From Cenococcum geophilum (lineage: Eukaryota): a DNA stretch of 64,000 nt. The stretch spans positions 21,018,001 to 21,082,000 of the forward strand of contig CP158635.1 in assembly GCA_050273025.1 (NCBI GenBank), read 5' to 3'. A program made the position numbers and the translations under genes. The notes under the pieces are model-generated. The model was given only the letters and a program-made list of their open reading frames with translations. It was not told where the DNA came from and did not search any database. This document shows, one piece after another, positions 1 to 64,000 of this stretch. The first letter of the stretch is position 1; the number at the start of each line of letters is the position of its first letter.

Positions 1-3000
1 GTAATATATAGCTTAATAATTATTAAGCTATAAGTATTTTAAAACTATATATAAAGTAGCTTTAAAATTTTTTAAATTTATTTTATAAAAAGCTTAAATT
101 ACTATTTGATAAGCCATATTAAAATTTTTATATAAATAACTATAGTAGTTCTTAAGTTATAAGTATTTTAGTAGGGTAATATTAGTACCGTGCACGAGGT
201 GGCCTATACTTCTATATAGTGGTTAACACTAAAATAATATATTATAAAATATTAAACAGTTATATATTGTCTATATATGTGTACATTATACTAAGACATA
301 CTCTTATTATAGGGGATCGCTGCTTTAACTACAGCTACGCTATTGCTATTATATTATTATTAGCTTACTAAGTAGGTTGGGTTTTAAACACCTTATAGAA
401 CTTATTAATTATTATCCTTTTAGTTATTATACGCCTCGCTAATATAACTATATTAATTAGGTTCCACCTATCTACACTATATGTTATTAATATAGTAACT
501 ACCGGCGCTAACTGTCTAGATCTAGTAGCCTAGCCAAATACTTACACCTTTATATCTACCGTTATCGCTAGTTTAAGCAAATAAACTCTATACGTAGAGA
601 CTAAATTTAAACCCTCTCCTCTAACCCTTTAGTTAATAATAAAAAACTAGACTACGTTATTCTAGTAAGGACCGCCTATTAGAATATAAAACGCTTTATA
701 AATATCCTCCTAGTCTTTTAGGGATGTCCTAAACTCTATCTAGTAAATAGTTAAATATTTAAACTGGCTAAGCCTTTTATAAAAATACTATATTATATTA
801 TTAGTAATAGTTTACTACTAGTCTAATAGCTAACTTATAAGGCATAATAGCGTATATACTGCTGGTTCGTAACTACTAAATAGTAGTCTCTTATTAGGAT
901 TCCTTTTAAGTACTTTATTAACGTATTTTATAATTAGCTTTAGTTTTTTAGACTTAGTAATTATACTCTAATTCCTCTAAAGCGGATTCTTATCTAAAGG
1001 TTTATCCTATTTTTCGCTATAAAACTTATTAACTATCCACCTTAGCTTTGTTCTAACTTTTACCTTATCCTTCTACTATATATCCTACCACTTATCTCCT
1101 ACCTTAGCTAGGCCTAAAAAGATAGCAAAATTTTTTAATAAGCGACCGGCTGCTTCTAAAAATTAATCTATATTAAAGATGGGTTTTTTTCCTTTTCTTC
1201 CTTTAGCTTTCTAGTGTTTAAAAGCTTTATTTAGCTATTTAAAAGCATCTAAGGATGCTCTACGCAAGAGCTTATTAATATACGGTTTAAATATTAAATC
1301 GTTTATTATATAGCAGTCTTAGTAAACAACTAGTAGTAGCTTATTAATCACCCTCCTATTAAACTATTGGTCTTCCCCCATTCTACATATAATTAAGATC
1401 TTTATAATTAAAAAGGTGTGTTTTTTAAAGCCTATAATAACCTTGTTCGAAAAAAAAAGTAATTAGCTGCTCTTAGCTTTTTATATTTAATTAATATTTT
1501 AATATTATAATTATTAATTAATTTTGTATTTATGCAATCCGCCCAATTAGGGGCCCTAAAAATTTCTAAGGCGGGAATTAGACTTATAAAACCTTCGCTA
1601 GTTAGCGTACCGTAAGTAAATACTACTAAAGGTTAAGAGGTGTAGTAGGCTATTTTACTATTGCTATCCTTATAAAATAGGCCTAGGCGTTAGAAGTAAG
1701 GAAATACTGCTTAATTATTATATACTTATTTAGCCATTTTTATTAAATAACCTATCTCTAACCTATCTATATAAAACTTGTTAGTAAGAATCTCACTAAT
1801 AATATAATAAGGACCACCGTCTTTATAGAGATTAAAAATAGTCTTATACTATTCCTAAGCGGTCCAGGTTATTACTTAAGTTTATAACGTCGTAATTATA
1901 AGATACGAAGCCGATCTTAGGTCCATTTTCCACTAGACCTTCTCGCCTTCTCTTTCGCATTTTATAGGTTTAAGAATATCTTTATCTTTATCTATAAAAT
2001 TGTACTTCTTTATACTGGACCTAATAAAAGCCGAATAGTGTATATAAACTTGTAGTTTGCCTTTAGGAATATAATTATTTAGTTCTAAGGTTTTAAACTA
2101 TAATTTGACGTCTTTAACCGCTTAGGGTAGTAGATTTTGTCTAGTAATATATATAGTTAGTCCTACTAGCTAGTAAAGAAAATTTCTGGTAATACTTCCC
2201 TTAACATAACAGCACTATGGCATACTATTTATTTAACTTAGGCATTAGGCGTTAGGCGGCTATAGGTGTTTATCTATACTAGGGATAAAGTAGAGACTTT
2301 TATCTCTACCTTCTTAATTTTTCTAATTAAGCTAGTTAAGGTTAATCTTGGTTATTAACACACTAGTATACTAGATTAAGAGCATTTAAAATATCTTGCC
2401 TAAACCTATTATATCTACAAAAAAGGTCCCACCTAGGGCTATACAATTGCGAAGAGTATAAATAACACTAAGTAGCTAATATATCTATATAGCTTTACCC
2501 TTTTTTATACCATATAAGTGGAAGGTTGCGTTTTAAAGAGTGTTATAAATAGTTAACGGAAATGAGAGGAACCGTAGCGCCTTTACCCATAATATTGGGT
2601 TAATATATACTTCTTATACGTCCTTTAGGTAATCAACTTCCTAATTAACTTCCTTAATTTTATTCTTATACTTATCTTCTAGTTCCTTATTAGTCGAAAT
2701 AGGGTTAATTAAGGCGTTAAAGTAGCGGCGCTCCCATATACAGTTAAGATTAATTTCCCTAATATAAATTAGGTTAGGGTTATTATTTATATCCTTAAAT
2801 AATATATTAATAAACATTTCGCGATTAGACTTTGGCCATTTATTACACTATCCTTTTATCTTATCCTATGGCATTATCTTAAATGTTTATACTTTATCTA
2901 GATCTACGCCTTTTAAGAGCTCTAATTTATCTAGTAGGGGCTAGTCTTTACTACTACGGGTCTAGCTATAAGCAGTTTTAATTATAGCCGGCCGTACGGC

Positions 3001-5826
3001 TAATAATGCACTAGCAGGTATAGATGGCGTGGACTTTAGGGTTAATATAGGCTTTAGATTTAACTGCTTAGATATAGGTGGCGTAGACTATAAAATTGAC
3101 TGCTTATAACTACTTTAACTTAGGGTAAGTATACCTATTCTTCTCCTAGTTAGCACCGGTTATGTAATATTAGGGTTAAAGTTAAACTTAGAAGTACTCT
3201 TATTAAATCTTATACCTATAAACGTATGTTAGATAACTCTATATAATATTATATAATCTTATATAAGTTATAAAGTCTCTTACGCTTTATAATCCGATTA
3301 GGATTTTTAACTTTAATTATAATTATATTAAGTCTAGCCTTTTTTATAAAAAGCACCATAAATACTAGGTTTATATGGTTAAGATTTAGTATACTAGTAG
3401 TTAGATCTACTATAGCCTAGTTATCCCTATATTTATCTACCAAAAAGTTTATACTTATTACGGCCTATAGTTTATTATATCCATAGTAATATATATTAAC
3501 TTTCTCTAGAGAATCGGATAATAGATATTTATATTTAGTTTTTAATGCAAATCCGTATAGAATGGGGGCCCTATTTAATAGCATTTTATTTAAGTAACTA
3601 TATAGAGTAAAGCTCATTTTATAAAATAGTGTAGGTATAATATTTAGCTATTATAGGACTTTAATAGACAGATTACTAAGCACCTAGGTAGCCTTAAAGG
3701 CTACCCTTAATCTAGATAAATTAATAAACTACTCTCTAAAAAATAAGCCGCTATACTTTAAAATAATATTAGCTATTATAACCTCTACGCCTCTATGTCT
3801 GTTAGTCGTTATATATTACTATATAGATTTTTTAGCAGTAATAGCGAAAGCTTTAAACTCTAATAGTAGATCGGATCTCTTAAATATATACCCATACTTA
3901 GTATTAAGAAGGTTAAAGACTATACGCTTAACTCTATTTTATATAGGCCCGGACACTAGCAACCTATCGCTAAACGCTTTATTAATTTCGATAGTATAGT
4001 ATTAAAGGATTTCTTTATATGTTTTTTTGTTAATCGCGAGTCCTTACTACAGCTTTAGACCACTTATTTGCGATAAGTTCTTATTAATTATAGTAGTTAA
4101 GTACTAACTAGAGTCTAGGTATGGCGCCGCTATTATAGTTAAGGACCCTATATATTTATAAGCGGGTGAAAGTTTTATATAGAATAATATGGAGTAACTT
4201 ATAAAGATAGTGGAGCGGATAATATATTAGATAATTAGCAATAATCTAATAAGATAATTCTAATAGTTATAATAAGAAGGTGTACTAATAGTATTAACTT
4301 AAAATAATAGCGGATTTTAATAAGAGTAATATAAAAGTAATATAAGAAATAGAATAGAATGCGAGTCTTAATATAAGAAGTAGAATGAGATATAAGCTTT
4401 AATATAGGCAGTAAAATAAAATATAAGACTTAAAGTAAGAAACGGAATAAAAGGTGCGTAGTAAGACAAGATATAAGATTTACGCTACTGACTAAGTAAA
4501 TAAAATTATAAGATATAAATAGCAAGGCATATAAAAATAAGTGTAATCCGTAGTAGAACCCTTAAAATATTAGTTATTATATATATTATATAAAAAGCTA
4601 AAGAGTTATAGATAGGATAATAGATGTTCTAATAGGTATACTTAAGCAACTAGACTAGATATATAATAATAATAAAGCTAATAATTCTATTCTTTATATT
4701 ATAACTAGTTAGTAAAGCAGCTCTAAAGAGGTAGAAGAATAAGTTTAGGATAATCTAAGACATTAAAAAATGTCTAGGATTATATAAAAAAGTAAAATAT
4801 AATATAGCATTTTATTCTACGAGCGCAAGGTAAGATAAAATGCATAGTAGAGAGAAATAGGGGAATAATCTAAGATATTATAAAAGGCCTAAAATTGTAT
4901 AAAAAAAAGTAAAATATAATATAGTATTTTATCCTATAAGTGTAAGATAAGGTAAAGTATATAATAGAGAGAGGTAGGGGGATAATCTAAGACATTATAA
5001 AAAGTCTAAGATTGTATAAAACAAAGTGAAATATAATATGGTATTTTATCCTATAAGCGTAAGATAAGGCTTTAGGATACCCTTTTACCTAAAGTATAAC
5101 CTATTTTTAAGCTATATTACTAATAAAGCAACTTTTTTTTAGATAAGCTGTTATATCTACTATATAGGCAACCTAAAACTAGTATCCTAGATCCTACTTA
5201 TAGCTACTACGCTTTATATTAGAGATATTTGCTAGACTTATTTATATATAGGTCCTATAGTCCGAATTATATATTAAGCCATCTATAACACAGCTATTAT
5301 TACTTTAGCCCTATAACACCGTACTCTTATTTACACGCCTTTTTTTTCTATTTCCTGCTATTATTTGCTTAATCTTTTAAACTTCTATAGCCGCCTAAAC
5401 CAATACTATAGCCTCTTTGTCTTTAAAAATATAGCTATATTAAGCTTACCTTAGCCTTAATTTCTCTAAATACATACTGCCTAAAAATGTATCCTACCTT
5501 ATACAACTACTATAAGCTCTACCTACAATATAGCGTCTAGTGCCCTAGCGCAAAGCGGGCTTTTTTAAAAGCCGTATTATAATGCCTTCTAGAGACTAGA
5601 TACCTAAAGCCTCTTTAGCCGCTATAAATAAGGGAGATGCCAATACGTAAATTAACGGTAGTATACTAGGTGGAGATGGCCTTAATCTTTATAAGCTAGG
5701 GTAAAATATTAAGGTTAAGCTAGCCGATCTATAGGCTAACCTAAATAACCCGTTCTTTTCTAGTAAATCATTTAAAGAGCTCTAACTATATTTTAGCTCT
5801 TCGCACCCTAGTAGTATATAGGCTCG
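1..5826. mobile_element. Heavily RIP-degraded repeat relic, family not identified
   Basis: Extreme TpA excess and no ORF in the track. I could not recover a diagnostic motif. Confidence 0.45.
4748..5070. repeat. Tandem repeat, ~3 x 116 bp
   Basis: 'ataatctaaga.att....aaa..tcta..att.tataaaa..agt.aaatataatat' recurs near 4750, 4865 and 4982. Confidence 0.8.
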
Positions 5827-5839
5827 TACTAATATATCT

Positions 5840-7946
5840 TTTTTTTTTATATATCCATTGTATTATACTACGTATAATACTGCGCATGCAGTCTTGGGCT
5901 ATGGCGCTATAGTTCTATATATATAAATCCTTTTTAGGCAGCTTAATATATACTAGTAGCTATGTCCTAGTGGTTTATAAACCCCTAAATTAGGAGTTTA
6001 TAGTTTCCTAGTAAGATACTAAGATACTACAACTACTAGGGAATGAGAAAATGGTAAGAAAAACTATAAGAAATCCTAACCCCTATCCCTATCCTTTTGC
6101 AATTTATTTCTGTCCTTTTGCTCTCTAATATCTCTTTAAGAGCCTAGTAGGAGTTGCCTCCTTTTAGAATCCTATCTGTTTTATTCTTCCATAGAATCTT
6201 CTTCGCGTACTAGTTTAGCAGCTTTAAGAGTCTTGCAGTCTCTACTATTAGCAAAGTGTTTTTCTTTACAATTAATGTAAAGAGGGGTGGTATGCTAGTA
6301 AGGCTTGCCTGTTGTTATACAGGTAGAATAGGAATGGTCTTTAGATAAATGTGCAGCTGCATAGTATCTGCAGGCCCTAGTAGAGCACCTGTCTCCTATA
6401 TGGCCAAATTTTTGGCAGCTCGTACACTGCGTAGTGGGAGAGACTTCGAGGTATTTTACTACCTTAGTAGCTGTACCTGCAATTGATATCTCTTTTTGCT
6501 TAAGGATTTCTTGTCTTTTTTCTTTGTTCTTTATAGTAAAAACTATAGAGCCAAATCTGGTCTGTGGATCGTGTCTTTTTACACTAGATGAGATCTATTT
6601 AGGTAGTCCTTGTATCCTTATAGGATTAAAGGTCTTAATTTCTTCTTTTAGAAGCTTAGAGCCTCCTTCTCCTAGGAAAGGTAGGGTAGGAACCCTATGG
6701 GCTATAATTTGAACCCATAGTTCTAGTTTTTATTCTCTTTAAAAGGTAAAGCAGTTATGCTAGATTTCCTTATATTTAACTAGGAAATCCGCATTATACT
6801 TTTCTGTAGTCGTAAGGAGAATATTTTGTTTTCCTTTAGTTCTAGCTATAGATGCTAAAATAGGTTTTTTTACTTGCAGTTTTGATGCAAATAGTTAATT
6901 AACTTTGTTTCGTATAGAGAAGGTATCTAGAGGTTGGTCCTTTTAGTCTGTAATTAAGACTAGCTTTCTTTCTTGTAGTTGCTTTTTCTTACTTCTAGTA
7001 GAAGTAGAAGGAGTAGGAAATGGTAGTGACGAGGAGGGTAGAGAGGACGAAGTAGGGAGGTCCTTCTTTAGCCTCTCTGCGTAGGTTTCTTTAGTAGGGG
7101 CTACCTCCTTACGGAGAGCTCTTACTTCTTTAACTAGTCCTTCTAGGATATCTTTTGTATTTTTTTTTCCTTTTATAAAGGGATTTTCTCCTGCTAGGAC
7201 ACTACGTGTATAGTCCTCCAGCTGTTTAACTTGTTCCTTTTTGTCTTCTTCTTCTTCTTCTTCTAGCCCTTTATAGGCCTGGGTTAGGCTATCTAGAGCC
7301 TTTTGTAGGTATTGTTCTGGAGAAAGGGGAGAGAAAGATATACTAGGTATACCAGCCGTAAAAGTCATTAGTTTGGTTGTCTTTTTTGTAGGTTTTTGGT
7401 TTTCTTTTTTAGTAGAAGACTGAGGATGTCCTCTTTTTTCTCTTGTCCTAAATAGGCTAGGAGAAGGAGAAGGGCTGGAAAAAGTGAATGTAGATATAGA
7501 CTCATTATTACTTATTTCTATAGGAGGTTTCTTTTTAGGCCTACCGGGCCTTGGCATTTTGTGTCTTATAGGGGGTTTTTCCTAGTTTTTACTATCCTTA
7601 TACCCTTTCTCCTTACTAATCCTACTAGAAGATTTCTGGGGAGATTAGGCTAAGAGGTAGTAGAGAAACTAGCCCCTATTTTGTAGTTTTGGTATTAGTG
7701 GTAGTGGTAGTAGTTTTGGTATTCCTGTCCGTGCCTCGCTTATAAGCTAGGGCCACCCTTAGAGAAATTTTTTCTGTTGGGAAAAGGGGGTAAAACGACA
7801 AATAAATCCACCTCTAGCTTGCTAGGCAGTAGGAATTAGGCCCCGAAAGTTAGAAAATCGATTGTTTTTGATGGTAAGATGGGTATGCGTAAGTTTTGGA
7901 GTGTGGCGCTACCTTTTGGTAAGGTTGCATATGTGGTGAAGGTTTT
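5840..7946 (-). mobile_element. Internally deleted LINE (Tad1-like): 5' end + ORF1 (gag, CCHC knuckles) + 3' UTR + poly(A), without ORF2
   Basis: 13-bp TSD TACTAATATATCT at 5827-5839 and 7947-7959; poly-T at 5840. ORF1 begins MPRPGRPKKK (7557) and contains CTSCQKFGHIGDRC (~6430-6390). The 3' UTR matches that of the LINE at 52560. Confidence 0.85.
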
Positions 7947-8489
7947 TACTAATATATCTATTTAATAGAAAACTAGAGATATTAAAAGGAATTCTAAAAA
8001 TAAACTTTTAAAAGCTGTTAAAGATAAGTAGTTAGCCTATAAGACACGGGCTTTCTATTTAGTTACTTCGCGGGCTTTAAATTATCTATATTATTACCGA
8101 TACCCATTATTCAGCCTAGCCCTTTAGTATTACCCTAATAACAAATATAAAACTTCCGGGCGGCAGCTTAAGTTAGACATTAGTTAAAACTTTATATACC
8201 TAAGACCGCATATTATAGTTCTAAGTACTAACTTATTCAGTTATTGTAACTTAACTAGCACTACCCTTAATCTTCCCTTTTTTTTTTTACTACGGCTTAT
8301 ATAGAAATAATGGAATTCATAGGTCTGGATAGCTAATATCGTCGGGCTCTATAACATTAGTGGTAAATAATATCTTCGCCGTAGCTGTGGTCCTATAGCT
8401 ATTACCTAAGAATACTATATATTATTATTTAGACGGATAAAGGTTTTTTAGGTACTATTAAGTCTTTAGTTTATAGTGTCTAGTTCTAC

Positions 8490-8855
8490 TACTTTAGACT
8501 CTTTAAGTTCTTAAACTTAGTATTAAGCTCAGTATTAAGCTAGTTATACTTACGCTTTAGCGTATAGTTTAACTACCTTAGACTTTTTTAAGTCCTTAAA
8601 CTTAGTATTAAGCTAGATATACTTACGCTTTAGCGTTTATTCTAGCTACCTTAAACTCTTTTAAGTCCTTAAACTCAGTGTTAAGCTAGTCATACTTATG
8701 CTTTAGCATCCAGTTTAGCTGCCTTAGACTCTTTTAAGTCCTTAAACTTAATATTAAGCTAGTTATACTTACACTTTAGTGTCTATTTTGGCTGCCTTAA
8801 ACTCTTTTAAGTCCTTAAACTCGGTATTAGGCTAGTTATACTTATACTTTAGCAT
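8490..8855. repeat. Tandem repeat, ~5 x 72 bp
   Basis: 'ctcttttaagtccttaaact.agt.ttaagctag.tatactta.gctttagc' recurs at ~8500, 8583, 8657, 8729 and 8801. Confidence 0.85.
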
Positions 8856-9364
8856 AACTAGTTCTAGTAAGAAAATAAGAGGTATACTCTTAGTAGCTAT
8901 AAAGCCAAGCCACTTATATAGATTAAATACCGGCAATTAACCGTTAGTACTATAACACGTACTCTTTACGCCTAGAAATAATACCACATTGTTTAATATA
9001 TAATTAGCAATAATGTAGCGGAGCTATCTATAGTGTTCTTATACCCCTAACAGTTATAATAGCCTTTACTAATACCTACGGTGCTATAAAAGGCGGCTAC
9101 CTAGCTACTAACACGTCTATAAAAAAGCACGCGAAGAGAGATATAATACTCGTATATTTATTACGGCCTAACTGCTTATAATTCGCGATCAATTCCATTA
9201 CTCTTACTGGTTAAATAATGCGTAATTATAACCGGATAGTATATATATAGATACAGATAAGTACGCTTTGGTGGCGGTAAAATATAAGCAGAATACCTAT
9301 CTAGTGCCTCCGTGTGGTATACCATATTAGAAAAGCGTTATATCGTTATTATTATTACTTAAAG

Positions 9365-9491
9365 TGTGAGGTGATAAGCTCCGCACCACTCAGCCACACA
9401 AACCCACAAAAGGTAAACGAGTGACTGGCTTAATGCTAGACACGGCTATGCGGAACAATATATATAGGCGAGGTGACTTCGTCACCTGACA
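9365..9491. mobile_element. Solo LTR, 127 bp
   Basis: Termini TGTGAGG...CCTGACA flanked by 5-bp TSD TAAAG (9360-9364, 9492-9496); much less RIP-biased than its flanks. Confidence 0.8.
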
Positions 9492-9599
9492 TAAAGTAAA
9501 GATATTTAAAGTAACTAAGAATATAAAGGCAGGTGAACCAATTTTATATAAGACCAATAATAATATATAGTAAATTAGCCAGACAATTTTAGATATTAC

Positions 9600-12480
9600 T
9601 ATATTATAACACAATAATAGCTAAAGTATACTATATAATCCTTTTTATTCGGAGTTTAATTATGCCTTTTTAATATAGCTGCACTATATTTGCTATATAA
9701 AGGGAGACGTCAACATACTACTTAAAGACACCTACCTTAGCCTACTTTATAGCCTGCTTAGCTTCCAATCTATAAATCAATAGGAAGAACTAATTACTAC
9801 TATTCTATTTAATATATAAGATAAATAATAGCTCCGATTAGAGTATAAGGTAGAATTAAATATTAAAGGCTCTAAGTAAAGGGAATACTATATTCTTTAC
9901 CAGGATATTATAAATATAATTGCCTTTCTAATTAGCTATTAACCCTTTAAAGATATACTAGTATATATACTAAAGAGACTCTATAATGCCGAAAACCACT
10001 AAGTCTATAATAAGCTATATAGCGGTAATTAGTAGTAAAAAACATAAGGCAAGCTTCCTAGCGGTGCTATAGTAGTTCCTATACTTATAGCAGTTAATAA
10101 GACCCAGCTAATAATACACTATAGCGACAAATTGGCCTGGCCGGTATATCTTACTATTAGTAATCTTAACCAACAAGTTTAGCGCTAATAGATATCCCCC
10201 GCAAATATCCTTATCGGCTTTATACTAGTTATTAAAGAAAAAGATAACAATATAAAAAGTAAAGCATATTATAAGGTAATAAGAACTATACTTAAATATA
10301 AGTCCTACTTTAGTATTCTAACGCTATATTCTATTAACTAAAATATAATAATAATTAAGTATCTTACAGAAAGCGGCGTAGACCTTTAATATACGGATAA
10401 TTTTATGTAATAATATTATCTAATTATATATAGAATAATAGCAGACTATAAAGAATAAGTGCTGCTTATAGGTGTTAAAAGCCAATAGCACTGCACTATA
10501 TACTAGGCCCCCCCTTTAAAGTATAAGAACTTAATCACAAAATAATACCCGTTACGCAACTATAAGGAGATAAGAAGATAGATTAAACGCTAGAAACTAG
10601 AGAATATTCTTTTATCCTTAAATAACTGGGTATACCTAGTAGAATATTTCGCGTAGCACTATTACCTATTTAATATCTATAAGGGCATAATAGTAGATGT
10701 TCTATATTAGCTTCTAAAGGGTATTATTATATAACTTATTAAATAGGTACGGAAACTAGTAGGCGATATTGTCTAGCTAAAAAGAAAGAGAAGAGGGATA
10801 AAGATAACTATAATAAATATATCTGCGGAGGCTTAGCTTAATTAGCGTTTTAGATAAATCCTAGCTTTTATAGGGCTAAAACGGTTTAATAACCTATTAT
10901 TTAGTAAAGTTACTTAATAAACAGGTAATAAATAAAAAGCCATAGTTTGTTAACTTATCGCTATATTAGCCCTACTACTATCGTCTAGGGAACTATATGC
11001 TATGCATTTTACAAGAGCCGTATACAACTTTATTATTATAGCTTAGTATTATACCCACGACGAGGAGACACTACGATATATACACTACGCCCTATATTAA
11101 ATTGATATGCTTAAAAGCGTGTTTTAAAGTTTCCGTTTAAAGGTAAAGGATTCTAATACGGGCCATTTTAATATACTAAAATTCCATACCCTTGTATATT
11201 TTAAGGAAAATATCCGCCTATACGGATGCGTAGATGGGTACTATACTAGCGCAAATAGCGAGGCTAGACACCGTTATATTATTAAGGCGTTTTATAACTT
11301 AATAAATAAACGGGATTCGCTATTTTAAATCTGCTCTTATAATTTAAGATAGGTAGTAGTACTAGCAATAGAAGACGAAATAGCTTTTATAAATAGTGAT
11401 TCTATACTATAGTCTTCCCAGCGTTTAAAGGTGTAGGTTACTTAACTAATATAGCATTTAGCAGTTATAAAGCTTCGGTAGCCTTTAGAAGATATAAATA
11501 GGGCAATAGATCTTATTTAAAGGCGTCTTAAGTTAAAGATATGGCTTTATATATCTTATATAGCAAACTGCTATAAAATCCTAGGGTTTCTAGACGGCAT
11601 TGCGGTATTTGTCTAAAAGTATAGGCGAAAACTATAAGGCGAATATACCTAGAACTCCGATATAGACTAGAAAGAGAAGGACCCCTTATAGGTTAAGCGC
11701 CTACTTATTAAAATATATCTATCTATTCGCTATTAGAAACGAGATAGAAAAAATACAACCGACCTTAAGGGCTAAATTAGTGAGGTAGTACGTTGTATAC
11801 TAAATTGGTAATATTTTAACTAGTAAAGACGTGATTATATATAGGTCTAAGAGTATATAAATAACGGCGACTGTTACAGTACGTGCGGACTGTCAAGGTA
11901 CGATGTACGAGGTGACTGTATATGATTGACAAACGATGTCGTGTAAGGATCTATATAGGAGGTAAGGTGGTATATATACACATCGCTCAGGGGTCAGGTC
12001 CGTACTCATGCATACACGTAGCCATAACAACGCGTTAGGTCAGTGCCGTGACAGCGACCGTATTAGAAAGGGCCGCACGCTATTAGGTAGAAGACTTATA
12101 GGCTAGCTTTAGCTAATTATTACTATTCTAGATATTAAAAGGTTAGATAAGTATAGTGTATACATGCAGTATACTAGAGCTATAGTAGAGCTGCTTTAGC
12201 CATTAAATTATGGACTGCCGCATCTAATACACGGCATAGTTAAGGTGAAAAGGTGGCCGCGCTCGAGCGTAAATACTAGGTAAGTACTTGGAGGTAGTCG
12301 CTTTTATTTAATACTATCTATTCTATAAAGCGCGCATATTGTTCTAGCCGCAACTTCTTATCTAGATTTATACTACGTTAATAATTATATTAATTAGGAC
12401 CAATACAATACTCTATACTTAGATAACTTTCTTAAAGAAGGAACTTATATTACGTTATTATATAGAAGCTAAGACAAATA
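9600..12480 (+). mobile_element. RIP-inactivated Plavaka-type transposase relic
   Basis: Motifs readable through RIP changes: (D)KTQL (~10098), AWPVYLTI(G)NL (10135), ADY(E)E(Q)VLL (10441), DVL(HQ)LLKG (10696), FNI(P)KFHTLV(H)F..IRLYG (11167). Boundaries approximate. Confidence 0.75.
11872..12053. mobile_element. Solo LTR, 182 bp, inserted in the Plavaka relic
   Basis: TGTTAC...GTGACA with TSD GCGAC on both sides; related to the RIPed LTR at ~19616-19794. Confidence 0.9.
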
Positions 12481-12689
12481 GTAAAAGCAGCTAAGCTAGC
12501 ATAGAACCTATAATATATAATATAATAATAAACCTATATAAGACTATATAGGACTATATAAGATTATATAAGATTATATATATTATATATTATAAGCTAG
12601 TATACTATAGGCTAAGAAAATAGTAAAAATTCATTTGCGCAATTGGCATACAACTTTAAAATATTATATTATATTACCTTAATTACATA

Positions 12690-12978
12690 TTAAGAAATGT
12701 GCAGTTAGCTTTTAAAGTTATTAAGTTAGTTAATTACATGTTAAGGAATGTGCAATTAGCTTTTAAAGTTATTAAGTAGGTTAACTACGTATTATTTAAC
12801 TTTTAAATATATTAAGTTGGTTAATTGCGTATTAAGTTAATTAAGTTAAATATTAAGTTGGTTAATTACGTGTTAAGTTAGTTAAGTTATATATTAAGTT
12901 AGTCAATTGCGTGTTAAGTTAGTTAAGTTATATATTAAGTTGGTCAATTGCATGTTAATTACGCGAAACGCGCTAAAC
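12690..12978. repeat. Short tandem repeats (ttaagttggtcaattgcgtgttaagttag-like), probably the subterminal array of the Plavaka-type element
   Basis: About 7 degenerate copies ending at 'cgcgaaacgcgctaaaca', where Gypsy gag sequence abruptly begins. Confidence 0.6.
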
Positions 12979-12979
12979 A

Positions 12980-14620
12980 AAGTCTACTTAAATCTTATTC
13001 TGCGAATATTTTCCCAATATAGATCCTATTATTAATCTTAATTGCTTAATTAATTAAATCCCTAAAAGTATCCGCATCTTCTATTAGGATAATTACATCT
13101 TAGACTTTTACCATAAGTCCTTACTTATACTATACTATAAGCGCTTTATCGTTCTATTTAACTTATATTGCTAATATTTAAAACTATATTATATACTTAA
13201 TTACTAAAGTTCTTTATATTAGGTTTTAAAGCTTTTTTTTTACTATAGTGGTTACCTCTAAGTCTCTAAATATTTATATTAATTATTTTATAAACCTATT
13301 TTAACTTAAGAATATATATTATACCTCCTAGTTAGTAGTTATTATGCTATACTCCTATACCTTTGTAAGGTAAGGCTTAAACTACTTAAGTGCCCTTTTT
13401 GTTAAGAATAATTCTATATAAGTAATTTAGTCTATAAGCATTTCTAATTTAACTTCTTCCTACGTAACCTTAAAGTGTATTTAGGTAAGGAATCCCTTAA
13501 GCTTTAACTTCTCCCCTAAAAATCGCTTAATTAAGGGTAACTTAACCTTAGCTACTCCAATTCTATTAATCCTTTCTTTAAGTATCCTATTATTATCTGT
13601 TAATTAATTAACTATTTCCTATAGCTATCTAATAGTAACTAGTTACGAGTTAGTATCTACTATACTAGTATTATTACTTAATCTTAAGGTAGTCGCTGTT
13701 ACGGACGCTTTAAGTACAATATTATAACTACTAGGAGAGGAGTCGAAAGCAGCTAGTTAGTTAATTAAGGTATAGTCTAGGATAAAGCCAATAGAACTAT
13801 ATAACAAGAAATGGTAACTAAGGTTATATAACGTGCTACGTATTAAATAAGAGAAATAGGAGGAACTTATATACCTTATATATAAGACGTACCTTATATA
13901 TAAGGAGGATTTCTTAAAAGTACGGTTGTGTATTTAAAGGACTATAGTCCCTACCTAGATAGTTCTTCTCTTTATAATAAATCTTAAAATATAATTAAAG
14001 TTAATCTATTAGGCAACTACTCCACTAGTTATTATTACGTTGTTAACTTCTTATTTACCTTATACCTAGCCTATTAATAAGTCTATTATAGTTCCTGCTA
14101 TAAGACTTTATTATAGTCGCCACTATAGACGCCGTTATAGCTATTGCTTTTAGTAGCATATTGTTTAACTTTATTAATACTATAACCTTAGTAGTAAATA
14201 TATAATAAAGCCTTATAGTAGGAACTATAGTAAACTTATTAATAGGCTAGGTATATAGGTAAATAAGAAGTTAATAACGTAATAATAATTAGTGGAGTAG
14301 TTGCCTAATAGATTAACTCTAATTATATTCTAAGATTTACTATAAAGAGAAGAACTATCTAGGTAGGGACTATAGTCCTTTAAATATATAACTATACTTT
14401 TAAGAAATCCTCCTTATATATAAGGTACGTCTTATATATAAGGTACGTAAGTTCTTCTTATTCCTCTTATTTAATATATAGCACGTTATATAACTTTAGT
14501 TACTATTCCTCGTTATATAGTTCTATCGGCTCTATTCTAGACTATGCCTTAATTAACTAACTAGCTACTTCCGACTCCTCTCCTAGTAGTTATAATATTG
14601 TACTTAAAGCGTCCGTAACA
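12980..14620 (-). mobile_element. 5' fragment of a Gypsy element (5' LTR ~14202-14620 + gag start), same group as the elements at 33988-56825
   Basis: LTR ends ...gcgtccgtaaca. The gag relic matches the reverse complement of ~34500-35220. Confidence 0.85.
13697..14115 (+). mobile_element. Solo LTR inserted in opposite orientation into the gag of its own family
   Basis: Starts TGTTACGGACGC; TSD GTCGC at 13692-13696 and 14116-14120; inverted copy of 14202-14620. Confidence 0.9.
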
Positions 14621-15492
14621 TCTAGAACCTTATAAAAATGGCTACTAATTATTATTATAATTTAAATTAATTATAGGCAGCTATATACTAACTTATTATC
14701 TCCTTTAAATAAGCTACCTTCTACTTAATATTTCGCTAGTTAGATCTATAGCCGTATATATAAAAGAACGTTATTACCTTTTTAATAGCTAAGACTTTTA
14801 AATTTTTAAAATCCGTGTTTAATATAAGCTAATTAATAAGGCTATTAAGCACTTTGGGCCGTATACGCGTCTTATTAAATAGTTAACGCGGTAACTCTAA
14901 ATAATCCTTTATCTATAATTAGCCTCTATTTATATTATAAGGACGGCTTTAAACGCTAGTAGGCTTATAGTAGTTAGCCAATATATACTCTATAATGGCG
15001 GTAATAGCTATAAGAATTAATATAGGGGTAATAATAATAATTTGCTAGGGGGTAGGCGGTATAACAAGCTTAATTAAAGGCCTTAAAACCACTACGTTAA
15101 CGTCTTAGTAGAAAGTAGTAGTAGAGGCTCTAGATAGGTGCGCTTACTAGCGTTATAAAATAGAGGCTCTAGTTTATTTAAACTGTGGTCTCCTCCTATA
15201 TTTTTTAAACTAACGTTTTTTAGCCGCACTAATAGCCTATTTAGGTAATTATAGGGGTATAGGCGCGCCTGCTGAGATAAAGCTTAGCTGGAGCGATTAG
15301 AGCAAGAAATAAAGCTAGAGGAACCAAACGGGAGCGTTAATTCGATATCAGCCCGTTAAGATAACGCCTCCATCTTGCCTCCAACCGACGAACCAGACAG
15401 GCCCTTAACCTTTTCGTTCCATTTCGAATTTTGGTGGTCGAAACGGTGGAATTAAATAGGTAGACACAAGTAACCAAACAAGGCCTAAAAAA

Positions 15493-15886
15493 GTATCACG
15501 ATTACTAGATTATGTATCTATAAGTAGCTTCAGATATTTTTTGAAGTTCTGGAATCAATTGTGTAGCTTTCGCATAGTATTTTGGCAGGGGGTGTCATTT
15601 TTGGTGTGGCCTCGGCACGGGCACTTTTGACGAGGTACGGAGGACGGAGCAAAAAGAGATTTCCACTTCCTTTTTGGGACTAGTGGCAACCCCCCATAAG
15701 GTCGCTAAAGTTATGGGGGCTCTGTCGCCTGAGTAACGAGGTTTCAGGCAGTCTATACCCCTAGACCCGCCAAAGGCCCCCCAAAGAGGCCCAAAACCTC
15801 AGCAACCTTATGGGCACCTTATGGGGAGAAAACCGCTAGTCCCAAAAAGGAAGGGGAAATCTCTTTCTGCTCCGTCCTCCGTACCG
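15493..15886 (+). mobile_element. 3' end and right TIR of a Tc1/mariner element, interrupted by a MITE
   Basis: 15493-15597 is a near-identical copy of 29668-29772 (just downstream of a Tc1 transposase). 15598-15637 (ttttggtgtgg..gcacgggcacttttgacgaggta) is the reverse complement of the TIR at 33638. The TIR finishes with CCG + TA after the MITE. Confidence 0.8.
15638..15881. mobile_element. MITE, 244 bp, TA target duplication
   Basis: TA|CGGAGGACGGAGCAAAAAGAGATTTCC..TTTTTGGGACTAG ... CTAGTCCCAAAAAGG..GGAAATCTCTTTCTGCTCCGTCCTCCG|TA; ~50-bp near-perfect TIRs. Confidence 0.9.
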
Positions 15887-16206
15887 TAAAGCTCTCTCTC
15901 CAGACAAACGGCTCGCATTGAGAGCGGCGGCGGTAAAACTATCGCTTCTGCAGGAGCAAATTCCGTCCGATTTTTAGCAGCATTGCCACTATATCTTTAT
16001 ATCAGCTGCGATAACTGTGATGTTCTTGAAGATGAAAGCTACAGTACAGATAGGCACTAGGACAAGAACAGCCAAGGAGGCGCATGTATGCCACGAACAT
16101 GATCAGATCATGGGTGGGGCACAGCGCTTACCCACTGCTTACCATCTATGACGTCCTACATCTAACGTCTTGTGCTGTTAATCATCTTTCTCACTGTCCT
16201 ACCAAT

Positions 16207-17408
16207 ATGGCCGAACAACATGGGTTAGGAGACCCCTTCTTTGAGACCCCAGAGGCGAAAGTAGAGTATGCAGAAGACAATATCGCTCCTCCCAAGCTCT
16301 AACTGACAAGGCAGTATCGTCTTCATACATGGACTTGGTGGTGATAGAGTTAGGACCTGGACATGGGAGGGCAGCGATAGAGTACTTTTCTGGCCGAAAG
16401 ATCTCCTGCCTCAAGCCTGCCCAGCAGCTCGCATCCTTTCCTTTGGTTACAACGCGGACTTTACTCACTTCTACCCGTTCTACGGGCCAAAGTTTATTTC
16501 GGAGCAGTTGACCATTGACGACCATTCAACTGCACTCTTCCAGAGTCTCATCGGCCTGCGCGAGAAAACAAACACTGTAAGGAATAGGCACGTATATCCC
16601 TCTCTGCATAGGAAATAAGCTAAGAATATATCTACCTCTAGTCAGAACGCCCTGTTATTTTTGTCTCGCACAGCTTAGGAGGCCTTGTATGCGCCAATGC
16701 ATTATCGAGGCATCATGGAACTGACCTGGCCAGCGCCAGCCTCGGGGAAAAGACGATTGGGATCGTCTTTCTTGGGACACCGTTCGAAGGATCTTCGAAA
16801 TCGAAATGGGCCGGAAGGGCGCTTAAGATACTAGACTGGATAAGCACGACACAAAAGGAGGATGTGAAAGATCTTGAAGAGCGCTCGGCAAAGCTTATGA
16901 GCATCAATGAGGCCTTCCAGAAGTTCCTAAAGGCGCGAGATCGGTCGGAAACGAGACAGTTTGTGGAAGTAGCTTGTTTCTTTGAGCAGTATGCTATATA
17001 CAAGGCCGGCAAGAAGATTGGAACCATCGTGCCTAAGGAATCCGCCCGCCTGCCAGGCATCGACCCGCAGTCAATCCAGGCTAACCACGTTGACATGTGC
17101 AAGTTTGAGGATGAAGACCGAGAGGGTTACAAGAATATTTCGCAAAGGCTGAACCAATGGATATCGGATCTTGATAGGAGAGTCAAGGGATTTACTGAGG
17201 AGAGCCAGGTTTGACAATGCTTTTTTTTACTCCTGACGCTAGCTAAAACGGACAGAAATACTCGGTTTGTATGGGTGATGTCAATTTTAGTAATAAGATT
17301 GATAATAACCGGGGAGTGATTATGGGCCATGCCTATAGCACAGCTACAGACGGGGTTAGGATAACTGGTAGCAGTACCAGTGTATGGGGTTACCAATTCT
17401 CGCGGTAG
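16207..17408 (+). CDS. SesB/DUF676-like alpha/beta hydrolase (lipase-like) with a C-terminal putative amyloid signalling motif; 4 exons (16207-16265, 16315-16576, 16642-17208, 17256-17408), 346 aa
   Basis: Three GT..AG introns (49, 65, 47 bp) join one open frame: MAEQHGLG..VDIVFIHGLGGD..TW..FWPKDLLP..ARILSFGYNAD..RPVIFVSHSLGGLV..GIVFLGTPFEGS..CFFE..IVPKESA..ANHVDMCKF. These are the typical motifs of fungal NLR-associated SesB-like hydrolases (Ser elbow xHSxG, C-terminal His). The region lacks the RIP bias of its flanks. Confidence 0.9.
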
Positions 17409-17542
17409 CGACATACAAGCTAACAGAGTGTATAGAACACCTACCACGGAATTAATCCAAAGGATTATAGGCAGACCAATGGATAGTAAAGTGTAAGAGG
17501 CAATAATAGTTTAGCTGAGGAGATGCCGCAAGGTATCGGCGC

Positions 17543-19100
17543 CAGACTTGCTGATAAGCAAGCAAGCAAGAGGCCTTATTTTGGGCAAGCAAGCAAGCAA
17601 AAGAAGAGCTTGCTTGCTTGCTTACTTATTTATTGCTTATATATAGTTAATTTAGTAGTAGCGGTAGTTGGTGATAGACCTTTGGTGTTTTTAGAGTGGC
17701 TAAGGCAATGCAAATAGTGTAAACAAGCCCTTTCAGGTAACCGCTAAGCCTATTTAAACCGTTTTTCCGCGCCGACTAAAAGTCTTATATAGCTTATAGT
17801 AAATAATAAATACCTTCCTATCCTTATCCGCCACTAACTCTACTAATTTAATAGAACCTACTTAGCCACCGCTACTACTATAGTATAGGACCCTGCCAAC
17901 GCGAGTATAAGCGTGACAGCCGCGGAAAACCCCTTAGCCCCTATAATCTTATCGTTAGAAGCCGAGCTTATAGACGACAATAATATTAATAATTATAATG
18001 GTATTAACTAGAAACGACTTCCGGATCTTTAAAACCCTTATTATAGCTTAAAGTAAACGCCTAGCTTTATTTATAAATACGGGTATAGGTGCTAAAGTTA
18101 GGTAAAGCTGGAGCAAATTATCTTTATTTATAAGTACTGCTACTAATATAAAATTCTTAACTGTAAAAGTCTTAGTCGTTATAATATATTAAATGCTAAT
18201 ACTACTGCTTAAATGCATCTTGCTAAAAATACTCCTAGCTATAAATATGATAAAAATAGAGAGATTATATTTAAATTAAAAAAGCGCGAGTATACCATTT
18301 TTAAGTAACTTTAGGCTTCAGGCCAATATATCACTTAAAAGGCTGCTAACACGATTATTAGCGGCTTTAATACATCTATATTTAAGTAATTAGCTATTAA
18401 TTAGCTTACCGAAAACAACCACCCGCTATAAAAGTTTAAAACCTTATCTTTCCGCCGTATAATATAAATTGCGAACCCTAAGGCTAAGCGCGTACTCTGG
18501 CTTAATTATTAAGCGGTAGCAAACTATATACTAGCCGACTATAAAGCGTATCTTCCCTCTATTACTAAGACTCTTACTACCTTTAGATTACTCCTCTATA
18601 TATCCTTTAATAGCTTACTCTTACCGGCATATATATATATTACCTTAGTAAGAAAGGCCGTATAGTGGACTATATACTTACTTTGCCTACGTAGCTCGGC
18701 TAGCACTTAGGAATTAACTGCGCGGAAGTTATTAATAATGTCTTTAATACGTTTAAGATTATAAAGGAGCGGCTTAGCTACTCTATTACTAATAACGTCC
18801 ATATAAATAATACTTATTTAGATTATTTAGTAGTTAAATTTAGCTTTAATAAGGCCTATAGGCGCACCTATTACGCTTACTATATCCTAAATCTAGTTAC
18901 TTAGCAGCTTATATTTAGTAAAAATAAAAAAGCTTTTAAAAACAAGGATATAAATATACTGGAAGAAGAAGAGTTTCTAAAGCAATAGCGGAAAGAAGGA
19001 CCGCTTAGAACACTTTATAACCTTATTAATTCGATTAATACGCCTTAGCTTATACAGCTATTTAAGCAATATTAAGTTAATAAGAATATACCTCTACGTC
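17543..19100 (+). mobile_element. 5' part of a RIPed hAT transposon
   Basis: Terminus CAGACTTGCTG with direct and inverted (AAGC)n/(GCTT)n subterminal repeats. Degenerate transposase motifs: (C)KYC (~18130), T(D)NVH..N(D)T (~18788), (C)A(CH)ILNL (~18872), RKEGPL(G)TL(H)NL (~18989). Confidence 0.75.
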
Positions 19101-19277
19101 AGGAAAAAATTTACTAGCATTTAATTTTACTTTTTAGCCATTTTAGCATTTTCTAGCATTTCTAGCATTTTCTAGTATTTAGCTGCTAAATGCGGCATTT
19201 ATAATTAAGTCTTAGCATTTAGCTACTAAGTGCTAACTATAAGATTACTAAGCATACATAAAAGTATAAATTTTATA

Positions 19278-19332
19278 AATTTTAATAATTTTAATAATTT
19301 TAATAATTTTAATAATTTTAATAATTTTAATA
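19278..19332. repeat. Minisatellite (ATTTTAATA)x~6
   Basis: Directly visible 9-bp period. Confidence 0.85.
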
Positions 19333-20381
19333 TATTTTATATTTTATATATACTTTATTAATAAATATTAAAGTTACTACCCCTATAAAATCTTGCTAAG
19401 GCTCTATATTATAAAAAAATTTACTAGCATCTTAAGGTAGGTTTATGCTAATCTAGTAATGTTGGCATTTAGCCGCATTTAGTTGCATTTTGTGGCTATA
19501 TACTACACCGCTAATAATAATGCTATAATTTGCAGCTAAACGCTGCCTTAATAATAATAGTGCTGTAAGCTGCAGCTTATTATAGTATAAGCCGCTTATT
19601 ATAGTATAAGCCGACTATTATAGTACGAGCTAACTGTTAAGATATGAGGTAAAAGTATATAATTAATATCGCGTGAAGATCTATATAGGAAGTAAGGTAG
19701 TATATATACGTATTGCTTAGGAGTTAGGTCCATACTTATATATACGCGTACGCTTATAAGCCAAATTATAATAATACGTATTAGTCCCGTAATATAGCTT
19801 AATACTCTTTTAGAAATAATAATACTAGAAATATTTTAGTTAACTAAGTTTACTATATTCGCTACGCTACTACTTATAAGTTACTAGAAGATACGTCCCT
19901 TAGCCTATATATACGCCACTATATAATTATAATAGGTTTTACTATATAGTAACTATATATAGTATTCGGAACTATCTATAGTTATATTATACTCTTATAA
20001 TTATTACCAGTATTAAATAGTCTTAGTATCTTCCTTCTTACTTTAGCCTGCTTTTAAGCTTAAATAGGCCTTCTCCTTATATACCAACTTCTGCAGTAAT
20101 AACGTAAATTTAGTTAACTTTAATATCCTTTACTTAATACTCGACTTTTAATTAGCTATAATAGTACTATAGTAGACGGGCTTGGTTTGTCCTTATTAAT
20201 CTATCTAAGTAAATAGCTGTTTTACCTCTAAGAGCTTATAGCTTAGCTTAACTATAATAGTATAATTTACGTGCTATAGGTTAATAGCCAGCCTAATTAA
20301 TATAAAGGTGCAAAGTAGGATCCACTTAAAGTTATTAGTATTAAAGGTTTGCCTAGCCTTAGCCTTCTTAATATTAGATAT

Positions 20382-20624
20382 TGTAACCGACTACCGACAC
20401 TGTGCTGAGACACAAGATCACCGCTTGGAAGGCTCCTAGACAGTGTCAACACCACCCTATATATTGATCGCAGATCAATATTGCTTGCAGATCACTGTTC
20501 CCATTTCAGTTACCTATTACCCCATCATGTCTCATTACCTCTACCTTCGTGTATATATAGAGGCTTTAGAGCTACATTCACAATCAAGTTACTTGTTCAA
20601 TTCCCACACACTGCAAAGCTTATA
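20382..20624. mobile_element. Solo LTR, 243 bp
   Basis: Starts TGTAAC, ends GCTTATA (RIPed ..TACA); TSD GATAT at 20377-20381 and 20625-20629. Confidence 0.8.
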
Positions 20625-21900
20625 GATATACTAGCTATATAGCAGAGCACCTTATCTTTACCGTATTTTTTATATAGCCTATTAAACTAATAAGCTAGTT
20701 TAAGAGGTAAGTAAGTGGTAATAATAATCTTATACGCTAAACCATCCGTCCGTTTTTTAATATAAACGTAATTATAGATTTTTTTAGCTTTAAAGAACCT
20801 TATATTCTATTAAAAATAGCGGTTAAGTATATTGGTAAACTTCTTACTAAGCGGGTTAGTAGTCTACTTAGCGATAATTAGGTCCTTAAGTGTGCAACTC
20901 TAAGTTTTTAGGTATTTATTAATAGACTTAATTATAATAGGGGCTTGCTGGTCCTAGTATTAAATAACCTAAGCTATGCTTACTACCGTTTTTATATTAG
21001 TATATAACTTAGCTTAGGTAAGTTTTAGTATTTAGATCACTACTATATTCCTCCTATATAGCCAGAAGTTCCTTATATTAGCGCCTTTACTCTATCCTTA
21101 CTTGCTCCCCTATAGCTATAATTATAGCCACCTTAATATTATTAGGGTCGGCCTATAATATAACTAATTTAAAATAGCTATTCTTTGGGATAAGCTTTTG
21201 CTAGTTAAACTAGAGTATTAACTCCCCTCTATATATCTAAAACGTTAGAATAACTGTACGGAAAAATACAGCCAGTTTGCCGAATTTCTTATCTACTATT
21301 ACTCTAGCTAGGTTAGTCTTCGCATCTTTATAAAGACGGTTAAATTCCTTCTTCTTTAAGCTTAAGTAATACTTTAAACTCCATTCCCTTTAGCTTATCT
21401 ACTTCTTCCTACTTAGGCCTTTTTAATCCTGCTATGATAAACCGTATTAGTTATATTAGGTTCCTATTATTAGGCGTACTAAACGCACCCTATATAGTAG
21501 GGCTGCGATTATACGCGATACGGTACTTTTTAACTATATCCTTAATAAATAATATTAAGACTCTACTAGTTATTTCTAGGTGGTATTTGTCCTAAAGGAT
21601 ATGCCTAACCTATATTATACTCTTTAATTTCTAATACAATTTAGGGGTTTAGCTATTTAGGTATTTCTATATACTAGTTTATATAGTAATAAACTCACGT
21701 ATTAGTTATGTAGTAATATAATTTCGCGTAGTAATTAGAAGGAATTTGGTTAAGTATCTTAGCGCTAATAGTTCTATTATATTAGAGGTAAAGTAATAAT
21801 AATTATTATTCTCCTATTATTCCTTATTAGTCTACTTAAAAGCCTTATAGATTTACGGCTATTTGTCCTTTTTAGTTTACTAAATATTTTAATTTTATTA

Positions 21901-22204
21901 TCCCATGCGCCGTTGAGAAAGGCGTACGCACAAGCGAACCAACCAGAATCACTAGATTGAATCGAGTCTCAGCGAAATAAAGTCGTGAATTTGATCAACG
22001 AATTAAGGCTCTAAACCATTATAATAAAGCTCAAACTTGATATATAATTGACTCTATCGTGTACTAATTAGGTTAGCAAAGTCCTTCTTTACAGAGGGGC
22101 ATATTGTATAGAGCGCAGCCGAATTGAGCCCTCGGAGAAGCGCGTTAATGTTTTGGTGTTCGCGCACGGGCCTCTTTTGGCGTACGCCTCAACGGCGCAT
22201 GGGA
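21901..22204. mobile_element. MITE, 304 bp, TA target duplication
   Basis: TA|TCCCATGCGCCGTTGAG..GGCGTACGC ... GCGTACGCCTCAACGGCGCATGGGA|TA. Confidence 0.9.
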
Positions 22205-25200
22205 TAGCTAGGGGCGAGAATTATAATCTAGGGCGAGTTAGGGCGCTTTATAATCGCGCCGTCTTATAATATTATACTCGCATTCTTTAGGAATCCTAAT
22301 AGGCCTAGGGTCGGCATAAGGATAACTAAATAGCCTTACTGTAGGTCTATAGGGTATAGCTTCTTAGAGTTATCTTTATAGTAGTATATAATTAGCTACT
22401 TTACTACCTATAAGCATTTTATATCCGGCGAATGCATCTTAGGTAGGTAGTAGGTTATATCCCCAGCGGCTTAGGCCTCTTAAATGTCTATTATATTCTA
22501 ATAATAAAAGTAGTTTATTAGCCACTAAGTAATTATTTATACAGTCTTGCCCGCGTTAGGTTCGTCTACATAAATACCACCTTCTTTAATCGTCCTCTCT
22601 TGCTTAAATACCTAAGCTATATATACTACTTAGTATAGGCTAAATTTAAAGCCTAATATAAGGCCTTAATTAGGGAGTTTAATTAGGGTAGTTTGGAAAG
22701 TACTTTTAATAAAATAAGTAGGAAATACTCTAGAGTAAGTAAAAGATCCGCTTCCGTTATATACCACTAGTATACTATTTAGGTTATCCTCTCTAGCCTT
22801 ATAGAGCTAGGCTAAAAAAGTTTACTAGTTAACTTCTTCCTCTATATCCATATCTTAGTTATTATTATTAACCAAATCCTTATTTTTGTCTCCACTCTAC
22901 GCGTTTTTAGAGTTAGTATAATATAGGAACTAATTATTATATCTACCGGCACATTATAGCAATTTACTGTCCTCTATAGTAATATCTTAAGGGGTATTAA
23001 TAGTTAGTAATACGGTAGTAGGGTCGTCTATTATATTGTTAGGCTAGTATATACCTTTAGGTTTAATAATAGGTTGCGGCGATTTACTATTATTTATGGC
23101 GATTTCTTTAATACCGCTGTTACTTGCTAATATAGGCTTATAGGTAAATAGATTACGTCTTCTCTTTACTAATTGCCTTCTACGCACAATTAGCTTATTA
23201 TTACTATTTTCTATAAGGGTGCCTACCGTTAATTCTAGTTAAGGGCGCTTTCTATATCTATTTGGGTTGGCCTTATAACCATTTAACTTCCTAGGCGCAA
23301 CTGGTTTACTTTTATTATCCTTTATTAGGGCACTTATTGCTAATTTTAGTTAAGGCCACTTATTATATTTGCCTAATTTAGTCTTACTATTATCTAATTT
23401 CTTATATTTAATAGGCTCGCCCTTACTATCTTCCTTAGAGCTATATACTACTAATCCTAAATAACTTCGCTTTTTACCTCCTTCTAGTTTATTCTTACCG
23501 CTAGCCTTATACGGCGTTAGTACTTACTAGCTGTCTTTTACGCTACGTTTATTACGTCTAGGCGCCTTAGATTTAATAGCTAGCGGTATATTATTAGTAG
23601 TAGCGACTTAGGAGTTTAAGCTAGGAGGTAAGAATAATACTATAAGTACGGCCTCCTTTATACTATTTTTTGCTATTTTACTAAAAGCTACAATAAGTGT
23701 ACCCTCTAATTATATTATGAGGTTTTTATATCTCTATAGCGATATATAGATATTCTTTTTAGGCAAACTATTAATATTAAGCTCTATATAGGCTCGCAGT
23801 TTCTTTTATAGCTTGCCTAAAGCTATATATAGGTTTCCACTTATTAGATATAAGACTTAAACTACCCCAACTATTAATTTACCCATTAAGCCTATAGATT
23901 AGATTTTAATCTTAATATCTTCTATATTAATTACGTTACTTACTATTAGGGTTACTAGCTAAGGTAAAGGGATACTATATAGTAGGTTTACGGTAATACC
24001 TATAGGCTATATTGTATATAGTAGCTAAGGTAGCGTTGTTTTATCTTATGCTTTAATCTTTAAGGGTAACATATATTTACGCAGAGGTAGGTTTTTCTTA
24101 GAGGTACTTAGTACCCTTCTTATATAATTAGAATAAGTACTTTCTATAATTCTTAGGATTACCTATAGTTTCTAATCCGGTAGAGTATTAGTAAATTATA
24201 AGAGTTACTTATAATACTCCTTAATATATCCTTTTTTTATTATCGCAGAGTTGCCGCAATATATTACGTTTTTAGGCTTAACTTTAATCGCGACATCTTT
24301 AACCTTCTCTTTTAGTCTATTATAGTTTTTAATGCTTATTTTAAAGCCTTAGGCAATATCCATATCTTTAGTTAGCTTTAGGTTCACCTTATACCACGCA
24401 TCCGGCTTTACCTATAGTTACATTATTATTAAGTTGCTTATTTAGTTAGGTATGTATAATATTACGGTATATATTAAGTGGAAGGTAACTATTAAAGTAG
24501 GAGGGCTTTATACGGTAGCTAGCTAATAGTATATTAGTATAACTTTAGTATTAGATATAGTTAAAGGTTAGTTATTGGAGAGATAGAAGGTAGGATAAGT
24601 AAAGTAAATTAAGGAGAGGTAAAGTAGTAGATCTTATAATTACCTACACATACCCGCATAAAGGTAAAATTAGCTATTATTTGCTACTACTAGTTAGGGT
24701 AAATATGGCTAGACTTAGTGCTATATAGTTAAATAAGGGCATAATTATATAACTTATAGGGACTACTCTACCTAGCCTATTTTAGGCTAGGTGCGGTTTA
24801 ATACCGCTAAATTCTTATAGTTTTTAATGCGAGTAATTTATTAAGTACCTATTGAGGGATAACTAATTATTACGGTATAGTAGAATATAGGAGGTTGTAG
24901 GCGTTATAATATTTCTTATTATTATATAAAGTTAGTATATATACGCGCCGCTAGAGTTAAAGGACTGGCCTATATCTATACGTGCGGGCTCTATTACTAT
25001 AAAGTGTTTATTTTATAATAGGTAGTATTTCTAGTAGATAATAACGTATTACACTTATTATAGGCGTTACTATCTTTCTTATTGCTATATAAAGTTAGTA
25101 GATAGATACGCTACTAAAATTAAAGGGCTAGCCTACGTTTATATATACGGACTCTATTGCTATAAAGTGCTTAGTATATAATAGGTAGTACTTCTAATAA

Positions 25201-25399
25201 ACGGCAACGTATTACACATACTTTATAATCGCTAGTATTATTATTACACTACTATATAGTACTTAAGGGCCTACTAGGTAAGTCTATCCAGAATAATAAT
25301 TATTTAGTATATGAAATACTTTTACGTCTATGCCTAAATATTAAGTACTTATTTAAACGTATATTTACTGTAAAAGGTAGTAAACAGTTTTATATCTTA

Positions 25400-28300
25400 T
25401 ACTATAAGTTATAGGATAAACATCTCGGTAAAACACTTAATAGATAAATTCTAACTCTTTAACCAAATTCTACTAAATTCTATTAGCTTAATTAACTTCT
25501 GCCAAGTTCTACTAGATTAATTAAATTTTACTAAAGTCCATTAAAGACCGCGTGCGCATATATACACGTATTAACCACTAAGACCCCTAACTCTTTAATT
25601 ATATAATTCTCTTATCCTCTATAAGAGCTATATCTTTAAATTTAGATAGAATTTATATTATTCCTTTAAGACTATACTTAAAGAGGGAAAGTAGCCTGGA
25701 TTTAGACCCCTATATAGTATATCCTAAAATAAACTTTAAGTACTATAAAAGTATCTAAAGGAGAACCTAAGTAAAGGATTTATTAGAGTAAGCTCTTCGC
25801 CTATAGCCGTATTAGTGATCTTTATTAAGAAACCCGGTAGTAGTTTACGCTTCTATATAAACTGCTAAGCTCTTAATAGTATTACTATTAAGAATAAATA
25901 TTTAATCCCATTAATATAAGAGACGCTAAACTAATTAAGTAAGGCTCGCTATTATATAAAGCTTAATATTATCTCTATATTTAACCGCCTCCGTATTACT
26001 AAAGGAGATAAATAGCTTATTGCGTTCCGTACCCGGTATAGATTATTTAAATACTTAGTAATAATATTTAGCCTTATAAACGCCCTAAGCTTATTTTAGC
26101 ACTATATAAATAATACCCTATATCCCTACCTAGATATCTTCTATACTGCTTATATTAATAATATTTTAATATATAGTAATAACCTAACCGAATACTAGAA
26201 ATACGTTAATCTTATTCTATAAGCCCTATAAGGAGCTAGCCTATAATTAAATATAAATAAATACCAATTTTCTAAAATAGAAGTCCTATGCCTTAGGCTT
26301 TTTTTATATATAAATAGCATATAAATAGACCTAAAGAAAGTTAAAGTAATTATAAACTATTAAAAACCTAAGAATGTTAAGGACGTAATGTCTCTATAGG
26401 ATTTGCCAATTTCTATTAATAGTGTATTAATAACTTCTTTGCCCTAGTTTTACCCCTTATAGCTCTAACCTAAAAAGATAAAGCCTTTATCTTTAATATG
26501 AAATATAAGAAGGCCTTTACTTATCTAAAGGTTTTATTTACTACTACGCCTATACTCTAATACTTTAACCTAAACTAAATAAGTATTATAAAGCTAACTT
26601 ATCTAACTATATTACTAAATATATTCTATCTTAATATAATAAAGATAGAGTATTATACCCCATAGTATACTTTTTAAAATAACTAAGCCTAGCTAAATAT
26701 AACTATAAGATCTACGATAAGGAATTGCTAGCTATTATTAGATATTTTAAATAATAGTAACCTAAACTAGAAGGCGCTGGATTTCTAATTAAGGTCCTTA
26801 GCAACTATAAGAATCTATAATACTTTATAACTATAAAATAGTTAAGCTATTATTAGGCCTATTAGTTAAAATATCTATCTTATATCTAATTCTTAATTAT
26901 ATACCGCCTAGGCATTTAAGGCCAGAAGCCTAATACTCCAACCTAACGCTTATAAAATACGCTAGTATTAAAAAAAAGCACGCTCTTACTAAAATTAAAC
27001 CCTACTTTACCCTAAACTATTTAACCCTTTTATAGAAGATCTTATGGTATACGTCTTTAAAATAACTAATTAATTAATTAAATAGATTATTATTATTAAT
27101 AAATACTTAAACAACGAGTTTATCTAAGAGACACTTAAGCTAATTTAAGATATTATTAGACGCTTTAAAAAGATCTCTCTAAGTAGATATAAAGCTCGTG
27201 AAGACCGCTTATACTACTAAAACCGCCTAGTTATACCTAACTATAACAAACTTAAGCTTAAGCTCCTTAAACACGTATACGACCTACTAGTAGCTAGCTA
27301 CCTAGGCTAAGGAAAAACTCTAGAGCTACTTTAATAAGAGTACTACTAACTAAATATATATAATATAATACAAAGGTATATCTTTAGCTGCTATATCTAC
27401 TAATAAGCTAAAGCTTTATATAAGACGCATAACGGCCTTTTAAAGCTACTCCCTATTCTAGACTAAAGATAGAAGGATATTTTAATTAACTTTATTATTA
27501 ATCTCCCTATAAGTAAAGGCTATATAAATATTATAGTAGTTATAAACTAACTATCTAAGATAAGACACCTAATCGCCTACCCTAATATATTAATACCTAC
27601 TATTGCTAACTATTCCTAGATTATATATAGAAGCTCTACAGGCTCCCCAAAATAATTATCTCTAATAAAGGCAGCTAGTTTATATTTGTATTTTAAAAGG
27701 AACTAACTACCTAACTCTATATTAAAGCACTATTGTTTATATTATACTACCTAGAAATAAATAGTTAAATAAAACGTATAAATACTATAATAGAATAACT
27801 AAATTAACTAGCTTATACTTACTAGGTTTACTATAAATAATTCCATCTTAGAAACTATAAAGATTTCCCTATTCTTAGTTAACTATGGCTAGTACCTATA
27901 AATGGGTTTTAAACCCTTTAGTAATATTCCTTACCCCGCTTATTATGCTTTATAAATTATAGAAGTAAATAAATTGATAAAGAAAATAGAGGAACTATAA
28001 TAGTTTTTTTATTAATAAAATAATATGGGCCTAATTTATTTATTAAGCTATAGTGAATAAGAAATAAACCTTAGCGCCAATTTACTAAATTAGTAATTTT
28101 ATCTAGCTAGATATAAGAAATCTAAACACAAAACAACTTATTAAGAAACTTAATTAGAAAAACACTGGCCCTTATAAGGTTAAAAAGGTTATCTCTTCTT
28201 ATGCCTACTAATTAAAGCTTCCTAATACGGTTAAAATCCACCCTATATTTTATATATCAGTCCTTCGCCCTACTGCCCCTATATTAGACGCCCTGTCTAA

Positions 28301-28924
28301 ACAAATATAGGACCCTTTCCTACTAGTTAAAGTAGATAGCAAGAATAAGTACTTTATTAAAAGAATTAATAATATTAAGTATAATAAGCGAAAACGCCAA
28401 TTTATATACCTTATAAAATAGAAAGGCTTTATTAAGGCTTTATAGAAACCCGTTAACTCTATAGGACTTATATAAGCTATAGAAGACATTTATAAACTTT
28501 CCTTAGAACTACTATAGCCCTATCTCGCAGAAGCTTAAATTTAAAGGGGGGGTATTATTATAGGACACCCCCGTAATACTTTATATATATTTACCTATTT
28601 TTATTAACTTAACAATTAGAGACCAACTATAAAACCATAATTTACCGCAACCTATAGCAATCTAATAGCAATCTGCTATATTCTACTATATTCCACTAAG
28701 TTTTACTAAATCCTACTAAGTTCTGCTAGAACTACTACCTAAATCCTATTCTACTTTATATATATATTAACTAAGCAACCAAGCTAATAATATATACCCC
28801 TTCTACCTATTTTCCTACCTTCTTTCCTTACGCAACGTCTTAACTTTATTACGCAGTTTATATATATAGCTTAATAGTATCTACTTCGCTATATATTATC
28901 GTCGCTTATACTTATTTTATAATA
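25400..28924 (+). mobile_element. 5'-truncated RIPed chromoviral Gypsy (RT, RNase H, integrase, chromodomain, PPT, 3' LTR 28556-28924)
   Basis: AYI(DD)ILIYS (~26148), NY(E)IYDKELLAI (~26701), GPYKV and IHPIF (~28167-28250), PPT aaagggggggg. The LTR matches 61791-62148. Confidence 0.9.
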
Positions 28925-29772
28925 GCCTTTTTATAAGCTAGAGTATGTTATATTAAATTTATATAAATACTGTATATAAAAAATAGCTAGCTAAAAAGCG
29001 GCCCTTATTTATAAAGGACTTAGTAAAAGCTTAATTAAGGTAGGCGATTAAATATAAAAAGTGGAAGTAATTAAAGTAGGCTAAGATTATATAGAGTAAT
29101 AAGTATTTAGTTAAGAGAAGTTTTAGTAAGTAATGGTTTTATATCTTTTATATACTATAATAAAAATAAAATAAAGATAAGATTAATATTTATAAAAAGG
29201 ATAAAGGGTATATAGTTATAGTATAGGTAAGCTTTTCTAGAGCTTTTAAAAGGTCTAATTTAGTAGGTATAGAAAGGGATAAGGAGTTGCCTAAGGGGGG
29301 GGTACTCTACTTAATCTTATATTTAAATTTTAGATAACTAAATACCTTAAGTCTATAAGCCCGATTTCTAATTTATATAGGGCAACGCTTTAATATATAA
29401 ATTAAAGCTTATATACTTACCCGATTTAAACCCTATTAAACACACCTAGGTATAACTTAAAGAGACGTTCTATAAACGATTTCCAAAGATTGCATATATG
29501 CGCGGCCCTAAGGAGAAGGTAATTAAGAAGCTATCTAAGGCCCTAGTAATTTGCTAGAACGAGATAGCTCCTGCCATTTTTAAGTCTTTAATTAATAGTA
29601 TGGAAGAGCCATGCGATGCTATAATTGAGGCCAAAGGGTGGCACACTAGATTTTGAACACCAAAAATGTATCACGATTACTAGATTGTGTATCTGTAAGT
29701 AGCTTCAGATATTTTTTGAAGCTCTGGAATCAATTGTGTGACTTGCGCATAGTATTTTGGCAGGGGGTGTCA
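28925..29772 (+). mobile_element. 3' part of a Tc1/mariner transposase relic, TIR missing
   Basis: Y(S)PDLNPI(E)HT(W) at ~29414 and C-terminus SMEEPCDAIIEAKGWHTRF* (29597-29656). Homologous to 56870-57350. Confidence 0.85.
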
Positions 29773-29890
29773 CATTTGCTGGGCCTCATGATCACCCCCG
29801 ATATGTGATAGTTATCTTATAAACTAGACCATTGGTATATATACAATGCACACGTGCGGGCATACTGCTCCTTATCACCCAACGAATTCT

Positions 29891-32800
29891 CTACCGACTG
29901 TCTGCCGTTTTCTGCCAGTGCCGTAACAATTTGAATCGCGATCGCCAGGTGACTCGATCGGGTGGATGGCTCGTTGGGGTGTTAGTTCTACCATATTCCC
30001 AACGACTGCCGATTTGAATCCTGAACAGGGTTTGCGTTAATTGCTCGAGCCTATATGGCACAGTAATAAGTGCGCTTTGTAGCAGCATATCTGGGCACCT
30101 CTCGCATAGAAGCGCTATTATTTTTTGCCCGCCACCTGAATTTTCTACCGCTGCTTTAACTACCTCCCCTGTGATGTACACTTCGCTCCCTCGTCGATCA
30201 AGCAGGAGCATCATCACCTCTTTATCAAATAACTTTGCTATTTGAGCAACCGCCTCCTCTGTGATTTTAACTTCGCTCCCTAGTCGATTAAACAGGAGCG
30301 TCATGATGTCTTTTCCATTTCCCTTATTTTCTGCTGCTGCTCTAACCACCTCTTCTGTGATCTGAATTTCGCTCCCTCGTCGATTAAGCAGGAGCATTAT
30401 CACTTCTTTACCATATAACTTTATTATTTGAGCAACCGCCTCTTCTGAGATCTTTACTTCGCTCCCTCGCCGATCAAGCAAGAGCGTCATGATGTCTTTT
30501 CCATTTCCCCATTTCTCTGCTGCTTTAACTACTTCTTCTGTGATCTTTACTTCGCTCCCTCGTCGATCAAGCAGGAGCGCCATAATGTCCTTTCCACTTA
30601 CCCAATTCCCTGCTGCTGCTCTAACCACCTCTTCTGTGATATTCACTTCGCTCCCTCGTCGATCAAGCAGGAGCGCCATGATGTCCTTTCCATTTCCCCT
30701 ATTTTCCGCTGCTGCTCTGACCACCTCTTCTGTGATATTCACTTCGCTCCCTCGTCGATCAAGCAGGAGCGTCATGATGTCTTTTCCATTTCCCCTATTT
30801 TCCGCTGCTGCTCTAACCACCTCTTCTGTGATTTTAACTTCGCTCCCTCGTCGATCAAGCAGGAGCGTCATAATGTCTTTTCCATTTTCCGAATTTCCTG
30901 CTACTACTCTAACCACCTCTTCTATAATCTTTACTTCGCTACCTCGTTGATCAAGTAGGAGCGCCATGATGTCTTTTCCATTTCCCCTATTTTCCGCCAC
31001 TGCTCTAACTACCTCTTTTGTGATTTTAACTTCGCTCCCTCGTCGATTAAGCAAGAGCATCATCACCTCTTTATTAAATAACTTTGCTATTTGAGCAACT
31101 ACCTTTTCCGTGATCTTAAATTTGCACTCCTGTCGATTAAGCAGGAGCGTCATAATGTCTTTTCCATTTCCCTTATTCTCTACTACTATTCTAACCACCT
31201 CTTCTGTAATGTTCACTTCACTCCCTCGTCGATTAAGCAGGAGCGTCATAATATCTTTTCCATTTCGCGTATTCCCCGCTGCTGCTTTAACAGCTCCTGC
31301 CGTGACAGTAACTGGCTTATTTGAACCGAAAGGAGAGAATGTTCTAACTTTATAGTAAGCTTAATTACTCGTTCAAGCTTTAGAAGGTACTTACAGTAGT
31401 ATATCTAGCACTGCTTCCTGCCCCCAATAGCACGCAGCCTGTAGTGCACTATTATATTTACCACCCTTCGCGTTTATATCCGCCCCTGAATCAATTAGGA
31501 GTTTCGCTATCTCTTTATAGCCGCTATATGCTGCTGCCTGAAGTGCGTTCCCAAAGTAGCCGCCTTGTTCGTTTGGGTTAATACCGCCATCTAGAAGGAA
31601 TTGTGTCTCATTAATGAGTCCAAATACCGCTGCCCAGTACAGTGCGGATTGTTTTGTCGATTCACGAGTTCGCGTATAGGGGGGGTCAGTTAACATGGAG
31701 TAGGTACGGAACCATGTGCAAGACAATCCGTTACCGATATCGCAGAGTGCCGCTGTTTTCGAAACCCAGATCGGGTTATGAGCTTCCTGCACATGGAATA
31801 TCCAGTGTCTCGCCGAATAATTCAAGAATGCATAGCTCTCTAGATAGTGAAAAGCCAGTGACCTGCCTCTGAGGTACGATTCGTTGGCATTGATTGGGAT
31901 ACCGTGGTATTCCTGGAAATCCCGGAAGAGTAGAAGAGTAATGCATATCTCCGAGAGCACCTGATGGGCTTTTTGGAGATCAATCGAGTGTCTCCACTCT
32001 TGCAGTTCGGATATTTCGTTGTTCTGCTGTATCAGAAACTCCCTTGCTGTCTGATGGATCAAGTAGACGCGGGAGTCTACTATGCTGACGAACAACCCGC
32101 ACGATTTACTAATCCATTTCTTTCTCTTCGCAAGCCCCTCGAGGTCGAGAGATTTATAGGATGTTGAATCCGGAACGATCTCTAAAGCCACATCAATTTC
32201 GCGCAATGTTAATGGGCGCTGTGCTGCAACAATGATCTGTAAAACTCTTTTCGCCTCTTTCTGCTTGCATTTTGCCAGGATTTTCTCATAAGCCTCCTCA
32301 ACTGTTTTGGGCAAGGTATCAACGACCTTTAGCAACTTTTTCTTCGTCTGTCCCAGTGCATTTTTTATTTCGTCCAATATCAGGTGAAGCCAGAGGTAGG
32401 TTCTGTTTGGTATTTCGCAGAGTCGGTCGTGCAAAGATGACTGTACGTCCTCATCTAGGTCTAGCTCCTCCGCGATCTCTTTGACTTTTGCCTCTATAAC
32501 GGCGCCGATTTCGCGACTGATCTTTCCCGACTCTTCTTCCCCAGCTAGCCGGATAGTCGGGACCTGGCGCGTTAATATGCGGAAGCGACGCTCAATTTCG
32601 TCGTACGGACGGCTAGTCACGAGGAACTTCAGCTTAGATTCAAGCTTAAGCGTGCCTAGAGCACTGCTGTAAAAACTCTCCAGTTGCACGATAAGTTTGT
32701 CCCGGTCGGGCTGACGGCATTCGTCGAGCGCATCAAGGATGCAGATAACATAACCAGCAGATGGGTCCCTTGCAGCGGATATTAACACGTGCCATAGTTC

Positions 32801-33409
32801 TTCGAACTCGTTCCTTAGGGTTTGTCCACATTTCTTCGCAGCCAAAGCAGCGTGTCTTTTAAGGAGATTCTCATGTGCACAAAAAAACTGATGAAGTAAT
32901 GCACATAATGCGGTCGTAACGTTATCTTGCTCATCGTTGTCTTTAAAGAAGAAGTGGCAAAGAGTAGTAGATTCTGCACCAACTAGCTTCTCGTCAATTA
33001 AAGCTCGCGATAACACTGATTTTCCACAGCCTGGATCAGCAGAGAGCCAAAGAAGGTTGTCGCCGTCGCTAGCTTTCCAACTTTGGAATTTTTGGTGCTC
33101 TAAAAACCATGCGCAAGTCCCTGAGACACGCTTAGGATTAATATTTTTGTAGGACTCGTAGTTCGACGTCTTGAAAAAACTCAGCTGGATATCTGCCGCC
33201 CCATATCAGCTAGCTGCTGTGCGGGGAGACACAGCTCCTTAGCAGCGACTTACCTGGGTATTGGATATTATAGTTTGTCTGCGAGCCTGACCGGAACTTA
33301 GTGTAGGATAGAAAAATTAATGTGAACAGGACACACCAATTACTTGCGCATGGCCTGACGCGGCCCCAAGCACGACCCCGCGGTTGTTGGAAATTTCACC
33401 AAAATTCAT
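29891..33409 (-). CDS. Fungal NLR: short N-terminal motif + NACHT NTPase + ankyrin + tandem ankyrin-like repeats; 4 exons (33409-33337, 33286-33254, 33192-31395, 31343-29891), ~1118 aa
   Basis: Walker A LLWLSADPGCGKS, Walker B ICILDALDEC, KFLVTSRPY, YLWLHL, LIHQTAREFL, ankyrin ALQAAAYSGYKEIAKLLIDSGADINAKGG. Three GT..AG introns (50, 61, 51 bp) keep the frame and join the two track ORFs (31391-33016 and 29891-31249) to an ATG at 33409. The extreme 3' end is less certain. Confidence 0.9.
30130..31310 (-). repeat. Coding tandem array of ~12 units of 90-96 bp (consensus MTLLLDRRGSEVKITEEVVRAAAENRGNGKDI) forming the NLR sensor domain
   Basis: Recurrent 'acttcgctccctcgtcgatcaagcaggagcg' at ~96-bp spacing. 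The 32-aa units are interspersed with 30-aa 'AQIAKLF-KEV' units. Confidence 0.95.
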
Positions 33410-33637
33410 CTCGCCAGTCGAGACTGCAGGCGCATTACCAGCCATTGCTGCTGTGGCTGTAGAGGATTATGCACACATGGAGGTAGAAACTGTGCTGCGA
33501 GTCTGTCCAAGGCACCATAAGACACGAAGATGGCTTCATCGTTCTCACAGATGCGGCTGACCTTAGCTGACCTTTCCCGGCGCACGGTCCATCGGGACAG
33601 AGATGGGCCAACGGATCCCGGCTGGAAGGTGCACTTA

Positions 33638-33987
33638 CAGTACCTCGTCAAAAGTGTCCGTGCTTCCCACACCAAAATTTTTTACCGTCACCCGCCCTAC
33701 TTTTTTAACCCTACTTTTTAACCATACCACGTCGTGCGTTAGCTCCAATCAGCGGGAATATTCCCTATGGGAAGGAATTAACTAGCTATAAAAGAGGAGT
33801 AGTTCTAGGATCTGCTAGAGCAGGAGCTATACCCCCTAAAATTACAACTAAGTTAAACTTACTAGAATTAACCGTATAAAAAACCTTATTTAAAGTACCT
33901 TAACGCCTATAAGGCAAATCTATTCCTTAAATTAGGCGTTTTTTTATAAATATATAATTTAAGATAAATATAAGATTTTAAGGATTA
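33638..33987 (+). mobile_element. Left TIR and 5' part of a Tc1/mariner element, split by Gypsy B and probably continuing at 56826
   Basis: TA|CAGTACCTCGTCAAAAGTGTCCGTGC..CACACCAAAA is the inverted counterpart of 15598-15637. Confidence 0.75.
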
Positions 33988-34043
33988 TGTAACGGAACCT
34001 TGTAGCAAGTATTACAATGGGCTTGTTAATAGACTAGGTATAT

Positions 34044-37000
34044 TATTACGGACGCTTTAAGTACGATATTACAACTACTTGGGGAAGAGTCGGAAGAAGC
34101 TAGTTAGTTAATATAAGCACGGTCTAGAATGGAGCCGGTAGAACTATATGACGAGGAATGGTAACCGGGGTTACATAATATGCTATATAAGGAACAAGAG
34201 GAACAAAGGGAACGTACGTACCTTACGTACCTCACGTATATCACGTATAAGAAGGGATTTCATAGGAGTACGGTTATGTATTTAAGGACCCTTAGTCCCT
34301 ACCTAGATAGTTCCTTCCTTATAGTAATTCTCAAAATATAATTAGAGTTAATCTATTAGGCAACTACTTTACCAGTTATTATTACGTTGTTAACTTTAAT
34401 TTACATTACCTATACACCTAGCCTATTAATAAGCCTATTGTAGTACATGCTATAAGGTTCCGTTATATAATTACTACCTAGTTACAGTATTAAATATAGA
34501 AAGTCGAACAATATACCACCAAAAGCAGCCACTATAATGCCATTAACGGCGGCAACTACTTTAAGGTTAGAAGGCGACACTAGTATAGCAGATATTAACT
34601 TACAACAACCTATGACGGTCGGACAGTTATAAGAGATAGTTGACTAGTTAATAAAAAACAATGCGACACTTAAATAAAGGGTTAATAGAATAGGGGCAGC
34701 GAAGATTAAGTTACCTTTAATCGAGAGATTCTTAGGAGAAAGGTTAAAACTTAAAGGATTTCTTACGTAAATGCACTTTAAGGTTATGTAAGAAGGAGTG
34801 AAATTACTAATACCTATAGATCGAATAGCTTATACGGGACTATTTCTATTAAGAAGAGTACTTAAATAGTTTAAGCCTTACCTTATAGAAATACAGGCAA
34901 ATAGAATAATAACCACTAATTAGGAGGTACGGTTTATATTCTTAAGTTAGGAAGGATTTATAGAACGACTTATATAGATATTTAAAGACCTAAAGGCAAT
35001 AACTATAGCAGAAAGAAAACTCTAAGACATTACGCAACAAACCTTAGCAATTAAGTACACTATATAGTTCTAAACGCTAGTAATATAAGTTAAGTGGAAT
35101 AATAAGGCGCTTATAGCATAGTATAAATAGGGACTTAAGGCTAAAGTCTAGGACGCAATTATTCTAATAGAAGATGCGAATACCCTAAGGGAATTAATAG
35201 ATTAAGTAATAAAGATTAATAATAAGATCTACTAAAGGGAACAGGCTAAGAGAGGTTAGGATAGAGTTCTATAGTTATATAAGATGTAGAGTACGCAATA
35301 ACTAAAGCTAAGTTAGAAACTATGGTATAGTGTAGAGCCAATGGACCTAAGCGGTACTAAAGAAACCTATAAGAGATGGAGTAAGAAACTATAGAAACCT
35401 AAAGGTTAAGGATCTAGTAATTATAGGACTAAGGAGCATAGGCTAAACTAGGGATCTTAGCAGCAAAAGACGTTTAGGCGAACTCTATAGTAAAGTTAGT
35501 GGTTTAGAAATAGAGCTTATATAAATTATGGGAAATAGGGTTATTTCGTGAGGGATTATAAAGATGGTTAGAGTTACTATACAATAAAGGGAACTAGACT
35601 AATAGTAGAAGATATACACATATAGAGGGATAATAGTATACTATAAGGAACAAAAAAGTGTTTAATTAAAAGTTTCGCGTTCTGTTACAACAACGCATGC
35701 TAAATTTATAAAGACGCTAAGTACGGCGTAAGCTATTAGCTATAAGAGCTAAAATCTATAGAGTATAGAGGAACTAATAAACCATCGCGCAGATCGGATA
35801 TTAAGGATGATGAATTTAATATAGGCAAAATATTTAATAACGATAAGGTAATAAAGGTAGCTTACTAGAAGCGTATAAACCTTAGAGAAGTTATATTAAA
35901 AGTAGAGACTAAGACCGCTATAGAGCAAGGATCAGTAACGGATATTATAATACTATTAAATACGGCATCTATTGCTTTATAAGATGGAAGGAGTAATATC
36001 TAAAGAAGATTAAGTAAGCAGATAACTGCTAGTGCTAGCTTACCACTTAATAAAGGCAAAAGGCTAAAGGCTTAAGATTCTTAAGATAAGATAAGAGAGA
36101 TTTAAGATTCCAAAGACAGGATAAGGATAGCTTAGGGACCTATAATGGACGAAAACCAATAGAGTAGAGCAGTAGCTTAGTTTAAAGACATACAAATAAG
36201 CTTAGGAGAAGAATTCCTAACGGTATAAGATTCTTAAGACGAGATAAGTAAGATTTAAGATTCTTAAGATGAGATAAGAATACCACGGACGCCTAGTTAG
36301 ACTAAGGCGGGAGCTAAACTTAAGTTAGAAAGCTTAGGATTAAAGAATCTAAGGGACTAAAAATTTGGAGAACAAATAAGGACACCTATAGGTAAGAGGT
36401 AAGGAGCTTCTTTATAGATTAAAGAATCTATAATATAAATAGCAGTTAGGCTGGGAAACAGATATATAAACCTAGAAGACTTACTAGGGGAATGTAGTGT
36501 TTAGCCTAAAGATTAAAAAGTTAATACCGAGGTTAAGAAGTACGAAAACTTTAAGGATCTACTTATAAGACGTAAAAGGAAAGAAACTATAGAGGAATTT
36601 AGAGTAAGAATTACCTTATAGCAAGAACAGAAACTAGATAAGAAATTTAGTATATTAGGACGTATAAGGGACAGAGCGCTAGTATAAAGAATTACTAATA
36701 GACCTAAGATAGGTACACTAAGAGCTAAGTAGCTTACCGAATTAGAAGAAGAAGAGGATTTAGGGATTTTAACTATGTTTAAGGAACGATATATAAAGAG
36801 CTGTCACAATATAGTAATAAAGAGATATTTTTTTACGGATACGCCGTATATATTTAAAGGGTTATACTAAAAGTAGTATAGACAACAACATAATAATAAG
36901 TGGGAAGATTTCTATATATAGTTAGATAAAAAAGTTATTTAAGACTACCCAATTATAGAAAAGGCTATAACTTATATTAAAGGAGCCTTAATTATAACGT

Positions 37001-40000
37001 TAAAAGATCTAGAGGAGTAATTAGAGGACTAGAGAAGCAAAAGGTAAATCTTAGTACCTATAAACAAAGCTATAACGCTTAGATTAACATAAGAAAGGTT
37101 TAAACTTAAGGATAAAGACGAGCTAAGAGTTAACCTAAGATATTAAGCATATTACACACTATTGTAGATAGCATATATAAATAATGCGTGCAATATAATA
37201 ATAATTTATTGCTTAACGTCTGATTTAGATCCCTGTTAGGCCCACGCGGACTACTCCTTATTTACATATGGGGAGAAAACTCTATTTAAGAAAAATGAGA
37301 AAACCCCGTGATCCATCTCCCCGCCTTTTAGGACTCGCCTACTTAGCGCCTGCAAGTCGCCTATAGTGCTCTACTACCTTACTATTTAACCTCCTTAGGA
37401 ACCACTGCTGCCGTAACAAGCTTACGGACGCGCTAGTATTATAAACTATTACTCTACTACTGTAGAGTTACTAGGGGGCACCTACTGCTCGCCCCCTTGC
37501 CTTCTATTACTATTTCCCTTATAACCCAGAACTAATTTAGCACATTTTAACTAATAAGCCACTAGGTAACCGCCTTAAGGCCTTTTTATATTAAGAGCAG
37601 TGTATTATAGTTCTCTATACCAGCTGCTAAAAGCATTATTTCTTAATTAGTGCGTAGGGGGCATAGCAGTATTACGTGTTTTAGTGTCTGTCTTAGCTAG
37701 CTACATTCGCATCTCGGGCTACCTACTAGGATACCCACCCAGTAAAGCCAATCTTTTAGTCCTATTATTCCTGTTCTTAAGAGTGTTACTATTATATTTT
37801 CTGCCTTTATTAGGCCTTTTTAGAGCCCTTAGGTATTTACCCCCTATGGCGTTAACTATGCTATAGCTTGGGTTTATCTTACCTAAGTTAGCCTCTATAC
37901 CTTTAACTCCTATTTACCTCTTCAGCGTTGGTCCAACCAGTATTGCATTACGGTAGATAGTTTCCTAGCATTCTTACGTGTTCTACTTTAGCTCCTTTCT
38001 CTGTCTTACTGTTATCTTTGCTAACCTCTTACGCGTCTTCCTTCCTCCTCTATATAGGCCTGGGCCCTAAAGCGGCACTATTCTTTTTCTGCTTTCTTTA
38101 CCTGTTTCTCTAATATTTCTTCCCTACTTTAGAGTTGTTAGTTTATTCTTCTACGGGGCACCCTAAGGTCCCTCTATAGTTTACTTAGGCGTGTCTTAAT
38201 ATACTTTATAACATTAGAGTTGCGTTTATTTTACGTCCTTTACATTACAGCGGCTTTAATATATAACTATAGGGGGGGAATATTGGATTCCTTCTTAAGC
38301 AGTACTGTAGCCGTTCGCTTGTACCCGCCTATAATACTCTAAAGGTAGGCTGTTTAAACCTTTTAAAGTAGTTTAAGGAGTAATTTAGGGGGGCCCTTCT
38401 TAGTTTCTCTAATGGCCTAAATACTGGATCTATATGTTATGGTTGGCCGGACGACTGCTATATATAGTAGGCGTGACCTTTAGAAGCATGGACCCTATAT
38501 AAAGTTAACAATCCTAAATAAAGTAATAAACTATACTTAGCCTTTACAGGCCGCTTATACTGCATATGCGCTCTACCGGAGCTTACTATCTACCTATACT
38601 CCTAATACCCTTAGGCCCTAAACTGGTTAACCCCTAAAGCCTTAGATGCGAATTATATGCTAGAGATCTGCAGATTAGTTACGTTTTCTTATAAAATGGA
38701 TTAGCTGGTATTTCTCTAGTAAGAATTAGACTCTATAACGTTTTGCCTATTCTATATAAGTGTTATAGGCTTTCTCTAGTGTTCTGCAATTCTCTATGGC
38801 TGTTGGCCCGTATATAATTAGGTTTATATCATTAACAAAGCCTATCCCCTAGGTTGCCCCTTCCTTAAAGGAGTTAAGCAGGTTGCTTATAAAAAAAAGG
38901 AAGAGTATAGGCGAGAGGGGTGATTTTTGTGGTATTCCTATTGCAACTATAATAGGGGGGCTCTAGTATCTACTGAAGACTAGTAATGTTTCTTTCTGGC
39001 CTATAAACCCTTAGATAAATTGTATAATCCATTCTAGGAAGCCCTTTGCCCTAAGGATATATAGGAGACGCTTATGGGGTATATTGTTGTAGGCACTACT
39101 AATATCTAGGCTAAGCATTAATACTATAAAGTCCTTTCGCATCGCCTATGTAGATTTAATGGTAGCAGCGAGTAGCGTAAGTGCTAATAGTGTTAAGCGG
39201 TTCTTTCTTGCCCCTATTTAGCTTTATAGTAGTAGGGCGTGTTCCTCTACCGTATCTGCTATGCGTTCCGCTATTACCCTTTCTAAGATCTTACTAAGGG
39301 TGTTTTCTAAGGTAATAGGGCGGTAGCTTCCTAGGATTAAGTAATCTGCTTTACCTTCTTTTTATAGGATAACCGTTATTATAGATCTTCTAAGTTGCGG
39401 GTAGTAGCCTATAGCAAAGTATGCTTTAGCTATATCTACAAGCTAAGGTACTATAAGTGGCCCATAGGTTTTTAGGGCCTTATTTGGAATCCCATCTAGT
39501 CCTAGTGCTATATTATTTAAAAGGTAGCTAATGGTTCTAGCTATTTCCTCTATTATTATATCGCTGTTAACCCATAGGCGAGTTACCGGTGTTTCGCCCG
39601 TGATATTACTAAGGTCTGCTAGAGCCAGTTAGGGGAAGAACCTTTCTATAAGGATCTTTGCCTTCTTATTATTGTTATTTATGGCCTATAATTCTCCTGC
39701 TCTTTATAGGGGTAGTAGGTATAAATCTTCTACTAGGCGCCCTACCTTTTTCTTTACCTATTTTGCTATAGCCTAAAGGCCCTTGTTATAGGGGAGGCTT
39801 AGGTTAAAAGTGTGCTCATTTATAAACCGTCTCTAGTTATTCCTTACTTCTTTTTTTAGGGTATTCTTTAGCTGGTTTCTTATATCTTTATATCGTCTCT
39901 CGTCTTTAGGGTTATAGCTGCTTGTATATTTCCTTCTTGCTTGTTATTAGCTAGCAACTAGAACTGCATATTGTGTGGACTATACGTATCGCGTATAGGG

Positions 40001-43000
40001 GCCTAGTTTTAAGATCGGGTAGTACTCTTCTAGCCTATTTTTAATTGCTGCCTAAATCCTTTCTAGTCTTTAGTCGATTTCCTTAGGGGTGGCTAATAAG
40101 CCTCGCTCGTTTAGTATTAGGTGGATTTCTTCTAGGTTTTAGAGTTGTTGTTTAACTGCATTAAGGAAACTATCTGTCTTAAGCTTCCTTATTGTGTATC
40201 TTTTTCTATTTAGTTGCGCTTTAGTATCTAGGTCTAGCTATATCTAGATAGGGATATAGTCTAGGGTAAGTGCCTATTCTTCTTTAGGGTTACACCTTTT
40301 AAGTCTCTAGTATAGGCCTTCGTCTATAAATATAAGGTTAATTATACTTCTAGCGGTGCCTTATTACTATATAATTGCTCCTAGGGGGGTAGCTAGCTTA
40401 AGGCCCCAGATATCTATAGCTCTTAGTAGGCACTCTAACTATTAATCTGCAGTAATATAGATACCCCCCTACTATAGGTGGTGGAGGTTTATATCTCCTA
40501 GTAGGATAAACTCTATACCTTTAGTTTCTAGTAAGCTTATTGCCGATATAATATTCTCTATTTATAGGACCCCTTTAACCCTAGGGTTATATACATTAAT
40601 AATTTATACCGGTCCCCTATATATTTAGATTATTATAACTGCAATATCTAGGTTAACTGCCTACTATAACCATAAGGACAGGCTAATAGCCTTACTGATT
40701 ATAAAGTACACGTATATAGCTGCTTTTGGTTTATATAGAAGCTAGAATCCTTAGGGGCAGTATATTAATTATATAAAGGTATTGTAATACGGTTCTTATA
40801 TAGTAAGGATATAGTGTTTCTCTAGGTCTAGACTGTCTAGTAGGGGCCTTATAAGGCGGTGGTTTGTGTTGCTATAGTTATACTATATAATAGATAGGTG
40901 GCGGACCCCCAGCAAGGGTCCTTCAACTCTCCTTTATTCCTTACTTCTTCTATTTCCACTTTCTCTAGGATATTTAGAGCTTCTATCTCTTATATCTACA
41001 CCCTAGTTACTACTTATTTTGTATAGAGCTTTCCATTTCTATATCTTATATTCCTATTAGCGCTTCTATATTTAAATCTGTTATTATTACTAGTTCTTCC
41101 CCTATTCTTACTAGTTGGCTATATACCCTTTATAGGTCGGCTACGAATGTTATATTTGCCGCATTGAGTCTAATTCTTAATTATCCTGGTCTTAAGCCTG
41201 CTATTGCTGTCTATAGGGGTCTTCCTACGGGGCGTCCTCTCCCTTATATCCCCTATGACCCTTATGTCCCTAATTAGTCTAGTAATATCGCACGGCGTCG
41301 CTTTTAGCCCGTTAAGGCTTGGGATGGCTGGCCTAGCCCTCTAGTATTGAAGGTAGGAAACGCTAGGAAGGCGCCTACGTCCCCCTAGCTTATTGCCTAT
41401 TGTTTCTATTTATATAATCTAGCGTATAGTTATTCCCGCAGCTGTTAAGCCCTTACCTTCCGTCTCCTGTATTTAATGCAGTCTTCTCTCTCCCATACCT
41501 TATATGTGCTTCAGTAGCAGTTTACACATTTTGTTTAGTCTTGATTTAAGTAATGTTTTATATTATAGGGGCCTGCACAGTGGCCGCAGCACACCTATGC
41601 TGCGCATATAGATTGGGTATGTCCCTATTATATATAGCGATAGTATTATTCTAAACGTAGTTTGTAGTTATAGAGCCTTATATTATATATAAGGCTATTT
41701 ATAATTATTCCTTTTTAGATAAGGAGTTTTTATATTCCTAGTATATGTGTACTAACAATAAGGGAGCTATACGTTCGTCTAGCGTCTCCCTAGCAAGTCT
41801 CCGGCGACCCTTATATCCTCTTATTGTTTTTATTATATACTTAGTTTGCATTTTCCTGTTAAAGCCATTAGATTTAGGTGATTTTAAGTCCTAGTATAAG
41901 GCGTTCCGTTTGTCTTACTATCTCCTATATAATTGCTGTGTTGTCTGCCTGGCGTCCCTTTTCTACCCTAAGGCTTATAGGAACCGCTAGGACCTTAACT
42001 AGGTAATCCTCACGGAGTACTTTTATGCTAATACGTTCTCCTAGCCTATCCCCTGCCCTTACGGCTCGTTTCTTTACCTATTAGTCCTTTAGGGTGACTC
42101 TAATGTCTCCGCTCTTAAGGTATCGGACTATAATAGCGTCGTGGACCTCTTTGTGTATCTTTATAAGGACTTCTATTTCTAATTGTCCCCTAAGCCCCTC
42201 TGCTTGTTCTGTGTTTAGTCGTATTATAATTATATACCTAGTTGTTAACTTAAGGGGGGTAGGTTCCCTATACTATAAAAGCGCAGCTACGGCGGCCCAG
42301 GTGCGGTTCGCCGGTAAGGGGGGGTTATGCTTATTTTTAATTTTGCTTAGCCGTTAGAGGATTTAATTAAGGGTTTACTAAAGGGGCGCCTAAGGTTCGC
42401 TGGACTAGCGGAGCCATTCTACTAGCTATATTAGTTTATTATGGCTAACGGTTACTCCCCCGTAATTTTGGATACTAGACGCGTCTAATAGGCTTTATAT
42501 TTTGTTAGATGCCTTCTTAATAGAGGTATTTCTGCTTTATGGTGTGGTATTCGCCCGTCTTTATTGTGGAGGGCCATTGCTAGGCGTAGTTCTAGCGGTC
42601 GCGCGCGAGTGCGAGCCACCGTCGTTCGACGTGTGCCTCCCCTGCGATATATGCATCTCAGGGGGATTCTCTGGGTGTTTTTCAGGGTTCTTTTGGTTGG
42701 TTTTGGTCTTTTTGGGCCGGGTGCAGCAAGAGCTCCTATTAATTATATATAGAATAATTAGGTTTTAACGCTGGGCGCATACGTGCAATATATATAGAGC
42801 ACTAAAGGATAAAAATTAAAAGTATTTAATAAGGATATATTGGATAACGGATAAGGTAAAGTACAAAAACGCTAAGTATATATATAGTTAGCACCTAATA
42901 GAAGTTTAAGAATAAGGGGACTTAATACTTTAACTAGGAAGATTTCTTATAGAAAAATGCCTAGATGGACAATAGTAGTGGGAATATTCTAAGAATATAT

Positions 43001-46000
43001 GTCTATAGTATATTAAAGATAAAAAGCAAACTAAGTATTAGCTTAAGTTAGACTAAGTATAAACAGGATCTAGCAGCTAATAGTTAGGGAAAGTAGAGGC
43101 CTATAGAACTAGAGGGAACTAGTAGTAAAGCCTTAGACCCTTAAAGGAATTTAAGGTTAATACCTAAATTTATAAGTTAAATAGCAAGATTAATAGTTTA
43201 AGGCATTAATAGATAGTAGAGTAATAAGGAACTACATCTTGCTAGCAGCAGTTAAAAGAATAGGGTTACTATACAGGAAAAAGGAATGTTCTTACCTATT
43301 AGTGATAATTTTAGGAGATCTAATAGCCTATAGAGGAGGTATTATTAATCTTAAAACAGGACCTATTTAGTTAACTATTAAAAGGAGATAAATTAAGATA
43401 TCTTTTAATATATTACCATTAGGGAATAATAAGGCAGTACTAGGAATGCCTTAGTTACAAGAATATAATCTAAAGATTAATTGGATTATAGGTTAGGTTA
43501 ATATTAGAGATACTTAACGCCGTAAAATGCGATAATAAGCTAAGTTAGTATAGTACTAAGCAGAAGTAACCTATAAAGAAATAGAGAAAGGGCTAAGCTA
43601 TATACTAAAGAGATACCATAAATACGGCAAGAGACTATAGTTACTAGAAAGTAAAAAGCTGTTAGAGTATATAGTATAAGACTATAAAATAGAATTAGAA
43701 TTAGGAACAAGTCTAAGGTTCTTTCCAATCTATAAGCTTACTAAAGAAGAAGGGAGAGCATTAAAAGAGTTTGTCTAGGAAAACTTATATAAGGGATATA
43801 TTAGACTATCACAATTATTAGCAGGTTATCTAGTATTATTTATACTAAAGAAAAATGGTAAACTAAAACTATGTATTAACTACAGATAGTTAAATAGTAT
43901 TACTAGAAAGGATAGGTATCCTTTACCCTTAATTAGCGAAATCTAAGATAGGATAGGTAATATATAAATCTTTATAAAGATAGATCTAAGATGGGCGTAC
44001 TATTAGATTAGAATTAAAGAAGGCAATAAATAGAAAGCAGCCTTTAGGTTAAAGGAAGGACTATATAAACTATTAGTTATACAATTTGGGCTTATAAACA
44101 CACTAGTAATATTTTAAAAGCGAATTAATAATGTGTTAGGAGAATACTTAGATAAATTTGTTATAGTATACCTTAACGATATTATTATTTACTTAATAAC
44201 TAAGGAAGAATATAGAGAACACGTTAAATAGGTCTTAAAGAGACTATAAGAGGAATAGATACTAGTAGTAATTAAAAAATACAAGTTCTTTACTAGGAAG
44301 ACCAATTTTATAGGATTTATTATTAAACTAGGCTAACTTAGTATAGATCTAAAGAAGATTAAGGCTATAGTAAATTAGTAAGAACTAGAGAACGTTATAT
44401 AGCTAAAATTATTCCTAGGGTTTTGCAATTACTATAGAAGGTTTATAGCGCAATAGTTAAAGAATATTAAGCTATTTACGCGATTAATAAAGAAAGAAGA
44501 ACTATAGGTATAGGGAGAAGAATAATAAGAACTATTTAAAGATGTTAAAAGGTTATTTACCTAGGAGCTAGTTCTTAAAATCTATTAACTAGGACTAGAG
44601 ACGGTTATAGGGGTAGGTGTATTAGACTTTACACTAGGGGTATACTTTATATAAAAGCATCTAGATAGATAGCACCTAGTAGTATATTATAGTCGGAAGA
44701 TAATACTACTAGAGTTAAACTATAATATCTATAATAAGGAGTTATTAGGTATAGTTGCAGCACTTAAGGAATAAAGAGCATTCTTACAAGGTATAGAGAA
44801 ACTATTTATAGTTAAGACGGATTATAAAAACCTAACAGGATTCTTAACGATAAAGAAACTTAACTAAAGATAGGTTAGATAGGTAGAGATGCTTACAGAA
44901 TACTATTTTAAGATTTAGTATACTAAGGGTATAAATAACACGTAAGCCAATACACTAAGTTAAAAGGCTAAACTATAAAATAACAAGAAGCTATTAGGGG
45001 CTTTACTACAAAAAGATATAGATAGATTAATTAGGTATAATTATCTAAAGATTATAGTAACTTAGGAGAATAAGTTAGAAAGAATTTATAAGTCACTAGA
45101 AAGCTTTTGGGTATAAAGAATTCTAAAGGCACAGCTAGAAGATCTATAGATAGACATATACAAAAATTAAGAAGTAAAGTATATTCTAAGAAGCATAGCA
45201 GAGTAATTTATAAAGGAATTCTATAAGGGACTAACTTAAGGACATAATAGAGCTATAGGCTTAGTGTTAAGACTCTAAGAGGAGTATATTATTAACGGAA
45301 TCTAAAGGATAGCTAGGAAGGTTACTAAGGAGTGTCTAGATTGCTAAAGAAATAAACTAACGAGGTATAAGCTATATAGAGGGCTATAATCTATTAAAAT
45401 ACTAGAGAGACTATAGGAGGTCATATTATAGGACTTTATTATTAAGTTGCTAAAATTAAAAGATCCTATTATAGGACAAGATTATAACGCAATCTTAGTA
45501 ATAGTAGATAAGCTTATAAAGTAGGGATACTTCATAGCCTATACGGAAGAAATCTCAGCGGAAGATATCGCTAGAATCTATATTAAAGAAGTATTTGCAA
45601 GATATAGAGCACTAAGTAAAATTATATTAGATAGAGATCTAAGATTTAAAGCAGTATTCTAGGAGGTATTTTTAGTAGAGTAAGGAGTTTAAGCAGCAAC
45701 TTTTACTGTATATTATCTATAGACAGACGGTTAAACGGAGAGATTAAATTAGACACTAAAGTAGTATCTAAGGCACTATATTAATCACGTATAGAACAAT
45801 TAGGTATTACTATTACTAGTTATATAGTTTGTATACAATGCAACACTATAGGAAGAAATGGGTACTTTATTATTTAAGGCGAATTATAGGTATAAGCCAA
45901 GAATATTATTATCGCTATAATAAGTAAAGAAGATAAGTAGCACAGCTAAGTAAAGAATGGAGACTTTAATAAATCTTTATGCAAACCTTATAGAAACAGC

Positions 46001-47612
46001 TAAGGGAGTATAGTAAAGAATAAAGAAATACTATAACGCTAAGAGATCTAAGGGACCAGATCTTAAGAAGGGAGATAAAGTATAGCTATTATATAAAAAC
46101 TTTAAGAGTTAATAACTAAGCAAGAAGTTAAACTGTGTTAGACTAGGACCTTTTAAAATTATATAGAGAATTTTATTAGTTATATTTAAGTTAAACCTAT
46201 TAGCTAAAATAAAGATCTACCCTATATAGTATATTGCAATACTAGAGCTAGTATATAGGAATATTAAGCCACTAGTTTATAAAGCAGACACGTATAGAGG
46301 ATAAGAAAAGGATAAATAGTAAGTTTTAAAGATCGTTAGTTATAAGGATATTAATAATAAAATATAGTATAAGGTAAAGTAAATAGGCTATAATAAGACT
46401 ACCTGGGAACTACTAGAAAATTTAAAGAACGCTATAGGAAAGGTATAGGAGTATTAGAAGAAAATAGGTTAGGTAATATTAATAAAGAAGAATCGCTAAA
46501 GAATAAGCTACCTAAGGGGGACCTAGGAAGAGCGACTACCGAACTATTTAGAGTTATTCCCTTTATAGGAAGAAAGTCGGTTCTCTTATTACTAAGTTCC
46601 TATAGACCTTATTTTATAAGTTTCTACTCCTTAAAACGGACCTTCTTACGCACTTTCTTAAGATAAAGTAGTTAAGTAGACGCCGCGATCTAAGCATCTA
46701 GAGCTTTCTATTCTGCATTCTAAGAATACTTAAGCTTAGCTAGGGCCTATACTAGGTTACTATCTAGCTTTACAGCAGTAGATTAAACACAAGACCCTAT
46801 AACAAATTATTTAGGGAACTTAATAACTATTAAGAGTAATAAGACGCGTATACTTAGCGTTAAAAGTAGAATAGACGTTATAGGAGGAACGAACGTTTAC
46901 TTTAGTACACTCTAAGCAAGAGAATGGTTGCTAAGACGAAGGACTTACTAGCGTAATATAAACTAACCCCTCTTTCATATAATAAGAATATAGAGATGGT
47001 ATAATCTCACTAAGCGATAATATAGTAGTAATAGTATAGGTATAATATTGCGTATATAAAGAAGAAAATGCTTTAGGTATAATAAGTAACAATATTAACT
47101 AAATTAATTAGACGGATATTATACCTCTAGTAAATAACCTAAAGATGCTAGGAATCTTTAAGAATAAAAATAGGAAGGAGGGAGATGGTATTATAGACGC
47201 TTTAAGTATAATATTATAACTACTTAGGGAAGAGTTAGAAGAAGCTAGTTAGTTAATATAAGCACGGTCTAAAATAGAGCCAGTAAAACTATATAATGAG
47301 GAATAGTAACTAGGGTTATATAATATACTATATAAGAAATAAGAGGAATAAAGGGAATGTACGTACCTTATATACCTTACGTATATTACGTATAAAAAGG
47401 GATTTTATAGAAGTACGGTTATATATTTAAGGACCCTTAATCCCTACCTAGATAGTTCCTTCCTTATAGTAATTCTTAGAATATAATTAGAGTTAATCTA
47501 TTAGGCAACTACTCTACCAATTATTATTACGTTGTTAACTTTAATTTGCATCACCTATACACCTAGCCTATTAACGAGCCTATTATAGTACTTGCTATAA
47601 GGTTCCGTTACA
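34044..47612 (+). mobile_element. Full-length RIPed chromoviral Gypsy copy A (LTRs 34044-34467 and 47189-47612), inserted in the 3' LTR of copy B
   Basis: TSD TATAT (34039-34043, 47613-47617); PPT ggaaggagggagatgg. Motifs: ALIDS(GA)..NYI (~43203), YL(D)DIIIY (~44168), IY(D)KELL (~44727), TDG(Q)TERLN (~45723), TWE chromodomain (~46401). Confidence 0.92.
37198..42778 (-). mobile_element. Full-length RIPed Tad1-like LINE (ORF1 gag-CCHC, ORF2 endonuclease-RT) nested in Gypsy A
   Basis: TSD AT(G/A)CGTGCAATATA (37184-37197, 42779-42792). Minus-strand motifs: SYRPITLENTLSKILE (~39328), GIPQKSPLSPILFLF (~38939), GFV(DD) (~38843), LLGD endonuclease (~40495). Confidence 0.9.
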
Positions 47613-50600
47613 TATATAGGTAATATAAATTAAAGTTAATAATGTAATAATAACTAGTGGAGTAGTTGCCTAATAGATTAACTTTAATTATATTCTAAGA
47701 ATTACTATAAGGAAGGAACTATCTAGGTAGGGACTAAGGGTCCTTAAATATATAACTATACTTCTATAAAATCCTTCTTATATATAATATATATATACTC
47801 TATTTACTCTATTACGAATTATATAGATCCTATAGATTATATAAATTATATTATATAACCTTAGTTACTATTTCTCATTATATAGCTCTATTGGCTCCAT
47901 CTTAAACTATGCCTAAATTAACTAACTAGCTTCTTCCGACTCTTCCCTAAGTAGTTATAATATTATACTTAAAGCGTCTATAACACTATCTCCCTCCTCT
48001 TAATTTTTATCCTTAAAGATTTTAAGTATCTCTAAGTTATTTACTAGAGGTGTAATATCCGTCTAATTAATTTAGTTAATATTATTACTTATTATACCAA
48101 AAGCAATTTCTTCTTCTTTAACGGCCCGTCGCATTCGTACTATTACTATAATATTATCTTTTAGTGAGATTATACCGTCTTTATATTCTCGCTATTTAAA
48201 AAAGGGGTTAGTTTATATTACGTTAGCAAACCTATCTTTATAGTGGCCGTTCTTTTACTTAAAGTATACTAAAGCGAATATTTATTTATTCTACGATATT
48301 CGCTCTATCTTTAATGCTAAGTATACGCAACCTATTACTTTTAATAGTCATCTAGTTCCCTAATTAATTTATCTTAGGGTTTTATATTTAATCTACTGCT
48401 ACGCGGCTAGATAATAAATTATCTATTACTCTAGCAGAGTTACGCTATTCTTATAATGTAGAACGGAAGGCTGCTAATACTTAATAACGGGCCCTTAAGT
48501 CTTGTCTTGTGGTATCTACTTAGTTAATCCGTCTTAAGAAGGTTTATAAAAAGGTCTGTTTTAAGGAGTAGAAGCTTATAGAATAAGGTTTATAGGAACT
48601 TAGCGATAAAAGAATAGATTTTCCTTTAATAGAGAAGGAAATAGATCTAAGTAGTTTAGTAACTGCTCTTTTTAGGTCCCCCTTAGGTAACTTATTTTTT
48701 TAGTAATTCTTTTTTATTAATACTGCCTAACCTAATTTCTTCTAATACTCCTATACCTTTCCTATAGCGTTCTTTAAATTTTTTAGTAGTTCCTAGGTAG
48801 TTTTAGTGTAGCCTATCTACTTAACCTTATACTATATTTCGTTGTTAATATCCTTATAACTAACAATTTTTAAAACTTACTATTTATCCTCTTTTTATCC
48901 TCTATACGTGTCTACTTTATAAACTAGTAGCTTAATATTCCCGTATACTAGCTCTAGTATTACAATATGCTATATAGGGTAGATTTTTATTTTGGCTAGT
49001 AAATCTAACTTAAATATAACCGGTAAAATCCTTTATATAATTTCAAAAGGTCCTAGTCTAATATAGTCTAACTTTTTACTTAGTTGTTAACTCTTAAAAT
49101 TTTTATATAGTAGCTATACTTTATCTCCCTCCTTAAGATCTAGTCCCTTAGATCTCTTAGTATTATAGTACTTTTTTATTCTCTTTTATACTTTCTTTAC
49201 TAATTCTATAAGGTCTATATAAAGATTTATTAATATCTTTATTCTTTCTTTAGCTATACTACTTATTTTCTTTACTTGCTATAGTAACAATAATATTCTT
49301 AGCTTATATTTATAGTTTGCCTTAAATAGTAATATGCCTATCCCTTCTTATGGTGTTATATTATATATAAACTATATAACTAGTAATAATAATACCTAAT
49401 TATTCTATATATAATTAATATAATGCCTTAGATATTATTCTAGTATCTAATTTAATCTTTCTATTTAACTGTCTGTCTGTAGATAATATATAGTAGAAGT
49501 TACTACTCTAACTCCTTACTCCGCTAAAAATACCTCCTAAAATACTGCTATAAATCTTAGGTCTCTATCTAATATAATTTTACTTAATACTCTATATCTT
49601 GCGAATACTTCTTTAATATAAATTCTAGTAATATCTTCTACTAATATTCCTTCTATACATGCTATAAAGTATCCCTACTTTATAAGCTTATCTACTATTA
49701 CTAAGATCGCGTTATAATCTTATCTAGTAATAGGATCTCTTAACTTTAGTAATTTAATAATAAAGTCCTATAATATAACCCCCTATTGTCTCTCTGGTAT
49801 TTTAATAGGTTATAGCCCTCTATATAGCCTATGCCTTATTAGTTTATTTCTCTAGCAATCTAGATACTCCTTTATAACTTTTCATACTAAGCCCTAAATT
49901 CTATTAATAATATACTCCTCCTAGAGTCTTAATACTAAGCCTATAGCTCCGTTATATCCTTAAGTCATTCCCTTATAGAAATCTTTTATAAAGTGTTCTG
50001 CTATACTTCTTAGGATATACTTTACTTCTCGGTATTTATATAATATTTCTTCTCCTAAATATTCTAACTATTCTTCTAGCTATACTTTAAAAATCCTTTA
50101 TACCTAAAAGCTTTTTAATATTTTATAGATTCTTCCTAACTCCTTATCCTCTTAAGTTACTATAATCTTTAGATAATTATACCTAATTAATCTATTTATA
50201 TCTTTTCGCAGTAAAGCTCCTAATGGCTTTTCGTTATTTTATAGTTTAGCTTTTTAACTTAGAGCGTCTGCTTATGCATTGTTTATACCCTTAATATACT
50301 AAATCTTAAAATAGTATTTTATAAGCATCTCTGCCTATCTAACCTATCTTTAGTTAAGTTCCTTTATTATTAGAAATCCTATTAAGTTCTTATAATCCGT
50401 CTTAACTATAAATAGTTTCTTTATGCCTTATAAGAATACTCTCTATTTTTTTAGTGCTATAACTATACCTAATAACTCCTTGTTATAGATGTTATAGTTT
50501 AACTCTAGTAGTGTTATTTTCCGACTATAGTATACTACTAGGTGCTATCTATTTTAGTGTTTCTATATAAAGTATGCCCCTAATATAAAGTCTAATACAT

Positions 50601-52559
50601 TTATCTTTACAACCGTTTCTAGTCCTAGTTAATAAATCTTAAGAACTAGCTCTTAGGTAAATAACGCTTTAACCTTTTTAAATAATTCTTACTGCTTCTT
50701 TCCCTATGCCCATAGTTCTTCTTTCTTTATTAATCGCGTAAATAGTTTAATATCTTTTAACTATTGCGCTATAAATTGTCTATAGTAATTATAAAACCTT
50801 AGGAACAATCTTAATTATATAACGTTCTTTAGTTCTTACTAATTTACTATAGCCTCAATCTTCTTTAAATCTATACTAAGTTGGCCTGGTTTAATAATAA
50901 ATCTAATAAAATTAGTCTTCCTAGTAAAGAACTCGCATTTCTTAATTGCTACTAGCATTTGTTCTTCTTATAGTCTCTTTAAGACCTATTTAACGTGTTC
51001 CTCGTGCTCTTTCTTAGTTATTAAGTAGATAATAATATTATTAAGGTATGCTATAATAAATTTATCTAAGTGCTCTCCTAATACATTATTAATACGTTTC
51101 TAAAATATTACTAGTGCATTTATAAGTCTGAATTATATAACTAATGGCTTATATAGTCCTTCCTTTAACCTAAAGGCTGCCTTCTATTTGTCGCCTTCCT
51201 TAATTCTAATTTAATGGTATACCTATCTTAGATCTATTTTTATAAAGATTTACACGTTACCTATCCTATCTTAAATCTCGCTAATTAAGAGTAAAAAATA
51301 CCTATCCTTCTAAGTAATGCTATTTAACTACTTATAGTTAATACATAATCTAAGTTTTCTATTCTTCTTTAGTATAAATAGTACTAGATAACCTGCTAAT
51401 AACTATAATGGTCTAATATATTTCTTTCATAAGTTTTCCTAAATAAACTTCTTAAGTACTCTACCTTCTTTTTTAGTAAGCTTATAGGTTAGAAAAAACC
51501 TTAAACTTATTCCTAGTTTTAACTTTATCTTATAGTCCTATACTATATAATCTAATAGCTTCTTACTTTTTAGTAACTATAGTTTCTTACTATACTTATA
51601 GTATCTTTTTAGTATATAACTTAAGCCTCACTTAGTCTCTTTATATATTACTCCTACTTAGTATTATACTAACTTAGTTTGCTATTATATCTTACAGCAT
51701 TAAGTATCTCTAATATTAACCTAGCCTGTAATCTAATCGATCTTTAGATTATATTCCTATAACTAAGGCATCCCTAATACTACCTTATCCCGTCCTAATA
51801 ATAGGATATTAAAAGATATCTTAACTTATTTCCCTTTAATAGTTATTTAAATAAGTCCTATTTCTAAATTAATAATCCCTCCTCTATAGGCTATTAGATC
51901 TCCTAAAATTATAACTAGTAGGGAAGGTTATTCCTTCTATCTATAAGGTAATCCCATTCTTTTAACTACCGCTAGTAAGATATAGTTTCGCGTTACTCCA
52001 CTATCTATTAGCACTTTAAACTGTTAATTTTACTATTTAATTTATAAATTTAGGTGTTGTCCTTAAATTCCTTTAAGGGTTTAAGGCTTTACTACTAGCT
52101 CCTTTTAGTTCCGTAGGCCTCTACTTTTCCTAACTACTAGCTACTTAATCCTGTTATACTTAGCTTACTCTTTAGCTAATACCTAGTTTGCTTTTTATCT
52201 TTAATATAATATAGATACATATTCTTTAGGTACTCCTACTACTATTATCTATCTAAGTATTCTTCCGTAAGGAATCTTCCTAGTTAAAGTATTAAGTCTC
52301 CTTCCTTTTGGATTTCTATTAAATGCCATTCGTGTATATACTTAGTATTTTATACTATTGCTTATCTAGCGCCTAATATATTCTTATAGGGTATTTTTAA
52401 TTCTTTTCCTTTGGATTTTTATATATTTTATATATATCGTCTATATATATAATCCATAATAGTATATAGTATGCTAGGTGCTTTAGGTTAACTCTTAACT
52501 CATTCTTATTTTTAAGTTTAAACCTCTACTGTGCTAATTTAAACGTTACGACTTTATTT

Positions 52560-53980
52560 TTATTTATTTTATATCCATTGTATTGTACTACGTACAATAC
52601 TGCGCATGCAGCCTCTGGGCTATGGCGCTATAGTTCTATATACATGAATCCTTTCTAGGCAGCTTAACATGTACTAGTAGCTATGTCCTAGTAGTTTATA
52701 AACCTCTAGACTAGAGGTTTACCGCTCCCTAGTAAAATACTAGGTTACGACAACTATTAGGTAATATTAAAACAGTAGAAAAACGGTAAAAGAAACGGTA
52801 AACGAATCCCAACGCCTGCCCCTGTACATTTTATAGTTTATTTCTGTCCTTTTGCTCACTACTGTCTATTTACTAGAAGTCTAGTAGGAGTTACCTCCTT
52901 CTAAAGCTTCTTCTTCCATTAGCCACTCTCTAGTAGCTATTTTTGTCTTACTTAGAAATAGGAAAAGCGCCCTTCTTCCTTTCTCTGTACAAAAGAGCTT
53001 CTCTAGGGAGAGAGAAGAGTTTAGTTGTCTTTGCATTTCTTTTCTCTCTTCCCTGTATAGTTTGCATTCTAGTAATAGGTGTTTAGGAGTCTGTATAGCT
53101 CTACAGCCCTTAAAGCATCTACCTTCTTTATCCTTCCCTATTGTCTTAGAGAAGGATTTAAAGAAGCCTTTTCCTAGTTTTAGTTGATAGAAGGCTGATT
53201 GTAACCTTTTAGGATATTTATCCTTAGGGGCTTTAAGAGATAAGGAGTAGTTTCCTCTAGAGATCCTAGTATAGTGTTTTCCTTTATTTTTTTTCTGTTG
53301 CCAGCTGCTTTTCCACTGTCCTAGTATTTTTTCTCTTGCTGTTCTCCTTATATAGGCTAGGGATGTATAAGAAGATTGTATTTTTCTTCTAGAGAGGCCC
53401 TTTTTAGCTAGCTTATCTGCTATTTCGTTTCCATAGATTCCTAGGTGGCTAGGAACCCAATAGAAGTTAATAGAGATACTCCTACTAGCTAGATAAGAGC
53501 AGCTTTGCGTAATTTTAAAGACTAGTTCTTGTCCCCCTGTAAGAGAATTAAGCTGTAATCTTTTAATAGCTGCTTGGCTATCTATAAAGATATAAACTTG
53601 TTTCTCTTCTAGTCTTTGTTGTTTTAGATATTCTAGGGCCCTATAGACTGCATAAAGTTCTGCGTCCATAATTTCCATATAAGGCCCTAGATTCCAATTT
53701 GTTGCGTATTTAATCCTATTTCTCTCCCCTATTTTACATACGGCCGCTGCACTTGATTTACTATCTTTAGAGCCGTCTGTATAGTATATATCTACTAGGT
53801 CCCATTCTAGGGATTCTTGTAGATTTTCTACTAGTCTTAGATGTTCTTGTACAGCTTCTTCTTTACTACCCCTAGAGATAGAAAAGAATGCAGAAATAGG
53901 GGGAGACCACGGTTTTTGCCAATCTAGAGAGATTCTCTCTATTTTCCAATTTTGAATTAGTTGCTGGACTCTAGAAGCTA
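52560..53980 (-). mobile_element. 5'-truncated LINE (RNase H end of ORF2 + 3' UTR) nested in Gypsy B
   Basis: 13-bp TSD TACGACTTTATTT (52547-52559, 53981-53993). The 3' UTR is shared with the element at 5840. Confidence 0.9.
52881..53978 (-). CDS. LINE ORF2 C-terminal fragment: RNase H domain + C-terminal Cys/His motif (no start; 5'-truncated)
   Basis: Open frame with YYTDGSK, DAELYAV, FIDSQAA, WVPSHLGIYGNEIADKLAK and C..C....QTPKHLLLEC. Confidence 0.85.
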   Translation of the reverse strand, partial: ASRVQQLIQNWKIERISLDWQKPWSPPISAFFSISRGSKEEAVQEHLRLVENLQESLEWDLVDIYYTDGSKDSKSSAAAVCKIGERNRIKYATNWNLGPYMEIMDAELYAVYRALEYLKQQRLEEKQVYIFIDSQAAIKRLQLNSLTGGQELVFKITQSCSYLASRSISINFYWVPSHLGIYGNEIADKLAKKGLSRRKIQSSYTSLAYIRRTAREKILGQWKSSWQQKKNKGKHYTRISRGNYSLSLKAPKDKYPKRLQSAFYQLKLGKGFFKSFSKTIGKDKEGRCFKGCRAIQTPKHLLLECKLYREERKEMQRQLNSSLSLEKLFCTEKGRRALFLFLSKTKIATREWLMEEEALEGGNSY

Positions 53981-56825
53981 TACGACTTTATTTATAGGTA
54001 CTAAGATATATCTTTTACTTATTTAGTCCTCTAATTATTCCTCTAGATCCTTTAATATTATAATTAAGGCTCCTTTAATATAAGTTATAGCCTTCTCTAT
54101 AATTAGGTGGTTTTAGATAACTCTTTTATCTAACTATATATAGAAATCTTCCTACTTATTATTATATCGTTGTCTATACCACTTTTAGTATAGCTATTAG
54201 AGTATATATGGCTTATCCGTAAGAAAGTATCTTCTTATTACTATATTATAACAGCCCTTTATATATCGTTCCTTAAACCTAATAAGAATCCCTAAATTCT
54301 CTTTGTTTTCCAGTTTAGTAAGCTACTTAGCTCTTAGTATGCCTATTCTAGGCCTACTAGTAATTCTTTATATTAGTGCTCTGTCCTTTATACGTTCTAA
54401 TATACTAGATCTCTTATCTAGTTTCTGTTCTTATTATGCGATAATTCTTTACCTAAATTCCTCTATGGTTTCTTTTAGTTTACGTCTTATAGATAGATTC
54501 TTAAAGTCTTTTTACTTCTTAATTTTAGTATTATATTCTTTAATAGTCCTTATTTTTATCTAAAAATCTTAGTCCTATAGGATTCTCAATCCTAAGCTTA
54601 CTTCTGTCTTAAGCTTAGCTCCAGCCTTAGTTTAACTAGGCTTACTTAGTGCTCTTATCTCATCTTAAAAGTCTTAAATCTTACTTATCTTATCTTAAGA
54701 ATCTTATGCCTTTAGGAAACTTCGTCCTAAGCTTATTTATATATTATTAAACTAAGCTATTACTCTACTCTATTGGTTATCGTCTATTATAGGTCCTTAA
54801 GCTTACCTTATCTCGTCTTAAGAATCTTAGTCCTTTAGCCTTTTACCTTTATTAAGTGCCGAAGTAGCTTATTATTCTACTTCTCTTACGTCTTATAAAG
54901 CAATAGACATTATATCTAGTAGGGTCTTAATCCCTACTAATATTCCCTATTCTATAGTAAAATTATCCTCTACCTCTTATATAACATCTTTAAGGTCTAT
55001 ATATTTCTAGTAAACCGCCTCTATTACCTTATCGTTATAAAATGTTTTGCCTATATTAAAGTTATTATCCTTAATATCCAATCTGCGAACTAGTTTATTG
55101 GTTCCTTTATATTCCGCTAAATATAGCTCCTATAGCTAATAGCTTACGCCGTATTTAGCGTCCTTATAAATTTAGTATACGTTATTATAATAAAACGCAA
55201 AACTTTTAATTAAATATTCTTTTGTTCCTTATAGTATATTATCGTCCCTCTATATATATATATTGTCTACTAGTCTTATCCCTTTTACTATATAGTAACT
55301 TTAACCACTTTTATAGTCTTTAATATAATAACCTTATTTTCCGCAATTTATATAAGCTCCTTTTTTAAACTATTTTTTCTGTTATAGAGTCCGCCTAAAT
55401 ATCTTCTGCTACTAAGATCCCTAATTTAGCCTTCGCTCCTTAGACCTTTAATTACTTAATCCTTATCCTCTAGGTTTCTATAGTCGTTCTTTAAACTATT
55501 TCTTTTCTTTAGTACTACTTAGGTCTATTAGCTCTGCGCTATACTATAGTTTTTAACTTAGCTTTAGTCGTTATGTACTCTGCGCCTTATATAACTATAG
55601 AACTCTATCCTAGCCTTTTTTAGCCTATTCGCTTTAGTAGATCTAATTATTAATCTTAATTACTTAATCTATTAGTTCCCTTAGGGTTTCCATATCTTCT
55701 ATTAGGATAATTATATCCTAGACTTTAGCCTTAAGTCCTTATTTATACTATACTATAAGCGCCTTATTATTCCACTTAACTTATATTACTAACGTCTGGA
55801 ACTACGTTGTATACTTAATTACTAAGGTTTATTATATAATATCTTAGAGTTTTCTTTCCGCTATAGTTACTGCCTCTAGGTCTTTAAATATCTATATAAG
55901 TTGCTCTATAAACCCTTCCTAGCTTATAAATATAAACCATACTTCTTAATTAGTAGTTATTATTCCATTCGCTTATATTTCCATAAGGTAAAGCTTAAAT
56001 TATTTAAGTGCTCTTTCTAATAGGAATAGTCCCGTATACGCTATTCGATCTATAGGTATTAGTAGCTTAGCTCCTTCTTACGTAACCTTAAAGTATATTT
56101 ACGTAAGGAATTCTTTAAGTTTTAATCTTTCTCCTAAATACCTTTTAATTAATAGTAGTTTAATCTTTGCTGCTCTTATCCTATTAATCCTATTTTCTAA
56201 TATTATATTATTTTCTGTTAGTTAGTTAACTATTTCTTATAGCTGTCTAACCGTTATAGGTTGCTATAAGTTAGTGTCTGCTATACTGGTGTCTTTACCT
56301 AACCTTAAAGTAGTTGCCGCCGTTAATAGCGTTATAGTGGCTGTTTTTGGTGGCATATTGTTTAACTTTCTATATTTAATACCGTAACTAGGTAGTAATT
56401 ATGTAACTGAACCTTATAGCAAGTACTATAATAGACTTGTTAATGGGCTAGGTGTATAAGTAATGCAAATTAAAGTTAACAATATAATAATAATTAGTAG
56501 AGTGGTTGCCTAATAGATTAACTCCAATTATATTCTGAGAATTACTATAAGGAAGGAACTATCTAGGTAGGGACTAAGGGTTCTTAAATACACAACCGTA
56601 CTCCTATAAAATCCTTCTTATATATAATATACGTATACTCTAACTACTCTATTACGGATTATATAGATCCTATAGATTATACAGATTATATCACGTAACC
56701 TTAGTTACTATTCCTCATTATATAGCTCTATTGGCTCCATCTTAGACTGTGCCTAAATTAACTAACTAGCTTCTTCCGACTCTTCCCTAAGTAGTCGTAA
56801 TATTATACTTAAAGCGTCCGTAACA

Positions 56826-57355
56826 GATAGCTTATATATAGGGAGCTTAGCTTTAAACTAGGTCTTCCTATAAGTTAAAGTATATTATATTAAATATTAT
56901 ATAAATACTATATAAAAAATAGCTAGCTAAGAAATAGCCTTTACTTATGAAGGACTTAGTAAAGGCTTAATTAAGGTAGGTAATTAAATATAAGAAGTGG
57001 GAGTAATTAAAGTAGGCTAAGATTATATAAAGTAATAAGTGTTTAGTTAAGAGAAGTTTTAGTAGGCAACGGTTTTATATCTTTTATATACTATAATAGT
57101 AATAGGATAAAGATAAGATTTATACTTATAAAAAGGATAAAGAGTATATAGTTATAATATAGGTAAGCTTTTCTAGAGCTTTTAGAAGGTCTAATTTGGT
57201 GGTTATAAAAAGGAATAAGAAGTTACCTAAGGGGGAGTACTCTGCTTGATCTTATATTTAAAATTTAAATAACTAAATACCTTAAGTTTATAAGCCTAAT
57301 TTCTAATTTATATAGGATAATGCTCTAATATATAAATTAAAGCTTATAGCTAAGT
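56826..57355 (+). mobile_element. Tc1/mariner transposase middle fragment
   Basis: Colinear with 28925-29412. Confidence 0.8.
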
Positions 57356-57361
57356 GGTTTA

Positions 57362-58594
57362 TATTATAGACCTTATATTAACAGTAGTACGGCTACTAAG
57401 AAGAGATATAAATAAGTTAGTTAAGACAGTACAGGAGGCACTAAAACCGATCGAGCTATAGAATAAGGGGTAGCTAAGTTACGTAGCCAGTTACGTTATA
57501 AGTTTAGAACGTAGGAATGTAGGAATATAAGAACGCGACGTACTAACATACTAACGTACTAACGTACTAACGTACTAAGCATATTTCTTAGACGCAGTAT
57601 TATATATTTAAAGGACTACAGTCCCTACCTAGATAGTTTTCTGCTTTATAGTAAATCTTAAAATATAATTAGAGTTAATCTATTAGGTAACTACTCCACT
57701 AGTTATATTATTGTTATTAACTTACTAATTACCTATATACTTAGCCCATTAATAAGTCTACTATAGTATCTCCTATAAGGCTTCGTTATATATTTACTAC
57801 TTAGTTACAGTATTAGTAAGTTAAGTAATATGCCACTAAAAGTACCAGTTATAACACTATTAATAATAGCAACTACTTTAGGAATAAGTAGAGATACCAG
57901 TATATAGAATACCGACTTATAGCTTATTACGGTAGGTTAATTATATAAAATGGTTAATTAATTAATAGATAATAATTAAATACTTAAAGAATAAATTAAT
58001 AGTATTGGAGCAGCGAAGGTTAAGTTACTATTAGTTAAGCAATTCTTAGGGGAGAATTTAAAGCTTAAAGGGTTTTTAGTATAAATGCGCTTTAAGGTAA
58101 TATAGGAAGGTGCAAAGCTTACTATATTAATAGACTAAGTAGTCTACGCGGGATTGTTTTTAATAGGAAGAGCACTTAAGTAGTTTAAATCTTACCTTAC
58201 TAAGATATAAGAGCACGGAAGCATAACTATAGACCTAGAAGTTAAGTTTATATTCTTAAGTTAGGGAGGATTCGCGGAATAACTTATATAGATATTTGGG
58301 AACCTAAAGGTAATAACTACGGTAGAATAAAAGCTCTAAAACCTAGTATAATAAACCTTAGCAATTAAGTATATAACGCAGTTTTAAATACTAGATATAT
58401 AGATTAAGTGGAATAATAAGGCGCTTATAGAATAGTATAAGTAAGGACTTAAAGTAAAAGTCTAGAACGTGATTATTCTAATAGAAGATATGGATATACT
58501 ACGAGAACTTATAAATTAAACGATTAAAATTAATAATAGGATCTACTAGAGAGAATAGACCAAGAAGGGTTAAAATAGAGTTCTATAGTCGTAT
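57362..58594 (+). mobile_element. Gypsy 5' LTR (ends 57790) + gag start, A/B-related subfamily
   Basis: The LTR 3' half and gag match 34290-35280. LTR start approximate. Confidence 0.8.
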
Positions 58595-61500
58595 TGTGGT
58601 GGTGCGATTTGGCCCCTGGATTTAATATCTAGATTGGGCATAGCTTCGGGAAAGCTTAGGCCTTCTATAAGTTATATAGATCGGTCTAGAGCCTTTAGAG
58701 TCTTTAATAACTTAGATAGGCACGACGGACACACAATATACTCTTTTCTTCTCTTCTTACTGACTGCTTTCCTACTGATTTCTACTAACTAATTACGACC
58801 GACCGACCGACCTGACAGCACTGTGACTTCCTATCTAAGAGGGACCGCGTACACTACTACATATGGTATTCCACGTAGGGATGACGGCAAGCTCTTTAGA
58901 TTAGAAGTCCAGCGCTATATACATAGGAGACGCATAGAAACGTGCTACAGCCACAGAAGGACCAAAAACTGTTAAGTCACTATTACCGGAAGCCGTTAAG
59001 TCACTAATAGGTGCGGAAATTAAGCACGGAACTATTAGCGACGTACGCGCAGGCACCGCCATTATTAAGATAAGTTAATAACACTTTCGGAGATTGTTAT
59101 CTGAGACCTATAGTAGACGAAATAGATAATTAGGAGTAGAAATGCGAGTATAGGGTACGGCAGGACGAAGGATAAAAGAGAGGGCTATAAGGCATCAGGA
59201 CCAGTAGAAAAAAGTCTTAAATTTTTTATTTACTATATTTGCAACGGTCTATATAATTCTTCTAGCATTTATATAAGCCTCCCTTAAATTTATAAGAGTA
59301 ATAGCGACGGGACCGATAAAGGGAATACTAGGGATGCTAGGCCCATTCTATAATGACGGCGGAGAAGAAAGTAGGCAGCCTATTAACCTACGAAGTTTTC
59401 TTAACCTAAAGGATGCGGTACTAGACCTAACTCCTACAACGTTTAGAACTAATAACCTTTAGTAAAAAGAGGATAAGAACTAGGAGGTTAACTTGCCTAT
59501 TCTAGAAGAAACTGCCAGTCTATTGCCTTGCGATAAACTACTAATAGAACGAGATAAGGTATATATTATGGCCTAACTTATACTAGCTCTAGGGACTCCT
59601 TACTTTACGGGATAAAACGTATTATAATTTATTAAACAGTACGAGTAACTGTGTATTTAATACTATGTTACGAATAATAAGAAGCATTAAGGACTTCTAA
59701 AATATTGCGACTATTAGATAGGGACCTAGATCTAAAGTTTACCTAAGTTTATTATTGGCAGATAGACGGAACTCGTAGAAAAGCTTTAGACAGACTACTA
59801 AGGAAGTAACTACTTTTAATAAGTTGAGACGGTAGAATTCTTAGAAGCGTATATACTATAGTATAGGAGTAACCCACTTAGTAGTATACGCGAGTACTAT
59901 AGATAATTTATACTGATTTCCTAGAAGGTTACTAAAGCTAGTAATTTGGAAAACTATAAACGAGGATACTGGTTTATAAAAGGACTCCTATTTAAATATT
60001 AAAAATATACTATAACTAAAATAGGAGCTGACCCGGATAGATAAGAGTCTTTTAACTTCTACCTACTAAGGAGGGCTGTAAAAGATAGGCTTAATTTATA
60101 TAAGGGCGTAGACCGCTTATTAATAATAAACCCTAAGGAGCAAGGTCTCCGTTAGCTGGTTAAACAATTCCATAAGTAGTAGCCGGCTATATTAAACCAG
60201 AGAGATGCTGCTCTTTGGCCACCTGTAGTCTCTTAGCTAAATAAGTTGGTAAGTGCCCGTTAAATAACCTAAGAGACGGACCCTAAGCTAGAGAACCTTA
60301 CTAGTTAACTCTAAAAGCTTAATCTTAGGACGGTTAAATTAGCAAGCGTTATATCTTTAATAATATTCCTTAATAGGATTCGCTAAGACCTAATATAGTA
60401 TATGCAGCTCCTAAATAAGGCGTTAGTGCGTTAAGAATAAGCAGGTCCGTAACTAGTAACAAATAATAACGGACTGCTGCCATCCTATAAGGGGGCGTCT
60501 TAAGAGCGATATAAGCTAGGCTTAGGAAGGTATAGAGGACTAGGAAACTTTAGTGCATACTAGGTATAAGCTAAGACGTATTATAGATGTAGAGGCCCTT
60601 ATTGTTTTATTAACTAATGCCTAGAGCTCTAAGAATTAGTTAGCTAGGGGTTCCTATATATAAATAAGAATAACTAAATCTATACTAAAACACGTTAGCG
60701 CCTAGGAAATCCACTCCCGTATTTACTAAGTAACAATTAAATTTAGTTCCTTAAAGACTGGCTAAGGTAGAATACGAATATTAATCTTAATGCGACGGCG
60801 ATAGGTATCTAACTAAATACGTCCTTAGTAAAGCTTATAGAAAGTAATGGTGCTAAAAGCGAAGAAGAGCTTGGCGAGTCCTAGGAAGATGTATATTAAG
60901 TAGAGTTGGTATATATTAATCTAGTAGGAGCAGTAACCTAGTTATAGCCTATAACACGGTTATACAATCTTAGAAAGCCAAGAGGAGATATAAGGGTGAC
61001 GAAACCACCTCTAAAACCAACTGGTTCGTAACTGGCAATAGTTTAAAATATACAACTAGGAGGACATATATAAATCGCACTATAACTATAGCAGCAGGCC
61101 CCCTAATTACTAGTAAATAATAAGGAGACTAACAAAATGGACTATACTAAATAGCTAAAAAGAGAAGTAGAGTAAGGAACGGAAGCGACCGTGACCGCTA
61201 AAGCACCGCAATTAAAGCTGGTTAGGATAATAGACATACTAAAAGGGAAAGTCCTAAGCCCAACCGTAATAGCGGATAAGATCTTATTAAAAACTATTAA
61301 AGTTACTATTGGTAACTGCCTTGTGTATATACCTAAAGTCGCAAGGTTATTCTTTAAGCCTCTCCTACTACCTCTTATAGAGCCTTACTAATAAAAGTAA
61401 GAGGGCGTTAAGGCATCTATATTGTCGGCGTACCTAACGTTTTATGCTAATTAAGCTGGCCTAATAACTACGGAGGTAGACTAGATTAAACGGGAAGTGG

Positions 61501-61790
61501 GATTTACCCGGTTTTAACGACGATATCTAAAGATGGAAGTATAGATAGGAGATAAAAGGGTTAAGTACTTAATTAACTTTGGAGCGGAGCTTAACCTTAT
61601 TAAGGAAAGTATGGCTTTATAATACGGCTTACCGATATTAAGTCTGCCCCTATAGTTATAGGGTATATATTTAACGTCTGTAAATAGGACTTAGTCTAAG
61701 TTTATTGGATTGGTATATATAGCCCCTATAGTTATAGGGGACGTCTTAATATCTATAACTTTTATTACTATGGGAGAAATGTTATATAAG
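58595..61790 (+). mobile_element. Different Gypsy-like element (LTR 58595-58955, gag, protease relic) nested in the previous element
   Basis: LTR TGTGG...CCACA; protease-like LI(D)(S)GAELNLI at ~61569. Confidence 0.75.
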
Positions 61791-64000
61791 TGTCACGGGA
61801 CACCCCCGTGACACCTTATACACGTCCACCTGTTTCCACCAACTTAGCAACTAAAGACTAACTACAAGACGGCAATTTGCGGCAATCTAATAGCAATCTG
61901 CCATATTCTGCCATATTCCACTAAGTTCCACTAAATCCTGTTAAGTTCTACTAGGACTACTACCTAAATCCTATTTTACTCTATATACGTATTAACTAAG
62001 CAACCAAGCTAACAATATATACCCTTTCTTCCTGTTTTCCTGCCTTCTCTCCTTACGTAACGTCTTGACTTCTTACACAGTTTATATATATAGCTTAATA
62101 ATATCTACCTTGCTATATATTATCGCCGCTTATACTCACTCCGTAATACTACATTGCGTTAACTTTATATACCACCTCTGAAATATAGAATAACCCCAAA
62201 GCCCCTATAACGGCCGCCGGTATTATATCCGTACTTTAAGAATAACTAGTAAAGATATAAAAGTCTTTTACAGACGCCCTCATATAAAACTAAGCCACTT
62301 TAAATTAATAATAAGCTAAATAAGAAGTACGATACTAGTGATTAATTAAGGACCTCTAAGAAGAAATCCGTATACTTAAGATGCTTATATTAGGGCCTTA
62401 AGACCGGATATTATCTCTAGAGATAAATACGCGGAACGTAAGCCCTAAACCTATAGTAGCTGTTTACCCTAAACTAACTATTGCACCGTAATAATCCGAA
62501 TGGCTACCTAACTCTTTAGTATTTACTAGTAAATATTAAGAGCTCTAATTATTCCTAAGCTAGCTTAGGAATAAGCTAACTAGTAACGCTAACTATTACC
62601 TAACTAAAGCTAACCGACTATGTTATGCCCTAAGTTAACTAGGAGGAGAGGCAGCTAACCTTATTAAACCCCTCTAACTGAACTTAGTATAAAGCCTAGT
62701 TATACTTCTTAAAGCTACATACAGTAATCCGAACCGCCAGACTACTACTTAAAAAAAGATAAACCATATAGCTTAAGGAATAAAAAGTTTCCCAGTATAC
62801 TTCTCTAAATTTAACCGTTACGTAAAGGAGACTGGCAGAAACAACTCTATACTGGTTAATAGCCTTATTAAATCCCTAAGCCCTAAACTAAAAACCTCCT
62901 TAATAGGTGTAGACCTACTAGGAGCCCTTAATGCCTGCGCAAACGTTATTAATAAATAGTATAACAATATACTACGCCTAACACCGAAGCCCGCCCCCCA
63001 ATATAATATGGCAACCCCACAAACGTCTACTAAGTTATTGTCTTAGCTTAAGCATTCTAACGCCATAGATATTGACACTAGAACCCTAGAGTACGCCCTA
63101 CTAGGATCCCCTAAATAAGAAAGACGTATTAAGCTAGGCCTCTGCTTTAAGTACAGAAGTAAGGACTATATCTTAAAATACTACCTTATCCCCTTACCTA
63201 CGTCCCGAAACGATTTACAAACGGCCAATACTAGCAGCCGTTTACTATATCAATCTTCTAGTTACCGTCCCCGATCTTTACCTGGTTCCAGCCCCGTATC
63301 TAGTAAGCACTATTTATAAGGGTAAAGCTATAACCGACGTTCTATAGGAACCCCTTCCCGCTTGCTACTAAAAGGTATATTTTAGAGTTAAGTTGCTCTC
63401 CGGGACGGCTCTACCTTAGGATCTCATTAAATGCTTTAGATATTACGAACTCTAACTCTTAGGATTATAGTATAACCATTAACTGTTATCTCTAGTAGAA
63501 TAATTAATAGGCTAATACTTAAGTCCTAATTAATACAGGAGCTAGTGGCATAGGATTTATTAATAAGATCTTTGTATAAGATAATGGTTTTTACCTAACC
63601 CCCCTTAACCGGCATATTGATGTATTTAGATTTAATGGCAAACGTATAGTCTTAGGTTGAATTACCTACGTAGTATACCTAAGACTTTAATACCTAAACC
63701 ACGAAGAACTGATTAAGCTCTTTGTTACTATATTAGGTCACCCAGTAATCCTTAAATAACTTTAGATAAAGCTATATAAGGTGACTATTAATTAGGACAA
63801 CCTTAAGCTTCTATTTACCGCCTCCCGTTATAAGTAAAAGTGCCTTATAACGCACTATCCTAACCCTAAACTAAAATCTAGGAAATCTACTAAAATCTAT
63901 TAGCCTAAGATTTCTACTAATGTCTACCCTGTGCCTGAGAAATCCACTAGATTTTACTAACCTAGGAATTCCACCGAATTCTACTAACGTAAGATTTCCA
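61791..64000 (+). mobile_element. Gypsy 5' LTR (61791-62148) + gag + protease relic, running off the window
   Basis: The LTR TGTCACGGGACACCCC matches 28556-28924. Motifs: LCFK(C)(G)SKD(H) knuckle (~63140), LI(D)TGASG (~63626). Confidence 0.88.

What the first reader, a model, noticed from the sequence alone, without database searches (positions are those of the whole stretch)
16207..33409. Two-gene NLR / alpha-beta-hydrolase module linked by a shared, apparently unclassified amyloid signalling motif
Seen in sequence after splicing: the NLR has no folded N-terminal effector domain, only ~35 aa (MNFGEISNNRGVVLGAASGHAQVIGSQTNYNIQYP) before the NACHT. The only other intact gene ends in VNFSNKIDNNRGVIMGHAYSTATDGVRITGSSTSVWGYQFSR. 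Shared pattern: NF-x(2-3)-I-x-NNRGV-[VI]-[LM]-G-x-A-x(5-9)-[VI]-x-GS-x-T. The NNRGV core is identical in protein but differs at 4 of 5 third codon positions (AAC AAC CGC GGG GTC vs AAT AAC CGG GGA GTG), which points to protein-level selection, not recent copying. Established knowledge: fungal NLRs activate neighbouring effectors by amyloid templating (NWD2/HET-S, PNT1/HELLP, and the sigma locus with the SesB lipase). Inference: this is such a receptor-effector pair. The motif lacks the GxQxG core of PP/RHIM and the two 21-aa repeats of HET-s, so it may be a new or diverged motif family.
Basis: partly seen in the sequence, partly recalled or inferred. Interest (0 to 1): 0.95.

Follow-up and report, generated by a model that had tools for sequence, protein, structure and literature searches.

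The report
NLR and lipase share amyloid-like motif
A fungal immune-receptor gene and a nearby lipase-like gene carry the same short glycine- and asparagine-rich peptide, probably a prion-like handshake by which the receptor switches the enzyme on, and this peptide does not fit any of the amyloid signalling motif families described so far.

Summary
The NLR (identical to Cenococcum geophilum OCK93014.1) starts 12 codons upstream, at 33445. Spliced RNA contigs confirm both N-terminal introns. The hydrolase does not end in VWGYQFSR. One more intron is removed, and the true tail ends ...GSSTS|NTYHGINPKDYRQTNG.

The shared peptide is about 45 residues long and is built from three phi-x-phi-G segments. 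The two sides match well beyond chance: BLASTP E=6e-5, hhalign 97% probability with E=1e-10, and 1.0% (broad) and 1.7% (core) probability for reversed controls.

The same NLR/hydrolase pairing recurs in Aspergillus nanangensis (consecutive accessions on one contig). It also recurs on a metagenome contig, head-to-head with 283 bp between the start codons.

An HMM of the tail finds it in 58 of 120 SesB-like hydrolase homologues. It fails the defining features of PP/RHIM (no central Q), sigma, HRAM and PUASM. The largest published survey lists this NLR as 'noasm'.

The best reading is an NLR-to-SesB-lipase amyloid-templating pair that uses an unclassified motif family. Amyloid formation itself is untested. 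This is a new variant of a known kind, of moderate to high interest.

The parts
16207..17486 (+). SesB-like alpha/beta-hydrolase effector gene. CDS exons are 16207-16265, 16315-16576, 16642-17208, 17256-17381 and 17436-17486 (stop included). The product is 354 aa.
   Evidence: Exact mapping of P0001 onto the window. P0001 is an intron-free ORF on a 1325-nt Logan contig. Pfam gives Abhydrolase_6, DUF676 and PGAP1 at weak scores. AF2 models residues 1-290 confidently, and Foldseek finds generic alpha/beta hydrolases. S118 (nearly invariant), E222 and H256 (both invariant) are conserved in a 45-sequence alignment.
17259..17381 (+). Effector-side motif, main part in exon 4 (residues 298-338: YSVCMGDVNFSNKIDNNRGVIMGHAYSTATDGVRITGSSTS).
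   Evidence: The tail HMM scores this exon at E=5e-26. AF2 pLDDT is 36-65 over residues 292-354.
17436..17456 (+). Effector-side motif, conserved end in exon 5 (NTYHGIN..P).
   Evidence: P0001 mapping. N-[TN]-Y-[HN]-G-x-x-P is conserved in orthologues.
29891..33445 (-). NLR gene, 1130 aa. CDS exons are 33445-33337, 33286-33254, 33192-31394 and 31342-29891 (stop included).
   Evidence: P0160 (OCK93014.1) maps exactly. The first two introns are confirmed by spliced RNA contigs in 3 of 4 runs. The third intron rests on the deposited model only.
33254..33433 (-). NLR-side motif (residues 5-47, APAVSTGEMNFGEISNNRGVVLGAASGHAQVIGSQTNYNIQYP). It is split by the 50-nt intron 33287-33336.
32609..33121 (-). 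NACHT-type nucleotide-binding domain (Pfam NPHP3_N, residues 72-242).
   Evidence: NPHP3_N at E=1.7e-38; NACHT at 8.5e-4, below its cutoff.
31394..31660 (-). Ankyrin repeats (about residues 559-647).
   Evidence: Ank, Ank_2 and Ank_4 hits.
30140..31291 (-). Array of 13 DUF7104 repeats. At the DNA level it is a 96-nt tandem repeat of 12.2 copies with 76% matches. Presumed ligand-sensing part of the NLR.
   Evidence: Pfam DUF7104 at E=3e-149 with 13 stretches. Tandem Repeats Finder.
17487..29890 (.). AT-rich spacer of 12.4 kb between the two convergent genes. It holds no long ORF.
   Evidence: GC is 0.26-0.36 here against 0.43-0.49 in the two gene islands. The ORF list shows nothing of 130 aa or more in this stretch.

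Best explanation
This is a two-gene NLR/effector module of the kind known from NWD2/HET-S and PNT1/HELLP/SBP.

The receptor has a NACHT domain, ankyrin repeats and 13 DUF7104 repeats. It has no N-terminal effector domain. Instead it carries a disordered peptide of about 45 residues made of three phi-x-phi-G segments (AVSTG / GVVLG / QVIG).

The same peptide architecture (SVCMG / GVIMG / RITG) forms the disordered C-terminal tail of a SesB-like serine hydrolase encoded next door.

Proposed mechanism, all inferred:
1. Ligand binding to the repeats triggers NACHT oligomerisation.
2. Oligomerisation brings the N-terminal peptides together, and they nucleate a cross-beta fold.
3. That fold templates the tail of the hydrolase.
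4. The hydrolase is thereby activated or relocated as a lipase/esterase, in a cell-death or defence response.

Shown here:
- the gene models and their transcription;
- the significance and end-specific position of the shared peptide;
- its conservation in three adjacent gene pairs;
- amyloid-motif-like composition and a disordered tail;
- failure to match any described motif family.

Not shown: fibril formation, templating, and the enzyme's activity or any role in cell death.
For: Gene models and RNA.

Domains. The NLR has only 71 residues ahead of the NPHP3_N/NACHT domain.

Similarity confined to the NLR N-terminus and the effector C-terminus:
- BLASTP E=6e-5.
- Tail HMMs hit 3 of 152 NLRs, all at residues 5-44.
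- Among 1688 six-frame pieces of the window and L001, the hits with E<=0.01 are the effector tail exons and the two NLR first exons.
- hhalign gives 97% probability and E=1e-10; reversed controls give 1.0% (broad) and 1.7% (core).

Adjacent pairs in other genomes:
- A. nanangensis KAF9893431.1 and KAF9893432.1 lie on one contig.
- On L001 the pair is divergent with 283 bp between the ATGs, and the NLR introns sit at the same positions as in the window.
- A fourth NLR with the motif is found in Byssothecium circinans.

Protein-level constraint: 4 of 5 third codon positions differ across NNRGV.

Composition: G+N+Q+V+I is 46.8% in the tails against 25.2% in the rest of the hydrolase, and K+P+L is 7.7% against 21.0%. 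The NLR side has 46.6% and 6.9%. This matches the bias reported for BASS and fungal motifs (passage).

Disorder: the tail is low-confidence in AF2 while the hydrolase domain is confident.

Not a linker relic: all-in-one SesB-NACHT NLRs (P0145, P0146, P0149) have no hit to the tail HMM.

NLR clade habit: the closest NACHT relatives carry other short N-terminal amyloid-type motifs, so this clade habitually signals this way.
Against: - There is no experimental or structural evidence of amyloid. The complex prediction could not be run, so it says nothing either way.
- The two sides differ by indels of 1 and 4 residues, so strict in-register stacking along the whole motif is not guaranteed.
- There is no within-pair excess of identity. 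Own-pair counts are 13, 13 and 9 identical residues. Cross-pair counts range from 10 to 13 (aligned columns 31-32). Only one position (N to H in L001) changes on both sides. Published systems tend to show within-cluster co-evolution (passages of PMC3321046).
- NLR partners were found for 3 loci only. Orthologous tails in about ten other Pleosporales species have no partner identified, though the searches were word-limited.
- In the window the genes are 12.4 kb apart and convergent, not immediately adjacent.
- The one raw-read RNA run laid (X21) put only 5 reads on the stretch, none on the gene.
Confidence: 0.65

Rival explanations
1. The mechanism is the same, but the motif is simply a diverged member of the PP/RHIM family, so it is not a new family. 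SesB-like lipases (SBP) are known PP effectors, and the peptide would be a PP motif whose central Q drifted to V or I.
For: - Segment 2 reads N-N-R-G-V-I-M-G-H. This is G-phi-x-phi-G flanked by N, close in form to the G-phi-Q-phi-G core with flanking N and G described for PP (passages).
- 5 of 58 homologous tails have Q at the centre, for example GVQAG and GVQVG.
- The nearest NACHT relatives P0014, P0022 and P0042 carry SIQ[IF]NG N-termini.
Against: - The defining central Q is absent in all four NLR-side copies and in 53 of 58 tails.
- The motif is about 45 aa, not about 20.
- In a tree of the hydrolase domains, all 4 Q-centred tails sit inside one 14-member clade (support 1.0), nested among 44 hydrophobic-centred ones. 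Q therefore looks derived, not ancestral. This was a FastTree run, and the root rests on 4 outgroup sequences.
- The tail HMM scores the PP-like N-terminus of P0120 at only E=1.2 and does not report P0014, P0022, P0028 or P0042 at E<=10.
- The published HMM and grammar screen, which includes a PP model, lists this NLR as 'noasm'.
Confidence: 0.2
2. The shared peptide is a non-amyloid interaction or regulatory element. For example, the hydrolase tail could dock onto the NLR (or onto a third protein), and the NLR N-terminus could mimic or compete with it, without any cross-beta templating.
For: - Each side is conserved across species rather than co-evolving within pairs.
- The indels between the two sides suggest separate constraints.
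- The tail end TSNTYHGINPK resembles the NLR segment TSNYESYKNINPK just ahead of the NACHT domain.
Against: - The composition, position at the extreme termini, predicted disorder and genomic architecture are those of described amyloid signalling pairs.
- No folded partner domain is evident.
- This NLR clade uses HRAM-, PP- and sigma-like N-termini elsewhere.
Confidence: 0.1
3. The shared peptide is a relic of gene fission or fusion. The similarity would be leftover linker sequence from an ancestral all-in-one SesB-NACHT NLR and would have no present function.
For: All-in-one SesB-NACHT NLRs exist among the relatives (P0145, P0146, P0149).
Against: - Those all-in-one proteins have no match to the tail HMM.
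- The peptide is conserved on both sides across two fungal classes, Dothideomycetes and Eurotiomycetes, with synonymous divergence.
- The tail is kept in 58 of 120 homologues.
Confidence: 0.04

Closest known systems
PNT1 / HELLP / SBP (PP-motif signalosome of Chaetomium globosum and Podospora anserina)
   Same: An NLR without an effector domain sits beside a SesB-like putative lipase, and a short N/G-rich peptide is shared between the NLR N-terminus and the effector C-terminus. The core has G-phi-x-phi-G form with flanking N (passages of PMC7885112 and PMC5485727).
   Different: There is no central Q. The motif is about 45 aa with three segments, not about 20 aa. No HeLo-like third gene with the motif is seen in the window or on L001. 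The published PP-containing screen does not recognise it.
sigma locus (het-eN / sesA / sesB of Nectria haematococca)
   Same: The effector is a SesB-type alpha/beta hydrolase, the NLR has NACHT and ankyrin repeats, and the motif is about 40 aa with a three-fold internal organisation (passages of PMC3321046 and PMC5485727).
   Different: The sigma submotifs GxGxQFNxx and GGTQNINT are absent. Pfam NACHT_sigma does not hit, while the control P0262 hits at 1e-7. No sesA partner is present.
NWD2 / HET-S and the HRAM families
   Same: The receptor/effector logic is the same, the peptide is disordered until templated, and the NLR-side copy has fewer charged residues (11.2% against 14.2%), as described for r0 motifs (PMC4518210).
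   Different: The 21-residue register is not met: G falls at position 17, not 19, and there is no R/K at position 15. The effector carries one copy, not two repeats, and it is a hydrolase rather than a HeLo domain.
PUASM (Wojciechowski et al. 2022)
   Same: It is the most recent example of a new fungal NLR-associated motif defined by adjacency to an enzymatic effector.
   Different: The PUASM pattern is FxGxGxQxxGxGxF and the motif is tied to PNP_UDP effectors. Neither applies here.

Membership tests
PP / RHIM / BASS3 | Central G-phi-Q-phi-G core (PMC7885112 and bioRxiv 2020.01.06.895854 passages) | tested here: not met
   The centre is I (effector) and V (NLR) in the window, and V or I in all 4 NLR-side copies. 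Among 58 tails the centre is V 31, I 15, Q 5, L 3, M 2, A 2.
PP / RHIM / BASS3 | Pseudopalindrome of about 20 aa with conserved flanking N and G | tested here: inconclusive
   N-N-R-G-V-I-M-G-H has flanking N and G, but the conserved region spans about 45 aa in three segments.
PP / RHIM / BASS3 | Recognised by PP profile models | tested here: inconclusive
   The published screen, which includes a PP model (NLR07), lists OCK93014.1 as 'noasm'. I could not run the HMM files themselves (S7 and S13 Data are not readable). My tail HMM against the PP-like N-terminus of P0120 gives E=1.2.
sigma motif | Three-fold repeat of submotif A (GxGxQFNxx) and submotif B (GGTQNINT) (PMC3321046 passage) | tested here: not met
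   Neither submotif is present in P0160 1-50 or P0001 294-354. Pfam NACHT_sigma and Ses_B give no hit at E<=1 on the whole proteins or at E<=10 on the motif exons. The control P0262 hits NACHT_sigma at 1e-7.
HRAM (HET-s related) | 21-aa unit with N/Q/H at position 3, hydrophobic residues at 5, 8, 10, 16 and 18, R/K at 15 and G at 19, in two copies on the effector (PMC4518210) | tested here: not met
   Counting from the N of VNF as position 3, G falls at 17, the hydrophobic residues at 14-16, and there is no R/K at 15. The effector carries a single copy (read directly from P0001). Pfam HET-s_218-289 gives no hit.
PUASM | FxGxGxQxxGxGxF pattern on PNP_UDP effectors (PMC9815663 section 24) | tested here: not met
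   The pattern is absent and the effector is an alpha/beta hydrolase.
NLR-associated amyloid signalling motif (general class) | The motif sits at the N-terminus of an NLR that lacks an effector domain and at the C-terminus of an effector encoded nearby | tested here: met
   Window: the two genes lie 12.4 kb apart. L001: 283 bp between the start codons. A. nanangensis: consecutive accessions on one contig.
NLR-associated amyloid signalling motif (general class) | Enriched in G, N, Q, V and I, depleted in K, P and L, and unstructured in the soluble protein | tested here: met
   G+N+Q+V+I is 46.8% against 25.2%, and K+P+L is 7.7% against 21.0%. Tail pLDDT is 36-65.
NLR-associated amyloid signalling motif (general class) | Forms amyloid fibrils or prion foci, and the NLR-side copy converts the effector-side copy | not testable with these tools
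   This needs bench work. The complex prediction was never accepted by the queue.
SesB-like alpha/beta-hydrolase effector | Alpha/beta-hydrolase fold with a nucleophile elbow, and homology to proteins named SesB | tested here: met
   AF2 plus Foldseek. HSLGG with S118 nearly invariant and H256 invariant. Homologues named 'SesB protein' are P0242 (E=8.6e-58) and P0259 (E=3.5e-43).

The most novel reading that the evidence does not exclude
The tail is the founding example of a sixth fungal amyloid signalling family. It would be a three-strand (phi-x-phi-G)x3 motif of about 45 residues that is ancestral to a whole clade of SesB-like lipases across Dothideomycetes, Eurotiomycetes, Sordariomycetes and Leotiomycetes. 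Its RHIM-shaped core works with a hydrophobic residue where PP, RHIM and BASS3 have an invariant glutamine. A few members appear to have acquired Q secondarily, so the family could show how RHIM-like cores arise or what the Q is needed for.
Probability: 0.4. Interest if true: 0.75.

Novelty: new variant of a known kind. Interest (0 to 1): 0.6.

Why it matters
Reviews and tool papers up to 2025 list only five fungal NLR-associated amyloid motif families: HRAM, sigma, PP and PUASM1-2 (passage of PMC12261475). A further family tied to the common SesB lipase effector would enlarge the known repertoire of prion-like immune signalling. This one is present in 58 of 120 homologues sampled.

It would also explain part of the many 'unannotated, noasm' short NLR N-termini in published surveys.

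It gives a natural test of whether the conserved glutamine of RHIM-type cores is needed for templating.

Finally, the case shows why neighbour-based screens miss such pairs. The effector protein was found only in the Logan source in my searches, and 12 kb of AT-rich DNA separates the partners.

Tried and rejected
- Own-genome search: no genome is held for this window.
- HRAM idea (a resemblance to HET-s that I recalled): rejected on the published register rules.
- 'Q-less descendant of PP' as the main reading: downgraded after the hydrolase tree placed all Q-centred tails in one derived clade.
- Metagenome scan: it gave only one locus, L001. The 31.5-kb JGI contig that holds P0003 was not returned.
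- Looking up older accessions of tail-bearing hydrolases in the supplementary tables of PMC9815663 (EED12083, EFR02207, KID99757, EKJ74957, OOQ90744, CEJ56872): none was present. Files 9 and 10 and the FASTA and HMM supplements could not be read, so absence from those is not shown.
- ESM Atlas on the tail: no usable hit.
- Earlier-findings look-ups: nothing was returned.
- Raw-read RNA run X21: only 5 partly fitting reads, all upstream of the gene, so it is uninformative.
- PMC4790977 (the PP/HELLP paper): not held, so I did not see the PP sequences of SBP themselves.
- Within-pair co-evolution test: no signal from the 3 pairs.

Full report
**What is in the window.** The 64-kb window is AT-rich, with GC of 0.26-0.36 over most of it. 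It has two GC-rich islands, at 15-18 kb and 30-34 kb, with GC of 0.43-0.49. Each island holds one gene.

The minus-strand gene encodes a 1130-aa protein that maps exactly onto the window. It is the deposited protein OCK93014.1 of Cenococcum geophilum 1.58 (P0160). Its domains are:
- NPHP3_N/NACHT at residues 72-242 (E=1.7e-38);
- ankyrin repeats;
- 13 DUF7104 repeats (E=3e-149).

At the DNA level the DUF7104 repeats form a 96-nt tandem array of 12.2 copies.

The plus-strand gene encodes a 354-aa alpha/beta hydrolase. P0001 is a 100% identical, intron-free ORF on a 1325-nt Logan contig, so it derives from cDNA. It fixes the exon structure at 16207-16265, 16315-16576, 16642-17208, 17256-17381 and 17436-17486.

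**Checking the observation.** The codon statement is correct.

The NLR's two small introns (61 and 50 nt, GT..AG) are removed in one contig each of 3 of the 4 runs laid. The fourth run, raw reads, gave only 5 reads and none on the gene.

Two details needed correction:
- The NLR starts at the upstream in-frame ATG at 33445, which lies inside the transcripts. The added residues MAGNAPAVSTGE are conserved in the homologues and contain the first segment of the motif.
- The hydrolase's last eight residues as read by the first stage come from an intron. The transcript splices 17381 to 17436 and ends ...GSSTS|NTYHGINPKDYRQTNG.

**Is the similarity real?**
- BLASTP of the two whole proteins puts its best alignment at NLR 7-68 against hydrolase 299-347, with E=6e-5.
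- HMMs built from hydrolase tails only (11 'core' or 28 'broad' sequences, with no NLR in them) were run over 152 full-length NLRs. They hit three, all at residues 5-44: P0160 (E=9e-7), P0063 (2.3e-4) and P0161 (1e-3). The next best E-value is 0.36.
- Over 1688 six-frame pieces of the window and L001, the hits with E<=0.01 are the hydrolase tail exons and the two NLR first exons. There is no third copy.
- Profile against profile, hhalign gives 97.0% probability and E=1e-10 over 37 columns. Reversed controls give 1.0% (broad) and 1.7% (core).

The aligned region has three segments, each ending in G: SVCMG/AVSTG, GVIMG/GVVLG and RITG/VIG. The NLR copy is shorter by 1 and 4 residues in the connecting stretches.

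**Recurrence of the pair.** A scan of 1.84 billion representatives with the NACHT exon returned 150 best NLRs. Only one of them, P0063 of Aspergillus nanangensis, carries the motif.

- P0063's accession is KAF9893432.1. The orthologous hydrolase P0166, which has the tail, is KAF9893431.1 on the same 671,713-nt contig. Consecutive numbering is indirect evidence of adjacency.
- A metagenome contig, L001 (2984 nt), holds an orthologous hydrolase on the plus strand (ATG at 530). On the minus strand (ATG at 246) it holds the exon MADNTPTVTTGIKEFGAISHNCGVVAGDISGHARVI, followed by an intron at the same position as in the window and a second exon encoding SQTNNNYYP. The contig ends before the NACHT region.
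- A fourth NLR with the motif is P0161 of Byssothecium circinans. Its effector was not found.

Orientation differs between loci: convergent with a 12.4-kb spacer here, divergent with 283 bp on L001. Linkage is kept in both.

Identity between the two sides is about 40% and is not higher within pairs than between pairs (13, 13 and 9 against 10-13 identical residues). One position (N to H in L001) changes on both sides.

**The tail is a family.** Of 120 SesB-like homologues (E<=1e-20 to P0001, plus the first hits), 58 carry the tail at E<=0.01. The HMM was built from 28 of them. They come from Dothideomycetes, Eurotiomycetes, Sordariomycetes and Leotiomycetes.

Many of the 62 without a hit are truncated models that stop at the intron before the tail. 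Others have different tails, among them a sigma tail (P0262).

The residue at the centre of segment 2 (G-phi-X-phi-G) is V 31, I 15, Q 5, L 3, M 2, A 2.

In a FastTree tree of the hydrolase domains, 48 ingroup sequences were used and 10 fragments were dropped. Four tail-less or sigma-type proteins served as outgroup. All 4 Q-centred tails lie in one 14-member clade (support 1.0). That clade is sister to the 8-member clade containing the window's protein, and the joint clade has support 0.988. Q therefore looks secondary.

**Properties expected of an amyloid signalling motif.**
- Tails hold 46.8% G+N+Q+V+I and 7.7% K+P+L, against 25.2% and 21.0% in the rest of the same proteins. The NLR side holds 46.6% and 6.9% and has fewer charged residues. 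This matches published descriptions (passages).
- AF2 with a 45-sequence alignment models residues 1-290 confidently as an alpha/beta hydrolase. It leaves residues 292-354 at pLDDT 36-65.
- S118 (nearly invariant), E222 and H256 (both invariant) are conserved, so the enzyme looks intact. The triad assignment is inferred.

**Comparison with known families.** The papers were seen as follows:
- PMC9815663: outline, sections 19, 24, 33 and 61, and supplement searches;
- PMC4518210: parts 1-2 of the text;
- PMC3321046, PMC5485727, PMC7885112, PMC12261475, PMC13449251 and bioRxiv 2020.01.06.895854: passages only;
- PMC4790977: not held.

| Family | Defining features as published | Result here |
|---|---|---|
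| PP/RHIM/BASS3 | G-phi-Q-phi-G core | not met |
| sigma | GxGxQFNxx and GGTQNINT submotifs | not met; Pfam silent while the sigma control scores 1e-7 |
| HRAM | 21-residue register, two repeats on the effector | not met |
| PUASM | FxGxGxQxxGxGxF on PNP_UDP effectors | not met |

In S1 Table of PMC9815663, OCK93014.1 is listed as 'unannotated, not-clustered, noasm'. No Cenococcum pair appears in S5 Table. The hydrolase-linked motifs there fall in the paper's PP/RHIM and sigma clusters. Six older accessions of tail-bearing hydrolases are absent from the readable tables.

The 2025 tool paper still lists five fungal families. A full-text search for Cenococcum with 'NOD-like receptor' and 'amyloid' found one paper, and it does not treat this locus. 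The HMM and FASTA supplements could not be read, so a match to those models is not excluded.

**Verdict.** The most likely reading (0.65) is an NLR-to-SesB-lipase amyloid-templating pair that uses a motif family not yet classified. The main rival (0.2) is that it is a far-diverged PP motif. Fibril formation and templating remain to be shown.

Noticed in passing
P0010-P0159 (relatives of the NLR exon 31394-33193): On a nearly identical chassis (FFKTSNYESYKNINPKRV.GTC.WFLEH), the closest NACHT relatives carry different short N-terminal motifs. These are PP-like SIQ[IF]NG or GVQTG (4 of 150), sigma-like AGRDVN (2 of 150) and HRAM-like (3 of 150). This suggests frequent swapping of signalling motifs on one NLR backbone.
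   Followed up: partly
window 30140-31291: The 13 DUF7104 repeats form a 96-nt tandem array of 12.2 copies with 76% matches. This is the kind of internally conserved repeat block that fungal NLRs use as a variable sensor. DUF7104 has no assigned function.
   Followed up: partly
window 33476-33518 (minus strand): The NLR 5' leader, which is present in the RNA contigs, holds two upstream ATGs in other frames. One at 33518 opens a 27-codon uORF that ends just past the main ATG. One at 33478 opens a 3-codon uORF. These may act in translational control.
   Followed up: no
P0001 residues 336-347 against P0160 residues 56-68: The very end of the hydrolase tail (TSNTYHGINPK) resembles the NLR segment TSNYESYKNINPK just ahead of the NACHT domain (BLASTP). 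It is unclear whether this is a second shared element or chance.
   Followed up: no
window 16207-17486: In my searches the hydrolase protein was found only in the Logan source, not under an NCBI name for this species. The gene may be unannotated or mis-modelled in the deposited annotation. That would explain why neighbour-based screens missed the pair.
   Followed up: partly
P0063 and P0166 (Aspergillus nanangensis): A Eurotiomycete carries a pair 72-73% (hydrolase) and 56% (NLR exon) identical to this Dothideomycete pair. That is closer than many same-class homologues, so horizontal transfer of the module is possible.
   Followed up: no
window 52884-53987 (-) and 6946-7581 (-): The only other long ORFs are an RNase H/RVT_3 remnant of a retroelement (E=3e-12) and a 212-aa ORF with only a weak, below-cutoff RSB_motif hit. 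The rest of the window is stop-ridden AT-rich DNA.
   Followed up: partly
window 33634-33663: One contig of run X10 (970 nt, word depth 3642) matches only 30 bases upstream of the NLR and then runs on as unlike sequence. It is probably unrelated abundant RNA or a chimera.
   Followed up: no
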